64,000 nt of DNA, taken from positions 229,958,001 to 230,022,000 of the forward strand of contig OZ024743.1 of NCBI GenBank assembly GCA_964016885.1. Reading direction: 5' to 3'. The notes beneath the pieces were generated by a model. It saw only the letters and a list, made by a program, of their open reading frames with translations. It did no database searches and was not told where the DNA came from. A program made the translations under genes and the position numbers. Of the stretch, positions 1-64,000 are shown piece by piece. The stretch comes from Eledone cirrhosa. Lineage: Eukaryota. Numbering within the stretch: position 1 is the first letter of the stretch; each line of letters starts with the position of its first letter.

Positions 1-3000
1 ATGGTGGTTGTGGTATTGGTGGTTGTGGTAATGGTGTTTGTGGTTGTGGTAATGGTGGTTGTGGTAATGGTGGTTGTGGTAATGGTGGTTGTGGTAATGG
101 TTTTTGTGGTAATGGTGGTTTTGGTAATGGTGGTTGTGGTATTGGTGGTTGTGGTAATGGTGGTGTGGTAATGGTGGTGTGGTAATGGTGGTTGTGGTAT
201 TGGTGGTTGTGGTAATGGTGGTTGTGGTATTTTGTGGTTGTGGTAATGGTGGTGTGGTAATGGTGGTGTGGTAATGGTGGTTGTGGTACTGGTGGTTGTG
301 GTAATGGTGGTTGTGGTAATGATGGTTGTGGTAATGGTGGTTGTGGTAATGGTAGTTGTGGTATTGGTGGTTGTGGTATTGGTGGTTGTGGTAATGGTGG
401 TTGTGGTAATGGTGGTTGTGGTATTGGTGGTTGCGGTAATGGTGGGTGTGGTAATGGTGGTTGTGGTACTGGTGGTTGTGGTAATGGTGGTTGTGGTAAT
501 GATGGTTGTGGTAATGGTGGTTGTGGTAATGATGTTTGTAGTAATAGTGTTGGTTATGTTTGTGGTATTGGTGGTTATTGTTGTGGTATTGGTGGTTGTG
601 GTACTGCTGTTTGTGCTAATGGGGGTTATGTTTGTGGTAATGATAGTTATGGTTGTGGCAATGGTGGTAGGTGGTAATTGTGGTTTTGGAAATGGTGGTT
701 ATGGTTGTGGTAATTGTAGTTATGGTTGTAGTAATGTTGGTTATGGTTGTGGTAATGCTGGTTGTGGTAATGGTGGTTATGGTTGTGGTAATGGTGGTTA
801 TGGTTGTAGTAATGGTGGTTATGGTTGTGGTAATTGTGGTTGTGGTAATGGTGGTTATGGTTGTGGTAATGGTGGTTATGGTTGTGGTAATGGTGGTTAT
901 GGATGTGGTAATGGTGGCTGGTTGTAATTGTGGTTGTGGTAATGGTGGTTATCGTTGTGGTAATGGTGGTTGTGCTAACGGCGGTTGTGGTAATGGTGGT
1001 TGTGTTAATGGTGGTTGTGGTAATGGTGTTTGTGGTAATGGTGGTTGTGGTAATGGTGGTTGTGGTAATGGTAGTTGTGATAATGGTGGCTGTGGTAATG
1101 GTGGTGGTGGTGGTAATGGTGTTTGTGGTAATGGTGGTTGTGCTAATGGTGGTTGTGGTAATGGTGGTGTGGTAATGGTGTTTGTGGTAATGGTGGTTGT
1201 GGTAATGGTGGTTGTGATAATGGTGGTTGTGATAATGGTGGCTGTGGTAATGGTGGTGTGGTGGTAATGGTGTTTGTGGTAATGGTGGTTGTGGTAATGG
1301 TGGTTGTGGTAATGGTGGTTGTGATAATGGTGGCTGTGGTAATGGTGGTGGTGGTGGTAATGGTGTTTGTGGTAATGGTGGTTGTGGTAATGGTGGTTGT
1401 GGTAATGGTGGTTGTGGTAATGGTGGTTGTGGTATTGGTGGTTGTGGTAATGGTGATTGTGGTATTGGTGGTTGTGGTAATGGTGGTTGTCGTATTGGTG
1501 GTTGTGGTAATGGTGGTTGTGGTAATGGTGGTTGTGGTAATGGTAGTTGTGGTATTGGTGGTTGTGGTAATGGTGGTTGTGGTAATGGTGGTTGTAGTAA
1601 TGGTGGTTGTGGTATTGGTGGTTGTGGTAATGGTGTGTGTGGTTGTGGTAATGGTGGTTGTGGTAATGGTGGTTGTGGTAATGGTGGTTGTGGTAATGGT
1701 TTTTGTGTTAATGGTGGTTGTGGTAATGGTGGTTGTGGTAATTGTGGTTGTGGTAATGGTGGTTGTGGTAATGGTGGTTGTGGTAATGGTGGTTGTGGTA
1801 TTGTTGGTTGTGGTAATGGTGGTGTTGAAATGGTGGTTGTGGTATTGGTGGTTGTGGTAATGGTGATTGTGGTATTGGTGGTTGTGGTAATGGTGGTTGT
1901 GGTATTGGTGGTTGTGGTAATGGTGGTTGTGGTGATGGTGGTTGTGGTAATGGTGGTTGTGGTATTGGTGGTTGTGGTAATGGTGGTTGTGGTAATGGTG
2001 GTTGTGGTATTGGTGGTTGTGATAATGGTGGTTGTGGTTGTAGTAATGGTTGTTGTGGTAATGGTGGTTGTGGTAATGGAGGTTGTGGTATTGGTGGTTG
2101 TGGTAATGGTGATTGTGGTATTGGTGGTTGTGGTAATGGTGGTTGTGGTATTGGTGGTTGTGGTAATGGTGGTTGTGGTAATGGTGGTTGTGGTAATGGT
2201 AGTTGTGGTATTGGTGGTTGTGGTATTGGTGGTTGTGGTAATGGTGGTTGTGGTAATGGTGGTTGTGGTATTGGTGGTTGCGGTAATGGTGGGTGTGGTA
2301 ATGGTGGTTGTAGTAATGGTGGTTGTGGTATTGGTGGTTGTGGTAATGGTGGTTGTGGTAATGGTGGTTGTGGTATTGGTGGTTGTGGTAATGGTGGTTG
2401 TGGTATTGGTGGTTGTGGTAATGGTGGTGTGGTAATGGTGGTGTGGTAATGGTGGTTGTGGTACTGGTGGTTGTGGTAATGGTGGTTGTGGTAATGATGA
2501 TTGTGGTAATGGTGGTTGTGGTAATGATGTTTGTAGTAATGGTGTTGGTTATGTTTGTGGTATTGGTGGTTATTGTTGTGGTATTGGTGGTTGTGGTACT
2601 GCTGTTTGTGCTAATGGGGGTTATGTTTGTGGTAATGATAGTTATGGTTGTGGCAATGGTGGTAGGTGGTAATTGTGGTTTTGGAAATGGTGGTTATGGT
2701 TGTGGTAATTGTAGTTATGGTTGTAGTAATGTTGGTTATGGTTGTGGTAATGCTGGTTGTGGTAATGGTGGTTATGGTTGTGGTAATGGTGGTTATGGTT
2801 GTAGTAATGGTAGTTATGGTTGTGGTAATTGTGGTTGTGGTAATTGTGGTTATGGTTGTGGTAATGGTGGTTATGGTTGTGGTAATGGTGGTTATGGATG
2901 TGGTAATGGTGGCTGGTTGTAATTGTGGTTGTGGTAATGGTGGTTATCGTTGTGGTAATGGTGGTTGTGCTAACGGCGGTTGTGGTAATGGTGGTTGTGT

Positions 3001-3552
3001 TAATGGTGGTTGTGGTAATGGTGTTTGTGGTAATGGTGGTTGTGGTAATGGTGGTTGTGGTAATGGTGGTTGTGATAATGGTGGCTGTGGTAATGGTGGT
3101 GGTGGTGGTAATGGTGTTTGTGGTAATGGTGGTTGTGCTAATGGTGGTTGTGGTAATGGTGGTTGTGGTAATGGTGTTTGTGGTAATGGTTGTTGTGGTA
3201 ATGTTGGTTGTGCTAATGGTGGTTGTGATAAAGGTGGTTCTGGTAATGGTGGTTGTGGTAATGGTGTTTGTGGTAATGGTGGTTGTGGTAATGGTGGTCG
3301 TGGTAATGTTGGTTGTGGTAATGGTGGTTGTGGTAATGGTGGTTGTGGTATTGGTGGTTGTGGTAATGGTGGTTGTGGTATTGGTGGTTGTGGTAATGGT
3401 GGTCGTGGTAATGGTGGTTGTGGTAATGGTGGTTGTGGTATTAGTGGTTGTGGTTATGGTGGTTGTGGTATTGTTGGTTGTGGTATTGGTGGTTGTGGTA
3501 ATGGTGGTCGTGGTAATGGTGGTTGTTGTAATGGTGGTTGTGGTATTTGTGG
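1..3552. repeat. 15-bp minisatellite (GGTAATGGTGGTTGT)n with 21-bp variant blocks and an internal duplication
   Basis: Unit is directly visible. The degenerate block ~448-1165 recurs at ~2443-3160 (offset 1995; ORF-track pairs 671/2666 and 930/2925). Occasional 1-nt indels break the frames. Confidence 0.95.
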
Positions 3553-3689
3553 TTTACTAGCAATGGAAATAAAAATTACCAGGAATATAATGATGTTTAT
3601 TAGTATAATTATGATTCTAATTTCGATGGCATGCTTATTATGATGGATCATGGTGAAGAATGGAAGGAAGATGAAGTGGAATGAAATTA

Positions 3690-4860
3690 TTGTAAATATG
3701 ATGATTGTTATGATAATGGTGATGGCGATGGTGAGGATGATGATGATGATGTTAGTGGTTTTGGCTGTTCATGATGTTAATGATGGTGATTACTATGAAT
3801 TAGATGCAGCCGATTTAGTTGTAGTTGCAGATATAAGACTGTAGTTACCTATGTTACACTTTGTTACTTTCTTTTGCTGCTGATATAGCTACTGCTTCTG
3901 TTTCTGGTGGCGTTGGTGTTGTTGGTGGTGTTGTTGCTGGTGTTATTGTCGTTGTTGCAGGTGGTTGTGTTCATAATTTTGCTGGTTGTGATGGAGTGGT
4001 TGTTGATGCTTTTGGTGATTCTGCTGAGCTGGTTACTGTTTTGTTACTCCTGTTATTGTTGTTAATAACAATGTTACTCTTCTTACTTAGTCTTAGTATT
4101 GTTGTCGATTTAATTAGCATTTCATCCACCAACTGTCGGCCAAAATACCACCAGGAGCAACCGTCAACCACCAACACCCAAATAACCACCCCAACCAGCA
4201 TCATAAACATCAACAACCAACAAACCCAACGCCATCGCCACAACGACAACACCCTTGAACACAATCTACCAATGTTCCACCCACCACTATCTCCACTACC
4301 ATTAATACCGTCCGACCTGACGTAGCCTAGGAACCAGAACAGAAAACGCTTTTACAGACAAGCCATACGTGTGCTAACCATTTATTTCATCTTTTGTCTG
4401 AAGAATGATACTGCTGTTGGGGATAATGGGAATAAAGGTGGTAGCGATGTTCGTGGTTGTTGTAATGGCGATGGTGATGATGAAGGCGGCGGTATTGGTT
4501 GTAGTAATGGTTGAAATAATAGTTGTGATGGTAGTGATGATTGTAGTAATGTTTGTGATAATAGTAACAGTGGGGATAATGGTAATGATGACGGTGATCG
4601 GGAAAATAGCTGTGGAAATTGTGATCATGATAGTGGTAACGATCATGGTTATGATAATGGTGGCTATGATAATAGTAATGGTGGTGATGGTTGTGTTTGT
4701 GGTAATTATGGTGGCAATAGTGATAGTTGTGGTGACAATGATAATTATGATGGTGGTGGTGATGATGTGGCAATAATAATATTGATTGTACATGTGGTAG
4801 TATTGGTGGTAATGGTAATTACGACGGTGGCAGTGATGATGTTTGTGGTAATGGTGATAA
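3690..4860. repeat. Degenerate trinucleotide low-complexity region (GAT/GGT/GTT and CAA/CCA)
   Basis: Triplet-periodic, strand-biased sequence; its ORFs are V/M/T/I/H-rich artefacts. Confidence 0.8.
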
Positions 4861-5047
4861 TAATTGTTTCTAGTTTGGACACAAGGCCAGCAATTATCCC
4901 AGAGTATTACTGGAGCTTTATTTTATCGACCCCGTAAGGATGAAAGGCAAAGTTAACCTCGGCATGATTTGAACTCAGACCATAAAGGGCTGTGACTCTT
5001 TGCTGCAAAGCCTGGCGTCAGACTCACTACCGATACTGCCAATCCAC
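4860..5047 (-). mobile_element. tRNA-derived SINE family A (Meta/MESC-like core)
   Basis: Minus strand has A box TGGCAGTATCGG, B box GAGTTCAAATC, core CTTTGCCTTTCATCCTTACGGGGTCGATAAAATAAAG and tail AGAAACAATTAT. Many copies in the window. The core-domain name is from memory. Confidence 0.9.
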
Positions 5048-5607
5048 AAGAGTAGTCATGGTTGGTTGTTGTCATTGTCGCTGTAGTGAAGCTTGTAAAG
5101 GCAATGGGCATATTGGCGGTGGCGATTGTGTTTATGGGGATGGTAGTAGAGGTCGTTATTGTCATTCTTGTTGTAATACTAATTGTGTTGTTTATAAGCA
5201 TGCAATGGCTGACTTATTGATGCAGTATTAATAAGTCGTTCTGCTGGTGTGGCATTCTAGGTGTATATCTGTGTTGTTTTGTGTGTAAAGTACGCATTTT
5301 TACATACTACAATTTACCACATACACCTGTGTATTTATCACACCTTTTCTACCAAAATACGACGTGGAAATCTTACATGCTATCCATTTACTCCGATCGA
5401 CAAAATATATATTGTAAACATACGGCACATCTTAAATGATGTATGCAAAATGGTGGTGTGATTTATACACGATTGTATATGGAATATATGTGCATCTGTG
5501 TAAGTTAAGGGTAAATATGGGCATATATGCCAATTTAAGAGTAGTTAAGGGAAGCTATACATGTTTACAGGTTTGTCTGTATTCATATATTTACATGTAT
5601 GTATAGG

Positions 5608-5665
<58 letters not shown>

Positions 5666-5891
5666 CGCACACACACTCACGTACATGCGCGTTTGTTTGC
5701 GTGTATACGTGTTCGGATCTACAAATGTGTACAATGATATATGGTTATATGTTCCTACGTATGCATATATAGATGTCTATGAATACATGCGTTGTATCTA
5801 GTTCTTACACCATACCCCCTCTCTCTCTCCATCACTCACTCTATGTATGCGTGTATGTGTATAAGAGAATATATATATATATATATATATA

Positions 5892-8181
5892 GTTTCGTTA
5901 ACAAATATATCAATATGCCCAGACATGCAGATATATTGCCCTTGGTATGACAGTGTGGCTTTAGCTCATTGTAGGATAACTAGTATACTACAGAGCCGTT
6001 ATAGTTATAGGAATAACCAAAGAGTGCTTAGAAATACATTATTTTATTAGCTAACAGTGTTTCATCCATACCCCATGGCAGGAATCACCAGATCCTATAA
6101 ACAAGTGTATATCAGTAGTTGCATGCTCCATCGAGCTGCGTCACCAGAACAAGGTCCCAGCAGGGGTCCCGAGGCCAGCGCTATATGGAACAAGAAAGAA
6201 TACATGGTGCACATAATGTCATAAAATGTCTTAAAAAATTTAAAAATTACACTAAAAATGTATCACTTAAATCGTGCAATAGATGATAAAGAGGTTGGAG
6301 AGGGTAGCAAGGGATGAGTGAAGGTATTTCTCAGCATGATCAGAAACAATAAGAAAATAATAAAAAAGTACAAAAATACAGGGATAAGAAAAGAGATAAA
6401 TATAAAAATACAAAACAATAATGGAACAACAAGCCCGGCAACCTCCCAAAATATAAGACAAAGCAAAGCATAGATACATCAAAGCACAAGCAGTGCAAAA
6501 ACAGGGTGTACAGGCAGATTAAGAGAGTTTTCAAGCATGAGTCTGTGAAAAGAATAGTTGGTTAGCAGTGGTGCAGCCTTACATGTATGATAGTCCATAT
6601 GAGGTACTCCAAATATATCGCCATGTAACAGGTTGATTCTCCTCATCATATCCGCACCTTACGAACCACATCGATATGCTCCAGTTCCGAACGTTAAGTG
6701 AGATAACACTATTTTTTCAAAACCTATACCCAGGGGATTTATCACAATAGGCGGTCTGGGATATATACCTAAAATCTAAAATAAAAAATAAAAGAAAGTA
6801 CGACGAGTTAAAGAAATGTATGGTACATACAGCCGGCACAGATGTGAGGAAATTGAAAACACGCCAGGTCCGCAGAAACTGGCATTCCCCAAAATCCTCA
6901 CGTTCGGTCGCTCAATCCAACGTGCCAGGTGAAATTCACTGTATGTCCAAGTTGGCGTTCAACCAATGTATCGTACCGCATACAACTATAACACAGTAAA
7001 TACAAATCGTGATGGCTATCCCGTTACATATAGAGAAAAAGTGTATATAGGAAACTCCGCTTCCAGAATCACATATGGCAGAATGAGCAGATAATGTTAT
7101 AATAATAGGCGGGCTTATTATAGTGAGTGCAAATTTCTGTAGAATATATAGATATATATAGACGAGAGAACTCACAGCCAAACCTGTCAATGACAGTTAT
7201 GTTATTTATATGTCCACCACGTAGTTTTCGTTTAGATTATTGACTCCGGAGGTTGCAATCCATTCACAGTCGTGTGTGACCCCTCCTGGGTCGACGGGAG
7301 TTCAATATCCAGTGCTGCACTTTGCCTTGAGTGTGGTTCTATAATTCATCAAATCTGGATCACAATACATATTCAACTAACTCTAACTTTCAAAGATTAG
7401 TCTCTCGCTAGTAACACATAACGGTAGTCCGAATATAAACACAGGAAGTGGCAGTGTACCTATGAAAGTTATGGGAGGTAATTCGCGTCATAAAGGGCGG
7501 ATTCATTAGATATCCAACGGGATGCTAGGGGCGAGTCTTTTGTTTGATTCGAAGCCCTCAGCGATCCACCACCCCTTCCCCCCGAGGCTTGGTCGATTCA
7601 GCGGCGCCGAGCCCACACGATTTGCTACCATAGTTCACTATATTAGGTTAGATCTATTACACACTTTAGGGTTAAGGTTAACTAGACCCCGGGTGCCCAA
7701 TTCACCCGCTTTATAGCTGCGGTGGGGTTTTCTGGGGTTTCGACAGACTATTGTGCTGTGCTATCAGTTAGCGCACAATGGGTGTGTTTATAAACCATAC
7801 TAACATGGTTAGTGTGGGTATGTACCTATATAGGGTCAAACTGTGCTAGGTATAGTGAAAAGCCTTAAGTAGGTTCTACCCCAGGGTTCCTGGCGTGTGG
7901 TCCAATAAGATGAACTAGGAAAGAGAGGAAGAAAAGTAAGAGAGGGGGAGAAGAGAAGGGGTATTAGAGTAGTCTATATACACCTGAAGGGCAGTTATCG
8001 TCACAAAGGAACCAGGATGCAGAGCGGCGTGGTTTTACGTAGGCCAGACAGATGGAGCATGCAACTACTGATATACACTTGTTTATAGGCTCTGATGATT
8101 CCTGTAATGGGGTATGGATGAAACAATGTTAGCAAATAAAACAATGTATTTCTAAGCACTCGTTGGTTATTCCTATAACTA

Positions 8182-8185
<4 letters not shown>
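5892..8185. mobile_element. 2.3 kb non-coding element between (TA)n tracts with 135-bp hammerhead-bearing inverted repeats
   Basis: 5998-6132 is the reverse complement of 8051-8185 with scattered mismatches. There is a ~106-bp one-sided tail at 5892-5997 and (TA)n on both sides. Confidence 0.8.
8082..8140 (+). ncRNA. Type I hammerhead ribozyme motif
   Basis: gct-CTGATGA(8092-8098)-ttcc..ggat-GAAAC-aat-GTT-agc. Stem I gct/agc is extended by tttat/ataaa. The mirror copy at 6043-6101(-) has a mutated core (CTGGTGA). Confidence 0.7.
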
Positions 8186-8227
<42 letters not shown>

Positions 8228-9669
8228 TGCATGTATGTGTGTATGATAGTGTATGTGTGCTGAACACACACTGTGTTTCCCATCGCTCGCTGACCTCTCA
8301 CTTATTTCACACGGAAACATTGCGTGATTTCAACGCCATTGTGAATATTTGCGTGTCTCTTAAAAAACATTTGGTGTTGATAATGTGGGTGATAACGGTA
8401 TGTAGACTAACCGATGTGATGTTTGGTTTGGGGGTTGGATTTTTGACATAGGAGGTTTTCCTCTATGTATGTTTGCTAGTATATTTATATATGTGTGTGT
8501 GTGTGTATTGACAAGATTGTGATGATAGGTGGTGCTATGCTTTATGTGAGTGACAGTTACCCGTTGATTAGGTGGAGGGAAGGAGGATGGATTCATTATG
8601 ATGATGATGTTTGTCAAGACGGTTATGAGTTGGTATGCTTTATTTCCTATGTATTATGATTACATGGTGTATATAATTCCTTCTTCGGTTGTCTATGTGT
8701 ATTTTTGTGTGAAATGTTTTGATTTTTTTTTTTTTTTGTACCTTGATTATATTTTATTGAGCTGTAGAATTGGAAATAAGATAATGGCGATAATTCCATA
8801 TTTCCTTCATTTTTTTCTTTTTTTTTTACTGATATTGGTTTTGGTCATGTTAGCCGTTGTTTTTCTTTTTTCTTTTGCTAGTTTCTTCATTGCTCAACCC
8901 GATATCTTTTAACGAAGAGTTTCAGCCATAATCATAGTCTTCAGTTAAGGCACAATATACCTTCAATATACATTTCGTTTTGCTTTTAATGGTAAAATGT
9001 CATTGAATGGTGATTCTATTGCCATTTCTAGCGATTTGAGTGACCAGGTTCCGGTCCCTACAGTGGGTCGTGCTGTTGAGGGTAATTTCAGTGTGTGCCT
9101 TTTATTGATGTTGTATTGTTGTTTGAGATTATTGTTGTTTGCTATTGGTTGTAATCACACTAATTATGATGGCAATTATAGAACTGTTGGTGGTTGAGAG
9201 ATCAGAAGTGTCAGTACACAATATCGTGGAGGAAGCCTAATATTGCATACAAATTCGGAGTTGTTTCCTTCACATACCAAACCAAATAATAATGTTAGCT
9301 AACCCCTAATATTTTCCCTAATGACAACATATAAGATGTCAGTAGAGCAATATGCTGTAACATCTGTCTCGTGTTGATAATGACAACGAGACAGTTCAAA
9401 TAGAAATGTGATGATATCTCCGTCTCTGTCACATCACTGTATCTTCTCTCTTTCTCACTCTTTCGTTTCTTCTGATTCACAAGCTGTCGGTTTCTATTAC
9501 TGACGGGCAAATATGTCCACCCAGCTACACTTTGTATGTAACAGTTCTAGTCCTGTAGAAATCATTTGTGCATAAAATAAATATGCTTATTCCCTACAAA
9601 TGTACTAAGTACCTTCTTTAACTCTGAGTTTCCACCGATCATCTTTGAAAACCATCCTTAAATATATAT

Positions 9670-9797
9670 ATTTGATGATTTCTAAAGAATGAAACATTTC
9701 TAGTCCTGTAGAATCTCATCTATATTAAAACTTTTATACCCTGCTATGTATTGAGTACCTTACTTACTGTGGTTACCTCCGATTCAACCCGGAATAC
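9670..9797 (+). mobile_element. Hammerhead-like mini-element family F7 (degenerate core TTGATGA..GAAACATTTC) plus tail
   Basis: Homologous to 18651-18836 and 24149-24290; partial direct copy at 9541-9567; lies next to (TA)n. Confidence 0.65.
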
Positions 9798-9803
9798 CTT
9801 ACC

Positions 9804-9922
<119 letters not shown>

Positions 9923-9990
9923 TGTGTGTGTGCACGCGCGCGTTTTTCTAAAAGAATATTTCTGTTGATAAAAAAATTTAATCTATTCAT

Positions 9991-10093
9991 ATAATTGTTT
10001 CTACTTTAGGCACAAGGGCAGCAATTACCCAGTACATTACTGGTACTTTATTTTATCGACCCCGTAAGGATGAAAGGCAAAGTTAACCTCGGC
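9991..10093 (-). mobile_element. SINE family A, 5'-truncated
   Basis: Core and tail match other copies; tRNA head absent. Confidence 0.9.
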
Positions 10094-11147
10094 AATGTTA
10101 TGTTATTTAGCATTAGATCACCACTGAATAAATAAACAGCTTTATCAATACAATCCGTGAGTAATTATGCTCGCTTTCCCCACATATACTTAACGAAAGC
10201 CACTTTATGGAACATGCCATTCGATTCTTATAGGTTAGTGTAATTTTTTGAGGCAGATCTGTTTGACTGCTATTTCAAGCAGGTCGAATGATCGGATAGA
10301 TGTGTTCCCGCTGTGTGTCAAGCCATGATGAATAAGGGAAAAATAGAAAGTACCTAGTCTCAAGAATTGCAATGTTGAAATGACGGACTATAAAAATATG
10401 AGCTTTTCATGTTTACACGAATAATATGCGTTGATGCATTGTTAGGTTGCCTACGAAATGATGTGGGTCACAATAGATCCTAGACTCCTTCTGAATCGTT
10501 AGATCTGTTGCACAACTGACGGACTATATGTCGACATGTCATTAATGTTTTAATCTTACGGGTAATAATTTTATCAAAGCTACCTCGATCGGTAACGACG
10601 CTAAAATTTAATCAATTCATATCCCGGATGTGCTTCACGCAGTGCATTTATTGTATATTAGCTTATAGAGAGGAATTGCTTTACTATAGAATAAAAGGTT
10701 ATAAATATATTCATAAATGTACATGGTTTATGATAATATTAGCACAGAGAAGTTCAGAAATATAGAAAGAGTAAAATAATGAAAGAGAAAAAAAAATCGA
10801 ATCGTACATGAGATTATGATTCAAACTGAAGGAGCCTGCTTTAATTTTAGCGTCTCATAAAATTAGAAATGTTTTTTCTTTCCTCTCAAATGTTTTTTCC
10901 ACATGTTAAATACTCACCGGTGCTTAAGATGTTTTCAACAGAAATATTAATCTGTAGATATTGTTGCCATTTTCTGCTTATCACATTAATATTTACATGG
11001 CTAATTTCATTTATGTATTTCAATACTATCAAACATACTTATACATTCATACACACACAAACACATAAATATATATACATGTATATATATATAAATAAAC
11101 ATATACACATATAAATATTATATATGCTTAAATACTCACACACTCGC

Positions 11148-11220
<73 letters not shown>

Positions 11221-11352
11221 AAAAATGGATATTCAATTCGTTGGTAATTCAACAAATATAAATGTTTAAAAGATCCCTTAACGGTATCTTGAAAAACTTG
11301 AACCGTAAAGTATCTTTTCTTGGTTATGTCAAAATTTATAAAAACAACTTTG

Positions 11353-11413
11353 TATTTTATCTGATGAAAGCGTATCAAAGTTTTGGTACCCTTGAAATAT
11401 ATATAATAGAATA
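11353..11413 (+). ncRNA. Type I hammerhead ribozyme motif in a ~240-bp island between (TA)n tracts
   Basis: Stem I TATTTTAT/ATAGAATA; CTGATGA at 11361-11367; stem II aag.gtatcaaa/tttggtac.ctt; GAAA-TATATA-TA (AUA triplet, palindromic loop). Confidence 0.75.
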
Positions 11414-11540
11414 AATATGGTTTTATAAATATAGTTTCCATTTATTAAATATCATTGTATATATATATAATATATATATATTTATATGAGCATATATATT
11501 TACATGAGCATATATATATATATGTGTATATACATATGAG

Positions 11541-11572
<32 letters not shown>

Positions 11573-11613
11573 TATATATATACATACACACACATACACA
11601 CACATATGTATAT

Positions 11614-11644
<31 letters not shown>

Positions 11645-11666
11645 CATACACACACACACACACACT

Positions 11667-11726
<60 letters not shown>

Positions 11727-11732
11727 AAGAAA

Positions 11733-11866
11733 ATAGATAACTCCCGACCACTGTCCCAAGCGGTTTCGATTTGTATGTTCAGAAAGTTTTTTCAAACCAC
11801 TCAGAAAGCCTGTCTGAACACACAGACCGAAACCGCTTGGCGCCGTGGACGAGCTCATACCTATCT
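11733..11866. repeat. Fold-back containing a hammerhead 3' half
   Basis: Arms CCAAGCGGTTTCG../..CGAAACCGCTTGG. The left arm on minus reads GAAACCGCT-tgggac-AGTGGTC (stem III + GUC). The CUGANGA core is not intact. Confidence 0.5.
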
Positions 11867-12469
11867 CTATATGCATTCTCCATCGCTCCATTCATTAAAT
11901 AATCCCATGATTTGTGGTCTCTTCGGTCTTAGTACCACACACATACAATTGGACTGTTGAAGTCTACAGACGTGTTTTTTAAAGACTCTCCTAAACTCAC
12001 AGAACCTAACATTATCTCTCTTCTGAAACCCCGGAAAATATAATTTGTGACTACGTGTTTACCCACAAACTTGTAGTTACGGATTTTAACTGCAAAACTT
12101 CAATTTCAGCATATATTATTATTATAATATACACTTGTTTTTTAATGTAACCTAATAACCAAAATGTCATACACATACGAAAGAGTATTAAGAAAAAAAA
12201 ATGTAAAATCAACACGTTTAAAACAAAAGAAATTAGTCTGAGAATGAAAGTGTATAGTTTTGTCTCTCCCAACAGAAAATATAGACGCTTCATGTCTAAA
12301 TCGAATTGGTGATAATAACCGCCCAAATGTTTATAATACGCAGACGGTGAAGCAGATTCAAAGCAAAATTAATCATATTCAGGTCTCATTCAAATATATA
12401 AATAGAGACACACCCAAACCCATACGTACATATAAATAAATATAAATAAATATATATTTATATATATAT

Positions 12470-13128
12470 AAACAATTAAGTTAAAAATGTACATCCATAT
12501 ATGTATACTGAAATACTAGTATGCATATGAATACACACACGTATACATATGTAGATGTACCAAGTCTTTCACTGGTTACTTTACTGTGAGTATCCAGCTA
12601 TTCTGTATGTAAACACACAGACAAACCGGTTTTTAGAGTCATACTGGTTTTTGAGGAAACACCTTTCCTCTATTCTCCAGAAAGCCAGACAAGGAATATT
12701 GAACTAGTTTCGTTGTTGTTACAACTCATCAGCAATATTTACCTATCTACCGGTCTTTCTGGAGAATCGTAAAAGCACATATCGTTATATGCTTTTTCTA
12801 TGAAAATTAGTAGTGGACAGACTAATTTGCATAGAGTGTGAGTACGTACCGGTTCAACGGAGACGATAAAAACAAATAACGAAACGAAATTAAATTTCGT
12901 TTCGTTTGTAACTCACTTTTGTATGACTGACGCTTAAACAATTAAGTTAAAAATGTACATCCATATATGTATACTGAAATACTAGTATGCATATGAATAC
13001 ACACACGTATACATATGTAGATGTACCAAGTCTTTCACTGGTTACTTTACTGTGAGTATTTGTTTAAGCGTCAGTCATACAAAAGTGAGTTACAAACGAA
13101 ACGAAATTTAATTTCGTTTCGTTATTTG

Positions 13129-13134
<6 letters not shown>
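12470..13134 (-). mobile_element. Retrozyme-like element: 466-bp unit with 124-bp terminal redundancy and a 75-bp inverted segment, inside TA-rich microsatellite
   Basis: 12470-12593 is identical to 12936-13059; 12867-12941 is the reverse complement of 13060-13134; internal hammerhead present. Confidence 0.8.
12695..12739 (-). ncRNA. Minimal type I hammerhead ribozyme
   Basis: Minus strand AATATTG-CTGATGA-GTTGT aac(a) ACAAC-GAAAC-TA-GTT-CAATATT. Perfect 7-bp stem I, palindromic ACTAGT loop, and distal pairing TTCTCCAGAAAG/CTTTCTGGAGAA. Confidence 0.85.
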
Positions 13135-13206
<72 letters not shown>

Positions 13207-13222
13207 TAAATAAATATATATT

Positions 13223-13257
<35 letters not shown>

Positions 13258-13260
<3 letters not shown>

Positions 13261-13476
13261 GGCGCGTGGCTGAGTGGTTAGTTATTGGATTCGCAATCGT
13301 GAGGTTGTGAGTTCAATTCCCGAACTGGGTGATGCGTTATGTCCTTGGGCAAGACACTTTATTTCACGTTGCTCCTTCTACCTGGAGTTGCGACCGATAG
13401 ATAGTATTAGCAATTGGAAAAACCAATGGAAACACTGTTTCCTTGGTCCGATTTGACGAAAAAAGTCGACCGACTG
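13258..13476 (+). mobile_element. tRNA-derived CORE-type SINE family B
   Basis: A box TGGCTGAGTGG, B box GAGTTCAATTCC, CORE-like TGTCCTTGGGCAAGACACTT; close copy at 15596-15802. Confidence 0.85.
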
Positions 13477-13486
13477 TTTATATATA

Positions 13487-13683
13487 TAGAAGTGGTTAGA
13501 CAACAGTTAGTTCACCATACCGAGAACAATCGTTTCACCTTAGCGGATCCTTGGCTGAGGATCCGCTAAGGTGAAACAATTGTTCTCTGTATGGTGAACT
13601 AACTGTTGTGTAACCACTTCTACCTAACTCGTCCCATGGACTGAGTGCTCTACCACTATGGATATTACCTTCCAGTGTTCTAC

Positions 13684-13687
<4 letters not shown>
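13487..13687 (+). mobile_element. Fold-back mini-element family F3 (136-bp palindrome + 65-bp tail) with hammerhead motif
   Basis: Palindrome 13487-13622; CTGAGGA(13555)..GAAAC-AATT-GTT-ctc; TA runs on both sides; second copy at 59007-59225. Confidence 0.8.
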
Positions 13688-13731
<44 letters not shown>

Positions 13732-13855
13732 GAATGTATGTATAGTATATTTGGCAATATACCGTATGTTTAATTGAAAACATTTAGAAGACAATACGCT
13801 ATCAGTTTTAAAGTAGTGACTATGTCACTTACTTATTTTCGGTGAAAGAGGAAGA

Positions 13856-13901
13856 GAGGTTGACAGTCTGTTTCACGCTGGTTGGCATTCATCAGATCCA
13901 C
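13856..13901 (-). ncRNA. Type I hammerhead ribozyme motif
   Basis: Minus: ggat-CTGATGA-atgc caacca gcgt-GAAACAG-A-CTGTC-aacc. GUC triplet; stem I has a mismatch; island lies between (TA)n tracts. Confidence 0.65.
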
Positions 13902-14084
13902 GCACTCCCCAGCTTCCGCCGAAAATTATAGCAGCTGGATTCTTATACAATTCCAGTAATAATCAAGAGGTGATTATACAGAGCGATTGCCGGTCCAGCA
14001 AAATTTATGAGGACCAATCCTAATTCCATATATATATATATATATATATACAAGCAGGCTGGGTATAGAAACTGAAGCACATGT

Positions 14085-14144
<60 letters not shown>

Positions 14145-14199
14145 CAATAGCACCAACAAGTGCCTAATTTCTTCTTTGATAATCCAGAGACGCAGCTTT

Positions 14200-14430
14200 C
14201 AGACCTCATGATACACCTCTCAATTTTGCCAAATTATTTGCATCCCATTCATTAAACTCTGGCTTTTATTTCTTTCTTCTGCATGCCTTTCTTTGTCCCC
14301 ATTTCACTCCGTCACCATTATCCTTTCTCAACACGCGGTGCAACCATCTCAATGCATTTTTATTCACAACATTAATTAATGAGTCTCTTTCCAACCTTTG
14401 TGGTAATGTTTCTCAGCAATTCTCCACTCA
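14200..14430 (-). mobile_element. Ancient RTE-like LINE 3' fragment
   Basis: Minus translation NKNALRWLHRVLRKDNGDGVK resembles the RTE C-terminal LRW.GHV.R motif. Confidence 0.5.
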
Positions 14431-15035
14431 TTGATATATAGGTAGATTAATATATACAAAATTACATACGTTCATACTTACATACACATGTTATATACAA
14501 TGGGGTTAATATATCGATCTTCTTCGCATTTGGCAAGAAAGTAGTATTATACCCCATTTATTCATCTCCTATAAATATTTATGTATATCCGAACTGTTCG
14601 GATTTAGCTGACAAGGATCATGATGACAATGACCATGATTGTAATGGAGAGGATTGTGATTGTTACATTCCAGACTCGAATCCACTAACTGCTCCCTTTC
14701 TAGTTTCAGTTTTATCCCTCACACAGCAAGATATATTTCTTCTATTTAATTTACTATGTGATCAGATACATCCATAGTATATGTGAAATAATGTGAAACA
14801 CTATAACTAGCCGACCGCTCACTGGGAAACATTTAATCTTACCGCCAATGCTAGTCTAATTTCATAGGCGGGGAAATAAAAATTCTAACATCAGAGAGAA
14901 ACACACCTGTTGCCTTGATAAAAAATGTACCCGATGTACAAAGCGTTGCAGGCATCATGCAGGGTGGATGACACTCATAACGAAAGCCACCCGGGATAGG
15001 TAGTGATCTGCCGGCTGTACTACTCATCAATCAGG

Positions 15036-15113
<78 letters not shown>

Positions 15114-15155
15114 ACATACGCACACACACGCACATACATACACACATACACATGT

Positions 15156-15387
15156 ACTGGAGCGGTGGAAGCATTTATGAATTGAGGGTGGGTGCGAAAT
15201 TTTGGACACTTTAGTTGTAGTGATTAATTTAGCTCTTTGCACTCTAAAATTGTCAGATATTTATCGATATTCGATAACATGTACATAAATTGTAAAGAAT
15301 ATCCAAAGAGATGTGTGTTTTGGTAGTTTGGGGTGAAAATATAATTATTGGGTGTGAGCTGTCCCAACCCCAGTTCCACCGCCACTA
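15156..15387. mobile_element. Putative MITE with degenerate TIRs (GCGGTGGAA/TTCCACCGC)
   Basis: Short terminal inverted match; the right half has an inverted homolog at ~22186-22280. Confidence 0.5.
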
Positions 15388-15520
15388 TATATATATATAT
15401 AATTAAAAAACAATTATGCTCTGTGCCCTTTACAATGGGGTTAATATATCGATCTTCTTCGCATTTGGTAAGAAAGTAGTATTATACCCAATTTATTCAT
15501 CTCCTATATATATTTATATA

Positions 15521-15588
15521 TATCCGAACTGTTCGTATCTAGCTGTCGAAACGACCGGAGCTCAACCGTCGGGGTCCTGAATATTTTC
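15521..15588 (+). mobile_element. Family F4, single arm
   Basis: TAGCTGTCGAAACG..CCGTCGGGGTCCTGA matches the right arm of 24426-24548. Confidence 0.7.
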
Positions 15589-15595
15589 ATATATA

Positions 15596-15802
15596 TGGCT
15601 GAGGGGTTATAGAATTGGATTGGCAATCGTGAGGTTGTGAGTTCGATGCCCGGACCGGATGATGCGTTATATCCTTGAGCAAGACACATTATTTCACGTT
15701 GCTCCTTCTACCTGCAGTTGCGACCGGTAGATTATATTAGCAATTGGAAAGACCAATGGAAACCTTGTTTCCTCGGTCCGATTTGACGAAAGTCGATCGA
15801 CT
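15596..15802 (+). mobile_element. CORE-type SINE family B
   Basis: Colinear with 13258-13476. Confidence 0.85.
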
Positions 15803-17252
15803 ATCGATATATACAGAGAGGGAGAGAGGGAGGGGGGAGACGTTTAATAGGTTCGCTTTGTAGTGGTTTGGATTTTGATCGCAGAGCGCAGGATCAACTT
15901 ACACAATGAGTTATAATCCATGTGACCTATAATAAAAATCTAATAGAATATGCATCTCTAAGATAAATCCCATGTAGAATCAGATTGAAACTCGTGACAA
16001 AGCAACCCAGTTGAATTAGTTCTGGGTCTTCTTGAAATTACTTCAAAATTACGAAACTATCTTTCTTATCTGCTTGACCACGTCGTTGGTCGTTATTTTC
16101 AAAGGGTGGTGCTGGACTTCTCTCAATTCAGACGATGATTGCTCTAGTTGTTTGATCAACGGAGCAGCGTCCTCGAGGAATTGAGGTGTGCTTTTAGAAA
16201 CGTATACACAAAATGTATTTCTCAGGGTGATCCAGTGGGACATAGTTTAACAAGCCTGACATATTAGATTACAGGTACAACACATTTTCCAGATGAACGA
16301 GCTGAAGCATCGTTAAAAATATCGTGTGGTTCTAGAACATAAACTGTCACAGAGGACTGAACCCATAACTATACGATTCAGTAAGCTCTGCTCCTCCAAA
16401 TTTTACATCTTCACATACATATGCACCATTAAATATTCATATAAAATGGGGAATATAAAAGAATGGAGGGAAATCAATAAATAAGAAAACATATTTCCAG
16501 CTCTAAAACCAATACAACTAATAATGATACTCATAAAACCACAGTAGCCCTATTATCCTAACTACCCCTTCCTGTTACCAAACACACGGGTTTCGTCTTT
16601 CTACTCCTACCATCTTCACACGTGTACTGTTCAGACAGGTAATACACCTCATTACTCAGTCAACTAGATGTAGAACAATGGCGAAAAACGTCAGCCATTT
16701 TGTGAACAAAGCATAACACACAAGTCGGTGGTGGTTTCATCAAAGGTTATAGAAAATAGTGATGGCCCGATAAGATATGTTTTTTTTTTATGTCTCGAAT
16801 TTAAACTAATAACTGACTCATAAATTACGAATTATTCCGACAAGCTTCACTGCTCTAGAAGGTAAGTATGTATAAAAAGTGGTGTGTAGAGGGTATAGAT
16901 AGTCGTGTTGACTAAATGGTGACGGGGTGCAGGTTGGTGAGATTATTGTTGTGTTTGGGGTTCATAATGATGTTGGTGATAGTTGGTGCTGCTGATGATG
17001 ATGATGATGCTGCGGTCTCTAGTTTATGGGGATTGTCGGTGATCAGCTAGCTGTTTTCTTTATAATTATGATTGAATATGGTGGTGGTAGTTGGGGTAAA
17101 TATTTTTTATTTGTTATATATTACTCGCAAATCTGAAGTGGTAGGTGTTGCGTATCGGGAGGGCTTTTAACGTGACTATCTCTTTATACACCTTTCTATC
17201 TATGTACTTTGTACATTTAACTCCGTTAAATATATATTTAAAACAACAGAAC

Positions 17253-17430
17253 GTTGGGCTGCAACATTAAAACTAGATCAAAACCATTAGTTCATCAGGC
17301 TCTCAACGTCATATTTGAAAAGCTCTTTCTGTTTTAATATAGGACGTGGAGGGCCTGAGGAATCACATACGGTGGGCTTTAAGAAAAAAAACTATAACCC
17401 TAAGGATGCCGCGAAATAATTGTAGCCAAC
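17253..17430. mobile_element. Old fold-back with a hammerhead core on each arm (F8)
   Basis: TTCATCAGGCTCTCAACGTC is inverted with GACGTGGAGGGCCTGAGGAA. Plus arm: ggc-CTGAGGA..GAAAT-AATT-GTA-gcc. Confidence 0.55.
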
Positions 17431-17459
17431 ATACCATAGCATTAACACTTCAATATAGG

Positions 17460-17539
<80 letters not shown>

Positions 17540-17576
17540 ATATACACGGGTGTGTATGATTGTATAGAAGCTTATT

Positions 17577-17953
17577 TTAATAAAAGGAATTCCGACTTTG
17601 TCTGATTTACTCGTTTTATTTACAATCCTTTAATATTTATAATAGTATTATAATGAAATAGTATGGTAGAATATTAAATGTTATATGTTAATTGAACAAG
17701 TACTTTCATGCTTTCGCAATCTTCAGGTTTATATTCTGTGGTGACAATCAAGTTTGCAATTTTCACAGTTGAAAATTGCAAACTTGACTGTCACCACAAA
17801 ATATGAACCTGAAGATTGCGAAAGCATGAAAGTACTTGTTCAATTAACACCTAACATTTAATAATCTATCATACTATTTGATTCTAATACCATTATACAT
17901 TTTAAAGGATTGTAAATAAAACGATAAATCAGACAACGTTGGAATTCCTTTTA

Positions 17954-17957
<4 letters not shown>
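17577..17957. mobile_element. ~380-bp palindromic mini-element family F5 with one hammerhead per strand
   Basis: Whole-length inverted repeat centred at ~17767. 17804-17842(+) reads TGAAC-CTGAAGA-tTGC GAAA GCAt-GAAA-GTAC-TT-GTTCA; mirror at 17693-17731(-). Second copy at 59311-59695. Confidence 0.85.
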
Positions 17958-18012
<55 letters not shown>

Positions 18013-18016
<4 letters not shown>

Positions 18017-18394
18017 AAATGAAAATCCGAAGGCAAGGTGAAATTCCAATCATTTAATCACGACACATGTTTCAATAAGAGATAAAACGATTGTGAAGCC
18101 ATGATCGATTATCACTGATCTCATCAGATGAACATGAATTGTCATCAAATTCTTGATATGAGGGAGAAAAATAACGATGTTCTCCCATATAATTCCCTCA
18201 TATGAAGACACACCAGTCATAGACACGGCGACTGCCAATAACTTCAGTCGCCGTGTCTATGAATACAATTCATTTTCACCTGATGAGCTCAGTGATAATC
18301 GATCATGGCTTCACAATCGATCTATCTCTTATTGAAACATGTGTCGTGATTAAATGATTGGAATTTTACCTTGCCTTCGGATTTTCATTTTGAT
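18013..18394. mobile_element. ~380-bp fold-back family F6 with one hammerhead per strand
   Basis: Arms ~18013-18141 and ~18266-18394, inner hairpin 18218-18261. 18271-18356(+) reads TCAC-CTGATGA-long stem II-GAAAC-ATGT-GTC-GTGA; the mirror core is intact. Confidence 0.85.
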
Positions 18395-18532
18395 ACATAT
18401 ACTCCGTTTTACATCATCTAGCTGTTCCCTTGAATGGAATTGGAGATATACAAAAGCGTGGAGAACTTAATATTGGTAACATAAAGTTATTGGACCATTT
18501 TACACAACCAATAATGCACCTTACTATGTAAC

Positions 18533-18629
<97 letters not shown>

Positions 18630-18650
18630 CACCATGTTTAATAAAGAAAG

Positions 18651-18834
18651 GACTTCTACAGGACTAGAACTGTTTTATTCAAAATAAATCATAAGGAAAC
18701 ATTTCATGGTGTTTCTTTTGAATTAAAAAGTTCTTGTCATGTAGAAGTCATTTCTATATTAAACATGATATTTACACTCTACTAATGTATTGAAGACCTT
18801 ACTAAAAGTGGTAACCTCCCGATTGAATCCGGGA

Positions 18835-18836
<2 letters not shown>
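18651..18836 (+). mobile_element. Family F7 fold-back (18651-18749) plus tail
   Basis: GACTTCTACAGGACTAGAACT is inverted with AGTTCTTGTCATGTAGAAGTC; tail matches 9720-9797; abuts (TC)n. Confidence 0.7.
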
Positions 18837-18902
<66 letters not shown>

Positions 18903-19359
18903 TATTGATATTTTTTCCGTGTATGCACCACACAGGTTACGCTTATCTGCGTTAATGAAACGAAAGCTAATTGATTCATGATTAATATATGCGGATCCAT
19001 CTTGGAATTAAGGGAAGTATTCTTACAATGTACACCTTATCATCCAAGTTACGCAGCCCATTTTCGCAAAACAATATAATTTCAAACTACAATTTCGAAA
19101 GCTGACAGTTTTTTTACCGTGCTTTGACTACACTTAGAACATTACTAAACCTACATTTCTACTAAAGAGTCAACATTCACCCACACTAAGTCATGTAGCA
19201 GATCATACCACCATATGACCTTTACCACCACCTGAGTTATTTCCATAAGGCTTCTGCGCAACAAAGATGTTTAATGAATTCCGTGTTGATTGCAAAATAT
19301 AATTATATATTTAATTTAGTTATACACATATTTATAAAGATGTGGTACTTTAAAGTAAT

Positions 19360-19540
19360 TAATTGTTTCTACTTTAGGCACAAGGCCAGCAATTAACCAG
19401 TGCATTACTGGTACTTTATTTTATCGACCTCGTAAGGATGAAAGGCAAAGTCAACCTCGGCGGGATTTGAACTCAGATCGTAAAGGGACGTAACTATGCT
19501 GGAAAGCATGGCGTCCGACCCTCTACCGATACTGCCAATC
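19360..19540 (-). mobile_element. SINE family A with 17-bp TSD
   Basis: TSD TACTTTAAAGTAATTAA at 19346-19362 and 19541-19557. Confidence 0.95.
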
Positions 19541-20129
19541 TACTTTAAAGTAATTAATACACCACACTGAGGTCTGCACCATAGTTAAATGTTGTGTTGA
19601 ACTTAATAATAGGGCTAAATAATGCTGAATTTATTTTTTATTGCCAGCATCGACCTTATTTCCATCATTACATTTGGTTTCTATAATCTAAGGCAATTTG
19701 ATATTTAATTGCTAATGTTTTTTTTCTGTCGGTCATAATGATTTAAGAACGTAATATCAAATATGTCCTTCCTTTGTTTGTTTTTTTTTTTTCTAAGTGA
19801 TAATAAATGAACAAATCAGTATTGCTTATATTAAGGATTGTAAGATATATGTTTAAGATTACGTTGAGGAAGCCGGTACTAAGGAAGTTATTACACACAA
19901 GTATTTAAACTAGAGTGAATTAAAATATAAAATATGAAACACACATTAGTTTACTGTTTTACATTATATTTCAAATTCCGACACCCTTTTCATAAGAAAG
20001 TAAACTGAGTGTATTGTTAATCGTGTATTTCTAATTTGATACTAAGTGATATGATGGAACGGATAGATATTTCACATCCATTTCTAGCAGAGCGAGTGAC
20101 CACGCTGAAGTCTTTCGCTATTTCTCTCG

Positions 20130-20255
20130 CTATTTAGGATTTTCTGCAGCCCTGCGTGATTAATTTTCATATTGCTTTTGTTCAACCTTTTTGTAATAGT
20201 CATGCTCTAGTTCTTCAATCCATACAGCTTTCTTGTTGAACTCATCATTGCTTCG
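20130..20255 (-). mobile_element. R4/Dong-like LINE fragment
   Basis: Minus translation NDEFNKKAVWIEELEHDY resembles KHNDQAVWIETVQKE in the 40207 ORF. Confidence 0.45.
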
Positions 20256-20431
20256 CCTATGGTGATTTCCCGTAGCTTTCAATTCGTTCCACTGATGCGC
20301 ATAGAGGTATTTTACAGAAAATTAAATTTCATGAACTGAAATACGTGGGATTTATTATTCTGTTCAGAATACATAGTGTATGGTTGTTGTTAAACTCAAG
20401 TGTCAACGAGATGATGTATGTTCAGCTGCCA

Positions 20432-20494
<63 letters not shown>

Positions 20495-20624
20495 GGTAGG
20501 TATTTCCTGGCACGTTTATATGTCTGCCTATTAAAAATATGTGTATTTATATACAGATTGTCGCAGTCTCTGTTTCTCATTCTGTGTATATAGTGTATAA
20601 TATGTATGAATATATGTATATACA

Positions 20625-20702
<78 letters not shown>

Positions 20703-20718
20703 TATATGCATATATATG

Positions 20719-20762
<44 letters not shown>

Positions 20763-21321
20763 TCTTCAAATTTATTATTTTTACTATATATATATATATA
20801 TATACATATAAATATATACATATACTTATATATATATATACGCACATTGTTAAGTAGGTAGATAGATAGATATATAATTAATAAGAAACTAGAGAGTGGA
20901 ATATAGAAAGGAAATATATAGAAAGATTGGACGTGTGGTTTATATGACTACATGTCAATATATTAATGAAATATGTGTGCGTGTGAGTGTGTATGTCGTT
21001 CAGCGTTTATATGTCTGTGTCTGCACGTCAAATATCAAGATATCAATATATTTAATCTATGCATGCGTCTTTTATAAATGCTGCTAATTACCTTTGGTTC
21101 TCCCTTAAATAGTGTCATGTTGCTGCCCTACATTTCTAGAACCAGAAATAGCAAAAGTTATTTCTGATAAGAATCGGTGGAAAATTTTTACGACTTCTCA
21201 CAACAGATAATACCCTCACACATACACAATGTGTATGTATGTATGTATGTATGTATGTATGTATGAGCTTCTATATGTATATATGTATGTGTGTATGTGT
21301 GTGTGTCTGCGAGTGAGTGTA

Positions 21322-21371
<50 letters not shown>

Positions 21372-21420
21372 CACTCACATATACTTATATGTATATAATA
21401 TCAGTGATACGGATACATAT

Positions 21421-21608
21421 ATTTGTTTCTACTTTTTGGCACAAGGCCAGCAATTATCCCAGTGCATTACTGGTACTTTATTCTATCGACCCCGTAAGGA
21501 TGAAAGGCAAAGTTAACCTGGGCGGGATTCGAACTCAGACCATAAAGGGGCGTAACTCTATGCTTGCAAAGCATGGCGTCCGACCCTCTACCGATACTGC
21601 CAATCCAG
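21421..21608 (-). mobile_element. SINE family A with TSD ACGGATACATA
   Basis: Full head, core and tail; flanking direct repeat. Confidence 0.95.
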
Positions 21609-22100
21609 ACGGATACATACATTGTAGTGATACTTAAAATATTTCTTCGTACTGGAGTTTAGCAAAGAAACCAATGATATACAACTGATAAAATATCACT
21701 TGATGGACTAAATGGATTCTCGAAGTTTTTTAGTAAGCGTCGCAATATATAAAAATGTTAAACACATTTATACAGTTAAGTATATAATTGCTTGACGTTT
21801 CTTAGTTTATACGATTGTATATACTCATATACACGTTCATACATATCTACTGAAATGATGTATGGAAAGTATGCGTATATTTTAATGTAGGCGCAACAGA
21901 GCTGAATGTTTAGGAAGGTTGATTTGCGATAATTAGCTCCTGGGTTTGATACCACTACAGCCCTCCTTGAGCAGTGACACGCACGCGTTGTGTCACAATC
22001 AATCTCCCTAGAGACAACCACACATTCTTCCGAGCCAAAATGTCTCTTCTCTCTCTCTTTCTCTCTCTCTCTCTCGCTCTCGCTCTCCCTCTCTCTCTCT

Positions 22101-22179
<79 letters not shown>

Positions 22180-22309
22180 AATACATGGGCAGTGGGACTG
22201 GGGGTGGGGGGTCAGGGAGGGCCATGGTATACCCCCGAATAATTATATTTTTCTCCCCAAACTAACAAAACACACCTCTATTTGTATATGAGCAACAATT
22301 TATGTGCAT

Positions 22310-23240
22310 GTGATAGATGGGAGAGATAGCTATAGATATAGAGAAGAGGAGAGTTTTGTAATAATTGATATAGAGAGGAAGTTTGGGAGAGTGTGTTTTA
22401 TAGCAGATAGAGTGAGGTGAAGAGACTGATTTTTATTGATATAGAGAAGGGGATTTGAAGAGAGTTCCGTATTGTAGATATACAGAGAGGAATAGTTTGG
22501 CGTTAATTGTATAGAGAGGGGGATTGGAAGAGAGTTCCGTATAATACATGTAAAGAGGGGGAGAGTTTGAGATATTAAGTGGGATATTGGACGAGAGTTC
22601 CGTGTAGTAGATATAGAGTAAGTGAGTGTTTGGTCTTAATTGATAGAGAGGGAGAATTGGGAGAGAGTGTTGTATGGTTGATGAACAGAGGGGGAGAATT
22701 TGATGGTTCTGAATAGAGTGAGAGGCGTAATAGAGGTAGGTATTGATATATATATATATAGGGGGAGAGTTTGGTTGGTAGTGATGGATAGAGTGATAGG
22801 GTATCAGAGAGTGTGCTATATGGTAGATATGGAGTGGGGTATAGTTTGGTGGTAATTGATATAGTGAGCGGTATTGGGAAGAGTTCCCTGTCGTGGATAT
22901 AGAGATGGGGAGAGATTGATGTTTATTGATATAGAGAGGGGTAATGGAATAGAGTGATGTGTGGTAGATATAGAGCTGGGGAGAGTTTGGTGTTAATTGA
23001 TATAGAGAGGGGGATTAGAAAAAAGTTCCGTGTAGTAGATATAAAGATGGGGAGAGTGTGATATTATTTGATATAAAGAGTGGTATTGGAAGTGAGTTCA
23101 TTGTAGTAGATATAGAGATGCGCAGTGTTAGGTGCTAATTAATATAGGGAGGGTGTTGGAAGAGAGATCCATGCAGTAGATATAGCGAGAGTGAGAGTTT
23201 CGTGTTAATTGATAAAGAGAGGGGTATAGTTTGGTGTGTA
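22310..23240. repeat. Degenerate purine-rich tandem repeat, ~70-bp period made of two GATATAGAG-containing subunits
   Basis: GAGTTCCGT..GATATA recurs near 22466, 22535, 22598, 22884 and 23026. Confidence 0.75.
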
Positions 23241-23284
23241 TATATATATATAGATATATATAAATGTGTGTGTGTGTATTGTTG

Positions 23285-23600
23285 TCTTTGGCATCCTTGG
23301 GTTCTGATCAGTTTTCTCACTATTTGATCAATGGAATAGCTTGATCGTAAAGACAATTTACTTCGCTTTTCACAGGTACATGCAACCTTAATGTAGTTCT
23401 CAGATTCTCGGGGAGATTTAGTTTGACAAAATATGCGATTATGGTGATCCTTAGAATTATAGGCGCAGCTCATTTTCCCAACAGAGTGGACTGGAGCAAC
23501 GTGAAAATTGTGTCTCAAATGACATAATGCATCGCAGGGAACCGAATTCAGGATATTACGATTGTGAGACGAAACCAGTAAATTAATCACCTTCACTGAT
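23285..23600 (-). mobile_element. Old CORE-type SINE family B
   Basis: Contains GGAGCAACGTGAAA, the reverse complement of family B TTTCACGTTGCTCC; degenerate head. Confidence 0.65.
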
Positions 23601-23683
23601 TGCATGTAGGTATATACCTATCTATCTATGAAGGATAGGCGGTTTTTCTTTGTGTGATAGCTATGGCGAAAGAGGTTAAAAGA

Positions 23684-24100
23684 GCTGTGGTCAGACACCT
23701 TTCTCTCCGGCCAACAACTGATTCTTTTTTTCAAATACCACTTTGGAAGAAGAATCAGGATGGAGAGAGAGAGGTGCTGTACCCCAGCAAGTTTTATGAA
23801 AGGTGGGCGAAAGTGGCGAGAATGGCCCGAGTGAATGGGCCTTCTCTCTATATCAGCCTGTAGGTTGAGGAAAAGGAGGAAGAGAGCAAAGGGGTACAAA
23901 CTCTTCGTACTCCTGGAGATGAGGGTTGCACATTTTTTCGGGGGTATGTGTTACCCATATGAAATGTCTCCCCCTATTGGGGAAAATCGATTAACTTTTC
24001 AATTGCATTTTTGATAATATTTTACACGTTTTTATTGTATGTAAACGTCCCCCTTTGTATTTGTCCCCTTCTTTTGTGCCAATGTGGCTAATAAAGGAAC
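23684..24100 (+). mobile_element. L1/Tx1-clade 3' end, 5'-truncated
   Basis: EREVLYPSKFYERWAKVARMARVNGPSL matches the ORF2 C-terminus at 27804-27960; 3' end GGCTAATAAA is shared. Confidence 0.85.
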
Positions 24101-24148
24101 ATATCTATCTATATATATATATATATATATACGTGTGTGTGTGTGTGT

Positions 24149-24289
24149 GATTCCCGGGTTCAATCGGGATTACAAGAGTTAGTAAGGTATTCAATACATT
24201 AGCAGAGTGCAAACCTCCAGTTTAATATAGAAATGGGTTCTACAGAATTAGAACTGTTTCATTCTGAGAAATCATCAGAAAAGCCCTGG

Positions 24290-24290
<1 letters not shown>
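24149..24290 (-). mobile_element. Family F7 single arm with intact hammerhead core
   Basis: Minus: cagggctttt-CTGATGA-tttctcagaat-GAAACAGTTC-taattctg; lies between (GT)n and (TA)n. Confidence 0.7.
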
Positions 24291-24345
<55 letters not shown>

Positions 24346-24347
<2 letters not shown>

Positions 24348-24545
24348 CAATGAAAGTGTAGTAAGGAACCAGGTGGACCATAACGCACCAGAGTACTCGA
24401 CACTTAGGGTAGTAGTGTGGGTAAGAGGAAAAGAGTCAAGATCCCAACGGCTGAGCTCTGACCGATTCGACAGCTAGATCCGAACTGAGTACAGATCTAG
24501 CTGTCGAAACTGCCGGAGCTAAGCCATCGGGGTCCTGACTATTTT

Positions 24546-24548
<3 letters not shown>
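24346..24548 (-). mobile_element. Fold-back mini-element family F4 (palindrome 24426-24548 plus tail)
   Basis: (TA)n on both sides; homologs at 58721-58944, 60197-60385 and 15521-15588. Confidence 0.8.
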
Positions 24549-24637
<89 letters not shown>

Positions 24638-26504
24638 AAGGTGTGTCCCTTCGTGTATCCAACGCAACCCTTTCTTATTATTGTATAACACCCATACTTG
24701 TCTGTTACAGTGTTTAGTTTTTTGCCTCTTTTTGCCACTCTCTTTCTCCTAATATCCACCCACCATAAACAGAGCCCCTTGTAGTTGTCTCATTTCATCA
24801 TAAACCACTTTGAAATTTGTAGTCTGTTATGAGATATTGTCAGGAGATAAACAGTGCCAAGTGGTAAAAGATAAAGTCTACTACCCAAGTAGGCCACAGT
24901 GGAATTTGAACTCAGAACGCAAAGTGCCCAAACCTCACAATTTCCGCTAAACGTATTTAACTAATCAACAAGCAAAGACGTGTATCGACCCCGTGAACAT
25001 GAAAGAAAACAACAAGTGTTTTCAGAAGGTAGGGTGAGTTTGTGTATTAATGTGGTGGCAATTTGTTGCAAGTCGGGCAACCACATTGCGGTTGCCGTGT
25101 GGGCTATTCGTACCTCTGTTTATTTAAATAATAGATCTGGTGTAGGTTGTGGCGATATAATGGTTGCTTTTATTTGTTGGGGTAAAAATTAGTCTACATG
25201 GGGGCTATGGTGATGGCGTTGGCAGTTGTAGTGATGATGATTGTTGCAGGTTTGTTTAGAGTTTGATTGACATCATTTATCACTGAATGTTGATAGAGAA
25301 GATGTCTGCAGATAATGAAAACACAAAAAAACATTTCGATAATGTATATGTATAAATGAATGCAAAGTTCATTTATTTGTGGTATAAAGAAAGATAATGG
25401 ATAGATGAATGGATGAACTCATATGTAGAAGTTATCTGATTCAATATTTTAGTCATTATGGCAGCTATCTTGAGAAAATTCGTTTACCTGTCTGTTTCCC
25501 TATCTCAATATGTATCTGTCTATTGTGAACTCGTCTAAATTAATACTAAGTAAATACTCACGCCCCTCTCCTCACATATAGTAGTTTACATGATTTCACT
25601 CATCTTTTCAGGTTCAATCTAAATAGGCGGCGGTGAGGGTAGTTGTGTTGGCGGTTTTGTTTATGACGATCTCAGTGGTGATGTTGATGAGACGAAGGGG
25701 TAGTTAGAGGTAGAAGTGTTAATGGTGGTTGTTGTAGCGTTTAGCATAATGGATTTGGCGGCGTGATGCTGTTGCTGGTGATGATGATGATAATGATAGT
25801 TTTACTGGTGATGCGAGGTGATGATTATCGTGCTGTTTTGTTTTGTATTGTTTTTTTGATAATTTTGAAATCCGCACTAACTTTACAATATAAAGGTGTA
25901 GGGAAAATTTAGTAAATAGTACTGGTAACTATTAGAAAAGAAGACGAAATTGAAATATCTGGAATGTTTTGATCTTAAGTCTACTCAAGTAGGGCTGATA
26001 TAGGGCTAGATCAAAAAGAATAACAATGACGACAATAACAACAGCAACAAATATATTGAACTTAAAGTGAGCCCAGGAGGGGGAGGCTCTACATATTCAC
26101 GTGGCTAAATCTGTTGATTTGTTGGGTATATTGGAGGTGATTTCTGCTTCTTATATAATGAATACCATATGCGATTTTAAAATGTATCACATTACATTTA
26201 TTCTAATATCGTCTCCATCAGTATGGGAATACCATGTGCGAAAATGAGTTCAGTTTGACAGCAATGGAGGATGATTCCCCCTACTGGTGTTTAAATAACA
26301 GCTCCCTTACCAACAATTGCCTGGCGATATGTTTGGAGGTTTGTCCAGCTAATCATTTAAATACGCTAAATTTGATGTTCTCTGCTATACAAGGGATAAG
26401 TGGTTTGTTTCGAGTAGGCGTTTCTTTCAAACTTATAGTCAAATTTCACAAATTAAAATGTATTCTTAGGGATTCATCGCACGACAAAAATCTTAATGAT
26501 ATAT

Positions 26505-26554
<50 letters not shown>

Positions 26555-26697
26555 ATGCGTGCGCACACGTTTGTGCGTGCGTGTGTTTGTCATATATTAC
26601 AGCCGTAACACTGAAATATGACACTAACGAAATGGACCTCGTAAAAGCATTGAGTGTTTCGAACGGTGCGCCGCCTATAACTGTTGTTACACACCTA

Positions 26698-26733
<36 letters not shown>

Positions 26734-27019
26734 GTATGTGTATAAATATATATATACATATAGTTATATCTATGACGAGGTTTTGCTGTCTCTATCTCCC
26801 AGATTTTACTCACTAGCATTAGTGAACCCAAGGATTTAGAAGATGACATGTTGTTCATATTGTTCATATTGTTGGCATGTGAGTTGGGAACGAGCAGATA
26901 TCTTTTTATCAAAGGCATTCCTGTCGTGACTTTGTTTTTTTTTCTTCAAAGAGTGTATTTAGAAATATATAACTTATAAGTGCATCCAAGAGACTGTATT
27001 ACGTTATTTGAAACTGTTC

Positions 27020-27150
27020 AATTGGCAGAGTCGTTAGACCAACGAATAGAATACTTCGCAGTATTCGTTCCGGTTCTCTGTGATCTAAGTTTACACCAAA
27101 GTCAACTTTGCCTTTCAACCTTTCGAGGCTGATCAATGAAGTACTTGAGT
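27020..27150 (+). mobile_element. Older SINE related to family A
   Basis: AATTGGCAGAGTCGTTAGA head and CAACTTTGCCTTTCA core. Confidence 0.65.
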
Positions 27151-27522
27151 AGTACTAGTGTTGTTTCATCCTCGTGCTTTCACTGGAAGATATCACTTGG
27201 AATGGAATGAGCTTGCCGTTTGTCAGAATGATGTCCCTATTCTTCCAGCAGGAGTCTGATTTCAGTGATGACGAGGATGTGATTTCAGTGATATTTGGCA
27301 AATCAAGTAACTGCTTGAAAGTTATATCATTGAATCAATTACTGGTGGTTATATTTTAAAGAAATCTGAGTTGTTTCATAAATCTAAAACTAACGTGATT
27401 TTGTATCTATTGACATGTGATATTGGCATCTTTGTGCGAGTATGTTGATATCAGTTGCGATATGTATGTGACAACAACACAATAAATCAGTATATTAATA
27501 ATAATAATAATAATAATAATAA

Positions 27523-30425
27523 TGATTTCATTTATTAGCCACAAGGACCGACATGTAGGGGACAATACAAAGACAGGGAGCGTGGGGCTTTACAATAAGG
27601 TCGAATAAAAGTGCACAATAGCAAGACTAATTTAACAATGAAGATATAAAAAATATAAAATAGACTATGCATAAATATAACAAAATAAATTCTCCGATAG
27701 AGGGTGGACGACCCTGGGGTGACTCGGGTACCCCACCAATCCTGAACCACCCTGCGCTTCTAAGGCACCCAGGGAGAGCACCCCTCTCCTCAAGTTAGCT
27801 AGCCTATAGGCGCATGGTCAAAGTAGGCCCATTCACACGGGCCATTCTCTCCACATTCATCCACCTCTTAGCAGCACTTCTCTTTCCACCCTCACCTTCC
27901 TTTCGAGGTGAAACTTGAAAAAGTTGATGAGGGATTGGCCGATGAGAAAAGTGTCTGTCTTCAGTCCCTTTAATCTGATCCACCATATAACCTCTTTCGC
28001 AACTGCCACCAGACAGAGGAAAATTTCCAGCTCTAAGGAAGGCGGCGGGTCGATCTTCACTATGGACTCGGCCGATAGATGGATTCGCTCCACACGCGAC
28101 AGTAGCTGTTCGACATAACTCCACAAGTCAGTAATGCACGGACATTGGACAAATGCGTGCAGAACGGTTTCGTCGTTCTGTGCACATCTTGGGCAGGTCC
28201 ATCTGACAGCATTTCCATGCCTGTAGAGTTTATCTCGAACCGGCAGTGCCCCCCGGTAGCACTGCCAAGCGAGGGATTTCTTGAAATTATCCATCGTCCC
28301 CGGCTTGAAAGTCCTCTGGTACAGACTGGTCAGTTCGACTTCGTCGAGGCCCAAAGCTTCTCCGAGTGCATCATCGCACTTGCCCACCACTAATCCTCTA
28401 TAGAACTCGAGAGTGGAAGTTCCACTGATCGCATTGCCCACTTGGTAGAGGGCAGTGAGTGCCTGGCAACATTCCAGGTGCCAGTCACCCAGTCTCAGTC
28501 TCTTCTTGACCCAGGACTGCAACTCAGTCAAAGAAACGAGCTGCGGAAAGGCCCGTCTTATAAACGGCGACCACACCTTTTCACCGTTTAGGCAGAATAT
28601 CTGGAGATGTCGCGCATCATTAGCCACGGTATGCCCAGCCCTCCGCGTAGAGGGGCTGGCGGCAGATGGACCGCCTCACCAACAGAACTTGTCCTCTCCA
28701 CAAGAATTTGAAGAGGAGCCGTTCCAACTTGATGAGGCGCGGACAGGGGCAAGGCACGACGCTCAGGCGGTAGTAGATGACGGACACTATGTACGCATTC
28801 GCCAACTCCGCGCGACCTTTCAGTGATAGCTTCCTCCCAGCCCATTTTTGGGTGAGACTGGCTACTCTGCTCGTTACCTCGTCCCAATTCTTTTTCCACC
28901 TGGAGGTCTGGTCCGAACCAAACCCCGAGCAACTTTACCGGTCCGTCCGTCCAGCGCCCCACGACGCTGTCGGACGGCATGGGCTTGCCTCTCCAGGTTC
29001 CGAGCTGCAAGCCCACCGACTTTTCCGGGTTAAGTTTGGCCCCTGTCAACCTTTCATATTCCTTCAATAAGGTGCCGACCACCTCGATTTCTGAGGTCTT
29101 CGACACCATCACGGTGATGTCGTCCGCATAACCGACACAGCATTTCCACGCCCCGGTTCTAGCGGGCATCCCTGCAACAGCGCCAGCTTCCGCAGTAAAG
29201 GCTCGAGATTCAATACGTACAGAAGGGAAGAGAGAGGGCACCCTTGGCGGACCGATCGGGAGAGCCGAAATGGTTCCGAGAGGTGGCCATTAACCTTGAC
29301 CACCGAGCGTGCGCTGCTGTGCATTGCAGCGATCCAGCTTCTGAAGACAGGGCCGAAGCCAGCTGCTTTGAGGACAAATTCCAGATACCGATGGTCGATC
29401 ATATCAAATGATTTCGATTGATCTAAATTGATCAGTGCCCCCACCGAAGCCAGGTTTACACCCTACCCTCTCTAAGATGTATCGCATGAGGTGGAGATTG
29501 TCGTGTATGGACCTGGCTGGGATTGCGCAAGTTTGCGCCTGCCCAACCAAATCCTCGACGACAAGAGCCAATCTCTTTGCTAACACCTTGGCCAAAATCT
29601 TAAACTCTGTGTTGAGCAGAGTTATGGGCCTAAAGTTGTTTAATGTATCCCTCTTGTTCTCGTCTTTCCTTATCAGCGTCACCACTCCCCTGCTCACAGA
29701 ACTGGGAATACTCCCATTCTGCTGCCAGTTGCAGTAGAGTGCTTCGAGGAGATCGGAGAACAAGTCTGGCATATTTACGTAAAGCTCGTAGGGCAGGCCA
29801 TCCAAACCGGATGACGTGCGCCTCATGCAACCGACAACGGCTGAAGTAATCAGCGTCGACCGTCGAGATGCGCGGCAACCCGTCAAGGTAGGGACTGAAA
29901 TGCGCTACTCTCTCTGACTCGTCACTCTCCCCGAACAACCGAGCAAAGAGCTGGCGAAAGGCCTCACACATCCGCTTGGAATCGCTTATCTCGTATCCGT
30001 CTCGGTCCGCCAAAGACCGAATTGTGGTTTTATTACCACGCTGCGCCTCCACCACGCGGGCCCATCGAACAGCTCTGGTTCCCTTGTTTCTCAGTGCACG
30101 CGCCTTAGCTCTGACAATGCAACATTCGTGTTTCGCATTGAAGAAATGGTCTAATGCCATTCTCGCAGCTAGCACGTCAGTTACAATGCCACTACAAATA
30201 GCCTCGTCTAACTTATCTATCAGCTCCCCCTCCTTTCTATTTTCTATTACGCTAGCTCTTTGCTGAACTCTATCAAAGTTATTCTAATCACTCTTTTGAA
30301 AGCCCCCACCATCTGTTGTTGATGATCCCCCCTGTCAACTTTTGCTTAACTAAATTGTTGACTCGGTCTCTGTAAGCCTTACGTGCCGGAAATGACATGT
30401 TCAGCTTCCAGTAACCCGGTCCCAA
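27523..30425 (-). mobile_element. L1/Tx1-clade non-LTR retrotransposon, 5'-truncated, frameshifted ORF2
   Basis: GYWKLN end of the APE domain; GLDGLPYELY, FRPITLLNTEFKILAK, RQGCPLS, YADD; C-terminal CPRC..ETVLHAFVQC; AATAAA, then (TTA)n at 27497-27522. Confidence 0.95.
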
Positions 30426-31388
30426 CCTAAAGGGAAGAAGACTCACGTGGTGGATAGTGTATTACGGAATCGCGCCCGTAAGTTTTTGATTTTTAATATA
30501 TTTAAAACAATTGTGATATAACAATTCTTAGTACAAATGGGACATAAATGACCAGGTTTAGCTCTCAGGAAATGAGACCCATAATATCATGTTATATCGC
30601 TCAAATATTCAATTATGTATTATAAATTTTATATTCAAAAAAGAAAATGGTTATAAATGGAAGAAAACCCCTCTGTCTACACTATATAGAGCAGCCAAAT
30701 AACAGCAAATTCACCACCAAAACAACCTAGATACACCACCTATCCCATCACCCCTCTGTTTACACTAAATAAAACAGCCAGATAACGGCAATTTCACCAA
30801 TCCCAGCATAATAATAATAATTACTATTATTGTATCTCAAGTTTTCTCAAAATGTTTAATTAAAATATTAAGGTAATATGTCAACACATATTAAACGTAC
30901 GCGACAAACCACATAGTTATACAGATCAAACAAACGCATCCTACTACAGTCTATTCAACAGAACTCAGTAACGACAACGCCATCACTACAGTAACCGCCG
31001 CCTCCACACCATCATTGCTACCACTATCCCATCACCGCCGCCACCACTCCTTCATTGTCACCACCACTATTCCCCGACTACCTTCTGTTAACTTAAGAAA
31101 GGGGAAGGTGGCGGTATCAGTACACAAGGGAGAGGCTATCAAAAGATATAAATAGACTGACTTAGTGACCCGGTCAAACGTCAACGACTATGGCACTGCT
31201 GGCTCCCCCTTTCCCCACCAACAATAGAACAAGGCCCAGCACCACTACCGACATAGCCAACAACAACAACAGGCAACTTCAACAAAAAGTATATCATTAA
31301 TAATAATTTCATTCTTAAGCCATGCAATGCTCACATTAAGGAACCACTCATGATAATAACAATTTAAAAACAACAAAAAAAGAAAACC

Positions 31389-33645
31389 CCGTGACCAAGA
31401 AATACCGGGATGGCGGCCGATGGGTAATAGCCGTGTCTCTAGGGGAGGACGACCCCTCTAGTCATGGTTGACACTCGTCCTAGAAGTGGTAACACGAAAT
31501 TATTACCCCTTGGCGGTTAAGGATAAAACGCGACAAAATAAAGTAAATGTCAAATGATAAAATCTCATACCGGATCGGCCGTCACCCGGAGGAACCAGAG
31601 GAACCAGACTGGGGTCGAAAAATCAGCTAATGGTTCAAACCTTCCCATCACTTCGGAGCTGGAGACCTCCCATAACTGGAATACTCCTACTGTTGGCCCT
31701 CCATGCTCACCACCAAGAAATCCAAAGAAAAAGAGAGAAAAATGGTCAAGAGAAGACAATAAAGAAGTCCTTGAGGCTTTCTACACTGCCATGTACTACC
31801 CATCAAATAGATCGAATACAGAACAGACATATATCAACTGGAAAAAGAAACATCCCGAAAACAGAGGCTATATTGTCAGTAACAAACTAGCCAATATACG
31901 AAGAAATATTGTTAAAAAAAGTTACTAACTGATATAGAAATTTATCAGATCAAGCTATTAGCACAAAGTCAGCGAAGGGAAAATGAAACATGTGTCAGTG
32001 AAAACGAGGTAAATTGTAACACTTCGAATCCCAGGGTTGGGGCAGAATCACTGACAGCAGAACAAATTAAAGAAAGGATCGAAAAAGAGGAGGGAGTGCA
32101 TGCTCAAAATGAAACGCACAATGAAAACAATGAGATCATAAATGATATAGAAAAGAATGAGAATGAACTTGCCAATTTGAAGGATGAAATTATGATCGAA
32201 TGGATGAAAATGAAAGAATCTGGACATGGGGGAACGAGACACTCTCCCTAAGATCCAGAATTCCAAGCAGAACCAAAAGATAATACAAAAGACTAACATA
32301 ATTCTCAAAAACATTATCTTCACAAACAAACTAAACATTACTGATCTAAATCATCTCTATTATGCATCGGCTAAAGTCACCACTCACTTATGTGGAGTAA
32401 AAATGAAAAAACAAAGGAATTCCTACAAGAAATCTACTTGGCAAGAGAACATCAATCGCAAAATAAGCCTTCTTCGATCTGACATAGAAATTTTAACAAG
32501 CTACAAAGTAGGTGAACATGTTAAACAAACTAAACTTAGAAAATTGAAAAGAAAGTACAGTATAAAATCAACAAGCGACATAGACATGCTGATAGAAATA
32601 ATCGAGCAAAAAGTGTCGGCCAAAGCTGCTCGTATAAGGCGCTTTGAGAAACGATCTAGGTTCTATATGGACAATAATATGTTCAAAAACAACCAAGGAA
32701 ACTCTACAGAAAAATTGGGAAGTCAACAATAACTGCTAAATCATTACCACCCAAGGAGGAAGTGCAAGAATTCTGGGAAAAGATCTGGGCTGATGAAAAC
32801 TTCATAATATACATGCCCCATGGATAGACAGACAAATGAAAGATGCAGCTCACCTTGAGGAACACATATGGGAAAATATAACAGTTGAACAGTTGCGTTT
32901 GGCTCTTAGAAAAACCAGCAAATGGAAATCCTCAGGAAAAGACAAAATACCAAATTTTTGGATAAATGCATTCACAGAGTCTCATGAGCTGTTAGCCCAA
33001 CTTTACAATGAAATAGTTAAGGAGCCAGAAAAGATACCATCATGGCTAGTTAAAGGCATTACATTCCTACTTCCGAAGATTGATGAGACAAACAATCCCC
33101 AAAATTACAGACCGATAACTTGCTTGACCACAATGTATAACATTTTAACATCAGTCCTAACTGAATATACATATGACCACCTGATAACAAATGATCTATT
33201 TCCCAATGAGCAGAAAGGGTGTAAAGGAAGCTCATATGGTTGTAAAAGTCAGATTTTGGTTAACATAATGATACTGGAAGATAATAGATACAAATATCTA
33301 TCAATTGCTTGGATAGGTTATAAAAAAGCATTCGATAGTTTGACACACAGTTGGATTGAAAAATGTTTAGAGATTGTCAAAATATCTCCCGTTGTCAGGA
33401 GGTTCATGTCATTCAGTGTGAAGACAAGGAAAACGACACTCCTTTTGAATAGTGAAACAAAATCACTGGAAGCTGGAGAAGTTAATATTAATTGTGGAAT
33501 TTTTCAGGGTGACTCTTTATCACTCTTTTATTCTGCATCGCATTTATACCATTAAGTAAAATGCTCAATGAAACAAAACATGGATATAAAATCTATGACA
33601 AAACCATTAATCACTTGTTCTACATGGATGACATGATACTTTGCA
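31389..33645 (+). mobile_element. R4/Dong-clade (RLE) LINE copy 1, 3'-truncated just after YMDD
   Basis: WKSSGKD, NYRPITCL, EQKGC, KKAFDS, IFQGDSLS and NHLFYMDD (33621-33632); several frameshifts. Confidence 0.9.
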
Positions 33646-33649
33646 AAAA

Positions 33650-36600
33650 AGTCTCCAAGCGCTCCCTCTCGGTCTTCGATTGACCCAGGATTGCAGCTCC
33701 GTCAAGGAGATGAGCTGGGGAAAGACGCGTCTAGCAAACGGCGAGCACACCTGATCACCGTCGAGGAAGAGGTGGAGATGTCGTAGCCTGAGCGCGTGTC
33801 TGCACATCATCAGACACGGCATGCCAAGACCTCCACGTAGCGGGTGTTGACAGCAGATGGACCACCTGACCATCGGAGCGCGTCCCTTCCACAAAAAGTG
33901 AAAGAGCAAACGCTCCAGCGCAGTCAGGCGGGGCTTAGGACAATGTACGGCGGTCAGGCGGTAGTAGATGACGGACGCGATATACGCGTTAGCCACCTCT
34001 GCTTGACCTTTCAGAGATAGCTTCCTCTCCGCCCATTTCTGGGTGAGAGAAGCCACCCTGCTCGTCACCTCGTCCCAGTTTTTGTCCGTCTGGAGGTCCG
34101 GACCGTACCAGACCCCTAGTAATTTAACCGGTCCGTCCGTCCAGTGCCCGACGACGCTGTTGGACTGCATGGACCTTCCTCTCCAGGTGCCGAGCTGCAG
34201 GCCCACTGACTTTTCCTGGTTGATCATTGCTCTTGTTACCGCTTCGTATTCTCTTAGTGTATTGCCGATCGCCTCGATGTATTTGGCGTTCGACACCACT
34301 ACGGTGACATCCTCCGCATATGCTGACACGGATCTTCCGCATCCTAGTTTGCGCGGACTCCCTCAACGTTTCCAGTTTGTGCAGTAATGGATCGATATCA
34401 ATACGTACAAGAGGGACGAAAGGGGACATCCTTGGCGGACCCAGCGTATGATGTTGAACGGTTCCGAAAGGTGACCGTTCACTCTCACCACAGAGCAGAT
34501 GTCGCTGTGCATGACAGCGATCCAGCCTCTGAAGACGGGCCCAAAGCCAGCCGCCCTCAATACTGTCGCTAGGTAACGATGGTCGACCCTATCGAAAGCT
34601 TTCGACTGATCTAAATTGATCAAGGACCCACACGTGCCAGGTACCCTAGCTACCCTCTCTACGATGTATCGCAAGAGATGGAGGTTGACGCGGATGGATC
34701 TGTCGGGAATGGCGCATGTCTGCGCCTTTCCCACCAGACCACCAACGACAAGCGCCTACCTCTTTGCTAGCACCTTGACAAAATCTTGAACTCTGTGTTT
34801 AGCAGAGTTATGGGCCTGAAATTATCAATGTTATCCCCCTTGTTCGGATCCTTTCTCAGCAGCGCCACCGCTCCTCGGCTCACAGATTGGGAATTCTCTC
34901 GTTCTGTTGCCAGTTGCAGTAGACGTCCGCCAAGAGGCCTCCGAACAAGTCTGGCATCTGTACGTAAAGTTCATAGGGCAGAACATCCAAACCAGGCGAT
35001 TTACCCCTTGTGCAGCCAGTCATTGCCTCCTGTACTTCAGCGGCTGTTATCGGCTTTTCGCAACACTCCGCCTCAGTGGCCGAGAGCCGCGGCAGTCCGT
35101 CGAGGTAGACACTAAAGTCCATCCCTCGACCCGGCTCGTCGCTGCTCCCGAACAGCTAAGCGAAGTGTCGCTGAAAAGCTTCACACTTTTGCCCGAGATC
35201 GAGTATACGCCCGTCGTGACCCACCAAAGACCGGATTGTAGGTTTGTTGCCCTGACGCGCCTCCACCGATCGAGCCCATTGAACGGCTTTCGTTCCCTCG
35301 TGTCTGAGAGCACGCACCCAAGCTCTAACAACGCCTCCTTCGTGCTTTGCATTGAAGAATTGGTAAAGGGCCAATTTCGCCGCAAGTACGTCGGTTGCGA
35401 TGCCTTTGCTAAACGCCTCGTCTAATTTTCTAGCTAGTTCTCCCTCTGCTCTATTTTCCTATATAGCTAAAGCCTTACTAAACCTAATGGACTCTATTCT
35501 AATCGCTCTTTTCAGAGAAAACCACCACTTGTTGTTGACGATGGCCCCCTTCAACGCCCGCTTAACTAGTTTGTTAATCCGGTCTCTGTAGGCCTTGCGT
35601 GCTGGTAAGAACGCGTTAGCTTCCAGTAGCCGGGTCCTCGTCTATGAAGCCTATCTAAGTCAAGCACACATATCACGAATTTGTGGTCCGTGTAGCTGAC
35701 TATCTTGAATTGTGGACAGCCTATGCTAGACCTATCTATTTCCCTACGAAATACTCTACCTAGATATGATCTGGATGAGCCGATGCGGTTTGTCCAAGTC
35801 CACATTGGCACATTCGGGAAATCCAATCGGTACCTGTCAGACAGTTCAAAACGCTTGAGCAGGTTGGTGAGGCTCTTGCACTCTCCTCCCCTATCCGCTA
35901 ATCCCACTTAGCCCTAGCGTGCATCTAAGATCCCGTTCCAGTCGCCCACTAACACTAAAGAGCGGGACGTTCCAAGAAAGGTCTCCAGACGCCGGAAGAA
36001 ATAGGCCACCCTGCTCCTGTCGAGGCATATACGGCCACTAGCCTGAAAGCTTGCCCGTCTCGGCTGGTCACGTCCAGCACCACCAACTTGCCTTCTGGGT
36101 CCAGGAAGATGGCCCGTATGGCGAGATCCAAACCTCTCCGAAAAAGCACAGCAACTCCTAGCCCCGATCCAGGACGGCTGGCATATGCGTACACATCGTA
36201 GCCGCCGGAGATCGGTGTGAAGGCCCGTGCTTCGGAGATTCTGGTCTCGCTGATGGCCACTACATCTATGTTTAGTGACCTGAGGTCGTTGAGCAGGTGG
36301 CCCTGCTTCCATGCTGACCCCAAGCCACGCGCATTTATGCTGCCTATTCTGAGTGAGGTCATGTGAAATGGAGTGGAAAATATGGGAAAGACCATTTACC
36401 TTACTTCTCGTAGAAGAAGGATGGTTTCTCCATCCTTTTCATTGCTTGTGGCCTACTCCGGAAGGATGTCCTTATAAATCCTCCTGGAGAGTGCTTGTCG
36501 GAAGTCTCCGATGTCTTTGGGGAATCTTTGTTTTAGTGTCGTGTACTTTTTCTGTGTGATGCGAGTAATTTGTATGTGTGGAGGTGGTGTGAACTTTTGG

Positions 36601-38094
36601 GGTGTTGTGTAGTCTATTTCTGTGATTAGTTGTGTTGGATGTAGTGTAATAATTGGTTGTTGTTCAAATTTAATGCTGTGTAGTGTGTATCGTTTTGGTT
36701 GTTATGTTTTGTTTCCGTTTGTTGTGGGTTTGTTTCTGTTTCGCTTTTTGGTGGATTTTGTAGTGTTGGTGATAGTGGTGTTGAGGTTAATGATGGTGAT
36801 GGTGTTGGTGTTTGTGGTGATGGAGTTGGTGATGCTGATGTGGATGGTGGCATAGCTGTCCTAACTTTTTTGTTTGATAGTTTATTTGTTTCCTTCTGTA
36901 TTTTGTTTTTGGAGTGGGAAGGAAGAGGATTTTTTCTTTTTTTGCTTCTTTTTCTTTTTTCCGTTTTTCCTGATACCGTTTCCCACTCCTCGTCGTCACA
37001 ATCTGGCTCCAGTTGCGATAGGTCGGGGAGTGGAAAATCCTCCACATGCGTTGGTTTTGGTACTAGTTCTGGCGCGTTGGGTGGTGGTGGTGTTGGTTTT
37101 GTTACTGTTGCTGAGGTTGTTGCTGTTACAGTTGTTTCTATTGTTGCTGCTACAGTTGTTGCTGCCATTTCTGCTGCTGGTGGTGTTGATGGTTGAGTCA
37201 CTGGGGTGGGTAAGAGAGGTGGCCTCAACCTTTTAGCCCTCGACGATTACAGTGAGGTGGCTGCCGTCAGTGAGGTCTATTACCTCTGGGATCTCCTCAA
37301 TGCTTTTTGGTCCGCTTGGATCAGGAGCTCCATCCCAGATCCGGACCAGTTCTCCTGCTTTTCTTTCGCTATTTCGATTATGTTGGTGTTGGCCTCGATG
37401 CCGGCGAGGATGTCAGCCATTAGCCAGGGAATTTCGATGGTCGGCGGAACGTGGGTCACCCTGATATTCACGAGTCTCTGGCCACAATAGCTTGGGACGA
37501 ATGTGAAGTCGTCACTTCTTAATGGGGACATGGAGTGGTCTCTGGCCTCCTGTGGTGTTCCAAAGAACACGTCCACGGTTCCATATTTCTGCTCACGTCT
37601 GGTGTGGGTTTTTTTCGTCCACACATGTCCCAAGGCTTTTTTGATTTGGGACTCGGATGCCCGCTCCACTCGGCGCGATTTTATGTTAATCGTCCGATAA
37701 GACACGGTGCATAGGCGCCGATGCTCCACAATATTAGGTGGGGGGGGGGGGGCTGACCCTGTACCCATCTTTCTTTACCATTCTCTTGGCTTCATCTAAT
37801 TCCTCCTGAGTAACCTGGATTGCTTCCCACTTTTTGGCTGCTTTGGCCGAAGGCACGGTGGTTTTGTTGTTATTCTCATTGTTGTTGCTGTTGATGTTAT
37901 CGTTATTTTTGTTATTGTTATTTTTAGTTCCAGTTGTGGTGGTGGTGCCGTCAGTGGTGTTCGGTGTGGAAGCAAATTGTGTGACCTTATAAACAGTTAA
38001 CAACAAACATTTTCCATAAATGGCAATTTTAAACAAACGAAAACAACAAACCTTTGCGGACTTCACGATAATACGATTTCCTACGTTGGTCGCC
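33650..38094 (-). mobile_element. L1/Tx1-clade element with ORF1 and APE-RT ORF2, 3'-truncated, degenerate
   Basis: ORF2 starts at 36362: MTSLRIGSINARGL, VAISET, LVGDWN, TDHK, GYWKL, KSPGLD, DQSKAFDRVDH, RQGCPLS, YAED. The ORF1-like region ~36440-37980 is frameshifted at the G-run near 37745. The 5' end abuts (AAT)n. Confidence 0.95.
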
Positions 38095-39460
38095 AATAAT
38101 AATAATAATAATAATAATGATAATAATAATAATAATAATCATAATAATATTACCACTACCACAAAATCACCATCACCAAAAAAATCTAGCCAAATACAGA
38201 AAGGCACCATCCCTATGGTACTGCTGCCCCATCGCACCGTCGCCGCTGCATCATCGCTACCGCCACTATTCCCTCACTACTTAAGAGAGGGGTGGTGATG
38301 CCGTTACACATGAAAAGAAGCGATGAAGGTATCAAAAGATATAAATAGACTGGGTTAGTGACTCGGTCAAACAGCTAACAACAATAACAACAATACCAAA
38401 ATAATTATGTTGTTATATCTCTAAACTCTCTCAAAATGTTTAGTTTAAACGATGTCAAATCTAAACTATAATATAATAATAATAAGTGCTTCTGCTTTTG
38501 GCACGGGGCCCGCAATTGTCCCGGTGTGTTGCAGGTACTTTGTGGTGTTATAAAAAAATTATAGTCGAAAAATTATAGAACACAACACCAGACAGAGGCA
38601 AACGCAACAACAGACACGGCTTTCAAAAGTTTTGAACACAACAACCCCTACTTCCCTTAGCAGCAGCAGCAACACCAACACTAGTAACCGATGTTACTGG
38701 CCTTGTAAAACGAAAAACGCAAAGGAAAAAAACAAACAAAAAAAGGGAGAGAGAAAAAGGAAAGAAAGGCTAAGTCAGACATTCAAACATTACAAAGAAA
38801 CTTGTGCTTGTTTTTTTTTGTTTTTTTTTTTTGGTTTTTATCTATTTGTCTGTTTGTTTATTTATGTTCGTCTACAGCGTGACGGTGCCACGCTAAAATC
38901 ACTGGGGGTGAAGAAATCACCGGTAGTTATGTAAACATACATTCAGCAATCCTCAACGTGAGTGCTTAAATGTCGAACCTAAACAGTTCGAATAACGGTG
39001 CAGTGGAGATTGGAATGTCATGTGACAGACACTCACCCAGCAGGTGCTCCCTGGCCCAGCAGCAGGGACCTGGCTGTCATCCAAATACTGCTGGTGTTGG
39101 AGGAAGAAGAAGAAGAAAAGGGACCAGAACCAACTGGACGAAAGAAATGAATAGAGCTGTTATGCAATGTTACCTGAAGAGTAACCCCAAGGAAAAAGGC
39201 TATAGGAAACGGATGCATAACATCTGGAACGAGATTGGTCTATTTAAATTAGATGAACAAAAATTGGCCGGGCAGGCTCGGGTAAAAAAAAATAATGGGT
39301 GGATAAGCGAGCTGGAACTGGAGGAACTGAGCAGAGAGATTAGGTTGGAAATGGAGAGTGGAGTATGCCAGGCAAACAAGCCAGTGAGAAATGAAGGTGA
39401 AGAGGTTGAGAGAACGGAGGAACCATCCGAGGCAGACAATGATCTGAATGCTGAAATAAA

Positions 39461-39643
39461 TAATTGTTTCTACTTTAGGCACAAGGCAAGCAAATACCCA
39501 GTGCATTACTGGTACTTTATTTTATCGACCCCGTAAGGATGAAAGGCATAGTCAACCTCGGCGGGATTTGAACTCAGATCGTAATACATGGCGGAATACA
39601 TGGCGTCCGACCCTCTACCGATACTGCCAATCCACCGCCCTTG
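39461..39643 (-). mobile_element. SINE family A inserted in the R4/Dong ORF
   Basis: 16-bp TSD TGAATGCTGAAATAAA at 39445-39460 and 39644-39659. Confidence 0.95.
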
Positions 39644-42561
39644 TGAATGCTGAAATAAAAAATACCTGGAACAAAGATACGGCCATTGAGGAAATGAATG
39701 CTGACGGGTTAGGACAATATTTGGTTGATATCCTAAACTTAGTGGTAGATGAAATGAACAATGATAGTGGGAAACCTATGAACCTAAGATTTGTAGACAG
39801 GAAAAAGTTAAAAGAAACAACAGCTAAGGTAAACAAAGTCATCCCATACCTTGAGGCGAGGAGCCTTCACCAGTGCAACAATATCCTCAAAGCAACAGCA
39901 AATGCGGTGAGGAAATTACTTGGCATAAAAGCGAGAGCAAACAACAAACAAGAAAGATCAGAACCTTGGTGGAAGAAACGACTGAATGGTCAAATCAGGG
40001 AAATGAGAAATGACATTGGAAAGCTTGAGTCCCTACTGAATGAGACACTAAAAAACATAGACACTAAAGATAGACTGGAAATAAAGTACAAAACTCGGAG
40101 GAAAAAGCTAAATATTATCATAGAGGAACTGAAGCAACGAATTATAGCAAAGAGTGCAAAAATTAGGCGATACGAGAGCAGAGTCAGTCAGTATAGATAG
40201 AACCGCATGTTTGACAACAACCAGAAGATGTTGTTTGGACAGCTTGAAGGGAAAGAAAGAGGCAACGACTTGATCTCTGAGGCGGAACAAACTAAGACAT
40301 TCTGGAGAGGAATATGGGAACAGGAGGTTAAACATAATGACCAGGCAGTGTGGATTGAGACAGTACAAAAGGAGATTAGTGAACAGGCACGCCAACAAAC
40401 TGATTTGAGTATCACAGTTGAAACTCTTAAGGGGCAGGCAAAAAAACTAACCAACTGGAAATCACCAGGCCCAGATGGTGTGCAAGGGTATTGGTTTAAC
40501 AATATAACATCCCTCCACCCGAAACTGACAACCATGTTCAATGACTGCTTGATGTCAGGTGAGGTACCAGAGTGGTTGACAAAAGGTACCACAGTTCTGG
40601 TAACGAATGACCGAATCAAGGGTAATGATGTTACCAACTATAGACCTACCACATGTCCGTCCGTAATGTGGAAACTGTTGACAAGCTTTGTGTCTGAGGA
40701 AATCTACCATCACCTCCACACAAACAACTTGTTACCGGACGAACAGAAAGGATGCCGAAAGAAGTCCCGTGGTACAAGGTACCAGTTACTTATTGATAAG
40801 ATGGTAATGAGGAATTGCAAGAGGAGACACACTGGTCTTGCCATGGGATGGAGAGACAACAAAAAGGCATTTGACATGGTGCCTAATTCTTGGATCACCA
40901 AAAGCCTAGAGATCTTCAAGGTGGCAGATAACATCAGACAGTTGTTGAGCAAAAGTATGAAGTCCTGGAAAACAGAGTTAACATCAGCTGGAGAATCCTT
41001 GGGAGGCGTGAAAATCAAGAGAGGTATCTTCCAGGGAGATAGTCTTTCCCCCCTGTTGTTTGTCCTTGCCCTGATGCCCCTGACCATTATACTGCGAAAA
41101 GTGAGAGCAGGATACAAGTTGGGAAAAGGAGAGCTTACCATCAATCACCTCCCTTCATGGACGATCTTAAGCTCTTCGGGAAGAGTGAGAAGGAGTTGGA
41201 TGTGCTTGTTGACACTGTCCGTCTTTTCAGCAAAGATATATGTATGCAATTTGGTATTAGTAAGTGTGGAGTCCTTGTGATGAAGAAGGGGTAAATTGAG
41301 CAGAAGCAACGGAATCCAGGTACCAACAAGTGAGATGATAAAGGAAAATGATACTGAAGAAGGATACAAGTATTTGGGTGTTCTGGGGGCTGATGACATC
41401 AAGAACAAAAAAATGAAAGAATTGATAACATCTGAATACATTCGGAGAGTAAGGAGCGTATTAAAGTCACACATGATCAGTAGGAATGCCATAAGTGCAG
41501 TAAATTCCCGAGCTGTGTCTATTATTAGGTACAGTGCGGGAATTCTGAGATGGAATGTTGTTGAACAAAAAGAAATGGATAGGAAGACTAGGAAGCTATT
41601 GACTATCTACAACATGTTCCACAAGAGGAGTGATGTCGATAGACTCTACTTAAGGAGATCTGAAGGTGGATGAGGTCTTATCAGCATAGAGGACTGTGTT
41701 CAGATGGAGAAAAACAACCTACACAAATACGTGACTGATAGTAGTGAGCCAATGCTCATATTTGTACTGAAGGAGAGGACAATAGACCAGGGGATGTCTA
41801 AGGAGGAAATAACAACAAGGAGAAAGAGAAACCTTCATGAAAAATCACTTTATAGTACCTTCTTTGAATTCAGAGATCCACAGACATGGAACTGGTTGAA
41901 AAGAGGAGACCTTAAAAAGGCTACAGAAGGAATGCTAATGGCTGCGCAAGAGCAGGCCCTCAAAATGAAGTGGCTGAAACACCACATTTACAAGGAGGAG
42001 GTTAGCCGAGTGTGCAGGGTCTGTGGAGAGAGAGGAGACTGTGGCTCACATTGTATCCGAGTGTAAACACCTAGCCCAGACTCACTATAAAGCCTGGAGA
42101 CATGATGTGGTGGGCAGGGTGATCCACTGGCACCTATGCAAAGTAAACAATTTACCACATTCTGAGAAGTGGTATGAGCATAAGCCAAAGTCGGTGATAG
42201 AAAACGATCAGGTGAAGGTGCTGTGGGATTTTAGGATACAGACGGACAAGAAACTGGAACACAAGAGACCTGACCTGGTGGTTTGGGACAAGGGCAAAAG
42301 ATCGTGCCTGGTTGTGGATGTGGCCTGCCCATTCGACACGAGTGTGCAAGAAAAGGAGAGGGAGAAAATTAACCGATACCAGGACTTAAAGTGGGAGGTA
42401 AAAAGGATTTGGAACTTCTATGAAGTCAAAGTGGTCCCGATTGTCATAGGCGCACTAGGTACTATCTCAAAGAGTTTCCAGGGATGGTTAAAGAAAATTG
42501 GCCCCTCCCCGCTTTTTGGAACACTTCAAAAGGCATCCTTGCTGGGAACAGCAATAACCCC

Positions 42562-42673
42562 TGAATATCTGAGGCTGCAGGTAGTGGCTTGAATATCTGA
42601 GGCTACAGGTAGTGGCTTCAATATCTGAGGCTGCAGGTAGTGGCTTGAATATCTGAGGCTGCAGGTAGTGGCT
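42562..42673 (+). repeat. 4 x 28-bp tandem repeat at the end of the R4/Dong ORF
   Basis: Unit TGAATATCTGAGGCTGCAGGTAGTGGCT, nearly perfect. Confidence 0.95.
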
Positions 42674-42794
42674 TGATACTCATTTCAACAAACTTTCCAG
42701 TTAACCAACATCAATGACTGAGACTCAAAGAACAATAATAATATTTATTATTATTAGTACTATTACTATTATAATGCCGATCATGGTACAAATA

Positions 42795-43057
42795 ATAATT
42801 GTTTCTACTTTAGGCACAAGGCCAGCAATTACCCAGTTAATGAACAACTAATAATAATGAACAACAAATAATAATTTGTTTCTACTTTTGGCACAAAGCC
42901 AGTAATTACCCAGTACATTACTGGTACTTTATTTTATCGACCCGTAAGGATGAAAGGCAAAGTTAACCTCGGCGGGATTTGAACTCAGAATTGCAAGGGC
43001 CGTAACTCTATGCGTCAAAGCATGGCGCTCGACGCCTCTACCGATACTGCCAATCCA
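42795..43057 (-). mobile_element. SINE family A: tail fragment (42795-42836) plus full copy (42872-43057)
   Basis: Family consensus; AATAATGAACAA repeated at the flanks. Confidence 0.9.
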
Positions 43058-43310
43058 CCAATAATGAACAATAGCGATGACACACGTATGAATTTGTAGG
43101 AAGCTGGAAGTTGTTTAGAAACTGCGAGATCTCTTACAGTACAACATTTCCAATTACACCGGAACAAATGGAATCTAGTTATTTTCCACACCACGTGGTT
43201 TGACCCTTGTAGGTCATAAAATGGCAGGAGTTGTTGCAAGTTAATATAGAGCTTGAAGCGATAGTTTTATTTCTTACTCAGTTTGTATATATGTGTAAAT
43301 GTGTAATGTA

Positions 43311-43394
<84 letters not shown>

Positions 43395-43395
43395 G

Positions 43396-43492
<97 letters not shown>

Positions 43493-44044
43493 ATATATAT
43501 ATATAAATTCACTGCTTGCTGTTGTAATGTCGTATGTTATTGATAGCTTTGCTTGATTGTTATGTTTCATAATGTTTCAAACACGGCCCTTAGAAGAGAG
43601 CTATGAATAAAAGCATTCATGAGACAAGCGAGCGACATGTCGCCCATAACGCCAATCAAAATTAAGTGACGTTTTTCAAGAGAGATTTTTCCGAAGGTGT
43701 GAGTTGTTCTTGACAACCCATTGGGACCTGGACGAACACATATTCACACAGTGAAAGCCTCATTAAAAACGACAAAAATTCGCCATTTTAAAGAAAACTA
43801 ATTTTTCGAATCGCATTTCCTCAACATCTCTCCCTCTCACCACTCTCAATCTTTGATGTCTCTGTATGTCTCTTTCATTCATTCTCTCTCTCATTATGTC
43901 TCTGTAAGTCACTGACGCTCTATGCGTCCTTCCATGCCTCCCACTTTCATTTATTTATTCTCACTCACTTTCTAAATACAGGAGAAGAAAGAGTTGCAAT
44001 ACCTGCACCTGGATTTTATAATCTTATCACATTAAATACATACA

Positions 44045-44300
44045 CAAACACATAAATATATCCATATAAACATACACACACACACTTAAATATATCCATA
44101 TAAACATACACACATAAATATATCCATATAAACATACACACACACACATAAATATATCCATATAAACATACACACATAAATATATCCATATAAACATACA
44201 TACACACACATAAATATATCCATATAAACATACACACATAAATATATCCATATAAACATACACACACATATATAAATATATCCATATAAACATACACACA
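44045..44300. repeat. 30-34-bp minisatellite CACATAAATATATCCATATAAACATA(CA)n
   Basis: About 8 directly visible units. Confidence 0.9.
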
Positions 44301-44352
44301 TCTTAAACCAAATGTATTTGAAATAATTATATATTTATCGCACACATATACA

Positions 44353-44550
<198 letters not shown>

Positions 44551-44630
44551 GCATATGCACAGGCACACACACACACTCACCATATATATATATTTATATA
44601 TATATATGTGTGTGTGTGTGTGTGCGTGTT

Positions 44631-44663
<33 letters not shown>

Positions 44664-44846
44664 TGTGTGAGTGTGGGTGTGTGTTCCTGTGCATGTGCAT
44701 ATCAATACATGCACAAGTATTCTGATGCATATTGTGTTATCTGGGTTTATTTACAATATTGAAATATAATCAAGAGAATATTTACAAGGTGTGTACCTAC
44801 ATACATATATATATATACTCATATATATATATATGTGTGTGTGTTT

Positions 44847-44886
<40 letters not shown>

Positions 44887-45555
44887 GTGTGTGTGCGTGC
44901 GTGTGTGTGTGTGTGTGTGCACAGACGTGTAATCAGTAATCTCAGAAAAACTCTCATCCGCGTCTTTTTATCGTGAATTAAACTAGAAAATGTTAATCTG
45001 TGTTCAGCTAACTTACATAATCCTACACATAATGAGTGGCTTATCTTGATCAAGTATTTGATAAATTCTTACGTAATCTACTTCCATATACCAGAATTAG
45101 AAGTGTAGCGTACTTCGATAACAAAACGGTCTTTTGAGATTTTGAAAATTAATCTAGGAACTGGTTGCAGGTGATGTCTTATGGAATAAAGAATCTAAGA
45201 TGAAAAATACTTTCGATGTTTATGAATTAATTTTTATTTTGTAAACAAATGAGGAGTGTCTATATATTCACGCGAATTCCGAGAAATAGAAGACTAATCT
45301 GACAGGAAAGGAACGGAAATGAGACAATCGTCAGATTGAAAAAGCAAATGATATTTCAATTCGTCTTTGAATTACTGATACTATCTTTTTGTCGAAAGTG
45401 TTGACTGAATGCGGTGGGGTTTGAATTCAGAAAGCAACAAATACTAAATTATTTAATCCGACGCTCTACCTATTTTGCCAATTCGCCGATATTAAAGAGG
45501 TTTAATTTCCTTCACCCACAGTATGCCTTCAAAAAGAAACGATACATTTGAGAAG

Positions 45556-45750
45556 ACAATTGGCAGCGTCGATAGAGCGTCGGACAACATGCTTTACCGC
45601 ATAGGGTTACGCCCCTTTACAATCTAAGTTCAAATACTGCCGAGGTCGATAAAATAAAGTATCAGTAATGAACTGGTGGTCGGTTTAATCGACTTTTAAC
45701 CTCCTCCAAAATTCTTGGCCTTGTGCGTGACTAAATCAGAAACCAATATT
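45556..45750 (+). mobile_element. Older family A-related SINE
   Basis: AATTGGCAGCGTCGATAGAGCGTCGG head, GTTCAAAT B box, GGTCGATAAAATAAAGTA core, TTGGCCTTGTGC tail. Confidence 0.75.
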
Positions 45751-46645
45751 ACAAGTGGTTTTCCATGGACAGAAATGTCTCTGATTTATCAAGGATTAAA
45801 TGGTGTTAACAAACAACAGTCGAACATTTCTACTCTCGTTTTGTTTACATATACATCAGTTCTGATTGAGCACGCTTTTCATCAAAATCATTTTAATCAT
45901 GACAATTCCTTCTTTAATTTTCAGAATACAATATTCCTCCTCTATCAGGTTAGCTGTTCATCCTTGATCCATAAAGTATAATATCAAAGAGGTCAGTGAA
46001 ACTATGGAATTGTTAGAGCGTTGGATGAGATGCCTTAATGTACTTGTTCAAACTCTTTGTCTTCCGACGTAAAATTCCAGAGTGGCCTACATTGGTGGTA
46101 GACAAAATCGCCCACCCATTTCTACAATATCCTCTGGTATTTATGTTTATTAAGCGAAGTCCACCTTCTTGAAATATTTCGCGTCACGTTTTCCATTTGA
46201 AGAGACCTTTTTCACTACATTTCTCCCATTAGTCTTCAGGGCCCTGTAAATATGTTATTGACACCATCCACAATTATCGATAAAACAGTGAATAAACGTG
46301 TAACATTTGTGAAGGCAATGGCGAGTAATTTTAATAAAATGTTACTGCTATGTCTAACAGATCAAGTAAGTACGTGAATGCTCCTAAGTTGTCTCGTATG
46401 TTCTTATTGTTGTCATTTTTTATCATCGGTTAGGGCCTAACCATTAGGTTGTTTATGTTTGCCTTAATCTTGTAATTGATTCCGTAATATTTGTAATGTA
46501 CACTGATGACAAAGTCTTATGTCACGATCTTATATCGTAAGTAGGGCATAGAAATAGGTGTTTGGAATTTCGCAATATTAAAAGAATATTTGGAATCTTG
46601 CCTTCTATACATATATATATGCCTTCACACACAGAGGGAGGGAGA

Positions 46646-46716
<71 letters not shown>

Positions 46717-46898
46717 GGAGAGAGAGAGAGAGAGAGAGAGAAGGCACATGGCTTACACGTTGGAGTAATGGGCTCATGATCTTAAGTTCGCGAGTTCGAT
46801 TTCCGGCGGTGCATTGCCCTAGAGCAAAAAACATTATTTGTGGAATGTTCATCCAAGTGCACGTTGATTTCACGAACAGATTGTTCCGTTGATCAAAT

Positions 46899-49800
46899 AA
46901 TTGTTTCTACATTTGGCACAAGGCCACCAATTACCCAGTGCATTACTGGTACTTTATTCTATCGACCCCGTAAGGATGAAAGGCAAAGTTAACCTCGGCG
47001 GGATTTGAACTCAGAATGGCAAGGGCCGTAACTCTATGCGTCAAAGCATGGCGTCCGACCCTCTACCGATACTGCCAATCCACCGCCCCTTGATTAAATA
47101 GTGTGGAATACTCCTCTTCGAAACTGATGGAATGCCTGGTTTCTAAAGTTGTATAACTTTACGATGTTTCTGCCACCTCTGAACAGAATCGCTATGTTGC
47201 TGCTAGCGTCGCTGAAACCTGTCAGACTACAAATCAATGATTTTGTCACATTATGTGTCGGAATTGGCAGTATCGGTAGAGAGTCGGACGCCATGCTTTC
47301 TAGCATAGTTACGTCCCTTTACAGGCTGAGTTCAAATCCCGCCGAGGTTAACTTTGCCTTTCATCCTTACGGGGTCGATAAAATAAAGTACCAGTAATGT
47401 ACTGGTAATTACTGGCCTTGTGCCTAAAGTAGAAACAATTATGTGTCAATGAGGTGAATTCGCAGTATCGGTAGAGGGTCGGACGCCATGCTTTGACGCA
47501 TAGAATTACGGCCCTTTCCATTCTGAGTTCAAATCCCGCTGAGGTCAACTTTGCCTTTCATTCTTGCGGGGTCGATAAAATAAAGTACCAGTAATATACT
47601 GGTTAATTGCTGGCCTTGTGCCAAAAGTAGAAACAATTATGTGTCAATGAGGTGTATTTTTCATGTTAAAACTGTTAGTACTATCACCATTATCTTTACT
47701 GTTAACACTTTAGATCCACCAAACTCCAGTACCAAGCCTGACCAAGCTACAATATGATGACTTGTCATCGTCATCGTCACCATAGTCGTCACCGTCATAT
47801 TCACCATCGCTCTCATCGTCCTATCACTATTGGTAGAGGGTCGGACATGATTTTCAGCACAGTTACGTCCCTTTACGATCTGCGTTCAAATCCCGCCGAA
47901 GTTAACTTTGCCTGTCATCCATACGGGGTCGATAAAATAAAGTACCAGTAATGTACTGGATAATTGCTGGTCTTGTGCCAAAAGTAGAAACAATTATTAA
48001 TACCACCAATCACGGTGGATTGACAGTACTAGTAAAGGGTCGGACGCCATGCTTTGTAGCATAGAGTTACGGCTCTTTATGAACTGAGTTCAATCCTGCC
48101 ATGGTTGACTTTGCCTCTCATCCATACGGGGTCGATAAAACAAAGTACCAGTAATGCACTGAGATAATTGCTGGCCTTGTGCCAAATCTAGAAACAATTA
48201 TTAATACCACCAACATCATAAGCGCATCATCATAATCATTATCGTTGTTGCCAATGTATCTCCAACTTCTTTTCCTTTTCATCCTTACGGGGTCGATAAA
48301 ATAAAGTACCAGTAATGCACTGAGATAATTGCTGGCCTTGTGCCTAAAGTAGAAACAATTATTATAGCATTCGCCCCCTCCCCCCAACTAAAACCAATAC
48401 CATCATTATCATCACTATCACAACCATACTTAGATACATATGTGATTGACATATATGCATATATAAATAGTGTTTTTTATGTATGTCTGACTAGCCAATA
48501 TGAATGCATTCCAACTAGACGATGTCACTCAATCAAGATGAGATATTTCCTCAACATCCTAATAACATATAAGTCTTTTTGTCTGTAAAATACTTACCGA
48601 TTGTAGGCAGACATACTATGATGTTTAATAAGACGTTGGTAGAGAAATGATACTTGGTTATTGAATACCCCAAACTAGTTCCAAAATGTCTCTATTTCCA
48701 GTTATGCTGCATATTTTCCCAAATAAAATAATTCCAACGTAGAACTTTGTAAACTGACGAATCTTGATTTTGACAATATTAAGAAAATTACTAAGCCTAC
48801 ATTTTCCACTACACAGCCCATTTATCTGGGACAAATCATATGACATATAATAACCCCATACAACTAAATTCACCGCTTCGGATGTTTCCTCAAAACTGCT
48901 ACACGGAAAATATTCTAGTGATATGTTTAATGATCGGAGAACATTATTAAAGACTTCACTAAGTAATTGCTGGCCTTGTGCCTAAAGTAGAAACACTTAT
49001 TAAAGACTTCATAAGGGCGGTGGATTGGCAGTATCAGTAGAGGGTCGGACACCATGCTTTGCAGTATAGACTTATGGCCCTTTTCGTTCTGAGTTCAAAT
49101 TCCACCGAGGTTAATTTTGCCTTTCATCCTTACGAGGTCGATAAAATAAAGTACCAGTAATGCACTGGAGTAATTTCTGGCCTTGTGCCAAAAGTAGAAA
49201 CAATTATTAAAGATTTCATTTCATTATACAAATTTGTACAAAACTGTGATCATTTAAAGTACACTAATTGATCATTAAAAGTACACTCTCAGATGTTTGC
49301 ACCCCATGCTGCTGCCTAGTTGGCCTTAATATTAGCACATGCCCCGTGTGAACATCTATATGTTACGAGTGTAGTTATTACTGTCCACACCTTGATATTC
49401 TAGCAATTGTCTGTAGACAATAAACTCAATACCATAACCTCGTCGTGGTATATCCATCAAAATGGAAACAGAGTATGGGTAAAATATCAGGGGAAAATAC
49501 GTTTATAGAACATAATTTCAGAAGGGACAGAAAGATATCTGTATAGCCAACAGCAACATATAATTGATAAATGTCTCCGAACATGGAAGAGCCGAACTCC
49601 ACACTGTCATCGCCTCCATCACTCTCGCCCTCCTCATCTTTCTGTATTATGAGCAAATGGGGTCCCGCGTGCTGGCTGTCCCACGGCACCGGCGCACGGA
49701 ATGGAGAAGGCATTTACCCAGAGGATGGTGAGGGAGATGCGCTGGAAGAACCATTCCATCTGCTGAGGTTCACACCTGCGGTAGCCAGCTCAGCGACTAT

Positions 49801-50132
49801 GGCAGTGAGCAGGGAGGTGGCCTTAGGGCCAAGGATAATAGAAGTCTCCACTGCTAGGGGCACGACCTCAAACTTGTGGGAGAGCAACCGATATTTGGTG
49901 AGTGTGCCCTCCTCAGCCCGAAGTAACCAAGGGGTATTATAACATATTAGGGCGGTGGATTGACAGTATCGGTAGAGGGTCGGACGCCATACTTAGAGTT
50001 ACGGCCTTTGCCATTCTGAGTTCAAATCCAACGGAGGTGAACTTTGCCTTTCATCCTTACTGGGTTGATAAAATAAAGTACCAGTAATGCACTGGATAAT
50101 TGCTGGTCTTCTGCCAAAAGTAGAAACAATTA
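46899..50132. mobile_element. Dense cluster of family A SINEs
   Basis: Copies at ~46899-47089(-), 47261-47440(+), 47456-47640(+), 47830-47998(+), 48013-48200(+), 48274-48363(+), 48962-48997(+), 49014-49206(+) and 49950-50132(+); most have TSDs. Confidence 0.95.
49560..49935 (-). mobile_element. CRE-clade-like LINE 3' fragment (restriction-like endonuclease C-terminus)
   Basis: Minus translation RAEEGTLTKYRLLSHKFEVVPLAVETSIILGPKATSLL, then after a frameshift EPQQMEWFFQRISLTILWVNAFSI. This resembles the PLAVET..G...FQRIS..RGNA pattern. Confidence 0.75.
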
Positions 50133-51099
50133 TAACATATTAATTTTTAAACACCACATACATTGTATTGTAATCGAATAGGGTCTCATTAAAGTTTTGT
50201 TACTGCATATTTAGAATGATGTAATTATATTTATATGCAAATATAACAATCGTAGATTATGAAACTTAAATCTAAACCATCGCATTACCTCTAACTTTCT
50301 GTGATGATTTCGTAGAAAATATCTAATATCTAAATTTAGTTTGGTTAATTCAAATCTTTAATATGTCTTTACTACTGGAGCAATAGTTATGTAAATCTAT
50401 TGTATCAAAGTATAGACTAATGTTCAAAATGAGACAGTTGTAGTGCTGTTTTGTAATTCTATAAATGTTTTTGTAGTGTTCGTTCACGAGGCAGCGGGCA
50501 TTTAGAGTTAATGACTTTTTAAAACTTCTTCCAGAAGGCCTCTCAAATCGCACATGCTACCTTAAGGGCGTAGGTTTCCACGTCTAATTAATTCCATATT
50601 TATATAATTCTGAAAATCCGGACATCAATTATATATGATGTTTGTCGGTTTCTCTCACTATGTGTTTGTGTGTGTATTAGTGTGTGTGTGGGGGGGGGGG
50701 GGGGTTAGGCCTGTGTGTGCATGTGTGTGAGTGGGTGTGTTTGTGAATGAGAGAGAAATAGAAAGAAAGAGTAAATAAACAGAGGGGAATAATTTACCGT
50801 ATATAAGCTGTAACTATTACGTTGATATATTCTCGATACACATCATCATCATCGACTTTATGCATATAATGTGTGTATGTGTGAGTGAGTGTGTGTGTGT
50901 GTGTATCTGTGTGTGTGTGTCTGCGTATGTGTGTGTGTCTGTGTGCCTACGTGGAGTGAACAAAATCATTGTCACGAACAATTGTACCTTGCGAGATCGA
51001 TGAATAAATATCAGGAAAATGTCTTGTGGTCGATTCTTTGTAATCTATTAAACTATTGAAGTTTATTTATTAAACGAATTATAAAAATTGGAGGGAAAT

Positions 51100-51248
51100 A
51101 AATAATTGTTTCTACTTTTGGCAGAAGGCCAACAATTACCCCAGTGCATTACTGTTGCTTTATTTTATTGACCGCCATAAGGATGAAAGGCAAAGTTAAC
51201 CTCAGCGGGAATTGAACCCAGAACGTAAAGGGCCATAACTCTATGCTA
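51100..51248 (-). mobile_element. SINE family A, truncated head
   Basis: Core, tail and B box present. Confidence 0.85.
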
Positions 51249-52070
51249 TAATAATAAATAGACGTTTATGAAGTCAATATTTAGAGCTTGTGGATGGGAA
51301 TCAGTTAATATTTTTACTCTTTGAAGTAGTTAAATAACTAAACTTGATCTCATGACCTCTAGAATTAAAATAAAACAACGAATACAGCTATTTCATCAAA
51401 GTAGCCACTGCAACATCCCAAAGGATACTGAATCGTAAGAACGTCACATATTCTCTCGGGAATTCCTTAGAGTGTTACCACATACTTGAAATTCTTAACA
51501 TTTTTGGCTCGTTCGTTATCGCCCCTTAATACCTCTAACTATCACTCACTCTCTAGCACACTAGCTCCTCTTCTCTCTTTTTCCTTCCCTGACTGTCTTC
51601 GTTTCTTTACTTGGTAATACTGAACAACTTTACTCTAATCTCATTATCCTGTTCGATGTTCCAAATCCTATTAAGCTAATTAAGGGGAGCTCTGCATTCA
51701 AAGAGACATTGCCTGCACCCCCTTCTCTCTTCCAGCGTTTCCATGCATACATACAATCGAAGTGGAACCACAACTGGATCACTACTGTCACCGTCACCAA
51801 CTAACCATTTCTTTTTTCTTTTGTTAACTGTTTAGTGAATGTGGTGTGTACATAGCAAGCATGGGACGACACAAACGAATATATAGAGAGAACGCCAACC
51901 AAATTGAAATACGGCGTTCGGAAATTGGCGCGACTTATCTGAAAAATTGCTTACACAATACCTCGTTCCCAACACCCCTACCAACATACATATGCAATCA
52001 CCTAATTCACACACATATGTACATAACATTATATATAAATGTGTGTGTGAATGTGTAAGTATATGTGTGC

Positions 52071-52137
<67 letters not shown>

Positions 52138-52139
52138 GA

Positions 52140-52321
<182 letters not shown>

Positions 52322-52348
52322 CAAGTCAATATAGAGACTTGCTCATGG

Positions 52349-52393
<45 letters not shown>

Positions 52394-52764
52394 TTATTTG
52401 CATTTATTTAAATATCGTAACGCAGCTAACTGCGGTGTGTGTGTGTAGTTGGATGCATGAGCCTGTGTGTCCACGTTAGTATTCATGTATGAGAGATAAC
52501 GATAAAAATGTGTGTGTATCTATGTATGTATTCAAAATGCGTAGCTAGTGGGGAAGATATTTAACACTCGATAGTATGATCTTGAGTTCGATTCCAGTTG
52601 ACATACATCCATCACGTTGCTCGAGTTCACTCGGCTAGAAAATAATGCAGTGTATTTCTAAATCAAAGGGTCAATCTTGTAACATGCTGAATCTACCTGA
52701 AGACACATGTCTGTGGAATGCTCTGCCACTTGCATCGTAATTTGTTGCTCGAATAGCTGGAACA

Positions 52765-53006
52765 TATAATTGTTTCTACTTTTGGCACAAGGCCAGCAAT
52801 TACCTAGTGCATTACTGGTACTTTATCGACCCCGTAAGGATGAAAGGCAAAGTTAACCTCGGCGGGATTTGAACTCAGATCATAAAGGGGCATAACTCTA
52901 TGCTTCAAATCCTGACAATATATAATTGTTTCTACTTTAGGCACAAGGCGAGCAAATAACCAGTGTATTACTGGTACTTTATTTTATCGACCCCGTCATG
53001 ATGAAA
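52765..53006 (-). mobile_element. Two tandem truncated family A SINEs at the end of an old family B SINE (~52538-52764)
   Basis: Copies at 52765-52910 and 52922-53006; ATATAAT at the junctions. Confidence 0.85.
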
Positions 53007-53239
53007 AATATATAATGATGTCTAACATGTAATAAAGGCGTGTGATATAGAGGTTTTCGGCTCGCAATCGTAAGCTCGCGATTTTCTTTTCTAGGGGTGC
53101 ATTGTTTTCCGATTGCTCCCAGATAATTTCACGGGCACACTATTCCCTTGTTCGAACAATCGGAATATTCATCGTCGCAGCCGACTGAGATCCAGCACAC
53201 ACATACACTTAAACGATTGGACGAAAGATGGACCTGCAA

Positions 53240-53540
53240 TTTGACGTTGAGTGTTTCAGATGTTCTATGAAATGAACAGACTGCTCAATGGGCAAGTAGA
53301 TTAGCATTTCACAGACATGTGTACCCGTAACAGAATTATTATAGAGATTCAGCGTGACAAGGCAACTCTTTTGAATAGCAGGTACAGTCAATCCGAATGG
53401 CTTCGAAACAGTTTCACACATAAGGTATGAGTCGACCTGTAACTAAGTAAATGATATTTGCCCAAGATTCCACGCAGAAAGATCGAACCAAGGACCTAAC
53501 AATTGTGAATCGAACTTCTTATCCATTCACCCAGGCTGCA
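53240..53540 (-). mobile_element. Old CORE-type SINE family B
   Basis: CACAGACATGTGTACCC..AGATTCAGCGTGACAAG is complementary to the family B body at 52670-52730; TTGCCCAAGA core. Confidence 0.55.
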
Positions 53541-54467
53541 TCCGACATACCCACATAAACGCGCGCACATATACAAACACAAATAGACACACACATGCAC
53601 ACACTTATGTTTATGAGTGAATGAGTGTCTATGTGTTTGTTCTACCATTAACACTGTTAAATTACACCAACCAAACTATTACAATGACCAAGGTAGACAA
53701 TATGCTATTTTCATGTTACACAGGAAACTAACTGGAATCAATTAATTTGTTGGAGATTTTTCACTTAAATATCCCATATAACGAGATTTTACTAAGCCAA
53801 ACACTAAACTTACCCATCCCCAAGCTCAAATTCTTATTTCCTTTGCTACCGTCAAAACGTACAACTACATGTTTGAACAACAACAAATTAACCCTACAGC
53901 ATTCCTTTCAACATCACCATACACCCCACCACTGACATCATAGACCACCATGACTTCTATACATCTACCACCGTCCCACCACAACTGTCACTACAATCGC
54001 TTCTAAAGCCAGCATAAGCATCGTCACCACCACCAACGACAACCCCATAGACTACCATAGCAAGCACACCGCTACCATCCAGTTCTGAAACTTCCATTCA
54101 GCAGCATCAAATCTAACAACAACAATACCTTTACTCCAGCCAATACCACTCTAACCATAAACACCACCCCCAATCTAACAACCTCCACCACTATCACCAC
54201 AACGCATAATTTATATTTTTCATTTCTACTCAGTTATCATTTAAGGATCGAACACAATCGATGTTTAAGGTATGATTCCATTAGGGAACACATTCCCCAT
54301 TTCAAATTGAAGAACAAGGGGATTCAATTCACAAACAAAGGGATTCAATTCATATCAATTGATTATAAGCAGTTAACTAACTTAACAAAAGCAGCATACA
54401 GTTTCAATGTGATCATCTAACCGGCTAAAAATAGCAGTGATATCTCAAATTTCCACACACACAGACA

Positions 54468-54503
<36 letters not shown>

Positions 54504-54519
54504 GCGCGCACACACACAC

Positions 54520-54558
<39 letters not shown>

Positions 54559-54795
54559 ACATATATATATATATATATATGAATCCCATATCATCCTGAT
54601 ACCTAGCTTGTATCTGGGTGAAACGGGGTTAAATTTTTCATAGCGGCCGATAGCAACATCTTTTTCGGTCCTTAAGGTTTTTTTTTTCCTATTTTATAGG
54701 ATCTCTGCGCATGATCATATTATTCCTTATATTAACTTAATATTCTCGGCACTTAAAAATGTCCGAGAGATCGGCTATGTATATATATATAATTG

Positions 54796-55740
54796 TTAAC
54801 GTAGCCAGCGAAATACGAGTTATCTGTGGTTATTAGTATAACCCCGGCCCGCCTATTACTCACTCAATGAGACATATGTCTGTTTCAAACGTGGGAACGT
54901 ACAAGAATATAACTCAGAATGCTTCAAATATGTTATTTGTAATAGGGACCACTGCACATAGGTGATGGTAAATTGCATACCAACATTCCCGGACCATAAT
55001 TTAGTTTCTGCGTGTATGTACTGATCAGATATGTGCAGTCGCACCTGTTCTTCACAGTAGTTATACGGTGCATATATTGTGCTATCAATTCCACATCACT
55101 TCCTCGGCGGGATAAGCCTTCCGAACACCAGTAGGTCATTGTATATTTGCCACATAGTTCACGTTGACAATTACTACAAAATGAATCAATTATAAGGCAG
55201 CAGTAATTCGAGATGTCAGAGGGGGAGGATGACGAATAGCCTACTTTTGCTAGGGAATGTGTTTGGCGGGAAGTTCAAAAACTAAATTCACAGCTACGAA
55301 AAAAAAAAAAAATACTTGTAAAGAAATACATAGGGGACTGAAAGCTATATTAAAAAAAAACATTCTACTTACATTCCATTGCTGATCTGTTGACTGAAAG
55401 ATGAAATATATAAATGTCTTAACGAAGCCAGCGGAAATATTTATCCGAATAGCCCCGGTCGCTCCATTACGCGCTCAATGAGACTTATGATTTCTTGGTA
55501 GGAATGTACAACGCTATGCCTTAGATTGTACCCAATACGTTATTTTTAGCGGGGATGACTGAAAGTAGGTGATGGTAAATTGCATACCAAAATACTCAAA
55601 TTTAGTTTCTGCGAGTATGGATTGATCAGACCTGTGCACCTTCACCTGTCACTTCATTGGTGGGATTGTCCTTCCAAACACCAGTAGGTCAACGTATACC
55701 TGCCTCTTACTTCACGTACACAATTACAACGTATGTGATA
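54796..55740. repeat. Diverged direct repeat of ~320-390 bp (54796-55180 and 55419-55735)
   Basis: Colinear shared blocks TAGGTGATGGTAAATTGCATACCAA, AATTTAGTTTCTGCG and AACACCAGTAGGTCA. Confidence 0.85.
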
Positions 55741-55861
55741 CAACATTTTATGTTAATGCTTCAGAGTAATTCTGATTTTTGTTATCAAGCAATATTTTAG
55801 CTATTAATGCGTTTGGGGGGGAAAAGGAAATATATAGCTCACATTTATGTAGATTTAGTTG

Positions 55862-56409
55862 CAGGGCTAGATGGGGCATTTTAGGTCTAGGGGGCCCCTT
55901 GTACACAAAAACCATAATACACAACAAACGCCCAATTTTACATATAAAATTAGGCTGGCGCAAATAATTAGAATTGAAACGTTATACATACAAGTATTAA
56001 ATTCAAAAAATCTAATCATCCTCGTTTTACGTCCACTTTCCACATGTGCTGGGCAGTCCGATACATGACATATCGGAGTAACCTCATCTTGGTCATACAT
56101 TACATATTTGGCATCGTTTCTATGGATGGATGACCTTCCTAACATAACCACTTGAGAATGTTTACTGGGTGCAGAATTTTTGTAATACCAGCACAACTTT
56201 ACTCCGCGACATAGAATACTTAATGAAATTTGCCATAGTAAAAGCATTAAATAATTTTGTTAAAACATTGTTATCGTTGTCAAAGAGATAAAGCTAAAAA
56301 GCCCAACAGAGGGCTCAAATACATTGTTATAGCCGGCGCTGGTAGGACCCCTCTCCACTGCGGTGCCCGGCGCAATTACTCTCTTTGCCCCCCATTATAT
56401 CTGGCCTTG
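55862..56409. mobile_element. Possible old MITE with hAT-like termini
   Basis: CAGGGCTAGAT..ATCTGGCCTTG (9/11 inverted match); flanks TTTAGttg/TTTAGcct are only a partial TSD. Confidence 0.35.
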
Positions 56410-57142
56410 TTTAGCCTAACTTCTCCGAAGTTCTTCTATCGTACGTTTCTAATGAGGATCCTAGTCTCATCATGAAAACAACGCATCGCCCGTTCCAATA
56501 ATGAATCCAGAATCTTATAAACGCCAGCCCAACGCATTAACCACAAGGCCACTTGTTTTGACTATGGGTATGTTTAAGCCTAATGGGACCTTGTTTGCAA
56601 AGCATTGCCAAAGTTGAGTCTGCTGGTTCAGTGTACAGAGATTTCATCTGAAGAAATTAGAGTTACAAAGAATTCTATAATATTCCTGAAAAAAAAAAAG
56701 AAATAGGCTGGCCACCTCTTGATTTAGCATTAGTTGAGTAATCAGAACAAGAACAGCAAAATGTCAAAAGCGAGCAAAAGCGTTGAGGCCCTTGTGGTCA
56801 CTGAAATTACTTGCAAAAAAGAGCAATCAAACTCCCTCAACTCCCCCCAACTACAACTTACAATAGCCCATTAAATAATGAAGTTAGATATACAAATACA
56901 GAGCTTAAAGCACAGGACTTACAAATCTATTCAACATACAGAAGAAAGTATCACTACAAGGCACTGCACACATATTACGGAGAGTACTTTCATAATAATG
57001 AAAATATTGTGTACAGTACTCAGGTGCACTACAACTCATCAAAAGTGTATGTATAGTACATAGGGTAATGTACAAACGTCAGGAAAATGAACAGTGCATG
57101 AGTCATGATATACACATGTGTGCATGTGTATGGAAGAGGTAA

Positions 57143-57320
57143 TCAGGTGTAGTTTTGGCGAATTTCGGGAAGCATGAGGGTTTTAAAGGATGCAGTGTCT
57201 CGGCAGCTAACAACTGACGCAGGCAGTTTGTTCCATGCTTCAGCAACTCTAAGCGTGAAAAAATGTTTCCGAAAGTCATGGGAGCTGTGCTGTTTTCTGA
57301 CTTTGTAGGCATGTCCATGT
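57143..57320 (-). mobile_element. CR1-like LINE 3' fragment
   Basis: GHAYKV..RKHFFTLRVAEAWNKLPASVV..SFK, the typical CR1 ORF2 C-terminus. Confidence 0.8.
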
Positions 57321-57397
57321 TTCCATACAAAAGAAACATCTGTTAATGTAGTGACAACTTGCAATGAAAACAAGACTAATGAGCGTGAGGAAGGATA

Positions 57398-57862
57398 ATA
57401 ATTGTCTCTACTTTTGGCACAAGGCCAGCAATTACGCCAGTGCAATACTGGTACTTGATTTTATTGACCCCGTAAAGATGAACGGCAAAGGTTACCTGCA
57501 CGGCATTTCAACTCAGCACATAAAGGGCCATAACTCTATGCTGCAAAGCATGTTGTCTGACGCTCTACCGATACTGCCAATCCACCCCCCTAATGGTAAT
57601 AATTGTTTCTACTTTTGGCACAAGGCCAGCAGCCCTAGTCGTAATAATAATAACGGTTTCTGATTTAGGAAAAAAGCCAACAATGTTAGGGGCGAGGGGA
57701 AAAGTCGATTAAATCTAGTCCAGTGTATTATTGGTACTCTATCGACACGCAAGGATAAAAGGCAAAGCTCACCTCGACTGGATTTGATCTCAGAACATGA
57801 AGGGCCGTAACTAAATTCCGCTAAGCATGTTGTTCAAAGCACAACCAATACTGCCAATTCCC
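57398..57862 (-). mobile_element. Family A SINE (57398-57590), tail fragment (57597-57631) and an older related SINE (57650-57862)
   Basis: Family consensus motifs. Confidence 0.85.
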
Positions 57863-57876
57863 CGCACTCATGATGA

Positions 57877-57935
<59 letters not shown>

Positions 57936-58720
57936 CTGATAATAACAGTCACAGTAATAATAGTGGTAGGCTGTGTTGCCACTAGGCTTACAGTTGGGGT
58001 AGGGAGGTATTACAACATGGAATACTTACAAGTATTGAGAACTAATAGAAGCTAGTAGCTAATGGATTGTATCGTCTGTCACCTGCACAGTACCCTCCCC
58101 CACCCTGCTCCTCCAACACACCACCACCACCAATTATAACTACTGTTATGTCCCAATCATAATCCCACCGGCCCTCGTTACGGCTTTTAATAAGAAGCCT
58201 TGAAGTCCTCCACCTACGCCTCCGCTCGACCGCCCGCCCACAATCAAGTGATAATGTCTGAACAGTTTAATACAATTTGCATTGTCTCTTCTGTTTCTTC
58301 CTTTTGCATGAGTCTGTATGTGTGTGTATATGCGCACGCGCGTGTGTGTGTGCGTGAGAGAGAGCGAGAGAGAGAGAGTAAGGTAGGGAGTTTAAGAAAG
58401 AGAGGAAAGAAGCTCACCACTACCATCATCATGAAAACCATCACCAACACCATCGTACATTTATTCTTCCTTTGAACAACGATCACCGCATAAGACATGA
58501 TCTCTCCTCTATTCCTTCATAACAGCTCCATCACCATCATTATCAACAACTTTCAGACACCATTATAATCATCATCATCTTTAACACCACAACAACAATG
58601 ACGACGACAAATAACATCATCGTCATCTCAGTTACAACTACTACATTTACATTGCTACTAATGTCTGGCTGTATTTCCATATCCATATTCCTTCCCCTGT
58701 GAATATATATATATATATAT

Positions 58721-58941
58721 AACGAAGGAAATGTGGTAAGAAACCAGGTGGGCCATAACGCACCAAAGTACTACATACTTAGGGTAGTAGAGTGGGTAAT
58801 AGGAACGAGTAGGACCCCGACGGATGAGCTCAAGCCGTTTCGACGGCTAATTATGGATTTAAAAAAAAAGAAATTTTTTTTTTTCAGTCCAGAATTAGCC
58901 GTCGAGACGGCTTGAGCTCAGCCGTCGGGGTCCTACTCGTT

Positions 58942-58944
<3 letters not shown>
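58721..58944 (-). mobile_element. Family F4 fold-back plus tail
   Basis: Palindrome 58800-58944 with an A/T-run centre; arm GTCGAAACGGCTTGAGCTCA(G/T)CCGTCGGGGTC; (TA)n on both sides. Confidence 0.85.
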
Positions 58945-59006
<62 letters not shown>

Positions 59007-59225
59007 TAGAAGTGGTTACACAACAGTTAGTTCACCATACGAAGAACAATTGTTTCACCTTAACGGAACCTCAGCTCGTAATGGACATGGTTATACGGAA
59101 TAGCTAAGGTGAAACAATTGTTCTCGGTATGGTGAACTAACTGTTCCGTAACAGCTTCTACCTAACTCGTTCCATGGACTGAGTGCTCTACCACTACGGA
59201 TATTACCTTCCAGTGTTCTACCACT
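59007..59225 (+). mobile_element. Family F3 fold-back plus tail
   Basis: Colinear with 13487-13687 but with a different centre. Left arm on minus: acgag-CTGAGGT..GAAACAATTGTT-cttcgt. Confidence 0.85.
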
Positions 59226-59228
59226 ATA

Positions 59229-59310
<82 letters not shown>

Positions 59311-59314
<4 letters not shown>

Positions 59315-59695
59315 AGAGGAATTCCAACTTTGTCTGATTAACTCGTTTTATTTACAATCCTTTAAAATATATAATGGTATTATAATGAAATAGTATAATA
59401 GAATATTAAATTCTAAGTGTTAATTGAACAAGTACTTTCATGCTTTCGCAATCTTCAGGTTCATAATATGTGGTGACAGTCGAGTTTGCAATTTTCAACT
59501 GTGAAAGTTGAAAATTGCAAACTCGACTGTCACCACATATTATGAACCTGAAGATTGCGAAAGCATGAACGTACTTGTTCAATTAACACTTAGAATTTAA
59601 TATTCTATCATACTATTTCATTATAATACCATTATATATTTTAAAGGATTGTAAATAAAACGAGTAAATCAGACAATGTTGGAATTCCTCTTATT
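59311..59695. mobile_element. Family F5 near-perfect 385-bp palindrome
   Basis: Intact hammerhead at 59425-59463(-); the right-arm copy at 59543-59581(+) has GAAA changed to GAAC. Confidence 0.9.
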
Positions 59696-59745
59696 AATAT
59701 AATCTTCTATACACAATCATACACACCCGTGTATATTTACCTATC

Positions 59746-59777
<32 letters not shown>

Positions 59778-59823
59778 TATGTATATGTATATGTATGTAT
59801 ATGTATATGTTTATATACATATA

Positions 59824-59984
<161 letters not shown>

Positions 59985-60196
59985 TTGTAATAAAATGAAA
60001 ACGGAATTTCATTTCTCACTCTTAGTACGGCACTTACTTATAATAAGCGTCCGCTAAACTGATGCGTACATATATGTATGTGTACCTGTATGTATATATG
60101 TATATATATATATATATGCATGCTACTGTACGTCTGTATACATATATGTATGTACGTATACATACATACTTACATTATATATATATATATATATAT

Positions 60197-60385
60197 AGGA
60201 AAAAGTATGACCCCGACGGCAGAACTGAAGCCGTTTCGACGCCTATTATCTAGAAATAGCCGTCGAAACGGCTTGTGTTCTGCCGTCGGGGTAATACTTT
60301 TTCCTATTACCCACTCTACTACCCTAAGTATTGAGTACTCTGGTGCGTTATGGTTCATCTTGTTCCTTACCACAATTCCTTCGTT
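60197..60385 (+). mobile_element. Family F4 fold-back plus tail, opposite orientation
   Basis: Palindrome 60197-60305; the tail is the reverse complement of 58721-58799. Confidence 0.85.
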
Positions 60386-60661
60386 ATATATATATATGTA
60401 TATGTATATATATGATTATGTCATTTATTTTGTCTGACCTGTTTAGCTTGACTTGTTTTTTGGCTTAGGTGATTAATGGGTTCTTGACCGCCTTCTCAGT
60501 TTGTATGGCCTTTATAACCTATGTTTATTGCGCTGGTCTTTTAGCCATTGGAGCGCTTTCCAGCATGACTCGGAATTTGCGTCACGTTTCGCTTTTTCTA
60601 CCCGCCGAAATACGATACTCGCTGAATTTATATTTGTATATATATATATATATATATATAT

Positions 60662-63600
60662 AGTTTTGCGAGGTTTTTTATATGAAATCGTGTGTCGAGA
60701 CAAAAATTGTTATACTTGGGGAGGGTCATATTTGTGTAATAATGCCAGAATTAATAACAGAACACACTCACTGTTTGGTTGGTTTTCGCTTCTCGCTTCT
60801 GTGTCTTTTATATCGGTAATCTAATATACTCGGTACTCAATGTTGCCATTGACTGACCGACGGTCAAAAATAATACAGATACAATATAGACACAAACTCA
60901 TATTTTATCATAAATCTTTCGTTGCACATCTGCAACATCGTCAGTGGTGCTATCGTTTCCTCCTGTTGTATTGTATGTCTACGCCATTTTTATTCAGTCT
61001 GTCTATATATTTATTTATTTATTTGCTTGTTTGTTTATTTTATTTTGTCTTCTTTGCGCATGCGTTTGCGTGTGTGTATATTGTTTTGTTTGCTGTGTGA
61101 TGGGTGACTAGTGTGTGTTTATGTGCTTGTTGTTATTGTGCTTGTGTATGTATTTATTTATTTATTTATTTATTTATTTTATTTTATTTACTTATTTATA
61201 CTTCTCTTAGGTCAGTGTTGTTTGTTTGGGTGTTGTTGTTATTCCATTCATTCTTTCTGTTTAGTCTTGGTCTTCTAATTTCTATTTCACTGGCCTCTCT
61301 GATTTCCCTATCTGCTGGGTCATTTCTATGTTTAGATATTATTCTAATTTCTATGTTGTCTATGTTACCGTCATGTTGTTGTCTAGCATGTTCGTATAGT
61401 ACTGACCCGTTTTTTCGTCCTTTTAGTTCCCTCCAGGGTTGGTCTATCCTTTCACCTATGCTACGAGCTGTCTCACCTATGTATGTTGTTGTCATGTTTC
61501 TGCAAGTACCCTCTGTACATCTTAAGCTATAGACTACGTTTCTAGTTTTACAGTTTATCCGGGGGTTTACCTTACATATGATACATTTCCTATTGGTACA
61601 GTAGGTTTTCTTAAAAGGGTAGGTTTTGCTGATCAGGGATTTTATGGTTGTTCCTGGCTTTTCTACCACCTTATTTTTTAAGTGGGTCTTTCTCACGGTC
61701 TTTCTACACTGGATAGCTAATTTCCCTCCAGGGGTAGCGTCCACAAACATGACACTCTGGTATCTCTGGTTGTCGTACCATGAAGTGGCTTTCCCTATCT
61801 TATGTCTAGCCCTAGCTAAGCTATTCCATGACTTGCTCCTGTATAATGGGCAAATTCCGTTCATGTCCAGTTCTATGAGGGTCTTATACTTCCCCATGGC
61901 TCCTTCGTATATTCTGACTCTGTCTCTTTGGTTGTAGCCAGAGAACTGCATGCGGTTGATGAAGTGTTGGATGTGTCTTTCTATTTCTGTTGGGTCGCAC
62001 ATGCGGGACATATTCTTCATCACTCGTACCAAATCTGCGATCAGAATATTAAACTTAGCACTACTGGACATTGCTGAGTATTTGAGTATCCGGTATTTGG
62101 AGGCCATGGGTTTAGCATAGTGTGAGTGGAGAATTTGGGCTCTCTCGTCTATAGTGTTAATCCAGAGTTCTGTGTCTAGTACAGGTTGTCTATTGTTAGG
62201 GTTTTTGGAAGGGAAGTCGATAGTTACAGTTATACTCTGGTGTATGGAATTAGCTATCTGCTGGATGCTTTCCATCGTGCTACGTTCTAAATCAAACTTG
62301 TTAGTGCTCTCCAGTGGGGATGTTCTTATAACTATATTGATATCGTCTACATAACGAGAGTACATGATGAGGTCTATGGAGCTCTCATTAAGGAGATCTT
62401 TAAGTCTCCTTTCCTACCATACCATGAAAAGGTTAGCAACATCACCAGCTATGCTGACGCCAATGGCTGCTCCCTCATTTTGGGTGTAGATCTTCTCGTT
62501 GAAGTTAAATATGTGGCCTTTTAGGGTAGTTTTGATACTAGCCCCTATTGCATGTGCGACCATTTTTCTTACCTGATCATTGTTTTGGGGGGTCCGTATA
62601 GCTTTGGTCCACCCAATCTACCTTCCCATGGGAGTATTTTTTGCCATTGAGGTTATGGTGGGGGGTCTACCTCTTATAGGTCTACTGGGGCAGAAACGTC
62701 TAAGTCATGGCTGTCTAGGTAGTCAGTGTCGTAGGTAAGACTAAGTAGGAGGCCCAGTTCGTCTATGTCGACGTCGCAGAACTCCACCTCACTCTCAATG
62801 ATCATCTCCACACATCCTTACACAGCAAAATCAAGTGACACCACATCCATGCTGCCTATTATGCAGTTGGATAGGTTCCTGTTTTTGTTGCATTCACTGA
62901 TTCTGCTGAGGAGGTCCTCTGTACTGTCACATACATCTGGGGACATCTTGATTACGAGGCGTATAACCATTGAGAGGAAATAGGAGATCCTGTAGTTACT
63001 AGCTATATTAGCTCCGCATACGGGTCTTGTTGGTGGTCCTGTTGTCGGGTCGTTGACTGTCTTGTAGTCTTTGCGGAGCCCATACAGGGGTGGTATGCCA
63101 TTGTTAGACGCCTGGAGGTTGTTGGCAGTGCGTCTACTTGGCTTTAGGATGTCAGTCCACATCATCATGTGAGCGTTGAGGATTTTCTCTCTACCATCGT
63201 GTGTTTGTTGTGCAATTTCGCTCGTGTTGGTGATGTGGGGTTGCATAGCCTTAATGTAGTTCGGCATGCTGTCTATTGACATCCTACCAGACTTATCCGT
63301 GGGTAGACATACTACCTCACCATCCCTTGTGCGCTGCTTGAGGCTAACCAAGCCTTCTACAGGTTTCCTCCCAAGTTGTTGGGCCTCTGGTCTGCTCTGT
63401 CTCTTAGTATACCGGTCTACTATTTGTCTAATCTTATTTCTAGCTATGGTGAACTGTGCCTCTGTCTCGTCATCTATTTGTTGTGGTATGCAAACTCTTT
63501 TATTAAAGGGTAACCTCGTAGGATAGATATTACCCATCTAATATGTTTTGTCAGCTGGGTTGAAAAATAGTTTCTCTAAGGGGTTGTCATTATATCTATC

Positions 63601-64000
63601 GTCATAGTTGTGTGTGTTGCTATTATTGTTATCATGGTGGTTGTTGTTGTTTCTATCATTAGCATTATTATTATTGTTATGATTGCTAGATGTATTGTTG
63701 TTTACATCACCGTTATTGTTGTTGTTACTGTTATTTCTACCATTGTGGTTGTTACTTTTATTATGTTTCTTGTTTTTGTTGTGTCTATCATTGATGTTGC
63801 TACATGTACTATTTCCATTATTACCACTGTGGTTATTGTTGTTGTTGTTCGTATTGTTACCGTTATTACTACTGTGGTCGCTGCTGCTGTGTCTGTGGTT
63901 AATGTTTCTATTATTATTATTATTGTGGTTGTTGTTGTTCTGTCTATCGTTAGTATTATTACCATTATCACTATTTCTCACTTTCCTGCTATTGTTATTG
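60662..64000 (-). mobile_element. Penelope-like retroelement (RT + C-terminal GIY-YIG), probably Naiad-like, pseudogenised
   Basis: TDKSG, PPLYGLRKD, PTRPVC, GSMDV, QNEGAAIG, RYVDD, PVLD, CxxxxCxxC linker, NVVY..C..C..YIGET.R, HARQQH, LNRKNEW. It has TAG stops and frameshifts. The 3' side ends at (TA)n 60638-60662; the 5' end is not defined within the window. Confidence 0.9.
60906..60949 (-). ncRNA. Hammerhead motif in the 3' region of the Penelope-like element
   Basis: Minus: cacca-CTGACGA-t-GTTGCA gatg TGCAAC-GAAA-GATT-TA-tgata; stem I is partly decayed. Confidence 0.65.

Follow-up and report, generated by a model that had tools for sequence, protein, structure and literature searches.

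The insert considered here occupies positions 12470-13134 of the window, that is, of the whole stretch of 64,000 nucleotides analyzed, and consists of 665 non-coding bases lying between TA tracts (table 1). An exact-match scan of the window reproduces the layout A-B-C-A-C' put forward in the initial annotation, with one direct repeat (12469-12593 equal to 12935-13059, 125 of 125 bases identical, spacing 466) and one inverted repeat (12866-12941 against 13060-13135, 76 of 76 bases exact). The identities claimed for these repeats are thus correct, although the lengths given for them, 124 bp for A and 75 bp for C', omitted one T that is shared with the TA tracts. The 201 duplicated bases show not a single difference, which agrees with the proposal of a recent insertion.

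Read along the minus strand, the insert presents the inverted piece followed by A', C', B' and A'. Its direct part amounts to 1.27 units and forms a main body of 590 nt, so that the earlier figure of about 1.4 copies of the unit holds only if the inverted piece is counted in. The latter combines 69 bases of C' with the final 6 bases of A', and opens with 6 bases from the left end of the insert (12936-12941 equal to 12470-12475), exactly the overlap that had been noticed before. The joint at 13059/13060 is blunt, having neither microhomology nor extra bases, while 2 bases are common to the TA flank at each outer end. No second copy of the 466-nt unit was found by the exact-match scan elsewhere in the 64,000-nt window. 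Just to the right of the insert, the sequence at 13258-13400 has a tRNA-like head, with a partial second copy at 15689-15791, and is presumably a SINE. A long G/T-rich minisatellite with a strong strand skew fills positions 1-3600.

Table 1. Features of the insert and its immediate flanks (positions in the window; strand of the unit given in the hammerhead sense)
Feature	Position	Strand	Basis or remark
Left copy of 30-bp AT-only word	12436..12465	.	Possible target duplication, or older microsatellite duplication
466-nt non-coding unit, strongly self-paired	12470..12935	-	Period 466; fold z -10.6; closed X4 contig
Segment A, first copy (3' end of main body)	12470..12593	-	Repeat match; 2-nt TA overlap with flank
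Putative reverse-transcription start site 1	12470	-	On TA tract
Type I hammerhead	12679..12750	-	Helices I, II and III of 7, 5 and 1 bp, respectively; helix I with a bulged extension
Putative start site 2	12866/12867	-	Common terminus (12866) of 12 X1 contigs that are joined to (TA)n
Segment C, 69-nt 'tail' region with 13-bp hairpin	12867..12935	-	Computed fold
Segment A, second copy (5'-truncated partial tandem, pseudo-LTR-like)	12936..13059	-	125/125 versus first copy; same three minor alleles
Second copy, inverted and severely 5'-truncated (69-nt tail and 6 nt of A)	13060..13134	+	Ends on TA tract
(TA)n of ~66 bases, then right copy of 30-bp word (13200-13229)	13135..13229	.	

Segment B carries a hammerhead on its minus strand, which matches the Rfam family HH9 with 38.6 bits and an E value of 1.3e-8 in 261 nt (1.3e-7 when 2.7 kb are searched), the gathering score of the family, 52, being higher. 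A loose hammerhead descriptor has seven matches in the window, compared with a mean of 0.13 in 100 block shuffles; a strict one, demanding 5 pairs in helix II and 7 pairs in helix I, is passed by the hammerhead of the insert alone (one of the seven matches) and by none of the 100 shuffles. The clean minus-strand motif described earlier is therefore sustained by both the Rfam match and the strict descriptor, and the GUU triplet expected near 12702-12704 is indeed found at 12704-12702, with a predicted cut after 12702. Rfam miRNA matches over the same region lie far below gathering scores and were dismissed as artefacts of TA repeats and fold-back, and a 30-nt stretch of the hammerhead has no exact match in metagenome and viral contigs.

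Helix III is formed by one A-U pair over a palindromic tetraloop. According to work on axolotl retrozymes (PMC7229834), a helix III of this type cuts poorly as a monomer and better as a dimer, and the same is reported for metazoan type I motifs (PMC4209133). Since helix III is too weak for a monomer, cutting of the present hammerhead is predicted to be dimer-dependent. In computed folds, the best structure of the monomer differs from the active shape and is 7.6 kcal/mol apart from it, and pairing of the palindrome with a second copy contributes -7.2 kcal/mol. Among nine Xenopus dimers tested, eight are described as showing no cutting (bioRxiv 10.64898/2026.07.22.740005). The unit as a whole is rich in hairpins, has a local GC of 0.33-0.35 and pairs with itself far above shuffled sequences, whereas the stop-free stretches of the closed unit do not exceed 60 codons; its characterization as a retrozyme-like non-coding unit can thus be retained on the basis of these short stretches and the type I hammerhead.

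Sequencing runs X1, X10, X4 and X22 (among 24 listed, 20 of them with matches and none recorded as RNA, from 16 studies and 17 organism codes) were compared with a reference spanning 11900-12935, in which 12418-12483 was masked; the left junction and the inversion joint lie outside the sequence compared. Of X22, a run of raw reads from another organism, roughly 1 in 100 reads was sampled and none was placed on the reference, a result that carries no weight at this sampling. One X1 contig of depth 2.8 is identical to the left flank over 518 bases, from which it follows that this run comes from the same species, and we infer from this intergenic contig, together with the total of 16.5 million contigs, that X1 is genomic DNA. 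The summed depth over the unit in X1 is 2.2e5-6.7e5 (median 435,121), against a flank median of 6.35. The ratio of unit to flank is 1.9e4-6.9e4 in three ways of counting, and, summed contig depth not being copy number, the abundance of the unit over the flank is apparently of the order of 10^4-10^5 only. This ratio and the 1053 matching X1 contigs (515 at least 99% alike and 324 that are 95-99% alike) support the view that the unit is multi-copy, as anticipated in the initial annotation.

Twelve X1 contigs stop at 12866, where they are joined to (TA)n, and this is the same end as that of the inverted piece at the locus. Run X4, which has another organism code, yielded one 496-nt contig of depth 4.5 that covers 12506-12935 and then 12484-12535. 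It represents a closed cycle of 466 plus a 30-base overlap, in accord with the proposed closed unit, and either a circle or a tandem would give such a contig. This contig carries three alleles that are rare in X1 or absent from the X1 list; a related species, library carry-over and circular RNA are all open as its source. C runs head to tail into A at the locus itself, in an X1 loose end and in the X4 contig; no array of at least two complete units was seen in these data.

The same data bear on the possibility that no small element exists in its own right and that the insert is just the 5'-truncated end of an autonomous Penelope-like element (PLE), made of its pseudo-LTR and the bases at its start. 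We consider this unlikely, for the unit closes at 466 nt in X4, one X1 loose end runs from C into A, the depth in X1 varies within threefold along the unit, and among the loose ends listed the well-supported exits lead to (TA)n only. Moreover, the unit has no ORF, and helices I and II of its hammerhead are long, which sets it apart from the minimal type of PLEs described in PMC4209133. A rare long parent could nonetheless be missed, since 51 loose ends and differences below 5% fall outside the listing, and the neighbouring fold-back insertions presented below resemble such stubs.

Variants of the family (differences of at least 5%) occur at no fewer than 23 places, none of them listed within the hammerhead (12677-12743) or the tail (12858-12935), where an even spread would put about 3 and about 4, respectively; this comparison is post hoc, involves linked sites and is weak. 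The copy in the window differs from the X1 majority at six places, three of which are in A, and both copies of A carry three family-minor alleles (12566, 12577 and 12592), which implies one template molecule or a clonal lineage. In run X10, from the same organism in another sample and without the flank, the prevailing alleles are those seldom found in X1 (allele shares of 100% versus 17% at 12768, 100% versus 9% at 12847, 79% versus 2% at 12823 and 0% versus 83% at 12749). The dominant variant of X10 is seen on window positions 12660-12895. Its allele profile differs from what random sampling of the genomic copies would give, and could come from an RNA library in which one variant prevails or from a transcribed source copy, but is not counted as expression. 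The family is young, non-coding and high-copy, with a recurring end.

It could be argued that the duplication and inversion were introduced by faulty assembly of a repeat that is high-copy and lies between microsatellites, given that the repeats are 100% identical, that the joints of the locus lie outside the read-compared sequence and that PLE structures are reported to trouble assemblies (PMC8557442). We regard such an error as highly improbable, because X1 contigs independently contain both the join from C to A and the end at 12866 on (TA)n, 518 bases of the left flank are reproduced without a difference in an X1 contig, and the matching biological pattern is found seven more times in the window. 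A DNA-level event without an RNA step, in which the TA tract broke and a tandem satellite remnant was rearranged there by fold-back repair or by a template switch, appears exceedingly improbable in view of the recurring 12866 end on (TA)n, the intact hammerhead, which has no variants among those listed, and the absence of microhomology at the inversion joint, even if TA tracts are break-prone and the unit is hairpin-rich.

We next consider the insertion pattern. In published accounts of PLEs, copies form partial tandems, the 5' end is adjoined by an inverted copy that is itself 5'-truncated, hammerheads lie in the pseudo-LTR and insertion is biased towards (TA)n, with a tail of 30-40 bp at one end only (PMC8557442, the supplement of which lists two Octopus Naiads with (TA)n). 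A like pattern, with target duplications of 8-10 bp, is given in PMC3846280, according to which pseudo-LTR sequences are enough for mobilisation in trans. Purified PLE protein has been reported to cut and extend both strands at AT-rich DNA in vitro, with internal starts on its RNA at two neighbouring sites, between which the tail lies, and hammerhead cleavage was dispensable for insertion by the PLE tested in this way (PMC11167929). The insert has a 5'-truncated upstream copy forming a partial tandem, an inverted copy (13060-13134) that adjoins the 5' end, and an AT-rich (TA)n target at both its ends here as well as in the 12 X1 contigs. It also has a one-sided tail with a recurring end, which measures 69 nt here and 46-107 nt in the neighbours, compared with the published 30-40. 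Judged from sequence features, the combination of partial tandem, inverted 5'-truncated copy, one-sided tail and TA target corresponds, the length of the tail aside, to the published signature of PLE insertion, which the initial annotation did not consider, and is unlike that of L1.

The same layout is repeated in the window. Inverted repeats are present in 12 of the 35 segments of 80-3500 nt that lie between TA tracts, this insert included, and 7 of the other 34 segments have one inverted arm at most 3 bases from the TA tract and an overhang of 46-107 nt opposite. These seven neighbouring insertions belong to four families, their inverted repeats spanning 108-383 aligned bases or having 135-bp arms. 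Three of the seven contain hammerhead descriptor matches (8092, 17809/17726 and 59458) with the tail 3' of the motif, as in the insert, and the palindromic style of helix III is seen in two of these.

Individual families among the inter-TA segments can be described as follows. The copies at 17532-17956 and 59312-59745 are fold-back insertions between TA tracts, 90% alike, whose tail, present on one side only, is 46-51 nt long and whose type I hammerhead motif has a palindromic helix III; they are likely to be PLE stubs. Another fold-back family between TA tracts (24347-24547, 58721-58943 and 60198-60384) has a tail of 80-81 nt, and no hammerhead descriptor match lies inside these three segments. 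A third one (13487-13686 and 59004-59235, 83% alike, tail of 64-75 nt) shows a hammerhead-like core near its fold centre, namely a loose pattern match at 13555 that fails the descriptor. The 2.3-kb insertion at 5891-8185, also between TA tracts, combines inverted arms of 135 bp with an overhang of 107 nt and contains, at 8092, a minimal hammerhead match, and tblastn gave no match between it and 36 PLE proteins. Finally, a nested inverted repeat at 18017-18390 is flush at a TA tract, with 126-bp arms (95%) and a 145-nt overhang.

L1 twin-priming insertions end in a 3' poly(A) and use a one-off internal second priming site. The initial annotation had interpreted the inversion by analogy with this process, and its proposal of two priming events at the TA tract is supported by our results; the analogy itself is not, since a poly(A) end is absent and 12 X1 contigs share the second primed end. 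For the same two reasons, it is very unlikely that a LINE protein carried out twin priming of the L1 type on a retrozyme circle, and this reading is further disfavoured by the inverted piece lying 3' of the first start site and by the long overlapping arms of neighbours with the same layout. It would nevertheless account for the inverted piece running just 6 nt beyond the point where the main copy starts, which looks as though both primers had used one RNA, and LINE remnants are available in the window (RT-like ORFs at 28-42 kb).

The only PLE recognized in the window is a decayed ORF on the minus strand at 61199-63600, which contains RT, a CX4CxxC linker and GIY-YIG and is broken by stops and frameshifts. 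A tblastn search of the window with 36 PLE proteins matched 61262-63603 only, and the best named homologue of this PLE at 61.2-63.6 kb is an Octopus vulgaris protein (60-66%), which makes an octopus the probable host; Pfam returned nothing for the two pieces of the ORF, which were placed by their homologues instead. A hammerhead-like core at 60944 on the minus strand, at the 3' end of this PLE, is degenerate, lacks an Rfam hammerhead match and fails the descriptor. Given that the ORF with RT and GIY-YIG is absent from the insert, the insert is not an autonomous PLE. Exact-match and similarity scans detected no DNA similarity between the single PLE of the window and the 466-nt unit, and no autonomous partner of the unit was found in the window. 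A 15-bp match between 12735-12749 and 59733-59747 (E 0.12) was taken as chance. Several decayed LINE-like RT ORFs are located at 27800-42600. In Octopus vulgaris, PLEs account for 6.83% of the genome, with 31 recently active families and only about 12,000 recent insertions of all kinds, ribozymes being unmentioned in the available text of that study (PMC13282606). Were the host O. vulgaris, this number of insertions would sit badly with the depth estimate of the unit.

With respect to the flanks, the two copies of the 30-bp AT-only word are the only ones in the window. As controls, an interrupted exact repeat of at least 28 across a TA tract was found in 0 of 60 cases and one of 21-25 in 2 of 60, and a repeat longer than 10 in none of the seven neighbouring insertions. 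These values are suggestive of a target duplication, which we hold as a tentative reading; an older slippage duplication is at least as likely. If the word is a target duplication, then the TA run would have been added at or after insertion, and the duplication would be longer than the 8-10 bp reported for PLEs in PMC3846280.

In our view, the insert is quite probably a near-identical copy of a non-coding hammerhead repeat, likely non-autonomous and of retrozyme type, that was likely pasted into a TA microsatellite by a PLE RT-endonuclease. It likely works, as far as its sequence tells, like a non-LTR retrozyme moved by a PLE, and so would be of a kind already known. In the mechanism we propose, the minus strand would be transcribed, tandem transcripts would be cut through a double-hammerhead fold, and the monomers would circularise. 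PLE protein bound near the A/C junction would then cut both strands of the TA tract, after which one DNA end would prime at site 1 (12470) with 2 bases pairing and be extended by 590 nt, crossing the intact ribozyme site and then passing once more through A. The other end would prime at site 2, 69 nt further 3', and be extended by 75 nt only, its cDNA stopping 6 nt past site 1, and the two cDNAs would be joined head to head.

The 590-nt main body bears out the claim that the template RNA was longer than one 466-nt unit and, as it extends across the intact cleavage site, a cut linear monomer could not have been the template without a jump. A circle would give both this body and the shared alleles directly, and all three animals tested in PMC7229834 are reported to make circles; uncut tandem RNA fits the layout equally, because the hammerhead is predicted to be weak alone. 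We thus lean only slightly towards the circle. The chances that the two cDNAs shared one template molecule or used two seem about even: that the second cDNA stopped only 6 nt beyond site 1 is what a collision on a single molecule would produce, but a single case cannot decide this point, since the longer arms of the neighbours show that run-through is usual. A bolder version holds that a PLE dimer would prime one and the same 466-nt hammerhead circle twice, that the second cDNA would halt on meeting the first, and that the telomerase-related enzyme would add (TA)n to the primer end, within a target duplication of 30 bp; this version is doubtful in its entirety and improbable. If true, retrozyme/PLE activity would create the TA microsatellites filling this genome, beyond targeting them.

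How retrozymes move and how PLEs build their tandem and inverted ends are questions that have so far been argued from co-occurrence and pseudo-LTR (pLTR) similarity (PMC7229834; bioRxiv 10.64898/2026.07.22.740005) and from one in vitro system (PMC11167929). The value of the insert is that of a structural footprint linking a retrozyme-type unit to PLE chemistry; it is a single locus and otherwise the expected product of known machinery. A young family of perhaps tens of thousands of near-identical, ORF-less copies would allow both questions to be tested by counting, each copy recording two start sites and the inversion joint. The length distribution of inverted arms would tell one template from two, allele sharing inside insertions would tell circles from tandem transcripts, and empty alleles would show whether TA was added. 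Such a family would also extend retrozyme-type elements to cephalopods.

Compared with known systems, the insert shares two primed ends and a head-to-head joint with the twin-priming inversions of L1, in which two target ends reportedly prime cDNA, and differs from them in the lack of poly(A), in a second site that is recurrent and 3' of the first, and in its TA target. It resembles PLE insertions in having a partial tandem, two start sites and an inverted 5'-truncated copy at the 5' end, in its (TA)n target, and in a tail on one side only with the hammerhead located 5' of it; unlike these, it has no RT-endonuclease ORF, its tail is 69 nt instead of 30-40, its inverted arm overlaps the main end by just 6 nt, and a 30-bp target duplication is possible. 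Non-autonomous Chlamys PLEs, for example MRC1, are likewise ORF-less and form pseudo-LTRs and head-to-tail copies, but they are described as resembling autonomous partners at the 3' end and mostly as lacking canonical hammerheads (PMC8557442), whereas in our window no partner was found.

PLEs have already been proposed as the mobilisers of retrozymes (PMC7229834; bioRxiv 10.64898/2026.07.22.740005). Searches of the literature, limited to main texts, did not find a cephalopod retrozyme or a retrozyme with an inverted tail, and a word search of the main texts of the same two studies returned no inverted-copy or tail structure; the 466-nt family may already be catalogued in a supplement or a repeat database. 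Retrozymes are described as tandem arrays, and an 'active' one has two complete units in the test of bioRxiv 10.64898/2026.07.22.740005, whereas this locus has 1.27 units, one hammerhead and an inverted tail piece and does not count as active in that sense. The length of 466 nt is just over the range of 150-450 given in PMC7229834 and within that of 51-972 in bioRxiv 10.64898/2026.07.22.740005. In its hammerhead, size, non-coding state, GC below 50%, self-pairing and copy number, the unit has several of the features by which non-LTR retrozymes are recognized. It is thus like the metazoan members of this group as these two studies present them, being a non-coding, low-GC and self-pairing unit of a few hundred nucleotides with a type I hammerhead and very high copy number, and its one-pair helix III with a palindromic tetraloop is like that of axolotl HHR_Amex1 (PMC7229834).
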